A stretch of 64,000 nucleotides of DNA from Tricharina praecox. Taxonomy: Eukaryota. The stretch spans positions 62,001-126,000 of the forward strand of contig NW_026250439.1 of assembly GCF_024521635.1 (NCBI RefSeq), written 5' to 3'. Below the pieces are notes generated by a model. The model saw only the letters and a list, made by a program, of their open reading frames with translations. It was not told the DNA's origin and did not search any database. The position numbers and the translations under genes were made by a program. Shown one piece after another: positions 1 through 64,000 of this stretch. The first letter of the stretch is position 1. Each line of letters starts with the position of its first letter.

Positions 1-1
1 C

Positions 2-664
2 GTTTTCAATATCAGCGACTTCCCCGATACGCTGTGGGAGGCCAACTTGATACTCAGTGGTGGCAAGAATCGATCCGTGCTAGGTTTCCATGTCGAATGC
101 CTCGTCCTCAGAAAGATTATCAATGAGGGGTGTCCGGCAGCAGGCCCAGGGTTTGAGGGCCGCGGGAGTCATTCGGTTTTCGGGGAAGACCTGCCGCCGC
201 CGGTGAATGATGATTTCGAGGGCTGGAGGCTGTATATTCCATCAGCCTACAATTTCCGACCCGTCGATGGCATCCTGGTGTAGCGCGCGGAGGAGAAGAA
301 GACGGAAAATGACGCCACAGGGAAGGCGGAAGTTAGTACCATCAACAAAGCCGTTGTGGTTGGGATCCAGATAACCATAGCTGGTTCGCACCGCGATTCC
401 GAGGGGATGTTCTTCCGCAAATGACACCAGTGGGCGGCGACTTTGAGATGTGACAAGATCAAACTTTGGTTCTTATGAATCGTGCAGTACACTTGCGGCA
501 GGCTATACGAATAATTAATTCCCGCAGAGTTAAGGAGTGGCGGCACGGTTACGTTGGTACCGGAGTTCACAAGGCTAGTGGCTTCAGTCACGGATGTGGC
601 ACCGAGTGTCGGTGGGAGTCTGGAGAAGGCCAACAAAAGTCGGTGGGCAACAGCGCAACGGTAA
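2..664 (+). pseudogene. 3' end of a decayed gene with a PD-(D/E)xK restriction-endonuclease-like C-terminal domain (Crinkler/RHS-type)
   Basis: Frame 2 reads ...WRLYIPSAYNFRPVDGILV*...KAVVVGIQITIAGSHRDSE..., which resembles the YxP..NF..VD...QxT..H pattern of CR-REase domains. In-frame stops at 281, 422, 476 and 512; terminal TAA at 662-664. The gene starts before the window. Confidence 0.5.
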
Positions 665-1388
665 TGGTCTGTATGAACGCAATTTCTGTTTGTTTTTATT
701 CATTTTCTGAGGCTGCATGTGATTCATCGGAGGCGCGCGGGAGTAGTTCGAGGATTCGATTCGGTGCTGCGTATTACTTTCTTGGGGTTCTTCGTATTTG
801 TGGCGATGGCGGTGTGATGTGCAGTCTGTTCGCGGAGGTGGATAATCCAGGATTGTGCCGAGATGATTAAATGGAAGAAAATGCGAGCCGAAATAATGGG
901 ATAGCGGGGCGCGCCTAGTCTCTAAAAGGAAGGGACACCTCGGCGTGAGGGAGCGCGGTAGCTGCGTCTGCTATTCATACCGCACCTTTGGATTCAAGAA
1001 CTTTCGAAAAATAGCCCATTTGTTCTTTTATTGCACGTAGTTGCTCCCTCTTACGGCTGGCTTTACGATTGGCACCTAGAATGAAAAGACGCACCACGGG
1101 ATATACAATGGAAAGACAAAGGAGAGAAGACAAACAAAATCCCGAAAGAATTCCCTTCCTTCCCCTCCTATTTCGCTCCCCCGGAGAGGTCAGTAGGGCT
1201 GGAGACAGGGTGGAACAAAGGTTGTATCAGTTCCTGTCACCGCCATAACCTCCCCATCCACCTCTCTCTCCTCCCCCAAATTTTCCTTGCGTTCCCTCTG
1301 AGGACGTGCTACCCAGCTCTTCCTTCACTGAGGGCGCCAGCCTCTCGCATTTGTGGTTGGCAGCAACTGCAGCATGGACTTACAGTAC

Positions 1389-1780
1389 TGTTCGACCGTT
1401 AACTTTCCGTCTATGTTGTGTAGCTCTTGCAGGTCGAGTGACTTGTGAAACAATAACGAGTGATTGGCAGTGCGACAAACGAGCGAGCAACAGTGATGTT
1501 GATTGTTATGTTTGTCTGATTGATTGTTCAAGGGTATCTCTCGTTTGCTTGTTTCCTTGTCACGAGTTTGTTTCACAGTTTGTGTTTGTTTCACAGCCGA
1601 CTCGCATATTGCTGATTTCTGTCGTCATCACTGTTGATTGCTCTCTCTGCTGTACGATTGAGGATCTGCTGTCTTGGTACCTATAAAAGGGCCTGATCCT
1701 GGGCACCTAGCTAGACTTCCATCTTAGATATCTTCTTCAGTCGAAAACTATCTCCATTACCTACCACCAACAGTTCAACA
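1389..1780 (+). repeat. Possible solo LTR of an unrelated family
   Basis: TGTT...AACA ends, internal TATA (CTATAAAAGG at 1681), near-TSD AGTAC/AGTAA. Single copy in the window, so weak. Confidence 0.25.
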
Positions 1781-2072
1781 AGTAATTGCAGAGCAGAGCG
1801 AGTGGCAGTCTATGCGATCTTACAAGTGTCAGCTCATGCACCCGTGCTATACCCATTCGTCAGAGATGAGGGTAACAGCAGCTAATTCAATAGATGTGTA
1901 GTGTGCTATCATCTGTTTCTATAATATTGGAAAGTACGTCTGGACTGCTAACAGAGGATGGGATACGAATTACATTTGCTGTTTACAAGGTGCGAATTCC
2001 TTTTAGCACATGCACAGCGTGAATGGTACACACTACCGCAAGATGCAGGCATGATGTACACCAGCTTAGTAC

Positions 2073-2201
2073 TGTCACGGATTGCAACGGGACAACCGAG
2101 GGAGATACGGAACAGGAACTGGATCGCACGAGAGGCAACACGCGGGCAGCGCAGGAATGAGCCGCAGAGGATTGAGGTTGTGTGCAAGAAGCCAGGGTAG
2201 C
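2073..2201 (+). repeat. 5' fragment of a family-A LTR, interrupted by the element starting at 2202
   Basis: Starts TGTCACGG and resembles the U3 part of the A LTRs at 2541 and 21866. Confidence 0.7.
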
Positions 2202-2540
2202 TGTGACACCCCAATAGACTCTCGGGCAGTCATAGCAGGAGTGGAACGTTCGGAAGTGATCGAGACATAGGATTAGATAGTCATGGCGTGAAGACGAGTT
2301 AGGCAGGAGTGAGCAAACGGGATCCAGAGTCTAGACAGGGATTGACGATACGGGTGATGCTCGGTAAAGTCCAATACAACCGAGACGGCCTGAGGCAGGG
2401 CATCATGGAACCCTGTAGAAAGGAACGACAATCATGGAACATGTTATGACGCGCGATTACCAATGTATCGAGAAATGGGAGCCTGTAGAACCGGGCCGGT
2501 TCTCTGCGCCGACATGAAGATATGTACTACTTACTCTGAG

Positions 2541-3099
2541 TGTCAGGGCTTGCGACGGAAAGACGAAGGAAGAGTCGGCGCAAGGATTATAAAAGTTGGG
2601 AGGGAGTGCACCGGCAGTGCACTGGCAGTGCAAGGATGAGGCGAAGAAGATTGGGGGTTGTGTGCAGGGAGCAGGGATAGCGCAGTAATCAGCCGTAGGG
2701 GATTGAGGCTGTGTGCAGGAAGCAGAGGTAGTACGGCTGCACAGGGTACGAGTCACGGAAGCGGGGTACTGGCATGGTGGATTTCTCAGGGTCTGGCACA
2801 CGCCCACGGTCATTGTCAGATTGCGGGAACAAGTGGAGGATGTTCTATATAAACGGGCGGTTGCCCCTCTGTATTTAGTTCTTCACGCAACAACTTGTTA
2901 ATTCAATCACTGTTACCTGTGTCCTTACTTCGGCTGCCGTCTGCGCCGTAGTCCTTGTCCCTGCCTCTGTTCTCAGTTGCCGTCTGCACTGAGCCCTGCC
3001 TTACCTTGTCCTCTGCATACGTCATGCCTCTGCCGAACCCAGAACCCGATCCCCCGCCCGGCTTCGCTACCTGAAGCCTTGCTCGACCCTGCCGTTACA
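2541..3099 (+). mobile_element. Solo LTR, family A, nested in the 2202-3482 LTR
   Basis: TGTCA...TTACA ends, TATATAAA, 5-bp TSD CTGAG on both sides. Confidence 0.93.
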
Positions 3100-3531
3100 C
3101 TGAGCTATGCTCGGGTAGGAAGTGGTAAGCACTTCTTGCCTAGCCGGAACGGCTATCCCTGCAACAGCTTACGACGATTCTATGGCCTAGACGCAGTGAG
3201 TGACTCTTCATAGCGCTTACGTCAGAGCATGACGTAAAGGAGCATTTGCAACGGAGTTCCCCACAACAGAGTTTGCCGATCACATGCCAGGTGTCTGGGT
3301 AGAATCCATAGTCACTCGGCCATCGTCACGCAGATCCCGAACACCAGCACAACCAGAACACTGAACACTACCAACGATACCCCGCAAGATTATTTCGTTG
3401 TGAATTATTGAAATCCCTGACTTTTATTCTATACTCGATATCTATCAAGACTCGGATGTCCTGAAACCGTTCCAGTCTCACACTATAATCTTAAGAGTCA
3501 TAAGTTACCGATTTCACAACACACAACCACT

Positions 3532-6500
3532 ATGTCATCCTCCAACATAGACATGCTTCGCCCCAAATACTCACAGACGCTTGACGCGGCGCTCTCAACC
3601 ACACACACGGCCGGCGCCACGATCGAGATTGCAAACTGCTCTGCCTGGTTGAGAATGATACTGCAACAATACCACCTTACGCAGTGCGACCTACGCCAGA
3701 TGTACACCGCATGCGGCCAAGTCTTCAACCGCAACGGCAGCCAGATGCGAGAAGCCGAACGCAACTACTACCAACTCTGCAAGGCCATGAAGTATCTTGA
3801 TACGCAACACACGGCAAAAAACAAACTCGCTACGGGATGGCTACGCACGGAACTAGCAAACGCCGCCATCCAAACCTGAAACAGCGACGTGTGGGCAGTA
3901 ATTACAGAGCGCAGCAAGGAGGATGAGATTAGGCTGCAAAACAACAGCATAGCCCACGCCCGACTCCAAAGCGTGATTATCTGCCTACAAACCGTTCAGG
4001 CCGAGCAGAGAAAAGCCCAGGAACACTACAATCGCAGCATCAAGGTATGGGCGGAACAGGAGGTGAGAAGGAGCGGCGAGCTCCACAAACAACAGGAGGT
4101 GTTGAAGAGGCTAGTGAAGGAAAATGTAAAAGCATTGAAGCAGGTGGAGATCCACGCAGGAAAACAGAAAGAGAAGGTTCCGGAATGAGTCCGCACAAGC
4201 GCAAGAGAAAGATCAAAGTCTGGAGGATCACGCGCATCAGCTGCTGGCCCAGTTAGGGACCGCGATGGTTCTGGAACGGTTCCCCCTCCCCCACCTGCGA
4301 GAAATCCAGCTGCTAACGCCAGAGGTGACCACTCGGATCACGAATCCACTGACGATGAAGAACCTCCGACAAGAACCTCGTCTGTTCACTGCGGAGGCCA
4401 CTCCGCTCTCCACCGGGATGCCGGCCATGTGGACGAAGCACAACGCTTAGCCCGCATCATGGCTGAGTGTGACGGGGGCTCCTCCTGAGCGGCCGACAGG
4501 TATCCTCACTAAACTGAGAGTAGAATTTTCGTACTAACTGAAGATATCCCGAGTAACTATTTACTCAGACACTTAGAAGAATCTTAAGGTCTTCGCTATC
4601 GAGGTAGAGATGGTTGTTATTGTGCTCTAGAATTATTGCGGGCGAGCGACCGTATTCTTTATACAATCCTTTCTCGTCTCGACAACTTAATTCTATCACC
4701 TACAAACAGCTGAGAGCACCGCGCGACGACACAACACGTTTCGCGAAGATTCCCGGCTGTCACACGATACTTTCTTATCGCCGACCCGGTAACTCCGGAA
4801 AGTGTTGACGTCACTGGGATTTGGGCCTGTAACCTTCTGCAGGTTACGCGGACCAACTTCCTAATGAAGACTCACTAACCGCTATACTATGACAGACTTA
4901 TTTATGTCTGTCTTCATTTCTATGTTATTTATGTGGGTAGGTGGTTACGCAGACTCTAGGCGTTTGCACCCACACCACCTCTTTATTTCTAAGGTTCTGC
5001 ACTTGTTCACTAACTACAGCGACATGCGTGCGCGGCCAACTCCTACACCACTTGGTGCGGGGTCCCTTCGGGATCCTCTGACCGCTCGGCGTCCCGAGTG
5101 GCCTTGATCCGTAGCACGTAGTCTTGTAATGCACAGGTTCTCCGTGTTGCTGATTCGGCTGCAGCCGACTCTCAGTACAGGGAAACGTGTTACATTGTCT
5201 GCCTAGTAAACCTGCCCTTACTAACTATCTGACACATCCGTGACACTGAGGCCCTCACAAGGGCAAACTGAGGGATTCAGAAACTCCGTCTAAGAAACCC
5301 CAACAACTGCTTTGGCAAACCAACCACACCTTTCAGACCGTGGTGAGATTCTGTGGAAGAATACCTCGGCTTCTGCCCCAACACCGACAACGTGCAACGT
5401 ATCGCCTGGGTGGGAACACTGATGGCCCACAAAGCGCGTGTCTGGCATCAAGCAGGAAAACGCGTCCTACGCGGACTGGACAATTGGCAAGCTTACCAGG
5501 AAGCTATCCAAGAAGGATATCGAGACTCGAGGGGAGGCGCAGATGCTCACAGCAAGATGTGGGCCTTGAGGTATAAGAACGACATCAAGTCATACCTCAC
5601 AACCTTCCGAGCCCTGAACCTACTGGCGACTGCCACTGGGGAGCCGCTCCAACACATGGTGGACCAAGCGATGCCGGCGCAAATCCTCACTGTGCAATTC
5701 TCGCACAATCCAGGACTGTTCAGGGAGGACAAACCCTTCTTGCACGCCACCTACAAAGCCGGCAGACACGTGGAGATGTTGAGGGCGTTGTTGAAGTCGA
5801 AGGAGGGGACGAGTAGAGGCCCGGGGCACCGGGGCTTTGGCGGCGACCAGAAGGAACCTGGTGAGGGCCGTACTGGCCGAGGGAATGGAAGGGGAAAAGG
5901 GAAGGGTACCGGGAGCCACCAAGAATGTGGGGGATCCCAGGTTGACCAAACGGTCAAGGAGGCTTTGCGTGCCAGGAAGGACACCCCAGAGGAAAAGAGG
6001 ACTTTTGAGTCAGGAAGAGAGGCATTGGCAGGCATTCCACAGTCGGAAATTGATGCGCACAAAGCTTCGGAGTGCGACTGCTGCAGATGTGGCAGAGACG
6101 GCCACAAAATGTACCAAAGCTACGCCAGGAAGACGGTTGCCGGCACGAACCTGACAAGCGGCAATCAGGTGTCGGCGTTGACGAAATGGAAACACCACAA
6201 TGGTGACGGCGAATCCATGGTAGCGCTGGTCAAACACCAAAAGATAGCAGCAGTTGTGGTGGCCGACGTCCACATTAGCGAGTCTCCTCAGCTCTGGGAA
6301 GAAAGCTCAAGTGAGCCCGAGGATTATTGGTGGGCCCCAACACACCGCAGGTTGGGCAGCCACCAGTATATGTCAGCGGTATGAAGCGACCACGGCACCA
6401 GGAACCAACTAGTGCTAACAGGGATAAGCAAAGACAGACGGACCAACCTATTTCTACCAGTCCAATCAGGCTGGGCGCAGTTGAGTGCGAGCCCCCTACC

Positions 6501-6636
6501 CCCACACCAGACCACGACACATCATAGACATGCTACTTCTATGGTCCGAGGGTAAACAACACCTGATCTGTATGCTCCTAGACACAGGATGCACCATTCC
6601 GATCATCGATGGAGGTCTTGCAAAGAAGTTGGGACT
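3532..6636 (+). pseudogene. Disrupted gag and protease N-terminus
   Basis: ORF pieces 3532-3879, 3889-4188 and 5353-6384 align to the gag at 13662-16229 (MSSSNIDMLR..., degenerate knuckle CCRCGRDGHKMYQS). Broken by stops, frameshifts and a solo LTR. Confidence 0.88.
4468..5245 (-). mobile_element. Solo LTR, family D, inserted in gag
   Basis: TGTGACGG...CCGTGACA ends, TSD CTGAG, near-identical copy at 8923-9703. Strand inferred from a TATA and a CCTTAAGATT motif on the minus strand. Confidence 0.92.
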
Positions 6637-6686
6637 TGTGACACACCGATAGGTGTCGGGAATCACGACGGTCGCAAGAGATGTGA
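6637..6686 (+). repeat. First 50 bp of a family-C LTR
   Basis: Matches the start of the LTR at 12935 (TGTGACAC.CCGATAGGT.TCGG...GCAAGAGATGTGA). Confidence 0.8.
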
Positions 6687-7382
6687 TGTAACGGCACGGT
6701 TGGGCAAGGCTCCAGGTAGCGGAGTCGGGCTGGGGACCGGGTTCTGGGTTCGGTAGAGGCAAGACGGGTTCAGGGGACAAGGTGAGGCAGGGCTCAGTGC
6801 AGACGGCAACTGAGAACACAGGCAGGGACAAGGACTACAGCGCAGATGGCAGCCGAGGCAAGGACAGAGGTAACAGTGATTGAATTAACAAGTTGTTGCG
6901 TGAAGAACTAAATACAGAGGGGCAACGGCCCGTTTATATAGAAAATCATCCACTTCTTCCCGCAATCTGACAATGACCGTGGGCGTGTGCCAGACCCTGA
7001 GAAATCCACCTTGCCAGTACCCCAGTTCCGTGACTCATAACCTGCGCAGCCGCACTACCCCTGCTTCCTGCACACAGCCCCAATCTCGTGCGACTCATTA
7101 CTGCGCTATCCCTGCTCCCTGCACACAGCCCCAAATCCTCTGCGGCTCATCATCGCACTGCCGGTGCACTGCCTCTGCACTGCCCCCCAACTCTCCCGAT
7201 CCTTGTGCCGACCCTCCCTTCGTCATTCCATCGCGAGCCGTGACAGTAGTCCCTCCTAAGGCTCGAGTTCCCACGAGAGCAAGTTCGACTGGTCCAGGCT
7301 GCATGGGGTATCGTCGATGGAAGTCGTCCACAGCTTGTACCTCGGTAAGGTTCTCCTCTGGTTCCCATGTTGGTGCCGCGTA
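6687..7382 (-). mobile_element. 3' end of a family-A chromovirus: chromodomain tail, PPT and 3' LTR (6687-7245)
   Basis: Minus strand 7382-7246 encodes YAAPTWEPEENLTEVQAVDDFHRRYP (chromodomain), then the purine tract AGGAGGGA just before TGTCACGG. No matching TSD, as expected for a non-solo LTR. Confidence 0.88.
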
Positions 7383-8121
7383 CGTGACACCCTGGTCGCA
7401 GTCGGCCCGACTTCAGGGTTCGGCTTCTTACCAACGGGAGTTCGGGAAAAATAGTTAGATAAGATCGGGAACAGGAGGGAACCTTTAGATTAGTCGTAGC
7501 TAGTCAGAGACGAGATAGGAAGGAAGGAAGCAAACGGGACCAGAGTCTGGGTGGGATCGGAGGCGCAGCGATACGCACGAAAAGTCCGATACAGTCATCC
7601 TTGACTTGAGGCAGGCGAATCGCGGAACAAGCGCAGAGAAAACTCTGATCGGAGAAAAACCACTATGACGAGTGTTGCCCCTCTTCTCGCGTCTTAAGCA
7701 AATAAGAGCCGTGCCGAAAGGCGCAGCCGTTGCCCAGCGAAAAGATAGCTGAAACCGGACTATGCTCGGGTAAGGATTGGTGCGCCATACCTGCCTAGTT
7801 TGTATAAACTATCCTGAAGGCTTACGACGACTCTGATAACATGGCAGAAAAAGTCTCCGCACCAAAGTGCAGAGATTTCAAGCCAGGGTTCCATCCGGCA
7901 ACAAGCTGCGGCAACGGCCGGCACGTGACTCGACCAAATCATCCAACTAAATAGACTTCCGACGACACGGCGAAAGATTCATCATCAGAATCAGCAACCA
8001 GAAAACCATCGACACTACCCCTTAAGATTATTCCGCTTGTGAAAGAAAGAATACTATCTATCTTCATTCTTATCCTATTCTATCAATCGACTCCGACGAC
8101 CGAAATCGTTCCAGTCTCACA
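7383..8121 (+). mobile_element. Family-B LTR (no matching TSD)
   Basis: Reverse complement of 10583-11317 and 17831-18568; ends CCAGTCTCACA. Confidence 0.9.
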
Positions 8122-8128
8122 CTCGCGG

Positions 8129-8687
8129 TGTAACGGCACGGTTGGGCAAGGCTCCAGGTAGCGAAGTCGGGCTGGGGATCGGGTTCTGGGTTTGGTAGAG
8201 GCAAGACGGGTTCAGGGGACAAGGTGAGGCAGGGCTCAGTGCAGACGGCAACTGAGAACAGAGGCAGGGACAAGGACTACGGCGCAGACGGCAGCTGAGG
8301 CAAGGACAGAGGTAACAGTGATTGAATTAACAAGTTGTTGCGTGAAGAACTAAATACAGAGGGGCACCGGCCCGTTTATATAGAAAATCCTCCACTTCTT
8401 CCCGCAACCTGACAATGACCGTGGGCGTGTGCCAGACCCTGAGCAATCCACCTTGCCAGTACCCCACTTCCGTGACTCATACCCTGCGCAGCCGCACTAC
8501 CCCTGCTTCCTGCACACAGCCCCAATCTCCTGCGACTCATTACTGCGCTATCCCTGCTCCCTGCACACAGCCCCAAATCCTCTGCGGCTCATCCTTGCAC
8601 TGCCGGTGCACTGCCTCTGCACTGCCCCCCAACTCTCCCGATCCTTGTGCCAACCCTCCCTTCGTCATTCTATCGCGAGCCGTGACA
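8129..8687 (-). mobile_element. Solo LTR, family A
   Basis: TGTAACGG...CCGTGACA ends with TSD CGCGG. Confidence 0.95.
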
Positions 8688-8859
8688 CGCGGGTTCCGTC
8701 GAACATGGCTGGCTCTGGGACACGCTCAGCGCGGCTTTGAGGTTGGGTTTCGACGGTTGCGAGGCGGTTGGCGATGCGGCGGGCGTCAGGAAGTTGTTCT
8801 TCGAGGTCGTCCAATCGCCAGGTCGGTACGGCTATTGGGGACAGGGTGATTGCGCGGGC

Positions 8860-9967
8860 GAGGATTTCAGGTTGCGGGAAGAAGTGGAGGATTTTCTATA
8901 TAAACGGGCCGTTGCCCCTCTGTGTGACGGGGGCTCCTCCTGAGCGGCCGACAGGTATCCTCACTAAACTGAGAGTAGATTTTTGTGCTAACTGAAGATA
9001 TCCCGAGTAACTTATTTACTCAGACACTTAGAAGAATCTTAAGGTCTTCGCTATCGAGGTAGAGATGGTTGCTATTGTGCTCTAGAATTATTGCGGGCGA
9101 GCGACCGTATTCTTTATACAATCCTTTCTCGTCTCGACAACTTAATTCTATCACCTACAAACAGCTGAGAGCACCGCGCGACGACACGACACGTTTCGCG
9201 AAGAATCCCGGCTGTCGCACGATACTTTCTTATCGCCGATCCGGTAACTCCGGAAAGTGTTGACGTCACTGGGATTTGGGCCTGTAACCTTCTGCAGGTT
9301 ACGCGGACCAACTTCCTAATGAAGACTCACTAACCGCTATACTATGACAGACTTATTGATGTCTGACTTAATTTCTATGCTATGTATGTGGGTGGGTGGT
9401 TACGCGTACTCTAGGCGTTTGCACCCACACCACCACTTAATTGTTTGTAAGGTTCTGCACTTGTTATCTAGCTACAGCGACATACGTGCGCGGCCAACCC
9501 TCGCACCACTTGGTGCGGGGTCCCTTCGGGATCCTCTGGCTGCTCGGCGTCCCGAGTGGCCTTGATCCGTAGCGCGTAGTCTCATAATGCACAGGTTATC
9601 CGTGTTGCTGATTCGGCTGCAGCCGACTCTCAGTACAGGGAAACATGTTTCATTATCTACCTAGTAAACCTGCCCTTACTAACTATCTGACACATCCGTG
9701 ACACTCTGTATTTAATTCTTCACGCAACAACTTCTTAATTCAATCACTGTTACCTCTGTTCTTGCCTCGGCTGCCATCTGCGCCGTGGTCCTTGTCCCTG
9801 CCTCTGTTCTGAGTTGCCGTCTGCACTGAGCCGTGTCTTACCTCGTTCTCTGAACCCGTCTTGCCTCTGCCGAACCTAGCACCCGATCTCCTGCTCCGCT
9901 AAGCTACCTGGAGCCTTGCCTGACCGTGCCGTTACAATCTGGAGCCTTGCTCGACCGTGCCGTTACA
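8860..9967 (+). repeat. 3' part of a family-A LTR interrupted by a D solo LTR, with a short duplicated LTR end
   Basis: A-type TATA/R/U5 sequence resumes at 9709 and ends GTTACA at 9936; the ~30-bp end is repeated to 9967. Confidence 0.8.
8923..9703 (-). mobile_element. Solo LTR, family D
   Basis: Copy of 4468-5245 with TSD CTCTG. Confidence 0.93.
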
Positions 9968-10516
9968 GATACGGGCAAGATGGCTTGAGGTAGTGCATCA
10001 TGGAACTCCGTAGAAAGAAACACCAATCATGGAACCTGTTATGCCGCGCGATTACCAATATATCAACAAATGTCAGCCTGTAGAACCGTGCCAGTTCTCG
10101 GTCCCAACATGAAGATATGCACTGGACACTCTAAGCTACACTTGGGTAGGAAGTGGTAAGCACTTCTTGCCAAGTCGGAAACGGCTATCCCTGTAATAGC
10201 TTACGGCAACTCTACCACCTAGACTTCGGGGGTGACTCTTTGCGGCGCTTATGCCAGAGCATGACTCCAAGGGCGTTTGCAACGGAGTTCTCCGCGATAG
10301 AGTTTTCCAATCACGTGCTTAGGTGCACGGGTAGACTATATAGTCACTTGACTATCGCCATGGAAATCCAAACACCAGCACAACCCGAAAACACAGAACA
10401 CTACGGACAATACCCCTTAAGATTATTTTACTGTGAATTGTCGAAATGCCTGACTTTTCTCCTATACTCGATATGTATTGAAAACTCTGACGTTCCGAAA
10501 GCGTTCTTGTCTCACA
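9968..10516 (+). repeat. 3' portion of a C-like LTR
   Basis: Similar to 2370-2540 joined to 3105-3482; ends GTCTCACA. Confidence 0.8.
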
Positions 10517-11712
10517 ATAACTCATTTCTGCGCTACCCCTGCTCTCTGCATACAGCCTCACTCTGCTGTGACTCACCCTAGCTGTGAGGCTGGAACGATT
10601 TCGGTTGTCGGAGTCGATTGATAGAATAGGCTTAGAATGAAAATAGATAGTATTCTTTTCACAAGCGGAATAATCTTAAGGGGTAGTGTCGATGGTTTTC
10701 TGGTTGCTGATTCTGATGATGAATCTTTCGCCGTGTCGTCGGAAGTCTATATAGTTGGGTGATTTGGCCGGGTCACGTGCCAGCCGTTGCCGTAGCTTGT
10801 TGCCGGATGGAACCCTGGCGTGAGATCTGTGCACTTGGTGCGGAGATTTCCTCCGCCATGTCATCAGAGTCGTCGTAAGCCTTCAGGATAGTTTATACAA
10901 ACTAGGCAGGTATGGCGCACCAATCCTTACCCGAGCATAATCTGGTTTCAGCTATGTCTTCGCTGGGCAACGGCTGCGCCTTTCGGCATGGCTCTTATTT
11001 GCTTAAGACGCGAGAAGAGGGGCAACACTCGTCATAGTGGTTTGTCTCCGATCAGAGTTTTCTCTGCGCTTGTTTTGCGATTCGTCTGCCTCAAGTCAAG
11101 GATGACTGTATCGGACTTTTCGTGCGTATCGCTGCGCCTCCGATCCCACCTAGACTCTGGTTCCGTTTGCTTCCTTCCTTCCTATCTCGTCTCTGACTAG
11201 CTACGACTAATCTAAAAGGTTCCCTCCTGTTCCCCGATCTATCTAACTATTTTCCTGAACTCCCGTTGGTAAGAAGCCGGACCCTGAAGTCGGGCCGACT
11301 GCGACCAGGGTGTCACACTAGCACTGCCAGCGCACCGCCTCCCTACTCTTCCAATCCTTGCGCCGGCCCTTCATCCGTCATTCCGTTGCAAGCCCTGACA
11401 CCTGCACTGCCCACGCAGTATCTTTGTTTCCTGCACACAGCCTCAATCCTCTGCCACCCAGCCCTGCACTACCGGCACACTGCCTTTCAACTCTTCAGAT
11501 CCTTGCGCTGGACCTTCCTTCGTCATTTTGTCCTGAGCCGTGACAGTTACCTTGGTCCTTGCCTCAGTTGCTATTTTCACCGTAGTCCTTGTCCCGTCCT
11601 GCTTTCTCAGTCACCGTCTGCACTGAGCTTCCTCTTGCCTTTTCGCCACCACACCGACTCTCGTGCCAACCATCCCCTTGGGTTTTCTACTTGGAGCCTT
11701 GCCCAACTGGAC
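10517..11712. repeat. Scrambled family-A LTR fragments hosting a B solo LTR
   Basis: A-type ends CCCTGACA (11400) and CCGTGACA (11545), plus a U5-like piece at 11546-11712. Confidence 0.7.
10583..11317 (-). mobile_element. Solo LTR, family B
   Basis: TGTGAG...TGTCACA ends with TSD CTAGC. Confidence 0.95.
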
Positions 11713-12149
11713 AGTTGCATTCAAGAAACAAAGGAGATATCTCAAGTTTATCTCTCTTGCAGTATCCTGCATCCCAAAATGCTTGGCAATCGTTCATGCA
11801 TACTAGTTTCATACAACTGTAGCGTATGAATGCTACTACTACCTAAATTATAGAGCTGAAAAACCCTTTGGATTAACTTCAACGACGGTTGATTGTGGTT
11901 GGTGAGTGGAAAATCAATGAATTGATTACCCATAAAATGAATACCCCATCAACAGTAACTTCAATAGAATGTTGGAGCCTGCAGTTCATTTGCACCATAA
12001 CTCTCCTGTCACAGTTCAGAAATTCTAGCCTTAAGTGGCTACTGGGATGATGGCCTTCAGCCATTAAAATAACTTGTTGGTCGAGTGGTATAGTACTTTC
12101 CCAGTGTAATTTATTACATCCCCTTTGGGTTGCCAAAACTTCAAAAATG

Positions 12150-12221
12150 TGGAGGAGCAGGGAATCGAACCCTGGACCGCCTCTATGCTAAAGAGGAATT
12201 ATACCACTAAACCACACCCCC
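12150..12221 (-). tRNA. tRNA-Ala(AGC)
   Basis: 72 nt; anticodon arm CCTCT-TTAGCAT-AGAGG, GTTCGATTC T-loop, T-run downstream. Confidence 0.95.
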
Positions 12222-13661
12222 AACTATGAGGACTGTGCACCCAGTGCTTCTTGAGTCATTCGAATGTAGTTCTGTTCATCTTCCATGCATTTGGTGTGAT
12301 TTACAATTGGATTTAAAAAGGATCCGTAACAAGGATCTGTATGAAGAATGCACAGCATAGGGTAACCGGCCATTACAAGCATGCCAGACAGTGCTAAAGC
12401 ACTTTCCGACCTCCGCCCAGTGGTAGAAATATCACAATACTTCAAAAACCACAGTATGATAGACATTAAAACTTTGAGCTAGCAAAGAGAATACATTTAA
12501 AAACCTTTGCTTTGAATATAAAAAAAATCCGGCACCCAATAACCCATACTGATCTGGGCTAGACTAACTACCTCAAATCTCACTGCTACCACCCCCACCT
12601 GCTTTCAACTGTGAAGAGTCTTTCTCAAAGTGCTGTCAGGCAGTTGGAAATACGGGTTAGCAGGTGTATCTAGCCAAGGGATTACTTGCAGAGAATCTTC
12701 TGTGGTATCCTCTTCATGGTCTTCCCACTCGCTCAAGTGATTGTCGAGCACAACCACTCAATTTTGACGCGAGGCTGAACTTGCTGCCGGACTGTTAAAA
12801 CAAGTCCCAAGATGTGGTTAGAAGTGTAACAAGGTAAAGAGAAGAGGTACTTTACCTACGGAGTACATATTGCAACCATCTGGTACGTGTCTGGGGTAGT
12901 TTTCCAAAGTGAATCTGCTTGATAGGTTTGACGATGTGACACCCCGATAGGTATCGGAGGTCACGACGGTTGCAAGAGATGTGATTAGATAGTTCGGGTG
13001 ATTAGAATAGAGTTGCGAGCCGAAAGGATAGTTAGAAGCGATCAAGGACAAGATAGGAAGGAGGGAGCAAACGGATTCCAGAGTCTAGACAGTGATCGGA
13101 GATGCGGGTGATCGGGATAACAGTCCAGAGGACTCTGAGATCTCCGTTCATGGGGCCCCGCAGTAGGAACTCCGATCCAGGGAAAAACTGTTATGACGAG
13201 AGAATCGAACATCGACCGATGGGGGCAGACAACTTCGAGCGAAGAACTCTGCCGGCGCATGAGGGAGATAATTGCTCGGAAACTCCGATCCATCTTGGGC
13301 ACGTGGTGTTTACCACCTGCCTAGTCGAGAAGACTATCCGAAGAGAGCTGACGACGACTCAGGCTAGGCCGCGGAACTCCGATGCAAAGGAAGCAACGGA
13401 GCTACGTTAGGCCGCACTCTAGAGAAATCACGTGCTGAGGATCGGAACGACTATAAGTCGAACCGAGCGAGCAACCGAACCAAACAACCATCATCGCATC
13501 GAACAAACCATCGAACAAACACCCTTAAGATTATTCCGTTGTGAATTATCGAAATCCCTGACTTTTATTCTATACTCGATATTACCATAGACTCCGACGA
13601 CACAAACTCGTTCCAGTCTCACACTATAATCTTAAGGTTACAGTCACCGATTTCTATCAAA

Positions 13662-16229
13662 ATGTCCTCCTCAAACCTCGACATGCTCCGCCTCGAACTT
13701 CCTCAGACCCTGAGCAATCCGCTCGTTAGCATCCCGCAAGCATCCGAAACCGTCGAAGTACGAAACCCGGCAGCCTGGCTCAGGCTGAAGAACCACCAAT
13801 ATCAAACGGCACAAAGAGACCTGCGCCAACTTTACCAAGCATGCGATCAGAAGTTCAACGAAGAGGACTCCCGAATGCAGGAAATCAGAAGGAACTACGA
13901 ACAACTCTGCGATGGGGTCAAGTATGTGTACAACATCTACGCTCACAATGCCGAAATGAATACAGAATGGCTTCGAACCGAGCTGTCAACGGTAGCGAAC
14001 GCGACGCACGCCCTGAGCAGCGACGTATGTGTAACGGCACGGTCGGGCAAGGCTCCAGGTAGCGAAGTCGGGCTGGGGATCGGGTTCTGGGTTCGGTAGA
14101 GGCGAGACGGGTTCGGGGAACAAGGTGAGGCAGGGCTCAGTGCAGACGGCAACTGAGAACAGAGGCAGGGACAAGGACTACGGCGCAGACGGCAGCCGAG
14201 GCAAGGACAGAGGTAACAGTGGTTGAATTAACAAGTTGTTGCGTGAAGAACTAAATACAGAGGGGCAACGGCCCGTTTATATAGAAAATCCTCCACTTCT
14301 TCCCGCAACCTGACAATGACCGTGGGCGCGTGCCAGACCCTGAGAAATCCACCTTGCCAGTACCCCACTTCCGTGACTCATACCCTGCGCAGCCGCACTA
14401 CCCCTGCTTCCTGCACACAGCCCCAATCTCCTGCGACTCATTGCTGCGCTATCCCTGCTCCCTGCACACAGCCCCAAATCCTCTGCCACTCATCCTTGCA
14501 CTGCCGGTGCACTGCCTCTGCACTGCCCCCCAACTCTCCCGATCCCTATGCCGACCCTCCCTTTGTCATTTCATCGCGAGCCGTGACAGTATGGGCAGTC
14601 ATTCGAGAACGTAACCAGAAAGACGAAGACAACCGCGAGCTGCAAAGCGTCGCAAACGCTCGGCTACAAGACGCCATCGTGTTCCTCGAAACCGCGCAAG
14701 TCGAACAACGCAGGGAGCAAGCGGTGTACAACCGCAACGTGGAAATTTGGACAGGGAAACAGGAAGAGAAGGCAGAATACCTCTACAAGGAGCAACAGCG
14801 AATTAAGGAAAAAATCGCTCGAGCAGAGAAAAAATTGAAGGCTGTAGAGGTAAGGACAGGAAAGGCGAAGGAAAAGGCCCCAGAGTGGGTAAACACCACA
14901 CCAAGAGGAGGATCGCGGGCAGAAAGGTCAGCAACAAGGGCAACTCCGGCAGGTGCAGGAATGTCCCCTCCTCCTCCACCCCCAAGACGTCCGGTAACTA
15001 ACCTTGGAGGTGATCCCTCGGATGAGGAACCATCGGATGATGACGATTTCATCCCCTTGCCGTGTCGTTCGCCGCCCCGTCACCGACACGCTCCGCTACC
15101 AAGAGAAGACGACGAAGACGAAGAGAGTCGCTTCGCTCGGATCATCGCTGCTGCCGTCTCCGCATCGAACCCGAGGGCCATCAAGCTTAAAATGAAAGAG
15201 CCCAAGCCGTTCGATGGCAAGCAAAGGACAGCCTTCCGTCCATGGTGGGACTCAGTTGAAGAATATCTTGAGTTCCACCCAGAGACAAACGAGCAGCAGA
15301 AGATAGCGTGGGTGGGATCCTGACTGGAAGGAACAGCGGCAGAATGGCATCAGGCCCGTCGAAAAAGCCTGAGGCAGCTACACTTGGAAGATACCTGGCA
15401 GGCGTACCAAGAGGCACTCAAGGAGGCGTACCGCGACACACAGGAAGGAGCGAACGCATTAAGAAGGATGTGGGCCCTCGAATACAAAGGAGACATTCAG
15501 GCTTACATGACCTCCTTCCGATCGCTCAACATGATCGCTCGCGCCACCGGCGAACCACTACAAGACATAGTCAACCAGGCCATGACCACCGACATCGTCG
15601 ACATGTGCTTCAACCAGCACACCGAACCCTACGAAGACGATGAAGACTTCCTGGAAACGGTGCTCAGGGCTGGCAACCATGTGGAACGACGGGACGCGCT
15701 GAAGAAGGCAAGGGCAATGAGGAAAGGGGGATCGGGTAGCCAGGGTTCCGGCGACGACCGGAAGGGACCTGGCAACGGCCGGCAGGGCCAAGGAAAGGGC
15801 AGAGACCCCGGGGGCCGCAAGGAAAGCGGGGAGTCCCCGGAGGGCCGAAAGGCCAAGGAAGCAACAGGAGTCAGGAAGGGAAGGACAAGGGAAGGGGACA
15901 TCTACGTAGGAGCAAAGGAGGCTCTGGTAGGGGTTCCTCAGAAGGAGATCGATGCCCACAAAGCATCCAAATGCGACTGTTGGCGTTGCGGACGAGATGG
16001 CCACCGAACCTTCCAATGCTACGCCAGAAAAACAGTCGCGGGTACCGAACTCCCCGAGAGTCCAAAGGTGTCATCCGTGACAAAGAGAAAGCGTGACACC
16101 CAAGATGCCGAACCCACTCGACCAAGGTCCAAGCAACACAAAGCTGCGGCGGTTGTGGTGGAGGATGAAGCAATGACGGAGGCGCCTCCATTCTGGGAAA
16201 GGAATGAGAGCGAGCCGGAGGATTTTTGA
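13662..16229 (+). pseudogene. gag: Gag with CCHC zinc knuckle, interrupted
   Basis: CWRCGRDGHRTFQC knuckle; solo LTR at 14030-14588 and an in-frame TGA at 15321-15323. Confidence 0.93.
14030..14588 (-). mobile_element. Solo LTR, family A, in gag
   Basis: TSD GTATG; the gag frame is restored when the LTR and one TSD are removed (SSDV|WAVIRE). Confidence 0.96.
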
Positions 16230-19200
16230 GCGGCCCCAGCACTCCGCAGACTGGACGGCAAGGTGTATATATTTGCGGAACGAAGAGACCACGGCCTCAG
16301 GATATCGACAGCGAATCCAGAGATAAGCGAAGACGAACGGATCAACCTATTTCTACGAGTCCAACCGCGCCGAGCGCCTCAGGGTGTGAGCCCCCAAAAC
16401 CTGTCAGCGGACCACGACCAATCATAGAAATGATGCTCCTCTGGTCTGAGCACAAGCGACGACGGATCCGAGTACTCCTCGACACAGGATGTGCCATTCC
16501 GATCATCAAACGAAACCTTGCACGAGAACTTGGGTTGCCCCTCATTCAACGACCTAAGCCGGTGGAAATCAAGGACTTCCACGTAACCATAGTGGAAGGA
16601 GCTGGGGAATATTATACAATGCCGATGCTCCTCCAACACCGGAGACACTACACCAACGAAACCTTCGAAGTGGCTCCCTTGGACGACTGCGATGCCTACC
16701 TCCCGTATTGGTGGATGGCTAAGCATGAACCGACAGGGTTGTGGGAGAATGAAGCACAGAAAATTCGCTTCACCAGCACACGATGCAAGGAACAATGCAC
16801 CTTGCAACAAGCAACCAGCTTTCCGATGGAAGTTGACACGTCTGTCGTTCACAATTCGGAGGCTCGCATTATCGGATACGTCTCAGCTGGCCCGGAATCA
16901 GATCCACCCATCAATCTGCTTCCGGAGAAGTTCAGACGATATGCCAACATCATGAGCAACGAAGCAGCCGATAAGCTTCCCGACCACAAGTCCTACGACC
17001 ACGCAATCGATCTCAAGGAAGGAGAGACTCCTCCATGGGGTCCTATCTATACGCTGTCAGAGAAAGAACTTGAGGCCCTCAGGGAGTGGCTCAAGGAGAT
17101 GCTCCAGACAGGCAAGATTCGAAGATCCAAATCACCAGCCGGGGCGCCGATATTATTTGTACCAAAGGTGCACGGCAGGGGTCTCCGATTGTGTGTCGAC
17201 TATCGCGGTATCAACAAGATTACCGTAGCCAATCGCTACCCACTCCCGATCATGGTAGAGTTGCAAGACCGAGTCAGGGGTGCGAAAGTCTTCACCAAGA
17301 TTGATCTGAAGAATGGCTATCACCTTATCCGCATCAAGGAAGGTGACGAGTGGAAGACGGCTTTCCGCTGTCGATACGGACTATTTGAGTTTTTGGTCAT
17401 GCCGTTTGGGCTGACCAACGCTCCAGCGACGTTTCAGGACATGATTAACCACATATTTCGGGATATGTTGGACCTGGGACTGGTCGCGTACATCGATGAC
17501 CTCCTCATCTATGCTAAGACGCACGAGGAGCATGACAAGATAGTCATCGAAGTACTAAAGAGGTTGGAAGAAAATAAGTTGGCAATCTCACCAGAGAAGT
17601 GTGTCTGGTCGACAGGGAGAGTCGAGTTCCTAGGATACGTGATATCCCAAGATGATATTGAGATGGCTAAGGACAAGGTGGAATCTGTGCTCTCGTGGGA
17701 GGCGCCGCGGTCCCTGAAGGAAGTACAAGCCTTTCTTGGGTTCGCCAATTTTTACAGGCGCTTCATCAAGGATTTCTCAAAGATCACGAGACCCTTGACC
17801 GAGAGCACAAAAGAAAAAGGGAAAGATTGGTGTGAGACTGGAACGATTTCGGTCGTCGGAGTCGATTGATAGAATAGGATAAGAATGAAGATAGATAGTA
17901 TTCTTTCTTTCACAAGCGGAATAATCTTAAGGGGTAGTGTCGATGGTTTTCTGGTTGCTGATTCCGATGATGAATCTTTCACCGTGTCGTCGGAAGTCTA
18001 TATAGTTGGGTGATTTGATCGAGTCACGTGCCAGCTGTTGCCGTAGCTTGTTGCCGGATGGAACCCTGGCGTGAAATCTCTGCACTTGGTGCGGAGACTT
18101 TCTCCACCATGTCATCAGAGTCGTCGTAAGCCTTCAGGATAGTTTATACAAACTAGGCAGGTATGGCGCACCAATCCTTACCCGAGCATAGTCCGGTTTC
18201 AGCTATCTCCTCGCTGGGCAACGGCTGCGCCTTTCGGCACGGCTCTTATTTGCTTAAGACGCGAGAAGAGGGGCAACACTCGTCATAGTGGTTTTTCTCC
18301 GATCAGAGTTTTCTCTGCGCTTGTTCCGCGATTCGCCTGCCTCAAGTCAAGGATGACTGTATCGGACTTTTCGTGCGTATCGCTGCGCCTCCGATCCCAC
18401 CTAGACTCTGGTTCCGTTTGCTTCCTTCCTTACTATCTCGTCTCTGACTAGCTACGACTAATCTAAAAGGTTCCCTCTTGTTCCCCGATCTATCTAACTA
18501 TTTTCCTGAACTCCCGTTGGTAAGCAGCCGGACTCTGAAGTCGGGCCGACTGCGACCAGGGTGTCACAATTGGAGATGGACAGGGGAGATGGAACTGGCC
18601 TTCGAGGAGCTGAAGTCTAGGTTCACCACAGCACCGATTCTCGGGCACTTCAACCCAGAATTACCTGTCGTGGTGGAATCCGACGCTTCGGACTTCGCCT
18701 TGGGCGCGGTCCTGTCTCAAAGGGCAGAGGATGGGAAGTTACACCCAGTTGCGTTCCACTCAAGAAAGTTTACCCCAGCCGAAATCAACTTTGAGATTCA
18801 CGATAAGGAACTACTCGCGATAGTAGACTCTTTCAAACGCTGGCGGCAATACCTCGAGGGAGCAAAACACCAGATCCAGGTGTACAGCGACCACCAGAAC
18901 CTTGAGTACTTCACAACCACGAAAGTACTCAATCGACGGCAGGCGAGATGGGCACAAGAACTCGCTGGCATCGAATTCAAAATCTACTACCGGCCCGGCA
19001 GCCAGAACGGCAAGCCTGACGCATTATCCAGGCGCCCGGAGTACCGCCCTGAAAAAGGGGGGGTGAAGATCAGCCGATTACGACGATCCTGCATAAATCA
19101 CACTTTGCAGGCGATGATTCGAGAGTTTCATCAATCAGCACCGGAGGCGAAAGCACCGTGTTCCTGGTTTCGACAACTCGGCTACAATCAATCCCCGTGC

Positions 19201-20777
19201 CAAAGTGGAATGAAGAATTTCTGGGTTGGGTCAGGAAGGCAGGAAAGGAAGATGCTGGGTATCAGGAAGCTCTGAGTAGCATCAAGGACACGAACGAGGA
19301 CGCGGCTCAGAAGGACACTGAGTCGGAGGGCCGAAAGGCCTGGGAACTGGCCGCCGAGAGTAGGGACTCCGGCAGGATGGGTCGAAAGGCCAGGATTTTG
19401 AGGATGGAAGAGGGGTGCCTGTATAGGAAAGAAAGGCTATGGGTACCAGACGACAAGGAACTCGTCAGACACATCCTCAAGTCGAAACACGATACGAAAG
19501 TCGCGGGGCATATGGGCCAGGACAAGACTATCGAACTTATCCGACGCAATTTCTGGTGGCCGAAGATGGACGAGCAGATTATAGACTTCGTCCGGAGTTG
19601 CGCGCAGTGTCAGAAGGACAAAGCAACAAGGCACCAGCCGTATGGACTACTCAATCCCCTCTTGTTACCATACACCCCATGGCAATCAATAGCCATGGAC
19701 TTCATCACCGACCTACCGGAATCCAACGGATGCGACCAGCTATGGGTGGTCGTCGACCGCTTCACCAAGATGGCGCATTTCATCCCCCTACCTAAGGATG
19801 GAAAGATAGCCGAGGATCTCGCGAAGATTTTTGCCCGCGAGATATGGCGCTTTCACGGATTACCAGCAGACATAGTGCCGGACGGAGACTCACGGTTTAC
19901 CTCGGGTACATGGAAAGAATTCATCCGGCTGCTAGGCATTAAGCCCCGGATGTCAACAGCGTTCCACCCACAGACGGATGGACAAACCGAACGCCTCAAC
20001 CAGACGATCGAAGCATACCTCCGCTCCTTCGTCAACTACGAGCAGAACGATTGGGTGAATCTCCTACCGATGGCTGAGTTTGCCTACAACAACTCGGTTA
20101 CATCGGCAACTGGCATGTCGCCCTTCTACGCGAATTTCGGATACCACCCGTCGGCGACAAACCCTGCTGCGGCAAATTCTCTCAACCCCGCCAGCAAGGT
20201 CTACGCTCACTGGATGCATACAGTCCACGAGGAAAACATCAAGACCCTCGAACGAACGCGCGAACGAATGCGCAAGTATGCAGATCAACATCGTCAGGAG
20301 GCACCGGCTTATCAAGTAGGAGACTTGGTAATGCTCAATGGGCGGAACATTCAAACCCGCCGACCCTCGCGGAAGTTGGACCACAAGAACCATGGTCCCT
20401 TCCAAATCGAGAAGATCGTATCGCCGCTCGCTGTCAAGCTCACTCTGCCAAGGAAGTGGAAGATTCATAATGTCTTTCACGTCTCGCTCTTTGAACCATT
20501 CCGAGCCGGCACCCGAGCACCACCGGATCCCTCTCAAATCTTACGAGAGGCCGATGATGTGGAAGGCAACGAAGAATACGATGTCGATGAGGTTATGGGC
20601 AGCTCGAAGAAAGGTCGACGAGTGCTCTACCTCGTGAAATGGCTCAACTATCCCGAACGACGGGACTGGACGAACGAGCCATTCGACAACTTCTCAGTAG
20701 GCGGTCGGGAAAAGCTACGCAAGTTTCATCGCAAAAATCCCGATGCGCCGAGGGACTACCGGCTCACAGATGAGTAA
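16226..20777 (+). pseudogene. pol: Pol (protease, RT, RNase H, integrase, chromodomain), interrupted
   Basis: LLDTGC, YIDD, ESDAS, zinc-binding region H...H...CAQC, MDFITDLP/GQTER, GPF module, YLVKWLNY chromodomain. Solo LTR at 17831-18568 and a one-base frameshift in the G-run near 19057-19063. Confidence 0.96.
17831..18568 (-). mobile_element. Solo LTR, family B, in pol
   Basis: TSD ATTGG; removal restores [15 protein letters not shown]. Confidence 0.96.
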
Positions 20778-21613
20778 GAGTTTTTTCCCATGTGGTTTTC
20801 TCGAACTCGGGCAGGTAGTAGGATGAAGGGGTTGGAGGACTTCATCCACAGTTATCAAGTTAGGATAAAGGCGAGGACTTGGGTGCTTCGGGCCGAAGCC
20901 TCGTGGGAGGGGAGATGGTGTGACACCCCGATAGGTATCGAAGGTCACGACGGTTGCAAGAGATGTGATTAGATAGTTCGGGTGATTAGAATAGAGTTGC
21001 GAGCCAAAAGGATAGTTAGAAGCGATCAAGGACAAGATAGGAAGGAGGGAGCAAACGGATTCCAGAGTCTAGACAGTGATCGGAGATGCGGGTGATCGGG
21101 ATAACAGTCCAGAGGACTCTGAGATCTCCGTTCATAGGGCCCCGCAGTAGGAACTCCGATCCAGGGAAAAACTGTTATGACGAGAGAATCGAACATCGAC
21201 CGATGGGGGCAGACAACTTCGAGCGAAGAACTCTGCCGGCGCATGAGGGAGATAATTGCTCGGAAACTCCGATCCATCTTGGGCGAGTGGTGTTTACCAC
21301 CTCCCTAGTCGAGAAGACTATCCGAAGAGAGCTGACGACGACTCAAGGCTAGGCCGCGGAACTCTAATGCAAAGGAAGCAACGGAGCTACGTTAGGCCGC
21401 ACTCTAGAGAAATCACGTGCTGAGGATCGGAACGACTATAAGTCCAACCGAGCAAGCAACCGAACCAAACAACCATCATCGCATCGAACAAACCATCGAA
21501 CAAACACCCTTAAGATTATTCCGTTGTGAATTATCGAAATCCCTGACTTGTATTCTATACTCGATATTACCATAGACTCCGACGACACAAACTCGTTCCA
21601 GTCTCACAGACGA

Positions 21614-21865
21614 AGATGTCAAGTTCAATCAGGACGCTCGTTGCTTAGTGCATGGTGTAGTGCATGGTGTAGTACTCCTTGCAACTTGTGCTGTCAAAGC
21701 AGATGCTTGTCCCTTCGTTGGTCCCGAACTTGAACAGTTGATGTTTTGCCATCCACCAATAGGAGAGGTAGGCATCACAATCGCCCAGTGGGGTGATTTC
21801 GAAAGTTTCGGTGGAGTAATGCTTCCGGTGCTGAAGAATCATTGGCATTGAGTATTATTCACCAG
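21614..21865 (-). pseudogene. Old Gypsy protease relic
   Basis: MPMILQHRKHYSTETFEITPLGDCDAYLSYWWMAKH matches the protease region at ~16620-16730. Confidence 0.85.
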
Positions 21866-22704
21866 TGTCACGGCTCACAACGGAACGTTCGAGGAAGAGT
21901 CGGAACAGGGGTTGGAAGGCAGCGCAGGGCCTGCGCAGGCGGCTGCGCAGGCGGCAATGCAGGAATGAGTCGGAGGAATTGGGGCTGTGTGTTGGAGACA
22001 GGGGTAGCGCGGCAGCGCAGGCTGTGAGTCACTGGAGCGGGGGTAGCGGCGAGGAGGATTTCTCAGGGTCTGGCACACGCCCACGGTCATTGTCAGGTTG
22101 CGGGAAGAAGTGGAGGATTTCCTATATAAACGGGCCGGCGCCCCTCTGTAATTAGTTCTTCACGCAACAACTTGTTAATTCAACCACTGTTACCTCTGTC
22201 CTTGCCTCGGCTGCCGTCTGCGCCATAGTCCTTGTCCCTGCCTCTGTTCTCAGTTGCCGTCTGCACTGAGCCCTGCCTCACCTTGTCCCCTGAACCCGTC
22301 TTGCCTCTGCCGAACCTAGAACCCGATTCCGAGCCCGACTTCGCTACCTGGAGCCTTGCCCGACCGTGCCGTTACAGTGGATTTCTCAGGGTCTGGCACA
22401 CGCTCACAGTCATTGTTAGGTTGCGGGAAGAAGTGGAGGATTTTCTATATAAACGGGCCGTCACCCCTGTGTACTTAGTTCTTCACGCAACAACTTATGA
22501 ATCCAACAACTGTCACCTCTGTCCTTGCTTCGGCTGCCGTCTGCACCGTAGTTCCTGTTCCCGCCCATGCCCCTGAGTTGCTGTCTGCACTGAGTCCTGT
22601 CTTGCCTCGTCTTTCCGTCTTGCCTCGCCCTTGCCCAACCCAGTTCCTGTCCATCTGTCCACCTGTCTTCTCTACCTGGAGCCCAGCCCAACCGTGCCAT
22701 TACA
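21866..22704 (+). repeat. Family-A LTR (21866-22376) followed by a partial second A LTR
   Basis: TGTCACGG...CCGTTACA, then an R/U5 copy ending ATTACA at 22704. No matching TSD. Confidence 0.88.
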
Positions 22705-23119
22705 CCTGGAGAAGATCCAATTTGGGACTGACTCCCCAATCGTCTAGCTGCATACACTAGTCCGGAAGAGCTTTTTCCATAGCAAAGCTAAGCACCGCTC
22801 TTTCGGCCAGAGCATTGTGGATATCCACCTATGCCGAAGTGTCTTTTGTTCTCCTTCTTCTGTTTAACTTGTTTGGAAAGTTTATCAAGTGCTATGATGT
22901 GGTAGTATGATGTGGTAGTATGAGTGTCAAGGAACTTTTACTGGTTTACTGGAATAGGCAGGGTCAAGTACGGGCTTAGTTGAAGCTAAACAGTGTCCGG
23001 GTTCTTTATAATGGCAGGTTACCCTATGCTATATAGTTCCCTTCAAGAATAGTAGGCAAATAGAGCTAGACGCAAATAAATTGCTTAATAAAAGCTAAGT
23101 TGTTCCTGCTCTCACAGTT

Positions 23120-23191
23120 GGGGGTGTGGTTTAGTGGTATAATTCCTCTTTAGCATAGAGGCGGTCCAGGGTTCGATTCCCTGCTCCTCCA
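23120..23191 (+). tRNA. tRNA-Ala(AGC)
   Basis: Identical to the reverse complement of 12150-12221. Confidence 0.95.
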
Positions 23192-23834
23192 GTATTTTGG
23201 AGTTTTGGCATCCCAATCGGAAGTTATTGCGCACATTCGTTTAGTTTTGCTACATAGGGGTCTTTTCGGTTGGCTTTCGCTTTTGCTTCTCTCATGCATG
23301 CGTCATCCATGTGCATACATAACCCTGCGTTAGAAGGGAGGCCGTGATGCGGGCCTTGGCCCGCACTCAAGCGCTGCAACAAGCATATCATAGCTGAGCT
23401 TGGTTGTTGAATCCTTGGTGGATCTGCAGGTGAAACTTCAGCCCCAGCCACAGCGATCGTGGCTGGTAATGTGGTTCGAGTGTTGTCTCGTGGAGCGGGC
23501 GTACCTCCGCTATCACTACCGCTAACCATATACGGTCAAGCTTGTCACCCATTGTGTTCTCGAATACTGCGATGAATTCATAATGCTCGGAGCGCCGCCG
23601 AACCCAGCGGGCCTCGTACGTAGTTGACAACGCACTGACGGGTTATAGGAATATATAGTCGTTCCGAAATCTACAAGTGATAAGTCTCGCCCGTGGAGCC
23701 ACTTTTCGACAGACAGCTTTCAGGACCGAAACCACCTGCCAATACCTAGTATCGTACATACCTACTCGTCGGTCCGCCATTGCTCCTCCTCCAGCCAACC
23801 GATCAACCAAATCATCACCACGCCGGAAGATACC

Positions 23835-24340
23835 ATGTCAGAACACCGGTCCAGCACGCCAGGTAGGTGGCTCACAGTCCCCACCGCCTCCGCCGTCCTA
23901 CATACCTACATAGGCACGCAATACTAACAAACCTAGCCTCCCCTACCGACCTGGTGCAGATTTTCCTGTCGGCGTGCACGTTGCTGGTCGCGATCGTGGG
24001 TGTGACACTGGAGTATGCGCGGCGGCGTCGCCGCCGCCGCCAATTGCTCGCTCATAATCCCACCACCAACAGCAATCTGGAGAGCTCGGTAGCGGTGGTA
24101 GAGGCACTCGCGGAATACGGAGATGTCACTGGCGGTGGCACTTCGACGTCTGCAGCCGCGGGCGAGGGCGAGGGCGAGGTCGCCCGGTACATCCATAGAG
24201 TACTGGCGCTCTGCGTGCTTCTTTGGCGACTTGCCCTGGCGCTGGCGATGCGGATCGCGACTGGGTGCGGATTGGGCGTTGATGGCTGGGGTGGTAGACG
24301 GGCGGTATGCATACTTTCGTGGTTTGGCTACGGCACATAG
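23835..24340 (+). CDS. Small single-TM protein family, member 1 (143 aa; exons 23835-23862, 23937-24340)
   Basis: Intron GTAGGT...TACTAAC...TAG. Protein MSEHRSSTPASPTDLVQIFLSACTLLVAIVGVTLEYARRRRRRR... Paralogues at 27113 and 56651. Confidence 0.75.
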
Positions 24341-27112
24341 GTGCATTGGGGTACATTGGTTGGGCTAGGTTATCGGTTATTGGTTATTGGTTGCGGAGTT
24401 GGATTTGGGGTTGGAGTTAGATTTCTCATTCGATCTCTTCGGTTTTTGTTTTGTTTTATTTTCTGTTTTGTTTCGACTAAGGCTTAAGCTTGCCGAGCAC
24501 CGACGGCTGCGGGCATGAGCGAGCTTCGCCTTGCAGACCGATCGAATGGTTTTGGCTTGAATATGTACGGTTTCGGTGTTGAGTTTCTATATCCTTCGTC
24601 TTTTGGTTCTTTGGTTTTTGTTCTGTCGGTTTACATATGGATGGTTGGAATACAGGCGCGACTGGCTAGTCGGTTCAAGGCCCCGGCGTTAGACCAGTAG
24701 TACTCATACTCATCCTGAATCCCAAGCTCCCCCCACATATCATTTATTTCCGGGAGAACTCCCAGGAACTTTTTGACCGCTTCATATCTCGTGGCGTAGG
24801 TGGCAGGCGGTGGGACGGGGGGTGCCGTACCAGCTGTGCCTGAGGGGAGGGCGATCCGGTCGAGCTGCTAAAGTCACGTAGCTACATCCAAGCCCCTTGC
24901 GAAGCTCAAGCTTGAATGTAACGGAAATGGCAGTCAATGCTCAAATATTTCCGGTCGCAAAAAAATGCTAAGCGGTGTAATGTACGAGTGCGATTTCATG
25001 AGCATCACTTACCAGGCGAAAGCCGCGAATGCCGAAAAGAAATAAAGCTACCTGACCTGTCTTTACCATTAGCCCGCAGGTCAGCATAGAATGAAAGTTT
25101 CTGATAGATTCCATCGTGTCTAAAAAATTGCTAGAGAGCGACGAGCCGAGTGATATTCCATACTGGTGTGCTACCGAGTGCTGTTTGATGTGGGAGCCGA
25201 TGCCGTAAGCGTAGGAGTTAACTTGGTGTTACTAATTTTGAGGCGACACGTTCCCCGCTTTTATCGATGTTCATCACGTGAAAAGCTTGGGAGTCGAGTT
25301 GGATACAGTTGTCCCTCCAGACTGCTTAGAAGATGAGCAACCTAGAGCCGTAGAGAAATATGTACATTCTACTAACCGGACCCGCCTGCAGCCGGAATAA
25401 GTGATGCGTCAAGGTTAGTGAGGTCGAAGAACGTAGGATGAAAATCAGATCGGTATGCGAAATTCACTACCTACAATCAACCGAATAATTGTCGATTGAA
25501 GACCACGTAACCATAAGATATCTTCATAATAGTACCCGTATGGCTCTACCTTCTAGCTTGTTTCACGATGGTAACGCACCCAAGTTTTCCACGTGCATAA
25601 AAGGAAGCCGCTGCATGCTGCATGAAATATCAATCAACCTCGAACGGTGTGGAGTTCGCTTTTTCTTCGCCAGGTAGGTCGCGGCCTGATCGGATTTATA
25701 CAGGCGGGGGGCCGAACCCTCAACCTCTCCGGTTTCCAGCACTTCGGGTCCCCACTCCCGGGCCCCGGCCGATGAAGGCCTCGAAAGAAACACCGTAACA
25801 ACCGGGACCAAGCGCCTAGGAAGGCAATTAATCCAATTTCGATATAGAGTACTCCGGCGATTGAGGACACGGCATCCTGGCATTCGCTTACGGAATCTGC
25901 TCAGACATCTACTCCATGGCGGCGACAATAAATTCTATGGCTGAGCCACATGCAGCCACGAATCTAATCTCAGATAACAACCTGCAGGGGGGGAATAGGG
26001 TGGGACAAACTTTCGGGCGGGGTGAGTATTGTTTTTTAGCCGAAGAGAAACGTTCTCAGTTCAGTACGGGGTTTTTTTTTTCATGTTGGAAGGATATTGA
26101 AGTCTTTTTGTACTGGTTGTTCGAAGTTTATCCAGCGGTGGTAGCGGTGGTGGTGGTATGGGTGGTGATGGTGGTGATGGTGATACCGCGCGAACCAAAA
26201 AGCTGGGTTGATGGTGGAGATGGCACTGTTTTACCGGATGGGACTTGGTTTCCGTGATATGTAAACCCTAACCAAGCTCCACCTCGTAAAACTCCTCTCC
26301 TCGCTCTCACCTACCGTCCTCTCGCAATTTTCGCTCTCTTTCGCTCTCCCTTTTTCTCTCTGTTTTTGTCTCGGTGGGCGCTCTGTTGCGGTGTACTGGG
26401 GCGACTAGGGGTGTGCAGTTACAAAGTGCTGTGTTGCAAAAACGCTGTGTTGAACATGTTTGGCTATTTGTCCACTTTCGACCGCCGTAATTTGCTTACT
26501 TTCGCCCGCCGTACGTATCGACTGTGCCGCCAGCTCCGGCCTTCGTCGTTCGTCGTTCCTCGTATTGGTCTCACGAGTTCTTTTGTTCACCGGTACTCGA
26601 CGTTGGCGTAGGTACCTATAGCCGGGATCCATCGGCTAGGTAGCTCACGTAGGGATACCTACCTACTCCCACATATCTTGCGAGTCACGACGCACTCGGT
26701 AGTGCTGATCGGCAGACATCTCCATCTTTCCATTCCTTTGGGGGTTGCCTCCTACAAGCGCCAACGGGGAACCGTGCCGTGGATGTAGCAAGCGACAGTT
26801 GGTCGGACCTTAGCATGGATCATCGCATCCGTGGTCTCACAGTGACGCGCCCCGGACCCCAGTCGCAGTACGGAGGAATGGAATCATTCCTTCGCCATGA
26901 TTTCATTCTATCTAATACCTTTAGGCATGTAAACATGGTATATGTTCACTCCGACTTCCCATCACTCCGACTACATTTTCAGGGACGGCTTATCGACACC
27001 ACCTAGGGTCTTACCGCGACCAACTCGACCAGTTCTACATACGCACAGTTGTACGTCTCCCGATTTCGACTTTCTCCCAGCAGTACTTCAACATCCGTAT
27101 CCCCCCGTGGAA

Positions 27113-27613
27113 ATGATCGAACTCTGCACGAGCAGCCCCAGTAAGTTCCACTGTTTCCGCACCATTATCTCCCCCCTCCCGAGCAGTCCGAGGACGTCAA
27201 CTCACAGATCACTGGCAGTTCCCGCAGGCGATTTGATACAGATAGCTCTCGGGGCGTGCATGCTCCTAATCATGATAATCGGGCTAGCACTCAAGCATGC
27301 ACGGACTTCGGAGGGGGCCTATACTGCGCGGCCCAGGGCGAACGCAAGTTCTCCGATGCATAGCATCGGTCGACACCGCCAAGCTCTACGGATCGATACG
27401 GAAACCGCGGCGGATTCGGAATTCGAGGAAACCGGGGGCAACACGATAGCTCCAGCCACAGTGGCACTGGTTTCAGAGATCGGACGGGCGACGGCGAGTC
27501 CGTATCTCTGGCGGTGGCAGCCGGTGCCTTCCGTCTTTGGAAGGGGTCGACAAAGTCTCTACGAGTGGATCAACATGCAGATTGTCACGGGATATCAATC
27601 GTGGAGGAAGTAA
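27113..27613 (+). CDS. Small single-TM protein family, member 2 (~140 aa; exons 27113-27140, 27219-27613)
   Basis: Intron GTAAGT...CTCAC...CAG in the same phase and position as member 1. Protein MIELCTSSPIPAGDLIQIALGACMLLIMIIGLALKHAR... Confidence 0.7.
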   Translation: MIELCTSSPSKFHCFRTIISPLPSSPRTSTHRSLAVPAGDLIQIALGACMLLIMIIGLALKHARTSEGAYTARPRANASSPMHSIGRHRQALRIDTETAADSEFEETGGNTIAPATVALVSEIGRATASPYLWRWQPVPSVFGRGRQSLYEWINMQIVTGYQSWRK

Positions 27614-28144
27614 ACGGGCACTTACGTGGCGTCGGTGGTGGTTTCTTTGGGCATATATATACCTGAAATTATTTTTGGCTCGTTGGTTTGGTTGTACATA
27701 GACGGAATAGACTGCATATCGCTTCGACTGGTACGCTCTCGAGTATTTCGCTCCGTCAATGTTCACGGGAGGAATATCGATCGGATATGCAACTCACGCT
27801 AAGTCGGCAGATTAAGTCAGCAGAGGTTGGAGCACATTCCCTCTTGATATCTGCCCAACATCAGAGCCTACACACTGAGAGGCCATGAAGGAAGCCGTGG
27901 GGAGGAACAGCGGGAGTTGATCCGGACTTCTCGACCACAGCACCCTCCTCCTCCTCCTCTCGCCTCAGCTCTACCTCCCTTTCTTCCCGCTTCCCTTTCT
28001 TCCTCCCACTCGGATCATCGCCGTATCCTCCCCCCACCCCCCCGCCTTAACATCATCCCTCAAAACTCTCACCCGACACGAGGAAGCACCAAAAGAACAA
28101 AAGACCAAAAGCACCAAAAGAACAGAACAGCAAAAAGAACACCT

Positions 28145-28231
28145 CTCTCTGTCAGGGAATTGAACCCTGGTCTCCCGCGGACTATCACTTGGAATGACAG
28201 GCGGAAATACTAACCACTATACTAACAGAGA
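28145..28231 (-). tRNA. tRNA-Asp(GTC) with a 15-nt intron
   Basis: TCTCTGT acceptor stem, TCCGC-CTGTCA[TTCCAAGTGATAGTC]C-GCGGG anticodon arm, GTTCAATTC T-loop. Confidence 0.93.
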
Positions 28232-29441
28232 TTGATGTGAGGCGTAGGTGGTAGCACATATAGCCAGGAGTTGATGATGGCGGTGCTCACAACATGGTGG
28301 GTCCTATAGTGGTGGGTGGGGAGTGCCGTCTTCGCTCAGCGCTGAAGCTACCCGATTAGGAGATAATTGATTGGTCGACATGCAGGTATGTATGTAGGGT
28401 GGCGCTGCATGCCATCTCCCCCCCTCGCTGACAACGAGTTTGAATACATACGGAAACTGTTTCTGTCATACTTCTGATACATATGCCGGCAATTACTGCG
28501 CAGTCCAGTGGCTACAATCTGTCGCATATGTAAACACTGACCAGTGAAGCCCGAAGCGGCCCGTTATAGACAGATCATTTACTCGGCTAGTTAGAACGTG
28601 ACATCGCACCCAATGGAAACTTGAAAGCTCGCCCCGTGAGTGATCCCCTCCGACTCCCCTCACACGAAGGATTAGATCCTCACTGGTCAAGTTTGTCTCC
28701 GCGCAACATGCGTACCAGTACTCTATGGTGAATTACCGTGGTGGGTGGGATTACGTTGTGCGAGCTTAGTCATCATTTCCTCAACCACAGCCACAGCCAC
28801 AGCCACACCATTGCCCCATCGGTATCGGCATCAGCATCAGTGCTCGATGTACGAGTAGGTATTAGAAAAGAAGTATCAATTCTCCCCTCCCCTCCTCAAT
28901 TCTCCCCTCCCTCCCCTCGTCCCCTCCCTCCTCCCCAGCAGTAGAAAGAAAGCAACAAAACACCCCGCCCCGCCAGTGCAGACACCCCAGTACCCCAGCA
29001 AGCAGCAAGCATAAACAAAACATCAGTCACCCCCGCTCACAATCCAACGGACAATCCCCAAAAATGTAATCGTATCGTATCGTACCAGAAAAAAGACCAA
29101 GTCAAGACAAGACAAGACAATCCACAAACCACAAAAGCCAAGAGACAAAGCGAAAGAGAAGAGACAAGACGAGAACATTACCACCCCCCCACCTTCGTTC
29201 GTTCGGTTCGTTCAGTCGGTCATAACGAATGCAAGAAAAGGAAAGCACAAGAACAAGACAAGAAAAGAGAAGGAAGAAAAAAAGAAAAAGGTCCCCATCC
29301 CGCAAGTAGTCGGAAAGTCGTCCCTCGGTCTCGGTCGGTCAACAAAACATTGGTATATTCACACACCCACCCACAGGGACCCACCCACCCACCACCCACA
29401 CAGCACACACACACAGAGAGAGACAGAGAAAGAGGCTAAGC

Positions 29442-32400
29442 CTATCTCCTCACCGGCGGCGGCGGCGGGGGCATAGCCTTCCTATCGGCAGCCGAGGAGC
29501 TCGCATTAGGCGCAATCGACTGTCTGCCCAGACTGGTATGTTGCAGCGCGGTCGCCGCAAGTGCGCTAAGCTGCAGCCCACCTCCACTTACAGACGAAAC
29601 GGTCAACCTCCTAGCACCGGCCTTAACGCGCGTGCTATGCGGCGATAGGACGCTGGGGACACCGCCGTTGGGAGCGTTTTCCTTCTCGCCGCCCTTATTC
29701 GGGAGGCGCTTATTGAAGCCGGTCTTGAACTGGCCGGCGCCCCCCTCCGGCGAGGTCTGCGAGGAGCTGGTGGGGCTGCGGCGTTTGGTGGCCGGGCGGA
29801 TGGGACCGTGCGTGGCGAGGCTCTTGCGCAGTGCGCCGCGCGTGGGACCGACGCTGGGCCGCCACGGCTTGTTGGGCTCTTCTGACGAGGAGTAGCCGCT
29901 GCTGCCGCCGTCGCCCTTGAGACGATTGATTACCTGGTCGACCGTGTCGTACGGGTTCAGGCCGTCGTCGGCGCCGTCGGCGAGGCTGTAGTCTTCCATT
30001 GGCGGGGAGGGTTCGCGGGGCTTTGGCGCGGCTGCAAGGCTCTTACCCACGAGACTGTTGCCGGCCTTGGGGCGGATAGGCGGTGCCATCACTCCCTGCG
30101 GGTGCGGTGCGGCGAATACGGGCTCGGGATCAAGCTCGTACGACGAGGGTGGCGGGGGTGAGCGGGCACGTGAACTGAACGCCGGTCGTGGGGGTGGGGG
30201 CGGCATTTCGTCTCCTTCCTCGTCGAGCGGACCAAAGTAGTGGTCGTTCGCGAGGAAGCGAGAGCGCTTGCTGTCTTCTGAGACTGGGTCCTCGAGTTCC
30301 TCATTCCACCTGACTCTCTTCTTCTCGGCGAGCTTCTTGTTGAAAGTAACTCCCTTCTTCGGCGACTTGTGCTTGATATGCTGTCTCGGCGACGATCTGA
30401 CGGGAGATGTCTGCGGCGGCGGAATCATCGAAAACCCATAGTTGGGTACCTTAACGGGCGACGCCAGGTAGCTCTGCCTCTTCTTCTTGGGGGACATCAA
30501 GGACGGAGGCTGATACACAGCGGTCGACACCAGTTCACCAGACGGCTTGATGACGACTGATAACGCATCTCCGGACCCCTGCTGCACCTGGAATAGCGAT
30601 TTCCTAGCTCGCTCCAGCGCCTCCTCATCGGGAATCCTATCCTCCATGATCCTGTTGATAATGGCATACGTTTCGCAGTGCGCCTTGACCAGACTGTTGA
30701 CCGACTCGGTCATATCGATTTCGGTATTATTCATAGCCTGGAGCATATCCCTCTCGGCCGTGATATTCAGCACCTTCGCCTCGGTCTCCAACACCGCCAG
30801 ATCCGACTCGGCCACGCCGTCGATCGACTGGAGGTTCCTAAGACTGTTCTGCAGTGCCGAGTCGAGCGCCTTCTCCCAGCTCGAAACATTGAGCCGCTGC
30901 CTGACCATGCGCTCGTTCTGCTGCAGGTCCTTGAGCACCTTCTCCGCCTCGGCCCTCATCTTGAACAGAGCCGCGGGCGGGGGGGCATCCTGCTCTCGCG
31001 CCTCAAACACCTCGTCGAACGCCGACAACCACGAGTTGACCAGCGATATGCGGCGTTCCAGTATCCTCAGGCCCTGCAGCAGCTGCACTCTATCATCCCG
31101 TGCCGCTTTCGACCCCTCGTGCGCCGCGCGCAGCCGCTTCAGACCCTCCTTGATGGAAGCGTCCTTTGCGACGCGCTGCTTGTTGAGCTGAGTGCCGGCC
31201 TCGACCGTGGCATCCTTCAGGCGGGTCTTGAGCGAATCCACCTCCTGCCGCAGGTTGTAGATGGCCTTGACGTACTCGCTGACGTGGCGGTTGACATTGA
31301 TGATGTTCCGCGAGACCTTGGTCTTGATGTTTTTCGCGCGGTTCGCGTACTTGAGCGTGTTGTGAGTCTCGTCGTAGTGCTGGCTCGACGGGCTGACGCA
31401 CACGATCATGACCGTCTTGCAGTTTCCGCCGAGCGAGAACTTGAGCAGCCGCGTGAGCTTCGAGTCTCGGTACGGGACGTGGTTCTTCCGGACCGGGTCG
31501 CAGAGCGAGTTGATACAGTTGCCGAGCGCCAGGAGTGATCTGTTGATATTCGCGCCCTCCAGCAACCGGTCACCCCGGTTCTTTGTCACCGACGCCCGCT
31601 CGCTGCCCGCAAGATCGATAATCGACAGCGTCGAAGCCATATGGTTCTCCGACAACCCGGCCGTCCGTGGCTTCTGCGTAACATTGATCTGCAGAACGGC
31701 ATGCGACCGCGACGAAGTCGCATTGGCTTCCGTCGGCGACTGTGTCCGGTTCGAGTTTCCCAGCACGATCATGTCCATCACCTCCTCCACCGTCCGCGGC
31801 GCGTGCGTCGACAGCCCAGACACACTGATGTTCGCATTGGTATCCTCCCGCAGCTGTAGTCCGAGCTTGCTCCCCCCAGGCACCAACAAGTCCCGGATGG
31901 TCTCATTGTAGATCTCGAGGTACGACAGCGTGAGCTGGATCTCCTTCTCGTCAACCAGAGCATCGATGCGTTCGAACAGCTCCGCGCACGTGAGGAAGAT
32001 GATTCCGGGATGCTGCGGGTTCCCGCTGATGGTGTGCGTTTTCCCGCAGCCGGTGGCGCCGTAGGCAAACACCGTCGCGTTGAACCCGTCGAGCACACTG
32101 TCCAGCAGCGATTTCGTCGTGGACTCGTACACGTCCTGCTGCGTGCACGTCTCGTCAAATACCCGATCGAAGCCGAACCGCATGTCCTTGACCCGCTTGC
32201 CCTGCGGCAGGATCGTCTTCTGGTACCGCGCCATCGGGTTCTCTTCCGCCGGGTCGAAGATCCTGCAGTGTCACACGTCAGACACACAACACAACACCAG
32301 GGGGAGCAAAGCATGGCTCACAGCATCCGCTCATCGACCACTTTTACCACGCGCCGCACTCCCTTCGCCGACAGCGTCGGCTTCGGGAAGCTGGCTAGTG

Positions 32401-32682
32401 ATCCGTCGCCGAAAAACGTCGGTGCATCGTCGGGTCGTGTCCTATGTAATGTAGCACCACGTCAGTCAGCCCGTCAGTGGGTCGGTCTTGGCTAATGTTT
32501 CGTTTCGTCCGTCGGGTCGGGCTCGGTATATGGACTACATGTGGACTAGGTACGTACAGCTGGGCAGCTTCACGGATGCTGAACGGGCGCACGCGGACTA
32601 CACATGGTCAGCTTCTTCTTCTTCTGGAGGAAGAGGGCGGGGGCGCAAGGAGCTTACCGACGACCGCGATGGAGGAGGCCAT
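29442..32682 (-). CDS. KIP3: Kinesin-8 motor (Kip3/KipB/Klp5-6 family), ~1001 aa, 4 exons (32682-32658, 32597-32558, 32441-32322, 32262-29442)
   Basis: VRVRP, P-loop YGATGCGKT (kinesin-8 type), SSRSH, DLAGSE, HVPYRDSKLT; canonical introns. Confidence 0.93.
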
Positions 32683-34897
32683 TGGGGCGTGGCGTTGTGC
32701 TGCTGGTGCGGGTGGGATGAATCTGAGGGGGCAACAAAGAACTCTAGTTGTGCTGTATGATGGTGGTGGTAGGTATCGTTGTTCAGGCCCGGTTCGAGGC
32801 CTGAAGTATTGCCGTTATCGTAGCGAAAGATTCCGTCGTCGCGTTCTCGTCGAGCTTTGTTGTTAGTTAATATTGTTGTGGTGATGTTGGTGGTGGTGTT
32901 GGCGGAGGTGGGTCGGCTTGGGCGGGTGGGAGGGGAGCGAGCGGTGTGAAGGGTTTGTTTTGTTGTCGGAAGCGATCTTGACTGACAACAGTGCTACTTG
33001 GTGTTGGCCCGGCAACAGCAACGCATGGGCAGGGATCAGTGATTCAGTGCTACACAGATCAAAACACGGGGAAGCTGTCAACGCGGCAAGAGCCGTAGGG
33101 TAGGTTGTTCATCATGAACGTGTAAAAAAGAGTGGAGTTTTTACTGATTAGCGTGCCTATCGTGTCGGTCAAGCGATCGGGAGAAAATTGTGGCTAGGTG
33201 GCGAAGTCAATGTTGTTATTATGGACGCCGTGGCAGCTGGTACCTGGCCCAAGATCCAGCCCTATACAAAGTATCGCCAAGATTCATAGGGTCTGACTCG
33301 ATTATCAGACCCGGGGATTGGAGTTAAACGGTTCAGTATTACGCCTCAGCGCCGCAAGAGGAACAAGATTCCGATCAAAGGCTGTGCAGCCGTCCCTCAG
33401 CTATGTCTTAGGCTCTTCCCACTGGACTACTTTCTAGTCTCGAGTCAAGAGCACAGTCGAATACACTTCGACCAAATGCACCAAATCGCTTCGGCCAGAG
33501 ACACTAGCAGAGCTGTGACCACCAACCAACGAACGCGTAAACAACTACAGATACCACTCACGCGAATTCACGCTGCTTATAACCGCCTTTCATCGCACCA
33601 ACTGAATACCGGTACCGCCCACGAATCCAGAAACAGATGACCAAGACATCACCTGTAGCCGATGTTCACCCCGCCCGACCAAGCTCAACGAAACAATATA
33701 TCTCAACCCGCCCGCTCAAGTTCCGGTCCGCGCAGCAAAGATAAAGCATAAACGGGTTGCCTCCACATGCTCATAATACAGGTTCACAGCGCATCCACTT
33801 CCCCGCAATCTCGATGAGATCGGACGAGATCGAAAAGTAGCTCCTTCAGGAACTGGCTGCCGGAGGGATTAATGGGTTTGCCTCATCGATGTGAGCGGCC
33901 TGGAGACCTGGACGGCTCCGGGTCAGCGATGAGAGCGGTATCGACGGCACTGTAGGGGCAGTGCCACCCTGCCCGTGACCCTGCCCTGCCTCGGGCCGCC
34001 GGCGCGGTCGATACCGCCGGGACCCGAACTGAGGATTACGCCACTTTGGGAACCACGCAGCCGGAGATTCGTGGCTTTCCGCTGCGGGTACATACTAGTG
34101 ACATACTGAGAGTCACGATTCTACATATATGCACCGTGCACATGTTTCTCGCTTCACGGAAACGGCTTGGCATGGTATACAAGGCGGGAGGTATTCTAGA
34201 AGCGGTAGGTTTCTAGAAGCAGGATGTGGTGTGTAACTTAAGTTGGCATGTCAGAATCACCTCGGGAGTCGGGGGTCGGCTGGCAAACTTAATTTAGAGT
34301 ATCTACCGGTATCTGTGGTTAAGTTTTGATTGGCATCCGGGAGTCGGGAGTCGGGGACACCTGCTATTCTGGTATGTAGTCATGGAGAACGTGATACTGC
34401 ACGCAACGACGTGGAAGTAAAATGTACATAGGAAATATCCTTGTAAACAGAGTGGCCGTCATGATTTCTTCGATTTTGACCATACAAGCGATGTTCCTTC
34501 AAAAGACCCTCGTCTTTTCTCCATCAGACGGGATGTCATAACTCAAAAATCCGCGTGTATGTATTGAGCGACGCAACAAGCGAAATAGAAGCTCCTGATA
34601 GTTCTTTTTCTAGAATGGGAGTTTTGGCGGAGAATAAGCTGTTCAAGCTTGTTGTCATATCTACTCCGGCTTTCAACGTCCCCACCCAAATGGCACGTAT
34701 TTCTCTTTTCCCGCATTCCACATAATTTCATCACTCTCACAATCACAATCAAAGTCACAACAGTCCAGTATCTCATGAATCATGCGGCATGTGGAATTCG
34801 AAAAGCGAGAAGATATTTTCCACAAGAGCGCCCCACGCAAAGAACAACAGTAGATACGACAGAAACCGACAAAGAGCGAGCGATGCTAACGACCCTT

Positions 34898-35621
34898 CTA
34901 ACGGTAACGGTGGACCTGGAGGGTGTTGTGGCGCTTCCAGGTCTTGCGACGACCGGCAGTGGTCTTGTTGTAGCGATGGCCCTTGTTGAGACCACGCGAC
35001 TTCTTGCCGGTGGCGGTGAGGCCGCGGGACTCGCGGTGCTGTTGGGGTGGTGGGTTAGTGATTGCGGGGAAGAGAGGGGAGCGGGGATGTGGCGAACCTT
35101 GTGCACGGGCTTCACGATCCAGTTGATCCTGGCATCACGGCGGATGGCCTTGTGCTGGGGGTCGACGAGGATCACCTCAAAGTACTTGTAGGTGGCATCC
35201 TGGTTGATCCAGTAGGAGTCTGCGTCTCCAGTCAGCCGTTGATTCCGCGCGCGGATCATCGGGACAACTCACTCAACACGCGCAAGTTAGCGCATCGCCG
35301 TCCGACACGCTCCTCAGCGGTGGAGCGGAGCGACCGCTGGTACTTGAGCTGGTTGACACCCTGGTTGGTGGGCTTTCCGTAGGTGGCACCCTTGGGGACG
35401 GGCTTCTTGCGGTTACCACGGCGGACGCGGATGCGGTAGATGACGTAACCCTGCTTGGCCTTGTACCCGAGACGGCGAGCCTTGTCGGGGCGCGAGGGAC
35501 GCGAGGCGCGGTGGATCACGTTGAGAGAGCGGTACTCCCAGCAGCGTACGCGCAGCAGGAACCGGAGGATGTCCGACTGCTTCTTCTTGGCGATCTCTTC
35601 GACGTACTTGAGGGCTCCCAT
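34898..35621 (-). CDS. RPL15: 60S ribosomal protein L15 (eL15), 203 aa; exons 35621-35273, 35219-35098, 35038-34898
   Basis: [17 protein letters not shown]...[17 protein letters not shown]...[21 protein letters not shown]. Confidence 0.98.
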
Positions 35622-35902
35622 CTAGTGTCGCCGTGCCACGTTAACAACAATTTCCTCCCTCCCGCGATAATCGTCTCTTTCATTCCGCGAAGAATTGCAG
35701 AATTGCAGAATTGCGGAAATGCGGAATTCCACAGTTTGGAGTGCGACGAACCTTGGCGATCTGCTCCGGGAGTTTGCTGGGTGGATTGTCGGGTGGGGTT
35801 GTCGGCGGGTCGTTGGGCGTAAACGGGCGGTGTATGAAACCGTCTCTGCTGAGGTTCCGAAAATTCGCCAGACCTTGCGTGTGCGCCGCGGATTTGTGGG
35901 CT

Positions 35903-35920
35903 AGTGACCGTGGGTAGGGT
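35903..35920 (-). promoter_or_regulatory. Homol-E / Homol-D-like ribosomal-protein promoter module
   Basis: Minus strand reads ACCCTACCCA-CGGTCACT, against S. pombe Homol-E ACCCTACCCT and Homol-D CAGTCACA, in the same order upstream of RPL15. Confidence 0.5.
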
Positions 35921-37525
35921 TTAGGAGCCCTGGTCGCCCACAATGAAAAGCAGGCCTGAAGGCCCGATAGCCGCAGGATCACGTGATACAACACACACAA
36001 ATCAGTGTTGAGTATTTTCGTCAACGATCAACGGGTCGTAGTCTCCCCTGAGGAGTTGGCGATTCCTCTGTGATCCGATTCTTTGTTGAAGAACTTCGTC
36101 CTCTGCTCTTCGAAGAGTTACAGGCGCAGACGATAACCGAAACTTTCATTCGAGCTCGGAAACCTTGTCGAGGGACGCCTCACGAAGTAGAGAGTCTACC
36201 CACTCGCTGCATCGATGCAACCACCGCGGGGATGCAGATACAAGCCCACGGTCACGTTGGATGTCCCACCCCCCCGCCGGGCGACCACCTCGAACCTCCA
36301 ATCTCTCGCTTAAGGCATGCGCATGCGTAGGTCGTTCGATTGCCGAGACGCTATGAGCAGCTAAGCCCACCCAACGCTGATCGATCTTGGCGTGAGTGAT
36401 GGTGCGTGAAGATGCTCGGCTTGAATCCCTTCCGTGCTGTCTGACAGAATCGCGCCTTCAACTAACTTCACTCCACTACTCTCGCCGGACCACGTGTTAC
36501 TGAACTGCGATGCGACTGAAGTGTGAACTCTCGCTGCTGTCTCATGTACATTCTCCCGGCTCCCACGCTGGCCGCGGCATTCGATTACCCTGCATACGTC
36601 CTCGAATCTCGAGTGTCGAGTCTCCGAGTCTCCGCAGCATGAGCTAAAGTCGGGGGTTGCGGACTTGTGCGCCGTGCGGCAGCCCGGACGCCGGGTCCCA
36701 GGACCAAAGTCGCGTCTGTCCGTGTGTTTGAATTCCTTCCTGAGGAGAGGAGGAGAGCGAGGAGGAGGCCGAGGAAGACAGAGTCTCGACTGTATGCTGT
36801 CTTGAACGAAGCGAGCCCGCAACACGTGCTCCACCGCCATGTGAGCGCATCTTATACATAAATTCCCTTTCCCAACGCGTCGATTACCTTTCTTCGCGCT
36901 TTGGCCGTATTCGCCCACCCGTCCGCATCTGCCGTAGTCTCGCTCCCGCATTGGGGCCAACAATGGCCCATCCCAGCCTGCCCACACCCTCCTCAACTCG
37001 CCCCAGAGCGTGCCCACCCCATGCGGCGCGGCCGCTCATAACTGCCGGCGTGCTGCCTGCCAATCCCCCCCAATGTATAGTATGTATCATATCACCTCCG
37101 TCCCTACCACCGATATCCCGCCCATTCCCTTCCCACCACCTTCCTTCCGTGATCTCCATCGTAGCCACCCCCCGAGTCCCTGACCTCGAGAAACCACAGA
37201 CAGACACCCCGAGCGACTCGCGCACCCTTCAAGGCTTACCTATACACACACCTACACACCACACCACACCGCACGCACGCATCCCGCGCCGGCCGGCGTT
37301 TGCCATTCCCCGACGCCGGCGACGCCAGCGCTAACTCCTGGTCCCGCTGCCACCGACTCGCCGACGGCCGTTCCCGCAGCCCGCAGCCCGCAGCCTGCCG
37401 TGCTGCCATCCATCCCTCGCACCAATAGGGACCGCAGTCGATGCACACAAACCTAAAAAATTAATCGCCGAGCCCCCGACATCATCTTCCACCCCCCCAC
37501 CGACCCGATCTGTCTGTCCTGTCAG

Positions 37526-37694
37526 ATGGCGTTCGATCCCTCTCGCCCGAACGGTCTGTCACCCACCTCCGACTCCGACGCGTCAAGCTCTTCCGCTTTT
37601 GCTACGCCTACGCTATTGTTCGCCGCTGCGTTCAGACATCACAGCCACAACCACCACTCGCACCCGCGCCCGCAAGCACAGTCACATCCTCGCC

Positions 37695-37782
<88 letters not shown>

Positions 37783-40634
37783 CCCTCATCCACACCCTCA
37801 TCCACACCACCTCCAGCCGCGCAGCAAAAGCAACAGCAACGGCAACAGCAACGGCAACAGCAACAGCAACGGCAACAGCAACAGCAGCCAATACCCCTAC
37901 CCCGTGCACCCACCGCCCTCCCAGCCCACACCACCACCGGGCGCCCTCCCCCACGCCCTACCACCAATCCACCCCTCCCTCCCCCCCTCCCACACCCTCG
38001 CACCCCTCCACGCCCGCGCCCCCTCCACCAAACCCCCGCCCCCCTCAGACCACAAACGCCCGCGCGCCTGCGAGTCCTGCCGCTCCCTGAAAGTAAAATG
38101 CGAGCCGCACGACTCCGCGGCGCCCACAGGCACATGCCGACGGTGCGCGCGCGCGCACCGGGAGTGCATATTCACGCAGCCTACGCGTAAGCGCCGGAAG
38201 AAGACGGATTCCAAAGTCGCCGAGCTCGAGAGGAAGATTGATGCGCTGACGGCGAGTTTAAGGGCTACTAGAAGGGCGAGGGACACAGGGGAGGGGGGGG
38301 AGGATGGGGAAAGTGGGGAAAGTGGGGAGAGCGGGGAGGAGGGGGAGGAGGGGGACGGGGAAGGGGACGAGGAGGAGTCGCTTGGGCCGTCGTCGGCGAG
38401 CGAGAGGACGCCTGGGAAGCGGTGGAGGAGCGAAGAGGGCAGGCCGGTGAAGACGGAGTTGCCCGAGAAGGCGGCGGCGGCGGATAGGTTCGCGCCGAAC
38501 ACCGAGTACGTCGACGTTATCGACCAGCACATACTGAGCGTCGACATGGCGACGAAGCTGCTAACCTTCTACAACGAGAAGATGGCCCCGCACTTCCCGT
38601 GCGTGATCATCGGCGCTGACACCACCGTGCAGGAGCTGCGCAAGAGCAAGCCGACGCTGCTCCTGGCCGTGCTGGCGATTGCGAGCGGCGCATCTCATCC
38701 CCCGCTGCACAAGGCGCTGCAGAAGGAGACGACACGGTCGTTCGCGGAGCGCATCCTCGTCAATTCCGAGAAGTCGCTAGAACTCGTGCAGGCCCTCATC
38801 GTCACGTCGATATGGTACTATCCGTCGGACTCGTTCGAGACGCTGAACTTCTACACGCTCATACACATGGCCGCGGTGATGGGGCTTGATCTGGGGCTCG
38901 GCAGGAGACAGAAGTCGGGTGCGAGGAGGCAAGTGCCGCTTGCAAGGCCGCCTGGGAAGGGACCGGCACCGCCTGGGTTTGTGCCACATCTCAATCCTCT
39001 CTCAATAACCGCGTCGTTCAACGCGTTATCCACGAAAGAGCGGGAGATGCCGGCTGGAGTCCCCGCCGCCGCGGGTAAGTACTGGTCGCGATCGAGACCG
39101 CAGGGGAAGGAGCCACCACCGCCGCCTCGTAATTCCACCCCGCTACCGGACCCGTGTACGATGGAGGCGAGGCGGACATTCCTGGCGTGTTATTGGACGT
39201 GTTCGCACGTCGCGGTTTCTACCCGGCGACCGAACATGATGCGCATCACGCAGTTCGTCAGGGAGTCGGTCGATGTGCTGATGACTAGTCCGCAAGCTGC
39301 AGCGTCGGACCAGTTGTTCTGTCAGTGGGTGAAACTGCAGATGATCGTCGAGGAGGCGGCGGCAACGTTCGAGTTCGATGATCCCAGCGCCGACTTGTCG
39401 ATTCGCGATTCGAGGGTGCAGATGGCTATCAGGGGGTTCTCGAGGCAGCTCGAGAGTTGGAAGAAGTCGGCGGATGGGTCGGTCTTGAATAGTGCGTACC
39501 TTCCCTATCCTTTCTGTTTCGGGGATGTAACCGTTTCCAGCAACCATCGAGGTGAACTTTCAACTGGCGAACATGATCGTCAACGAAGTGGCACTGCACG
39601 TCGACCACAACATCGACGACTTCCGGCCGCCATTCACGCAGCGGGTGATCCGCGAGCCGATAATGCAGCCGAACGTGATCATCCCGTCGTACCACTCTGA
39701 CGCGATCTGCGCATGCGTCTCCTCCGCACAAACGCTGCTGGACAAGTTCGTAACCTACAACGCCGACGAGCTGCACTGCATACCAGTGTTCATGTTCGTG
39801 CGCGTCGGCTACGCGATCATGGTGCTGATCCGGATCTGGGTGACCGCCGCCCTGCCGGACAGCGAGATGGGCAAGATCCTGCGCAAAGACGAGCTCAAAG
39901 TCGAATACTACATCTCGCGCTCCCTCGGCCACCTCGTCCGCGCGGCCAAGGCCGGCGGGAAGAGACCCGCAGAGAAGTTCACCATGATCATCGTCATGAT
40001 GCGCAGCTGGTACGCGGCGTGTCGCATCGAGCTGGAGGGCGGGAATGCGGCTGATGCGAACGCTGATGGCCGCTCGCCTGGACTGCCCGGTGATATTCCT
40101 ACTACCCCTGAACCCCACGACGGCAGAAGCTCCCACCCCCAGACCCCGCTCCAGCTCCTCTCCGACGCCGCGGTCTCCGTTGACCGCGGCGCGAAGTATC
40201 AGCAGCAGCAGGCGGAGCAGCACGCACAACACCCACCTCACCCGGAAGCCCACGAGCACGACCCACACCCCGAACACGCGCACCACCCGCCCGCCGCGGG
40301 CTACCACTTCGCGCCCCCTTCCTACTACCCGAGCCACTCCCAAAGCCAGAGCCAGCAGAGCCAGCAGTTCTACCCCCTCGTCAGCGGTGGGGGCGGTGAC
40401 TGGTTCGATGCGGGCGGGATCCCGGGATTCGTCGAGTTCCAGGCTGGCGATGTGCCGCTCGGCCTCGGCGGCGTCGGCAGAGAGGTCTTTGCTGATGATA
40501 CGTTCTGGGGGATGATTGAACAGGGGAATGGCATTGGTGAGGGGTATGGCTGCGAGGGTGGGGGCGGGGGCGGGGGAGGGGGCGCGGGCGGTGGTGGGTA
40601 TGTTTGGCCTGGGGAGGGGTGGGGTGCGGAGTAG
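37526..40634 (+). CDS. Zn(II)2Cys6 transcription factor (War1-like), ~1019 aa; intron 39492-39540
   Basis: ACESCRSLKVKC...CRRCARAHREC cluster, coiled coil, fungal TF middle region. The intron joins ORFs 37526 and 39552 in frame. Confidence 0.92.
37697..37780 (+). repeat. (CAGGCA)14 coding microsatellite encoding poly-QA
   Basis: Perfect hexamer array, followed by HP and SN/GN repeats. Confidence 0.95.
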
Positions 40635-41387
40635 AGGTGGGGGCGTGGGGGGGGGGGGGTGGAAGGCTGGCAGGCAAGGAAGGAGGGTTTGTTTGTAGCT
40701 ATGTCTATGCGGGCGCTCGGAGTTATGTTTTCTCGTTGGGTTTTGGAGGAAATGGGTGATACATATTGTGTTGTGCTGAGGCTATATACCTAGACGACTT
40801 TGTCATACTACTGTACTAGATAGTGAGAGACCTCCGAAGGGTATATACGGGCGACTGGTGAGATGAGACAGATTGGATTGACTACCAGGTAGTACATAGA
40901 AAGCAATAAGAAAGCGGCAAGAAAGCAGCAAGAAAAGAAAGCAGCCTGCCCGCCTTCTTCAGGCCAGGCCGCACAACGTCAAAGTAGTACCTATCTCGGC
41001 GATGTTAAAGCTGATAACCCATGCCCCCCCTCGCACACTAGAACCCGCGAAGAGAGAGTGAGGATGTGCACGTGGCAGTTAAGTTGACCCTCCCCTAGTG
41101 CTTAGTGCTTACGACTGCTGGGACTGCTGGTATGAGGTGGTATCCAAATTCTCTAGGTAATCTACTCTATAAGGTAGGTACATACGGTACCGGACGCATT
41201 GTGTTTTCATGTATGCGATAAATGTTCTGAATGAATGAATGAAGTACCTACTGTACAGAATGAGGTTTTTTGTCCCCCCCTCAGAACTCTACATACGTTG
41301 GGGCCGGCGTGGACTGGGTTGCGAAATACTCGATTCTACAACTGTACTGCACTATACTGAATGATACTGAATGATACTGAATGGAAT

Positions 41388-41519
41388 TGAATGGAACTTC
41401 AGTTGGCATTGGGGGGTTGAGGGGTTGGTTGGTTGGTTATAACCCCGCTGTAGGTAGGTATGAGGTATGTACCTTGTAGACTACGGAGACAATTCTCCTG
41501 TAGTTGTATATGAGGTACC
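41388..41519. repeat. Left arm of the inverted repeat bracketing GHITM
   Basis: Reverse complement aligns with 43206-43429: one 38-bp block with 1 mismatch and one exact 23-bp block. Confidence 0.9.
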
Positions 41520-41797
41520 ACCTGAGAGGTGAAGTCATTGTCAACGCGTTTTTCGGCTAACGCCGGTATGTACGTGGAGAGTACGATAGCGAGAATGGAT
41601 GGATGGATGGATGGTATATGTATGCATATGTAGGATGATGAGAGGAGTCTCTGAATAGACACAGCAAAGAAAGAGAAAAAGGAAAAGCAAAGCAAAGCAA
41701 CGCCAGCCAGCAAACCAGCCCATGAAAAAGCCACTCCAGATAGAAGCAGGTACCTGTATACCGTAGTACCTAACCTACCATAGCACGCGGTCTACTT

Positions 41798-42941
41798 CTA
41801 CTTCTTCCTCTGCTGCCCACCCAGTATCTGCACCAGCCTGACAAAGATCTATTTTTTCCCCTTCATCAGTCTCTCTCACCCCCACTCAGGATCGATCGGA
41901 CCACTCACATTGATAAAATCCAACTCCAGCCTGACACTCTCATTGACGGTATCCTTCTTCATGACGCCGCGTTCCGCCGCGCGCGCATGGTTCAGCACTT
42001 TCTGCACGTCATACAGTGTGAACCCGCCAAAGACCGCGAGCCCTCCGTACAGCGAGATCGCCTCCGCGCCCATCAGCGCCCGGCTGCCGAGCGGCAGCAC
42101 CATCGGCGCCAGACCAGAGAGCGCAACTACCGCTACGCCCGCGAGTAAAGGCCCGCCCAGGTACAGGTATTTATCCTGTCACATGTCAGCTTTCAGCCTT
42201 CAGCCTTCAGCCCTCGGCCTTCGGCGCGCACGAGGGGGGGGGGGGGGGGCAGGGGCAGCGTGGAAGACTGAGACTAGGACTGACCTCCTTCGCCGTCGCG
42301 GCGACGTAGCTGATGCTCCCCATGATGCCGATGGTATACAGCCCGGCCCTAGCCAGCACCGCGGGATTATAAAAGAACAGCGGGGCGAGGACCAGGGCCT
42401 GGGTGAGATTGAAGCCGACCCACAGGGCATGTTTCTGCGCCCAGTTCTCGGGGTCGGTATACAGGGTGCCCATCATGGTGCCTACACTCGCCACCAACCC
42501 GCCGCCCAGCACAACCCACGGATTCATCGCCATGAGCCGATAGCTCCAGCCGAAATTGTGCAGCGACTTTGCTGCCAACCCGATGATGCCGATGCCGACG
42601 CCCGTGTACGTGAACGTCTCCTTGAGGTACTGCCGCTCGAACGCAGGGATGGGGTTCACCCGGCCCTCCGAGTTGAACAGGATGTTGATCGCCACCAGGG
42701 TGCCGCCGAACAGCGCGCCGCCCACCGCGAGCTTGCGGTACGCTTCGGATTTGCTGGGCCGCGCGGTGATCGCCGGGTCCGTGGTGAAGGCGCGTTTGCT
42801 GGCGGCGGCGGGGAAAGCGCGGCGGGGTGCGAGGATTGCGCGCACGGATGGCCGGAACGTCGTGAGCGTTCGTGTGGTGAGAGATTTCGCGAGGGGTGTA
42901 AGGGCCGCGCTGCGGCGGAGGGGCGCGAGGAGTAGTTGCAT
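41798..42941 (-). CDS. Mitochondrial Bax-inhibitor-1 family protein (GHITM/MICS1/TMBIM5-like), ~324 aa; exons 42941-42285, 42175-41909, 41848-41798
   Basis: Arg/Ala/Thr-rich presequence, multiple TM segments, DKYLYLGGPLLAG, LYGGLAVFGGFTLYDVQK, LELDFINIFVRLVQIL. Confidence 0.92.
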
Positions 42942-43205
42942 GTTGTGTGTCGTGGTGTGTTGTGGCAATGGTGGTTTCGTTTCACGGGATAGAGGTGGGG
43001 GGTTTATCAAGTGGTGGCGTCAGTCGTCGGGTCGGGATACAAGTGTATGACGTTATCACCCAGCATGTTCTAGAAAGTAGAGTAGTGTGCGACACAGCTG
43101 GAACTGACGTCTTGGCGACGGTTTTCGATCCTTGGCTGCGGACCTTAGACGGACTTGTTGCCAAGATGTGGAACCAGATGTGGACTCGGCTCTACCATAC
43201 AATTA

Positions 43206-43429
43206 GGTACCTTATATATACAGGAGAATTGTCTCCGCAGTCTACAAGGTACATACAGTAGCAAAGAAAGTAGAAACCTGGTAGTTCTTCGGTATTCAAA
43301 TGACTGCGGTATTCACCACGTATCAATCGCACCCTACTTTTTGCTACTGTACATACCTGCATACCTTCAGTAGGGTTATAACAAACCCCAAACCCCCCAA
43401 CCCCCTAATGCCAACTGAAGTTCCATTCA
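43206..43429. repeat. Right arm of the inverted repeat bracketing GHITM
   Basis: Inverted copy of 41388-41519 carrying a 94-bp insertion. Confidence 0.9.
43256..43349. mobile_element. 94-bp Tc1/mariner-type MITE
   Basis: TA|CAGTAGCAAAGAAAGTAG...CTACTTTTTGCTACTG|TA; absent from the left repeat arm. Confidence 0.75.
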
Positions 43430-44484
43430 GTAGAGTACGTACCGCGAAAGCGGGCGGTCGGATTCACATTACCTACATTCTTATGATTTACCGGTATCAC
43501 CACAGTGAAGTTGAACTTGCAATCCGGCATCTTGAAACTTATTGCTCTTTTCTTCTGATTTATGTACCGTATCATACGCTTTTCCCTTGTCCCTTGTCCT
43601 TTGCCCCTTGTCCCTTGTCCCTGGTCACCTAACTTGCGGCCGGGAGGGGCTCGCTCCTGGCTCTCGTTCTCTTTGATTCGCACGTGTAAACTGCCGTTAC
43701 GTAGGTAGGTAACTCCTTGTGAAGCTCTCGTATGTACTCTACATACACGAACCCGGCGCGACCTAGGTTGAGTAGGTATTACGATGATAATTACCATACA
43801 TTGGGCCCAACTTCTAAGTCCACGCCAGTTGGTATCGAGTGCCGAGTGTCGAGTGACGAGTGAAGCACTGCGTTCGCTCTGTCATATTACTCTATAGTGA
43901 AGGGGGGGGGGGGGGAGGGGGTAAAAGATACGCTTTTTGGCGTATCGGTACGGTCACAAATCGTATTTTTTACCCTCCCCTTCAATATACAGTACGTACG
44001 GCGTGTGGAGCACGGGAAGGGTCTCTCGTGTCCGCTGTAGTTAAGGCGATAGTGAAGTTTCAAGGAGCACTGTTCTGAAGGAGTCAAGACACAAGGACTC
44101 GGGCATGCGAGCTGTAGCCGGAGGACCGGGGGAGGAGGTGTGTACTTACTGTCTGGTCTCGCCGCCGGCTGGCAGGTCCATCTCCCTGGCTAATGGCAGA
44201 CATATCCTGCATACCTACCTATATAGAAGAACACCGGTCTCCGCGGATTAGAAGAACAAGCAGGCAACAAAACAGTTACATCTCCCTACCCATCCACCTA
44301 TCGACCTCGGTATATTTGACAGGACAGTGTTCGCTCCATAACGTGTCACTTGCTTCACATGGGTACCTAGGCAGCATGGATTGTGATTCGGGCCTCCTGT
44401 TGAAGGGATGATGTTCTGTGCTGGAGGGGGAGTATTGTACAAATTACAAAACGTTGAAGAGTATAAACAAACGCTCAAAGAGGA

Positions 44485-47400
44485 CTATAACTCGTCTTCT
44501 GTGTCGCTATTCGCCGCCTCTGATGCTTCTCTCTCAGTTCTGGTAGCAGCAGCAGCAGCAGCAGTGGAATTGACCGGAGTCGGCGCCGGAATAGCAGTGT
44601 CAGGCTCATTCTCCTGCGCCTCCGCTTCCTTGATCAACTGTGCCCCAACCGCATCGAGTGCCACCACCGCGTCGGCCTCATCTTCCACGCCTTTCCCGTC
44701 TTTCTCGCCCCTATCCTGCCCATCCAGTTTCCCGTCCTCCCCCTCCGCCTCCCCCTCCTCCCCCAACCGCTCCCACCCCTCCCTGCGCATCTGATAAAAC
44801 TTATTGAGCGCGGTCGTGCGCTGCGCCTGACTCCAGCCCTCAACAACCAGCGCAAACTCGCGCACATCACTGAACCCAAACATTTTCGCGGCGGTGCAAA
44901 ACTGTCTCTTCCTTACCGCCGTGGGCGGTTTGAACTTGTACCTTACCCTGTCCTCATCGCCGTAATCGTCGTCATCGTCGTCAAAGAATGCCGGTTTGTC
45001 CACGGATTGCGTATCGTGCGAGGCGCTCTCGACCGCGCGCCGCGATAAAAGTTCTTCGATCTTGGACGTGCCGACGACCTCGGAGTTTTCGTGCGTGTAG
45101 GATACGCCTGCGTCTGCGAGGATGGCGGCGATAGGGTTGTTTTTCGCTAAGGGCTTGGGTTTTCTCGTGGGCTTGACGCCGAGGTCGTCGAGGTCCCCCG
45201 CGACGCGCGTGAGCACTTGTAGCACGCCGGCTTCCTCGTCGGCGGGGATGACGTCGTCGGTTTCGTCGGCCTCGTCAGCGGACCCGTCCATGTCCGCGAC
45301 CATGACGCCCGCCTTGCGCTCGGCAATGTTCGTCTTGTTGACGATTTCCTGGAGGATGGTGTTTTCCTGGAAGGTGAAGAGGTTTTTGAGGCCGAAGAGC
45401 TCACCCTTGTTAGTTTTATCGCCCATGACGCCGGTGAAGTAGCGGCGCTCGACGCTCGCATTGTATCCGATCGACGCTTGCTGCTGCTTGTACACCTGGC
45501 GGGCGTACACAATCTCCTCGATCGTGCCGGTCGAGATCAGCCGGAACACCTCGACATCACGCGTCTGTCCGATGCGGTATGCGCGGTCCTGAGCTTGCAA
45601 GTCGTACGCGGGATTCCAGTTCGGGTCGAAGATCACAACTTTGTTGGCCGCGGTGATGTTCAGCCCCACGCCGCCGGCCTTGGTCGAGATCAGGAACACG
45701 AACTGGTCCGGGTCGGAGTTGAAGTCGTCGACGGCCTTGGCGCGCTCGCCGAGTGGCATCCCCCCGTCCAGGTAGCACACGTTGTAATCCGTCCTGCGGA
45801 AGAGCGCGTGCAGAATATGCAGGAGGTTTAGTGAGTAGCTGAAGATCAAAACCTTGTCGCCGTTGGCGTACCAGAATTTGAGAAGCCGCTCGAGCACGAT
45901 CCATTTCCCGCACATCTGCGGGTCCATGTAGTTGTACATCCTCTCGCGTGTCGACAGCTCCTTCCATCGGCCGGGAAGACACGTCTCCAATAGCTCCAGC
46001 TTCTGCGCGCGCACGTCTCCTGTGTCGCCGTCGTCGGGGACCCAATTGGCCAGGTGGTTGGAAAGCTTCAGCGTCCACATGATGGCGGGGAATACAAGTT
46101 CGTTGATTCTGCGGCCCTGCGAGTCTTCGCGGTGGCAGCAGATCCGCCGCTTCTTGCCGCTGCCGCACGCGCACGGGTCGCTGGCGTCGCGGATCAGCCG
46201 CACCATTTCGCTTTCCGTGAAGTTCATGTATGCCTCCTTCTGCGTCTCGGTGAGCGGGCAGAACACGATCTTGTCCGACTTCTTCGGCAGCTGGTGCGCG
46301 ATCAGTGTCTTCATCCGCCGCAGGAACATGCGCGGCAGCAGGTTGTTGACCAGCATCAGCGCCACCTTCCGCGCCTTCCCCAGCTGCCGGACCGTGGCAT
46401 TGTGCGTCTGCCCAATCCGCAGCGGCCCAGAGATCGTGCGCTCCCAATCTGCTACTGTCCCGACCTGGCCCGGACGGCACCAGTTGAGCAGTGTCCACAG
46501 CTCTTCGTACTTGTTCTGTATCGCCGTTCCCGTCAGACCTATCCGGCAGAGGGAATTGATCTCGTTCATCCTCTGCGTCGTCTGCGAGCTCCTCTCTACC
46601 CGCTCATCAGCCGCGCCCCAGCTCCATCCACAGATCATCACCAACCCTTAATCTTGTGACACTCGTCGGCAATTACCGCATCCCACTCCACCAGGTTCAC
46701 CTCCATATGCCTCAGTCTATACGTTTCATAATTCGTAATCACTACTTCGGCACTACCTGCCATCGCCGCACGCAACGCCATCTCCTTATCCTCTTTCGAC
46801 CCATGATAAACATACACCTCCCACCAGCCCCAGGTCTTGAACTCGGAGCACCAATTCGCAATCAAGCTGCTGGGGCAGATCACCAACACTCTCGGATACC
46901 ACCCACCCGCGCGCCTTGCCTTCCTCATCCGCTTCGCATCGCGCGAATCCCCCGTCTTCCCAAACGCGGCAGTGAGAAACGCAATGATCTGGACCGTCTT
47001 GCCCAGCCCCATATCGTCGCCCAGGATACACCCCTCCTGCAGCACAAAGCACCTATGCAGAAACCTCACACCATCGACCTGGTACCCACGCAGATACTGT
47101 GCAATGCTGCAGGGGACGACGCCCAGCGAGTCAGGCAGCACGATATCAGCGTACGGCGCGCACGGCTTCACCACGCCGCCAAAGTGCGGCCGGCTCTCCA
47201 GCTCTCCTAGCCTCTCATCATCACTGAACACCACATCGTCCCAGCTGGGCGGCAGCCTCACGCCACCAAGCGTCGGCGCTCTTCCCTGCGCCATCTCCTC
47301 GCGCGCGCGCTGCACCGCCGCCTTCCGCGGGAGCAAGTACTGCGGCAGAACGACCTCGTCGTCCTGTCGCACGCCGTCGCCGGTAGTCGCACGGTCCTCG

Positions 47401-47789
47401 GTAAAGTTCCACGTGAGCGGAGGCTGCTTCCTGCCTGCTGCGCCGGCAGCCGTGCGCCCGACGATCCGCTCGGCGGGAGAAGGCTTCGTGGTCTTCTTAC
47501 CCGCTCGCGATGCCTTCTTCTTCTGCTTCGGCTTACAAGCAGCCGCAGACTTCCGCCGCTTCCACGCCGCCAGCACCACGTCGTCCTCGGAGTCGTCCGT
47601 CATCATGATGCGCGCGCCGCTGCCGCTGGGGTGCGCGGTCGTACGCAGCGGTACGGCATCGAGCTCCGCATCTGGTGAGGGTGGCGCCGGCGTCCGTTTC
47701 CGTTTCGCTTTCGCTATAGCCTTCGACGGCGCGGCAGGTGCGTAGTCTAGATCGAACTCGGAGTCTGACGCTGACGCGGCCGTGGACAT
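44485..47789 (-). CDS. SNF2-family DNA-repair ATPase, ERCC6L2/Rad26-like, ~1084 aa; intron 46596-46645
   Basis: GDDMGLGKT, DECH, LTGTAIQN, QAQDRAYRIGQ, plus the C-terminal YTHENSEVVGTSK (VIGSSK) motif typical of ERCC6L2-type proteins. Confidence 0.92.
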
Positions 47790-47835
47790 TGCGATGGATG
47801 GATGGGTGGATGGATAGATGACTGTGCGCGGGGCG

Positions 47836-47877
47836 ACGCGTTGTGCGACGGTTGGGGGAGAGGCGTTGGCAACGCGT
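47836..47877. promoter_or_regulatory. Two MCB-like ACGCGT boxes
   Basis: ACGCGT at 47836 and 47872, within 90 bp upstream of the SNF2 start codon. Confidence 0.5.
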
Positions 47878-48334
47878 TTCGAGTCACGTGGAGATTACGA
47901 AAGCGAGAATAAAGTTGATTTTACGTCGCTGAGTAATTTGAAAATGCTCAGCCTTGAGGATGCTGTACGACAGCCTTCTACGAGTGCGAGGCCATGCAGA
48001 TGCGGTAAGGTGCAGGGATCGGCTATCGCTCATCGCGTGGGGATGTTTACCGCGCCTAATAGCCACACCTTGTTCATTCGCCAACGTCGCGTCTCAAATC
48101 ACTCGCTACTCCACCTCCACTACTATAGATCAACCCCGCCCATAGTCGAAAGTGGCATGGAAACGGGGGGATGTACGGGTAGATGATATTGCCATGATCT
48201 AGATAGGTCGCATGCAATCAATGAATGAACAACAAAAAAAAAGCCCATAGTCAAAAAGTACGATACCCCGGACACTCCGAGAACGCGACCATGCGCTCGA
48301 CTCGAGAACGACGTCCACGCCGCCCGTCGCCTCT

Positions 48335-48740
48335 CACTCCATGAAGCCATGGCGACTTACGCTAACCGATCAACTCGTCCTCGACTCCGGTCTACAGGAC
48401 CACACCGACTGCTGTGCGACCTCGGAGGAGCTGAGCGGCTTCCACGCGGATAACCATCCCGACTTCCTCCGACGCCCATGTCGATCTGCAGGGCGCGAGA
48501 GTGATACTGGAGGAGTTACAGGATTGCTGGGGCGATGTGTGAGGCGCGACTCCATGACAGAGTTGTCACTCTGCCCGGTGAGAGGATGTGCTCCACCCCC
48601 GCCTCGCGGCCGACGGCCTGTAAGAGAACAAGAACAGAGGGAACCACCGTATCTCGAGCCTGTGAGGCTGGAGGATTATGGAGCCGCTGGGGTATCTCGG
48701 TGGCGTGCTGGGAATGTAGATGTGGCAGGAGGTCTCTCCG
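48335..48740 (+). pseudogene. Decayed fragment of a Hos2/HosA-type class I histone deacetylase
   Basis: HSMKPWRLTLTDQLVLDSGLQDH...ATSEELSGFHADNHPDFLRR resembles the Hos2 N-terminus (HPMKPWRLTL...AT.EEL..FH..DY.DFL). Similarity decays downstream, so the 3' limit is uncertain. Confidence 0.72.
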
Positions 48741-49208
48741 GATCCGTTGCGGTGTTGGAGGGAGCTCGGGAATGCGATCAAACAAGCGATGCGAGCGTAG
48801 GAAGGGGTTGAGAAATTGCTTTCAAAGCGGTAGCAGAGGTTTCAGAGGCTCTGGAATCTGGATTTCCATTTCTGCTTGTACGTTTCATGGTTCCTTCATG
48901 TATGGTTGTCTGGAGTCTTCTTGCTCCAGGATAACCAAACGTTGGCTCGAGGTAAGCAATAGTATGGATGCAGAAATTTCCGGTTATTGAAGCGGCGTCA
49001 AGCGACCGAGTCGTCACTGGAGATCGGGCCTGCTCTGGGGAGGCCGGTCCAGGGTTTGGTTGTGTCATAGTAATGATCACGAATTTCCACTGTGGGCTGT
49101 TAACAATGGAAGTGAACTTGAATGGAACCCTTCGCCGCGGTAAATTAAATGATAACCGGTGCCGAACCGTGGCTCTAACCGTGGCCCCCAAACGACCCAG
49201 AAAAAAAT

Positions 49209-49929
49209 GGGGTTTGACAAGGATAATCCAGTTTTCGAATATAATGAGCAGGATAATCTAGTTTTTTTGTCCGTTTTGTTAAGCGCTCAGCTGCCATGCT
49301 GCGCCACACCGCCAGCGGGCCACCATCAGAAAAGATTAGTTTCAGGTACCGGTGCTCCAGGTGGCCATGCCGTGACAGTTATCCAAGCTGTCAAGAAGAT
49401 TCCGATAGCCTTCATGCCTGCTTACATGCCACGGCATAACTGAATCGCAGCATACAATGCTGCAATGCCACCGGTATAGATGGAAAACAAGCATATTGAA
49501 GCATAGCGATCTGAGGAGGAGGAGGAGGAGGAGGAGGTGGTGGTGGTGGTGGCAAAATGTCAACCACCGCTCACCCGTGTTCCGAAAGGGCGGCCCCCAA
49601 GGAATCGGATGACAAGGGGTGAAATGAGAAAGAAATGGACGCTGGAGCATGAGGGGGAGTTGCCGAATATCCCAGACCGTGCTCCACCTTGCTGTTCAAC
49701 ATGCAAAGGGACCGGCCATTATGCCTCTACGTGCAGAAAGGCGCATTCATAGGCATCGTTACTCTTCGGGGAGTCTTAGGTTATATGGTCTAGTAATGCT
49801 GCAAACGACGATAAATGGATGATTTTCTCTCTCTTGTATTATTTACTGACACTGCTGCGCTTAATGTGGGCTATCCTCGCCCCCCCCCTCCAAAAGAAAA
49901 AAAAAACTGGATTAACCTTGTCAAAACCC
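49209..49929 (+). mobile_element. Internally deleted Mutator-like (MULE) element
   Basis: 27-bp TIRs GGGGTTTGACAAGGATAATCCAGTTTT / AAAACTGGATTAACCTTGTCAAAACCC (2 mismatches). Internal remnant of a SWIM tail (GHAVTVIQAV), PPLTRVPKGRP and the knuckle CSTCKGTGHYASTC. TSD not convincing. Confidence 0.8.
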
Positions 49930-49963
49930 GTAAAATTCAAGCTCCCCAATTACCAGCTATGCA

Positions 49964-51892
49964 TCACCGCCACCCTATTCCCGGCCATTCATCCTCCTCG
50001 TCGTCACTGTGCTCCTCTTCGTCGCCGTCGTCCTCTTCGTCCTCGTCATACTCGTCATCGTCATCGTCCTCACCATCCACGTCGTCCTCACTGTCCTCAT
50101 CGTTCTCGTCGTTGAAGCCCAGCCCCTGTGTCCGATCCGGCCCGACCTCCAGGCTCTCGATCTCCTCCCTCAACCTCGGGGAGAAATCCTCCTTAATCAC
50201 ATCCGCCTTATGGACGATCGACCTGCCTCTGGCCCTAGTCAGTTCAAACTCCGCCTTCAACTCCTGCAGCTTCCTGATCCTGCGTTAATCCTCCCTCGTG
50301 AGGGTAAGAAGCGGGGATTTCGCATCCAAACGCTGCAATCGGTTCGGAGAGCTACGGGTGTCCGGCGCGGAGTCGAAGACTGCTGGGGCCCGGAGGAGAC
50401 CTTTCGCTGGCCGGGTGTGCGTGGGCGGCGGGACGTAGGAGCGGGAAGTCACCATCCGCGTGTACGAGGGTGTGGGCTTCGGACGCCGAGCGGGTGCGGG
50501 TGCGGGTGCGGGTGACGGCGGCATGTACTCGAGACCACTGCGCGCGAGTGGGCGAGCTCGCCATCTGCAGGCGGCGGGGAGTTGGTGTACCTCGGACGGG
50601 CTATCCGGTGCCGCAAAGGTATACACCTTCTTGGAGGTCCTGGTGCCGCGTTCCTCGACGTTCGTCGCTGCAGCGTCCTTCGTCATCTCCGACCTCCATC
50701 TCTGGCGTGCAATCGTTGCATCCAGCCTCTCCTTGGACGTATCCGTGCCAGGGCCGCTCTCCTGTCCCGCCAGCTTCTCCTTTCGCAGGAACTTCGAATC
50801 CTCAACACGTGCTCTATTCACAGCCGTGGCTGCGAACGGAACAAGTGTTGGATCGTTCGTAAATCGTACTCGTCGATTATCCGGCTCTACTAGAGAGCCT
50901 GTGGAGTCAGAACTGCTCCGTCGCCGTTTCCTCGACAGACTGAAGTCGGACCCGGACCCCAAGCCCGATCTCGGTGGGAGGATAGCGGGCTTTGCTCCCA
51001 ATGCGACCACTGCATTGGTTACTAGCGCGAGCGGGGAAGGCGTAACTCTTTTTCCTCTTCTGCGGTCGTCGACGGTTTCGGTCTCCGCTGCATCCACGAA
51101 TCTGGCATGCGAGCTCAAGCTTTGTCTCGTGCTGGGAGACAACATCTTCTTCCTCTCTAGTCTCAATCTTCGCCTGCTTTGAGCTCGCGCCACCTCTTCG
51201 GATCGCCGCCTCTGCTTCCCAACCTTCTTGTTGAGTCTCTCCCTGAAGGCATCGAGCCTCGTCTTAAAATCGTCCCTGTCACGGTTCCGTTCGCGTCCCA
51301 CAATCCCCCCGGACCACCGCCGCCTCTCTGTTTCAATCTTCGTATTGAAACCCTGCTTCAATACACCCGTGCTAGGGTTGCGTCCGCGTGCCATCAGCTT
51401 CTCGGATAGTCGTGATATCGTCTCCTTGAGCTCCTTCAAATCCGCCGTCTCGTTGGACTCCTTCTCGTTCGATTCATTCGACTCCTTGGAGTCCTTCGTC
51501 TCCTTCGATCCAATTTCATTGGACTCCTTGGAATCCTTGGTCTGCTTCAACTCCCTGAGCTGCTTCGACCCCCCCTTCAACTCCGTCGAAATATTCAGAT
51601 CGGTGGCTGGGGCAGGAGTGAGTGGGGTATCGTTTGTCAATCGCAACCTTCGACTACTCGGCCCTTCAGGAGATGGGTTGTTTGTGTCTATGTCCTTCGC
51701 GTCAGAGCTGCTGCGTCTCCGTTTCTTCAACCGAAGGGTGTCAGATCCAGATCTCATACCAAATCTCGGTAAGGCAATGGCAGCGGGCTTGGTTTTCGGT
51801 GTGGCGACGTTGTTAGTTACTGACGCGAGTGGCGAACGCGTAGCTTTCGGTTGTTTCTCGTTGCCGTCTGGACCGTGTTTACCCATCTCCAT
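49964..51892 (-). CDS. Orphan basic low-complexity protein (535 aa to the TAA at 50285-50287; the frame continues to 49964 with an acidic tail)
   Basis: Long ORF with an internal ~75-aa duplication and NLS-like KKRRR/RKRRR motifs. No family recognised. Confidence 0.65.
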
Positions 51893-52816
51893 GATGCGTG
51901 GTTTATCCGTCGTTCGTCGTGGTTAGCTATCAGTGACTGAAGCGTGGTGAGAAAGATGTGTGGTGGTGGAAGCAGGAGTTGGGAGGCCGTGGTGTGTGGG
52001 GAGAGAGGAAGAGGAGAGGTGGGAGGAGAGGTGGGAGGAGAGGAAGTGAAGCGGTGTTATCGCTAAAGGTCATCAGCTACTCCAGGGCGTTGTTTCCGAG
52101 CCAAGGGCTAGAGGCCGAGTGACAGCCAATGTCTAGCCGTATCCACGTGAAGTCACATTTATTTATTTATTTATTCTTCATACAGCTTAGAGCCCTAAGG
52201 CTATGGCCGGTACAGAAACGAAAATCACCAACCAACAGCAAAACAGAAACAGGTATGCAAAGCAGAAAGCGAAAACCCGACAAAGAAAATCCTCCACCCG
52301 GCCACCAGCCGCCCTCCTTCCCCATTTCCGTGCTCAGTTGTGTAAAGAAATTCGTGCGATGGTGGAAAACCCTTCCGAGTTCTCGGCGTTGCTGTTTTTG
52401 TTGTTTCGTGGTCGTCGTGGTCCTGGCCGTGTGCCTGGGCTCTCCCCCTAGAGTTCACCCTTTCCTCCCCTCTTCCCCGCCGACAAATAAACGACCCCCC
52501 TCCTCTCTCCCTCCTCCACTTCACCCCCTCACGTGAAGCCACATCGCTCAACGCTAGACATCACCTCATCGCGCAAGCAACTTCAAGATCGTCGACAATC
52601 AGCGGCTCTACCGAACATCATGTACCTACTCTACTCTTTGCCTCTTCGACGTCCATTTAGGAACTCGCCAATCCATCGGTCAACCTAGTACGCAGTCGGG
52701 ACCTAGAAACAGACGAGTGAGCGATGCTGATTCCTATCTCAACCTCATGCCACTAAGCATGATATGTGGTTTGCTCGCATGCAGCATATTAATGGATTAA
52801 AACCTTGCCCCCTTGA

Positions 52817-53108
52817 AGTTTGTCAGGACACCACGATGCGAATGCACTCTGGAGAAAGTCTTCGGGACTCGGTCTACCCCTTTCCCTTTTCCCTGTACCG
52901 TTGCTTTCTTTCGGTTTGCCGACCCGCTCCTCGCCACCTGGCTCGACCTGCTCTGGCATTGGCAATACTTCGGAGAAGGCCCGGCTAGCGGCTCGGCCTG
53001 CTCTCGCATTGCCAATGCTACAGAGATGGTTTAAATTTGCCAGGACACTACGATGCGAAGGCACGCTGGAGAAAGTCTTCGGGATTCGGCCCACACCTTC
53101 CCCTTTTC
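52817..53108. repeat. Local degenerate direct duplications
   Basis: 52817-52890 resembles 53035-53108, and two ~49-bp units lie between them. Confidence 0.7.
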
Positions 53109-56100
53109 TTGCTTTCTTTCGACTCTCTTCACTCCTTTCCCTTTGCCTCGTCCCGGCTGCAGAACCTTCCAGCTCTGGCTACACATACCCGCTCCATTTT
53201 ACCTAGCACACGAGGGAGTACAGGGTGAGGAAGAACTTACCATTCTTTCTCCCTGACCTTCGACGGTAAATTAGAAATCGCTGACTCTATGCTGAAATCA
53301 TAGGTTCACATGTGCTGGAGGATTCTGGATTTATTTCGGTTCGTTGTTTGGAGGATACGGGGGCTAGTTGGAATTTGGTTTTTTCTTCTTTTGTATCTAG
53401 TAATGGACTAATATCTTGTTTAACTCTAGCCACACCACGATTGGCAGAGTGCCGTGTGATTCTCCTACGGTATCATGCTAAGATTTATTCACGTAAACGC
53501 ACTCGTTGCTCGCTGGGTTGGCGGAGCGTGGCATTTTGTAGCACGGAAAAAATACCTTCGTGAGGTAGTGGTGAAGGCCACAGCACTAGGTAGCGTATCC
53601 AGCGGGAGAGGATTGGTTACCAGCTCAACACCGGCGGAATTGCTGATGTTTCCAAGCCACCCACCAAGGGTGGTGAAGGTTTTTGTTTTTTTGTTTAATC
53701 ATTAATTGCATGCAACGCACCTAGGTAGGTAGCTAGATCATGGCAATACACCCACACACTTCGTTTCCATGCCACGTGACATTCTGCAGGAGAACCTACA
53801 GCACCTCCCTTTCCTGCGGTTTGGAACTTGGAAGTAGAGCTGCACGACCCTGGTGCGTTTGCAGCTCCAGGGGCCACGATAGACGAGCCCACCAAGTGTC
53901 TCACCCTTCTCTCTACTACAAGTAACGATTCCGCATAGCCCGGGTATCACCCGAACTACCACCCTACTGCACAGCTACGAGATTAAAAGACGTGATACCC
54001 ATTTCTCAGGCACAGAAACGTCCCAGTACGACATCTACGGCTCAAAACATGACGGACCGATACGGAAGCGGGGCTTCATGGGAAGATACTGGTTCGCAAG
54101 ACACCAGCCGACACCAGCGGACACCAGCCGACACCGGCGAGTGATGGCAGTGTACGAGTGAGTGGGCGTGATTGTGGCGCAGTGCGACGCATGGCGGCTG
54201 TGCCGAGCACATATATGTGCGGAGAGGGGCAGGGCAGGGCGAGGGCTGTGCGACTGCAGTGGACGTGTGGAGACTTCGTCACTTTGCTCTGGTGAGTTGT
54301 TGGGAGGGGATCGTCCAAGACGGAAGATGGGCACGTGTGGGAGCTGGACTGGGTGAAGGTAGGACCTTAGGTAGGGCAGGACTTAGGAGATGGTTGCGCG
54401 CACGACAACTGAATATCGGCACTACCCCCCTCGGTTGCATACTCGATTGACAACACACTAGGTTTCGGTAGAAGTTGCTGTGGGATGGACCAACGACGAT
54501 GCGCAGTTGGCGTTGTTGTTTTAGTCGTCTGTGGGCGCAAACACCTGACCCACTGCACACTGCGCACGAGTGCGCACCAAACAATCCGAACTACTCCAGT
54601 AGGCAGCAAGATAGTGACGTGTCAAGAACTCGCTGCTCGTAGTTCGCCTCAGGTTCGGTGGTAACCTCGTTGCGGACGCCTCAGGGATTCAGGCTGCTCA
54701 GCAGTGAGGATGGGGCAGTGGATGGGATTTTGACCTATCCGGCTCCGAGTCTGCCATCATAATAGAGCGGGGTTTGGGTATCGTGTTCAGCAGAGAGGGG
54801 AGAGAGAGAAAGAGAGACATTCGGATTATTTTCGCAGACGGACTTTGCAGAATAGACTATGGCAACCACACAAGTGTCCTTTCCTGTCAGCTCCGCGGCG
54901 GTGGAGAGAAAGCGCCATTTCCACGGCCCGAAGTTGCTGCACCACTCGATCTCAGGAGAGGGAGTTTATGATCTGCCCAACCATGTATCTGTGAGTTTTA
55001 GATCATGATGAAAGTTTGCATTTAAATCTCATTGCCATAATGAGATACGGCCGAATGCAAAACGATGAAACATAAAAGACACCCACCCTTTTATTCTGTG
55101 TTACCTTGAAGGTGTAGTGCTGCTCTTGAACAGTTGACATAGCCCCCACCTCTGTCAGAATTACGAATATGTCTGTACAAATTTAACCACACTTTCACTA
55201 TTCCTCTGTGGTGCCCAACGATTTGCTCGCCAATATGGAGGCGGGAAGAGGCATTGGCAGAAGAGCCCCTCGTCAAAACACCATTGGTTCTGCATTGCTT
55301 GCTTGCCAGTTCTCTGCTTGCTGTTTCTCTGTTTTTGATTTCTCCAATTGGCCCGATAGTCGAAGCGAGGACGGTGGAGCACAGCCAACAGCAGACGGAT
55401 CGAACGACCTAGATTAAGGTGCTTACTCGGCAGTGTTATTCTGGGAGACGACGCGCTGTGCCTCGTCGCTACACGCTGGGATGATCAAGGCGGTAGGGTT
55501 GGTCCGCATCGTGCCACTTGGCCACGAGTGTATATATTCAAAGAGCACTGCCCCCACGCTCCATGAGTGCCATCATACGGCGTTGTATTTGAGGACAACA
55601 AGGCACCTCATAGAGTCCGGCCAATACACAAAGTCTCCTCCGCAGCTTGTGAGAGAGGATGACTGTTCGGTCAGCACACCACCCTCCGCCGGCTTGCCCG
55701 GATTCTTCCTCTTCCATCATACTCCTCCAGAGGACCTTTGCCTAGGCTGGACTCACTGAAGCCGATTCTCGCCATTTTGGGACTGTGGAATGGCTGTTAT
55801 ACGAATCAGGACCATCCACATCCCTCAGATGAGATCAAGTAGAGTTCAGAGGCGGTGATGGGAGATGTATCATTTTGTCCGAGCATATACTAAATAAAAA
55901 TCAGCAGGGTAAAATCATAGCAGTAGTGTAGTATCCAAATACCATTCATTAGTGATCCACCGCAAGGCTCGCGTTCTGATTCGATGGTGATGCGTGGCGC
56001 GGCCATGTCCCCGTCAATTCTATCGATTTGAGCCGTTCAAACACCATCTCCCGCCATATTTCCACACCACGTATCTCTCCAGGTGCAGTGCCCCGCTCGC

Positions 56101-56650
56101 CATCGCCCCACGGCCATCCACCCTGCTCACCTCCGAAAAAACTCTTGGCTTAGGACGGGCACATCGACAACGCACAGACACAACCCAAAATATCGCAGGC
56201 CAGGCAACCCTTGCTGAGGAGGTACCTAAGTATTTACTTATGCAAACCCATAAAACCGTCTTAACTCCCTGCTCCCTGCTCAACACTCCCGCCGAGGGCT
56301 CGCCTTCATCACCACCTCACAGTGATACATATCCCCAACCACATTTGCAGTCAAAGGTGAGCAGCCTGCTTCCTACTGTACGCAACTACTCTTCTCACAT
56401 CGTATAGGTGCGCGCATACGAGCATACACTTTGAAACATACACACGTTACGACAGAGTTGCAACTATCTTCTACCACAAAAGACCACAATACGGAAGACG
56501 ATTCCAAGCCCGGAAAAAAGCATCAACCCTACGGCGCATGCCTCCGGGCCCGTTCGGCTGCCTCACGAAGCATCAAATCTAACCTGCCACCATCGACTCT
56601 GAGTGCCGGCTTTGCTCTCTTTCATCCCCGCTCAGATTGCTGCCGTTACA

Positions 56651-57151
56651 ATGTCCGTTCCGAATATTACAAGTATGCATACGAGCCACCCACTGCAACC
56701 GTTTCTTCGATCCATCCAGCGAACTTAGCCTCTAATGTAATATAGTTCCCGTCGGCGATGTGGTGCAGATAGTCCTTTCGGCCTGCACGCTGGCCGTGAT
56801 GATCCTCAACCTGGCATATAAGATTCTCTCGCAGTCGGCGCGGGCAAAGGTACGTACTCGGAGGTCGGATAGTAGGCCCCATGTTTCTCGCAGCAGCTAA
56901 CACAACCCCAGCCCACCGCCGACTTCGACGTCGAGAACGCCGTCGCGGGAAGCGCCGACGCCACCGACCGGAAATTCCCGTCCATCGGACGGCAGCTGAC
57001 GCGTTACCTCCGCACGTACTCCGAGCTGCTGCTCGATTTCCACCGGCACACCGTGGTCGACGGCGCTTACCGGCTGCGCCGCAGCCTATCGGACGTGCTG
57101 CTTACTGGCGGTAAGGAGGCGGCTGCAGCTCCTCCTTGCCGCGCCGCTTAG
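56651..57151 (+). CDS. Small single-TM protein family, member 3 (121 aa; exons 56651-56672, 56746-56849, 56912-57151)
   Basis: Introns GTATGC...TCTAAT...TAG and GTACGT...GCTAAC...CAG give an open frame MSVPNITIPVGDVVQIVLSACTLAVMILNLAYKILSQSARAKPTADFDVENAVAG... Confidence 0.8.
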
Positions 57152-57193
57152 ATCCGCCGACGTCGCTTCACTGTCGCTATGCGAAATCAGCTG

Positions 57194-57268
57194 TTACGAA
57201 TTATACGAATTTACGAATTATACGAATTTACGAATTATACGAATTTACGAATTATACGAATTTACGAA
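57194..57268. repeat. 17-bp minisatellite (TTACGAATTATACGAAT) x4.4
   Basis: Perfect tandem units with no spacers. Confidence 0.95.
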
Positions 57269-60200
57269 ATCAACTTCTCTTTATTATTCGCTCTCAATTG
57301 TATTCCGCTTTCCTGGCTCTTGAGAGATTTCCTTTGTCCTACTCGGACGTTGTTGTTGGGTTGGAGAAGGTGTCGGTGGCCGCAACTAGGGGTTGTGCGG
57401 CCGGTGGGTGGGTGAGTGGGTGCGTGGCCGGTGGGTGGGTGATGGCGAGGATTTCTAGTGTTCCTGAAGAACCGGGCCGGAGGAGCAGCTTCCGTCTCGT
57501 CCCGTAATGTATAGGCGAGGGTCATGGAAAGACTCGAGGAGATCACTGGAGCAGATACAGATACCGAGGTGCTGGAGGAGTTGTGGGAATGGGGGGGGGG
57601 GTAGGTTTTTTGTTTTCTTTTTGTTTGTTTTGGCCGTGGGGAGGAAGGGAGTGGGATGGGATTATTGTCTCGTGCGCAGCCTCGAGCTGGCCACAACACA
57701 TTGGGTAACATACGTACTTTTTGCGCCCGGGTGTGGCAGCCGGATGAATGATGGATCATGGATGATGGATGGAGGAAGACTGTAAACTGTATCAGTAGTC
57801 CTAGTAGTGTACGTAACGCGACGGCCAATAGGCTCGGGAGTCGGCATGCACTACGTCTGGAATGCAAAAGTTCTTGCTTCTTCACAGTTCATTGAGTATA
57901 GTGCGTCTCTTGCATTAGTGATACACGGCTATTCGCTATAGTTAGTAGTACCATGGCGGAATCTCCAGCCGGCCGCAAAATAGACTATTCACTGAGAGAT
58001 GCGGATTTCTTATCACCGCACATGCCTCTATGAAGTTGCAATCCCCCCTTCGGCCCGTCCACCTCCAGATTCCATTGAAGACAACAGTGAAGTTTGTAAG
58101 ATCTTTCATTCCCTAACTAGAGAATGTTCTTGATGATTCTCTCTGGCTCTTTGCAAGGAGCACCGTTCTTCTTGCTGGCGGTGACCTCGGCTGTCTTGGG
58201 CGGCAGTGCAGGGGAGATGGAGCGGCTCCTGGTGGCCGAATCGGAGCGGCGACGGTAGGATTTTTCGGTGGTTGTGTGCTTGGTGGTGGAAGGCTGGACC
58301 TGGCAGCGGCGACCACAGATCTCTTCATTAGAGACAGTATTCTTGTCCTTAGTAGTGACACCGACAGCTTTCGCATTGGTGATAAAATTCTCTTTGGTGA
58401 CAGCGTTGTCTTTGGTAATAAGTTGTTGAAAGAAGTGGTCGAGAATTTCTTGCGAAGGGATGAAGTTGTGCTGAACTTGCTATGAAGTGAAGAAGTAAGG
58501 AAGGAAGGAGAGAGGGAGAGAGGGGAAAAGGGAGGGCGAGGGCGCTTGTCTCGGAGATGGTTCAGGCTAGACAGCGAGGTAGAGCCCTAAACATTCCATC
58601 ACTCGACAAATTGTAATCTCATCACTACTTGCATTAGCGATTGACCCTGATAGCGACGCAGCAACTAGCCGACGGCGATATGGCTAGCTAGAAAATGTCG
58701 TGTTTATGATCGCCATAGTCTAGAGAGGCCGTATGTGACGATAAATTGATCTTCTCTCTCTCTCTCGAACTTTGACATGAATTGCCATGATCTAGAGGGA
58801 TATTGAGGAACAAGATGATGAAACCAAGTAGTTCCGACAGTAATGTAGTGGACTAAACATCAGAGGTAAGTTACGATGAACGGATGCTTCTAATATCGAA
58901 CGACCTAGCAAGCAGGCGCCGAGTCCTCGCATCGACGCGCATCCCGCATAGCTATCTCGTTGTTTGCGTACCTACCATAGATAAACAATTTATACCAGCA
59001 GCAGCAGATCTTTTGTCACCGGCAGCTACGAGCAACTGCCGGAGCTAAACCAGCGCGGTAGTTGTGTGAGAATGTTTGTGAGTGCAGTCGCTGGGGAGGA
59101 CGGGATAAATTGTCGTTGTCATTGCTCGCGGTGTTAGTTTTGTTTGATCGTCATCATAATTTATTCAGCCTACCTGAGACCATGACTGCCTAGGTGCATT
59201 TTTGCTCTTCCTCTCCATGCAAACCGTGGCACTGTTCCAGGAGACAAGAAAGGCATACGTACAGAGATAATTACCTAGGGACAGGCGCTTGGGCAGTGTA
59301 CTACTATTTGCGGTTGTCAACGGCGAATGATACGTCAACTAAAGGATAACGATTGAATCGCTTTATCTCGTGTTTCGACTATTCCATTGCCGAGCATCTA
59401 CTGTGACCTGTAGAGTCAAATACGGATCTCGCAGTATTGTGCGGCAAATCATAATACACGACAAAATTGGGCAGGGGATTCCTAATAGTAGAGTACAACG
59501 TCCATAAAAGGAAGTGACAGCCGGTCAGTGGTCAGTGGTCATAGAACTCTGCCTCATTAGAGTAGATATCACTCGTCTCAGAAGTCGAAGTCCTTTCGAT
59601 CGTTCCGATATCAAACCCATACCCGCCCGTCGCGTGTGCTTCCGACCTCTATACTCTACTCTACACGTACACAGTGAGATAAAACCCGATGTTTTTGCCC
59701 GCCATCGATAGTCGCGACTCCCGGGTGGTTGGACAACTTACAAGCGACGCGAGTTCCCGACGTGTGTACGGCGGCTTGGCTGTTGTCAAGATAAAGTTGG
59801 CCGGGATCATGGTGGATATCCTCTACTTCATCTAGGGTGATCGACTAGCCGCTTAATGCCTGGAAGTCGAAGCTGGTTGTCGTCCGAAACAACTCAGGAA
59901 ATGCGCGGCCGTAGGACACAAGGAATCTTGAGTGGACTGCGATCGATGCCTGTATGTATCCTCCCAATTCCGCCCGACCGTAGTTAGGCGGCACACGTCT
60001 TCGGCTCTAATTACCAGATACAGGCAAGTGCAATCCACCGCACGCACGATCACTTGGGAGGCGGCAGACAATACTTTTCTTCCTGTTTCATTGATCTTGC
60101 TCGCGACGGTGTTGGGGATCATGCTCTGCCGGTCTGTAAGTAGAAATGAACCCGTGATAGCCGTGGACGTTGACCATCGAATCCGCCGCCCGCGTCAAGC

Positions 60201-60717
60201 GCCGAGGCCCGGGGCCCGGGGGTAGGGAGAGTGCGGTACCTCACAGGTCTGAGCTTTAAGCCTTTAACGGGCCTATGTACAACGCAGTCGTACGCTTCAC
60301 CGGAACTACGAAGTTGTCGCTATGTAGTTCGGCAGGTCTCGCTATCGAATATGGCGGTACCTATGCAGTAAGTAGCACTGCTGCACTGCCGCCTCGTCGC
60401 AGTGTCAGAACGTGCCACTTCGCAGAGCTCCGACATATTCGGAAGCGCGCGTAGCAAATCTCCAGCACGGAAAACCCCCGCGTGGCCGGCGGAGTTAGCT
60501 CGACAGCAGTACAGCTATTGGGGTTTCCAAGCCACCCACCGGACCGGGGGTAGTGAAGGTTTTTGCCATTTAGTTCGAGCCATGGTGAGGCTTTGGTTTT
60601 GGTTTTTGTTGGATCATCGTGAGATGAGGCCGTGGTGCTAAAGAGCATGGCGGTTTATATGGCGGTCACAGGCCGCTGGATACGAGATAGATACTGGTTC
60701 CTTATGGCTCGCCACCC

Positions 60718-61334
60718 CAGTGTTCTCTATCGTCCGGTCCGTGCGTCCTGGGCCCCGGATGAAGACGGACGGCGTGCCTTCCGTCCGTCCGTGCCTCGGA
60801 CATGACGGCCAAGGTTATTTCAGCGGACGGACCAGACGGACCGCCGTCGACGGCCGTCCTGCCGCCGTCTGACGCCAAGCCTTGAGAAAAATGAGATTTC
60901 GGGCGTGGACCTCAGGCGTGCGAGTCATAATACTACTTCTTTTCGTCGCAAGAGCGTCGGCATGACTAGACAATTTGTGCGCTGCACTATCTACTCTACG
61001 TCCTCCTCATCAGTCGCGTTAAGTATGTCCACACCAAAAGAGTAGTTAGTGTAGAGTGAGCATGGTAACATATGTCGCTATCCGTAAGTCATGACCAGCA
61101 ATTGCCAAAGGTCGTTGATCCCCATACAAAAGATATCATGGTTTCTCACTCGCCTATCTGCAAACGGCTAGTTTATGCTCCTATTGGGACGAGTGATCAG
61201 AGTATCATCATGTGATCTGGACGGTCGTCCTCCACCGTCGGACGAGGACCGAACCGTCCGTCCCAAGATCGGACGTGACGGAGAAATTTTGCAACCGTCC
61301 ATCCCAGGCTCGGACCGGACGATGGAGGACACTG
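60718..61334. mobile_element. Non-autonomous hAT-type element (MITE), 617 bp
   Basis: TIRs CAGTGTTCTCTATCGTCCGGTCCG / CGGACCGGACGATGGAGGACACTG, perfect 8-bp TSD CGCCACCC, many subterminal GGACGG/CCGTCC motifs. Confidence 0.93.
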
Positions 61335-61883
61335 CGCCACCCAGCCGTTCCCTTGAGTTGAACGTCCCCGCTCAGCCCTCCCTGCTCAATCCCAACTCCC
61401 CCCTTGACCCTCTCCATCATCCCCAGCTCGCAGCTCGAGTACCCCCGTTCAACCCACCCCGCGGAGATTATAGATCATCCGTTCCCAAGCGCGTAGCCAG
61501 AAACTCGCCATGATCGTAGTCTTTTTTTTTTGCGAGGGAAGAGTTTGGTTTGAGCACCAGCTCAATCCCGTGACTCATGTAGGTAGCTACTTAAGCAGAG
61601 TACTCTCAGTGTGAAGAAACCGTTCCATGGGGTTCCAACTCATCCCTCGGTGGGCTTCAGGAAATTCCACAAGCGGCCTCAATTCGTGCGTAAATACATT
61701 TAGACCCGAAAAGAAAAGAAAAAATGCATTAAGTACAGGTAAAAAAAAAGTAAAAAAAAAAGTAAAAAAAAAGGGCCCCAGCGCAGAAAACAACTCCAAA
61801 CCATCGCAAACCCGGATATAAGACATACAACGCAAACCCAAAGCAATCCGAAACTTGAAGCAAGTAATTGGTAGGTTGTAGCG

Positions 61884-62905
61884 CTACCTCGTCTTCGTCT
61901 TCTCCCTCTTGGCCGAGCAATTCGGACAGAACCACTTTCCTTTGGGCTCCTCGGTGAGGTGCACGCAGCCCCAATGGAACCATTCGTAGGGACACTCCTT
62001 GTCGTCGCATCCTACCATGCTGCCGTAGCTGACCTGCTGGCAGAGACAGTACAGCTTTTTGTCCTCGCCCTCACCGCCGTCCTCATCCTCGTCGTCATCG
62101 TCGTCATCGCCATCCTCATCGATAACCTTCTTCACCGGCGGTTTCTTCCGCCCCGTCTTTCTCGTCCCACTGTGGCCAGACGGGGTACCAGCGCGACTGC
62201 TCTCGTTCTTAATCCCGGGAGTCGCCGGTCGCCCCGCCAACGCCGACAGTGACGGTGTGCCTTGATGTCCCAACTTCAGCCTCTTATTCCCACCCGCCTG
62301 CAGTCCCGGCGTAGCCGGCGTGCCGCCCCTATCCTGCGCGAACGACCTCGACATTCCGAGCCCGGGACTCGCCCTCCCTATCCCTCCCGCGCCCCGCCCA
62401 CCCACATGCTGACTCGCGGCGGGGAGATTACTTGGCGGCGGGGCGGGGGTCAATGCATCGGCTGGCATGGAACCATCGCGCACGAGATTCGCGATCCCTC
62501 CGTCGAGCCTGCGCTTATGCTTATCGATGAGGTCGAGCGCCTTCTGGGCGAGGTGGATCTTCTCCTCCTGGAGCTCGAGGACGCGGCGGTGCGCTTTCCG
62601 GATCGCCTCGACGTACTGCGCTTCCTTGGTATTCTCCGAGTGCGAGCCGTGCAGCCGGATGTGCTTTTGTAGCGACGCGTCGCGCGATAGGTAGCTCACG
62701 CGCTGCTCGTTCAGCAGCCGGTCGCGCGCGATGATCTCCTCGTAGATGTGGATTACTTCGGCGGGGAAGTTGGAGGCTGTGGCAGTTTGCGCAGAGGTTT
62801 ATTAGCATCGCCGTTTGCAGGGTGAGCACGTGCACGCGAGGGTGAAGAACCATCGCTGACGAAGTTTTCGAGGACTGTAGCGGCGTCCTCTTGCGGTGCG
62901 GACAT
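61884..62905 (-). CDS. YNG2: ING-family PHD-finger protein (NuA4 subunit Yng2-like), ~315 aa; exons 62905-62851, 62776-61884
   Basis: [22 protein letters not shown]-terminus, LQEEKIHLA, and the PHD finger [16 protein letters not shown]...EWFHWGCV...KWFCPNC. Confidence 0.88.
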
Positions 62906-64000
62906 TGGCGGCGAGTGAGAAGGTGCAGAGGAACAGTTTTCGCTGGTCGGTGGTAGTGAGTGTCGTGGACGAGTGGTTGGAGTACGGTCGGGAGTGGGGT
63001 CGACGTTTCGCGCGTCGCGTTTAGGTTGGCGTGTTGTCTGGGACCCCTGCCAGGCTCTGTGTGACGTTCGTCATAGCTTGGCAGCTGCAACATCCCTGCT
63101 GATCGCATGCATAGTCAGCGCTTCTTCCATTGTATGGCCTGCCGGACGAACGAGGAGACAAACATGGGCGACAGGATGAGTAGCTAGACTTCTTAGTGGA
63201 GCTCACAGAACGCTGGACGGGCCGAGAACCGGACTGGTACCTTCATCCAGTCATTCACTCTTTTCTTTTTTTGGTGTTGTCTGTCTTTCTGTATTTCTTT
63301 CTGTTTGTCGGGTTGAGTGGAGAGGATTATTCATGGAGGATTGAGCGGGAATGATTGCGCTAGGAGGGCTGCGCGAGGAGGATTGAGCGGGCATGGCTGT
63401 GCGGGGGTTCAGGGGATGCTTGAGCGGAGAGCAATAGGGAACCAGTATCAAGCTCGCGGCTGGCCAGCGGCCCCAGCCATGGTGGAAAAGGCTATGTAAT
63501 CTGCCATGATCTACTAAAGTCGAATACAATGATGGTTAAACAAAAAAAAAACAATCGCAACATCTGCCCACGTCCTCACAGCATGATCGCTCCGATGCTT
63601 GCAATCGCGATTTCTCGCCACAACTACCTGCGATTGAAAAGAGAAGTTGTGGTAGGTTTCCACTCTTGCCTCTTGCAGTGATATCACGTTTAGAATATCC
63701 AGGCTCGTGTGCTTTGACTTCCTTTGTTCTCCCACGGAGCGCCCCTATTCAAAATCCACCTTGGGAAACCACAAAGAAAGGTTAATTAGCCCTCGAGGAG
63801 CGATTCTCGCCCCGACGACATAATGTCTTTATTTGCCAGCGAAATATCGGAGGTGGTCTCGTGGTCTCGTCGTGCAACCGGTAGAGGCGATGAAGGTTGC
63901 AAAAGGGAAAATGTCCGGGCACATGGAGATGCATTACGGCCTAGGTACTCGATCGAGTGAGGGGATATTCGATTGACTGCTCGTCCGTTTGTTCCGCCTC

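Follow-up and report, generated by a model that had tools for sequence, protein, structure and literature searches.

The window analysed here, a stretch of 64,000 nucleotides from contig NW_026250439.1 of Tricharina praecox (assembly GCF_024521635.1), contains three small plus-strand genes (gene 1, 23835-24340; gene 2, 27113-27613; gene 3, 56651-57151) with a common hydrophobic motif of 28 residues, which raises the question of whether they belong to one family and what kind of protein such a family would encode.

Gene structure, transcripts and the common motif

In all three genes a first coding exon of 22-28 nt is followed by a phase-1 intron of 73-78 nt and then by the motif, as shown in Table 1, and the codon split by intron 1 lies four residues upstream of the invariant aspartate in each case. 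The phase-1 intron directly before the motif, described for genes 1 and 2 in the initial annotation, was thus observed in 3/3 genes, with the joints of genes 1 and 2 present in transcript contigs. The 28-nt first exon given there holds for gene 1, whereas in gene 2 it depends on one of two possible starts and in gene 3 the exon measures 22 nt. The predicted products comprise 121-143 amino acids and are small proteins instead of the microproteins named earlier. All three genes are annotated publicly as hypothetical proteins of Tricharina praecox, independently and with these junctions; the spliced translations of genes 1 and 3 are identical to records P0009 (143 aa) and P0008 (121 aa), respectively.

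Table 1. Coordinates of coding exons and introns of the three genes in the window.
Gene	Feature	Position	Strand	Length	Remarks
1	Coding exon 1	23835..23862	+	28 nt	9 codons + 1 base
1	Intron	23863..23936	+	74 nt	phase 1, GTAGGT..TACTAAC..TAG
1	Exon 2 with stop	23937..24340	+		motif 23939-24022
2	Coding exon 1	27113..27140	+	28 nt	start of the initial annotation
2	Intron	27141..27218	+	78 nt	phase 1, GTAAGT..CAG
2	Exon 2 with stop	27219..27613	+		motif 27221-27304
3	Coding exon 1	56651..56672	+	22 nt	
3	Intron 1	56673..56745	+	73 nt	phase 1, GTATGC..TAG; from public gene model only
3	Exon 2	56746..56849	+		motif 56748-56831
3	Intron 2	56850..56911	+	62 nt	phase 0, GTACGT..CAG; from public gene model only
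3	Exon 3 with stop	56912..57151	+		tail, gene-like codon use

Genes 1 and 2 are transcribed and spliced as predicted. Both are covered by X1, a public run guessed to be RNA, with no record as such, which was taken as RNA because its joints are spliced and its cover is limited to genes. At gene 1 the contig cover extends over 23658-24548 and the joint connects 23860 to 23935, skipping 74 nt with GT..AG borders, and is equal to the predicted intron when the cut is shifted by +2; at gene 2 a contig of 911 nt over 26713-27701 joins 27140 to 27219, skipping 78 nt with GT..AG borders, exactly the predicted intron. A lack of spliced transcripts had been named beforehand as a point against the genes, and spliced contigs were found for both. 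The contig depth is low (2-9), no X1 cover exists at 24574-26445, and three soil metatranscriptomes (X2-X4) covered tRNA genes only, with none on the family genes in the stretch examined. At position 24214 the sole X1 contig has A where the window has C, a difference by which codon 102 of gene 1 (TGC) becomes the stop TGA; at a depth of 3.3 this may be an error.

The start of gene 1 is the first ATG, the RNA-covered 5' part (23658-23834) containing none. For gene 2 the public model begins at an upstream ATG at 26942 and yields a record of 197 aa; that start is probably too far upstream, codon use in the segment 26942-27112 resembling that of non-coding sequence (LLR -0.13 per codon, GC3 0.47) and a T standing at -3 of the ATG. 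The gene 2 intron is in frame and free of stops, so that read-through stays open, and in gene 3 the frame ends 17 codons further on if intron 2 is retained. The interval that separates genes 1 and 2 yielded no convincing open reading frame. Next to the genes, at 1-22.7 kb, lies a nest of transposon copies. The region has a GC content of 0.52-0.53 and is not T-rich as far as examined.

Both motifs quoted in the initial annotation match the sequence exactly, and the third member placed there at 56651 was borne out by gene 3, which carries the motif, an intron of the same phase and significant similarity. The residues listed earlier as invariant (D, QI, L, AC, L and I) were recovered in the alignment, where eight columns out of 34 (D, Q, I, L, A, C, L, I) do not vary, 'invariant' being defined from these three sequences only. 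Pairwise BLASTP E-values among the genes were 7e-8, 4e-6 and 3e-9; Smith-Waterman z-scores ranged from 9.7 to 15.3, with 0/2000 composition-preserving shuffles reaching the observed score, and in-register identity was 12-14/28 against a shuffled mean of 2.3-2.6. A strict motif expression matched exactly three times when the window was read in six frames, and a motif profile scored 74.9-78.7 bits on the three genes among 1939 six-frame segments, the runner-up reaching 5.1 bits. Similarity is lost in flanking DNA, introns and UTRs and the motif is retained. At the level of sequence, these results establish homology of the 5' module among the three genes, which by significant similarity and common gene structure classify as paralogues.

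The putative membrane helix and the variable tails

The N-terminal hydrophobic core of the products spans 20 residues, with an acidic N-flank (2, 2 and 1 acidic residues in genes 1-3) and a basic C-flank (+3 to +7). Kyte-Doolittle 19-residue means were 2.31, 2.57 and 2.23, all within residues 13-34, and K+R counts were 1, 0 and 0 before the helix and 7, 4 and 3 in the 15 residues after it, in agreement with the basic residues reported earlier behind the helix; exon 2 of gene 1 contains a run of seven arginines after the motif. A single N-terminal hydrophobic segment of about 20 residues with the more positive charge on its C-flank is what characterizes a type III signal-anchor, and hydrophobicity and flank charges both agree with the single-pass N-out/C-in arrangement suggested previously. 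We infer this signal-anchor topology and membrane insertion from the residues themselves. Gene 1 also has a second hydrophobic stretch near its C-terminus (residues 98-116). AlphaFold2, run on gene 3 without an alignment, placed residues 10-39 in one helix, with further helices at 49-63 and 67-113, all at low confidence (mean pLDDT 54.5, pTM 0.30).

A conserved polar face formed by D, Q and C had also been proposed, and the residues agree with it only in part. On a helical wheel of 100 degrees per residue, D4, I8, A12, L15 and I19 fall inside one arc of 80 degrees and Q lies 60 degrees off, so the aspartate belongs to the stripe and the glutamine lies near it, but C13, like L10, points away. 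The aspartate at the helix start could simply cap the helix and fix its topology. The intramembrane interaction imagined earlier is a guess, and nothing was found in favour of signalling, allorecognition or fusion. A complex prediction for two copies of gene 1 residues 1-48, performed with no controls, gave a score of 0.04 and a mark of 0.32.

Different codons encode the invariant residues among the copies at 6/8 sites, and second codon positions of the motif are 64-82% identical compared with 39-61% at first and third positions. The dN/dS values of the motif were 0.35, 0.75 and 0.59 at dS 0.8-1.2 (28 codons), a noisy estimate because only 23 synonymous sites are available; purifying selection on the motif appears modest, values of 0.59-0.75 in two of the three pairs corresponding to weak constraint. 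The annotated frame had the top codon-use score among six frames in all three motif regions. The preservation of the motif through synonymous change in three diverged putative paralogues with the same intron implies age and some selection.

The tails exhibit a different pattern. They had been called highly divergent and proved unrelated, with pairwise z-scores of 0.18, 1.08 and -0.34, and with 196, 75 and 316 of 500 shuffles reaching the observed score in the three pairs. The tail of gene 3 has gene-like codon use (LLR +0.34 per codon, GC3 0.80; five conserved genes of the window, 0.30-0.57 and 0.72-0.80), and for genes 1 and 2 the coding signal of the tail looks weak, at about 0.10 and -0.01 per codon and so below the range of the conserved genes; the gene 1 tail scores equally on the opposite strand.

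Searches for relatives and comparison with known systems

No Pfam family was obtained by hmmscan at E<=10 for any of seven queries (four exon products and three full-length records), and a profile of query A2 against 177,635 distinct PDB sequences gave a best E-value of 0.96, to unrelated engineered RamR variants. The family, unrecognised at the outset, is thus without a match in Pfam or PDB sequences. Against 1,835,955,588 representative proteins the motif profile returned four matches at E<=0.001, three of which belong to the window itself; the last, the repeat protein P0010, aligns to profile positions 19-29 only. The power of this search is marginal, a left-out member scoring 35.4-43.7 bits (E 5e-4 to 1e-6). 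Word-indexed searches revealed nothing beyond the query or the three genes themselves. Metagenome locus L001, the sole locus among 30 pattern matches, was dismissed as chance, since its frame has stops and lies under a longer open reading frame in another frame. In the ESM Atlas the best feature score was 0.80 for P0008, and 0.87, 0.86 and 0.84 for residues 1-48 of P0009, the latter in unnamed Ascomycota clusters and all below the bar of 0.9; structural neighbours there were merely long helices. In the literature searched by species name, none of the listed matches concerned these genes in title or abstract, and a search by the subjects of single-pass proteins, microproteins and fungal orphan genes yielded general reviews only.

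A lack of further homologues had been named as a second point against the family, and so far none was found outside the species in protein databases and the metagenome scan, fungi being covered by annotated proteins only, which places the genes among orphans. The family may consist of just three genes in one species, because further homologues were not found as far as searched. It is best regarded as a real, taxon-restricted family of small, predicted single-pass membrane proteins, new as a family and ordinary in kind.

Single-span regulatory subunits of membrane pumps, namely FXYD proteins in animals, the yeast proteolipids PMP1 and PMP2, sarcolipin and phospholamban, are among the closest likenesses: they are small, cross the membrane once with N-out/C-in orientation (predicted here), have variable tails, and carry small or polar conserved residues in the helix followed by a basic juxtamembrane stretch; FXYD proteins also have a short conserved motif that ends in Asp right before the helix. 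Unlike true members, however, the Tricharina proteins showed no sequence relationship with them: Pfam, which presumably holds models for PMP1/PMP2, FXYD, HeLo, HeLo-like and fungal STAND N-terminal domains, gave nothing at E<=10, the FXYD signature is absent from the sequences as read, and the proteins are three times longer than PMP1. Membership in these families was rejected on the absence of a Pfam match and of the FXYD signature. With generic type III proteins they share a short acidic N-terminus, a long hydrophobic core, a positive C-flank and no cleavable signal peptide, yet this is a topological class and not a homologous family, and it is uninformative on function. A review (PMC12684174) describes the yeast protein YBR196C-A as an ER transmembrane protein that is orphan or of de novo origin. 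Proteins of this type are likewise taxon-restricted, small, homologue-free and equipped with one predicted transmembrane helix, whereas here three diverged paralogues with a conserved intron have kept a motif through synonymous change, in a region that is not T-rich as far as examined (GC 0.52-0.53).

Proposed module and competing explanations

The explanation that we favour, with a confidence somewhat above even, is that these genes are three paralogues belonging to a family known to date solely from Tricharina praecox (Pezizomycetes), which would combine a type III signal-anchor module, a docking helix and variable tails. Conservation is confined to the N-terminal module. It opens with 11-13 residues, most of them acidic or neutral, that close with P-x-(G/T)-D; next comes a hydrophobic helix of 20 residues, in which a Gln one turn from the start and an Ala-Cys in the middle are invariant, and a basic cluster follows. 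Acting as a reverse (type III) signal-anchor, the module would be inserted co-translationally into the ER membrane, and the short N-terminus would then face the lumen or the exterior and the variable tail the cytosol. The helix may have two roles, as a targeting signal and as a surface for helix-helix docking with a membrane partner, because the D-I-A-L-I stripe plus Q is kept while the remainder of the helix and all of the tail change; whatever sets the members apart would reside in the unrelated tails. We infer translation, membrane insertion, topology, docking and any function of the family from the sequence features described above.

The most serious competitor, appreciably less probable, is that these are young and barely functional genes, in which local copying within a transposon-rich region multiplied a 5' module of short exon, intron and hydrophobic helix, each copy now running on into unrelated and essentially random sequence downstream; transcripts exist, proteins would be weak or absent and have no specific partner, and the helix would be tolerated or mildly useful, as in the emerging ER-membrane proteins of yeast. 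The mutually unrelated tails, the weak coding signal in the tails of genes 1 and 2, the stop at codon 102 in the gene 1 contig, the low contig depth of 2-9 and the failure to find relatives anywhere all speak for it, as does the nearby nest at 1-22.7 kb, short-lived genes being common in transposon nests, and YBR196C-A, as described in PMC12684174, supplies a precedent in yeast. The copies, however, are old (dS 0.8-1.2) with 8 residues invariant, 6 of them through synonymous changes; the motif has outlasted the similarity of flanks, introns and UTRs, the codon use of the gene 3 tail resembles that of conserved genes, and all three open reading frames, of 121-143 codons, are still open.

The remaining alternatives concern the hydrophobic segment itself. 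An anchor as proposed, but placed in the mitochondrial outer membrane or the peroxisome, would resemble Tom20- and Tom70-type proteins, in which an N-terminal helix with basic residues serves as signal-anchor, and it would suit the short N-terminus, the single N-terminal helix and the strong basic cluster next to it (7 Arg in gene 1); it is nevertheless improbable, as the high hydrophobicity of the helix (Kyte-Doolittle 2.2-2.6) favours the ER over mitochondria and Pfam contains no match to any known outer-membrane family. Small size, an N-terminal hydrophobic segment and taxon restriction, all present here, are typical of fungal small secreted proteins, and the segment might be a cleaved signal peptide; this is still harder to accept, since the region before the core is net acidic and not basic, the core has 20 residues instead of 7-15, a charge of +3 to +7 directly follows it with no small-residue cleavage site, the tails hold 0-3 Cys in no pattern, and the best-conserved part would be discarded. 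Judged by eye, the features of a cleaved signal peptide are absent. The least credible reading, very nearly negligible, takes the motif for the membrane-inserting helix that opens a fungal STAND N-terminal domain or a degenerate cell-death domain of the HeLo or HeLo-like type: a resemblance to the first helix, short and hydrophobic in these fast-evolving fungal families, is its sole support, against 0 Pfam families at E<=10 for full-length proteins and exon products, proteins too short for domains of roughly 150-200 aa, and no NLR or prion-forming partner gene among the neighbours scanned.

Returning to the three-paralogue explanation with its signal-anchor module, an analogy with the pump regulators allows a bolder version, which we rate as a long shot: the helix, with its D/Q-flanked stripe, would be dedicated to docking on a single conserved membrane protein of polytopic type, for instance a pump or a transporter, and the three rapidly diverging cytosolic tails would each tune that partner in a different way. 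If true, a family of single-span regulators would have been born within the lineage of this pyrophilous cup fungus. At present it is an orphan family of three genes in one non-model fungus, and such small orphan families are common in fungal genomes. If functional, the family would provide a clean natural example of an anchoring helix that stays constant as everything else in the protein is exchanged, with the invariant Asp, Gln and Cys as handles for mutation, and it would bear on the origin and retention of new membrane proteins.

Similarity and coding constraint among the three genes

The window derives from Tricharina praecox (Pezizomycetes, Pyronemataceae), and the three same-strand gene models of the initial annotation hold. 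The spliced translations of genes 1 and 3 equal the stored public protein records P0009 and P0008, and that of gene 2 equals P0007, in full or over its last 140 residues depending on the start. The gene 2 product is 100% identical to the NCBI record "hypothetical protein ... [Tricharina praecox]", and since the translations match public records on one 245-kb contig, all three genes were already annotated, as hypothetical proteins.

The similarity among the three genes is real. BLASTP E-values of 7e-8, 4e-6 and 3e-9 were obtained for the three pairs, and because hydrophobic segments may resemble each other by composition alone, a control was run in which one partner was shuffled 2000 times per pair; no shuffle equalled the observed score (0/2000 per pair; z 15.3, 9.7 and 14.1), and the in-register identities of 14, 12 and 14 out of 28 compare with a shuffled mean of 2.3–2.6 and maximum of 7–9. 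A strict regular expression for the motif, the 28-residue hydrophobic segment directly after the first intron, matched exactly three places in six frames of the whole window, and of 1939 six-frame segments scored with the motif profile, three reached 74.9–78.7 bits and the next best 5.1 bits. The first introns (74, 78 and 73 nt) are all phase 1 and interrupt the codon that lies four residues ahead of the invariant Asp. The observation of a three-member family was correct. Eight columns of the 34 aligned post-intron residues are invariant (D4, Q7, I8, L10, A12, C13, L15 and I19), confirming the reported D, QI, L, AC, L and I pattern. DNA similarity is restricted to the motif, with no meaningful alignment among the genes in exon 1, in the introns or further upstream.

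Over the 28 motif codons, dS was 1.23, 0.81 and 0.86 for the three pairs, six of the eight invariant residues are encoded by differing codons among the copies, and conservation is highest at second codon positions, which indicates old copies that have retained the motif at the amino-acid level. The dN/dS values of 0.35, 0.75 and 0.59 point to modest constraint and are noisy over 23 synonymous sites. Codon-use log-likelihoods were trained on five conserved window genes (a kinesin, two SNF2-helicase ORFs, a Zn-cluster factor and an ING protein; own scores +0.30 to +0.57 per codon), and in each motif region the annotated frame outscored the other five (+0.25, +0.18 and +0.63). Beyond the motif, the gene 3 tail is gene-like (+0.34, GC3 0.80), the gene 2 tail scores −0.01, and the gene 1 tail scores +0.10, equal to an antisense frame of 143 codons that is open over all of gene 1 exon 2 (23933–24364, minus strand). 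The tails are mutually unrelated (z 0.18, 1.08 and −0.34; 196, 75 and 316 of 500 shuffles equalled the observed score), bearing out the divergence claimed for them.

Transcripts, start codons and genomic neighbourhood

One third of the sampled words of 23600–27700 were present in the public sequencing run X1, whose contigs, placed on 22000–29000 and so covering genes 1 and 2, span 23658–24548 and 26713–27701, with nothing in 24574–26445. Two contigs carry splice joints: 23860>23935 skips 74 nt with GT..AG when the cut is moved by +2, and 27140>27219 skips 78 nt with GT..AG; both introns are thus matched exactly, and the splicing predicted for these two genes stands. X1 is very likely cDNA, because the joints are canonical and the cover is limited to the genes. 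The contigs give no strand, ends or level; the spliced gene 1 transcript is plus-strand since its joint reads GT..AG, and for the gene 3 introns the basis is the public model only. At 24214 the sole covering contig (depth 3.3) carries A instead of C, which changes gene 1 codon 102 from TGC to TGA and would remove the second hydrophobic stretch; this could be an error, a strain difference or a genuine truncation.

No ATG occurs in the RNA-covered 5' part of gene 1 (23658–23834), making 23835, with A at −3, its first AUG. The gene 2 intron is in frame and without a stop, the frame is open upstream as far as 26933, and ATG 26942, 171 nt upstream of the ATG matching the other two members, is the start in the public model (197 aa). 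Codon use in the extension 26942–27112 resembles that of non-coding sequence (log-likelihood ratio −0.13 per codon, GC3 0.47), ATG 26942 has a poor context with T at −3, and seven ATGs lie in the RNA-covered leader 26713–27112 ahead of the short start. Judged by the other two genes, 27113 is probably the better guess.

Genes 1 and 2 are flanked by two tRNA genes, with a transposon nest (~1–22.7 kb) directly upstream, and no partner-like neighbour gene was seen around the family genes. The Ty3/gypsy element of the nest has open gag, RT, RNase H, integrase and chromodomain ORFs and is flanked by an inverted duplication holding two tRNA-Ala(AGC) genes. A repeat family of ~420–560 bp has at least six copies with 80–97% identity, each with a TATATAAA box, including a tandem pair at 21959–22376 and 22377–22706. 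In the X1 bins 22000–22467 summed contig depths reach 16,000–52,000, versus 2–9 for the genes studied, which may mean that a repeat-borne transcript is expressed at a very high level, or that the depths add up over many copies in the genome. Within the stretch compared, tRNA-Leu and tRNA-Ala were the only parts matched by contigs from three soil metatranscriptomes.

Positions of the family genes and neighbouring features
Feature	Coordinates	Strand	Remarks
Gene 1	23835-23862 / 23937-24340	+	143 aa; DNA reading and script check
Gene 2	27113-27140 / 27219-27613	+	140 aa; DNA reading and script check
Gene 3	56651-56672 / 56746-56849 / 56912-57151	+	121 aa; DNA reading and script check
tRNA-Ala(AGC)	23119-23192	+	upstream of gene 1
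tRNA-Leu(CAA)	28103-28231	-	apparently intron-bearing; downstream of gene 2
Ty3/gypsy LTR retrotransposon	12935-21608		LTRs 690 bp, 12935-13623 and 20919-21608, 98.3% identical
Inverted 106-bp duplication	12125-12230 and 23216-23111		94%
TATATAAA-box repeat copies	21959-22706, 2541-3100, 6687-7245, 8128-8687, 14029-14588
Minisatellite	57190-57270		alternating ACGAATTAT and ACGAATTT units; just downstream of gene 3 stop codon

Search for relatives

The family, initially described as unrecognised, was unmatched in every library queried. Exon products and full-length records hit no Pfam family at E<=10, the best E-value among PDB sequences was 0.96, and all ESM Atlas scores fell under the 0.9 bar. 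The suggested motif-profile search for further homologues yielded only genes 1–3 from proteins and metagenomes: among 1,835,955,588 representative proteins (E<=0.001) it gave four matches, three being the genes themselves and the fourth a rejected repeat protein aligned only to profile positions 19–29. Word-indexed searches with gene 2 and the gene 3 tail, and with the three-protein alignment over the best 8000 candidates scored, returned only these family proteins. A JGI metagenome scan left one locus from 30 pattern matches, dismissed because stops break its frame and a long ORF in a different frame overlies it. Two-member profiles score the third member at 35.4–43.7 bits (E 5e-4 to 1e-6 at the 1.8-billion-protein database size), so a member diverged to this degree would only just be picked up, and one that had diverged further would be missed. 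In the ESM Atlas, P0008 and P0009 share two matches at sub-bar feature scores of 0.79–0.86, both to unnamed Ascomycota clusters (one of 56 aa and 254 members, the other of 131 aa and 63 members), which might point to a broader group of small fungal membrane proteins.

Membrane module and nature of the family

The positive-inside rule is an established basis for orienting membrane helices. The N-flank of the helix carries 2, 2 and 1 acidic and 1, 0 and 0 basic residues in genes 1, 2 and 3, the 20-residue hydrophobic core has Kyte-Doolittle means of 2.23–2.57, and the 15-residue C-flank holds 7, 4 and 3 Lys or Arg; by this rule, the flank charges make the module most likely a reverse signal-anchor, with its N-terminus out and its tail in the cytosol. 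On a helical wheel, D4, L15, I8, I19 and A12 fall within an 80-degree arc, a pattern compatible with one packing face as judged from three sequences. Of the polar D/Q/C face proposed initially, D4 thus stands in the conserved arc, but Q7 lies 60 degrees off it and C13, like L10, faces elsewhere; the Asp, placed at the start of the helix, may serve only as a cap and to fix the orientation. For gene 3, AlphaFold2 without an alignment gave one helix at residues 10–39 and then two more, at a pLDDT of 54.5, too weak for fold comparison.

Real signal-anchored membrane proteins with a functional conserved helix are the reading we moderately favour, and the helix might, as hypothesised, mediate a "specific intramembrane interaction". 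That the genes are young and barely functional appears rather unlikely; the weak codon use of the gene 1 and 2 tails has to be set beside the age of the copies and the retained motif. Another organelle, secretion or a degenerate cell-death domain jointly take up the remaining probability; for secretion, a hydrophobic N-terminal segment is present, and a signal peptide fits it poorly, the n-region being acidic, the core too long and a basic cluster occupying the would-be cleavage site.

FXYD, PMP1 and sarcolipin are single-span pump regulators; they are analogues in possible mechanism only, and Pfam revealed no membership of these groups. The family is real, tiny, only modestly constrained and without a functional clue, it is apparently species-restricted as far as sequence searches indicate, and its best-documented analogue in kind is the set of orphan or emerging ER transmembrane proteins of yeast (PMC12684174).
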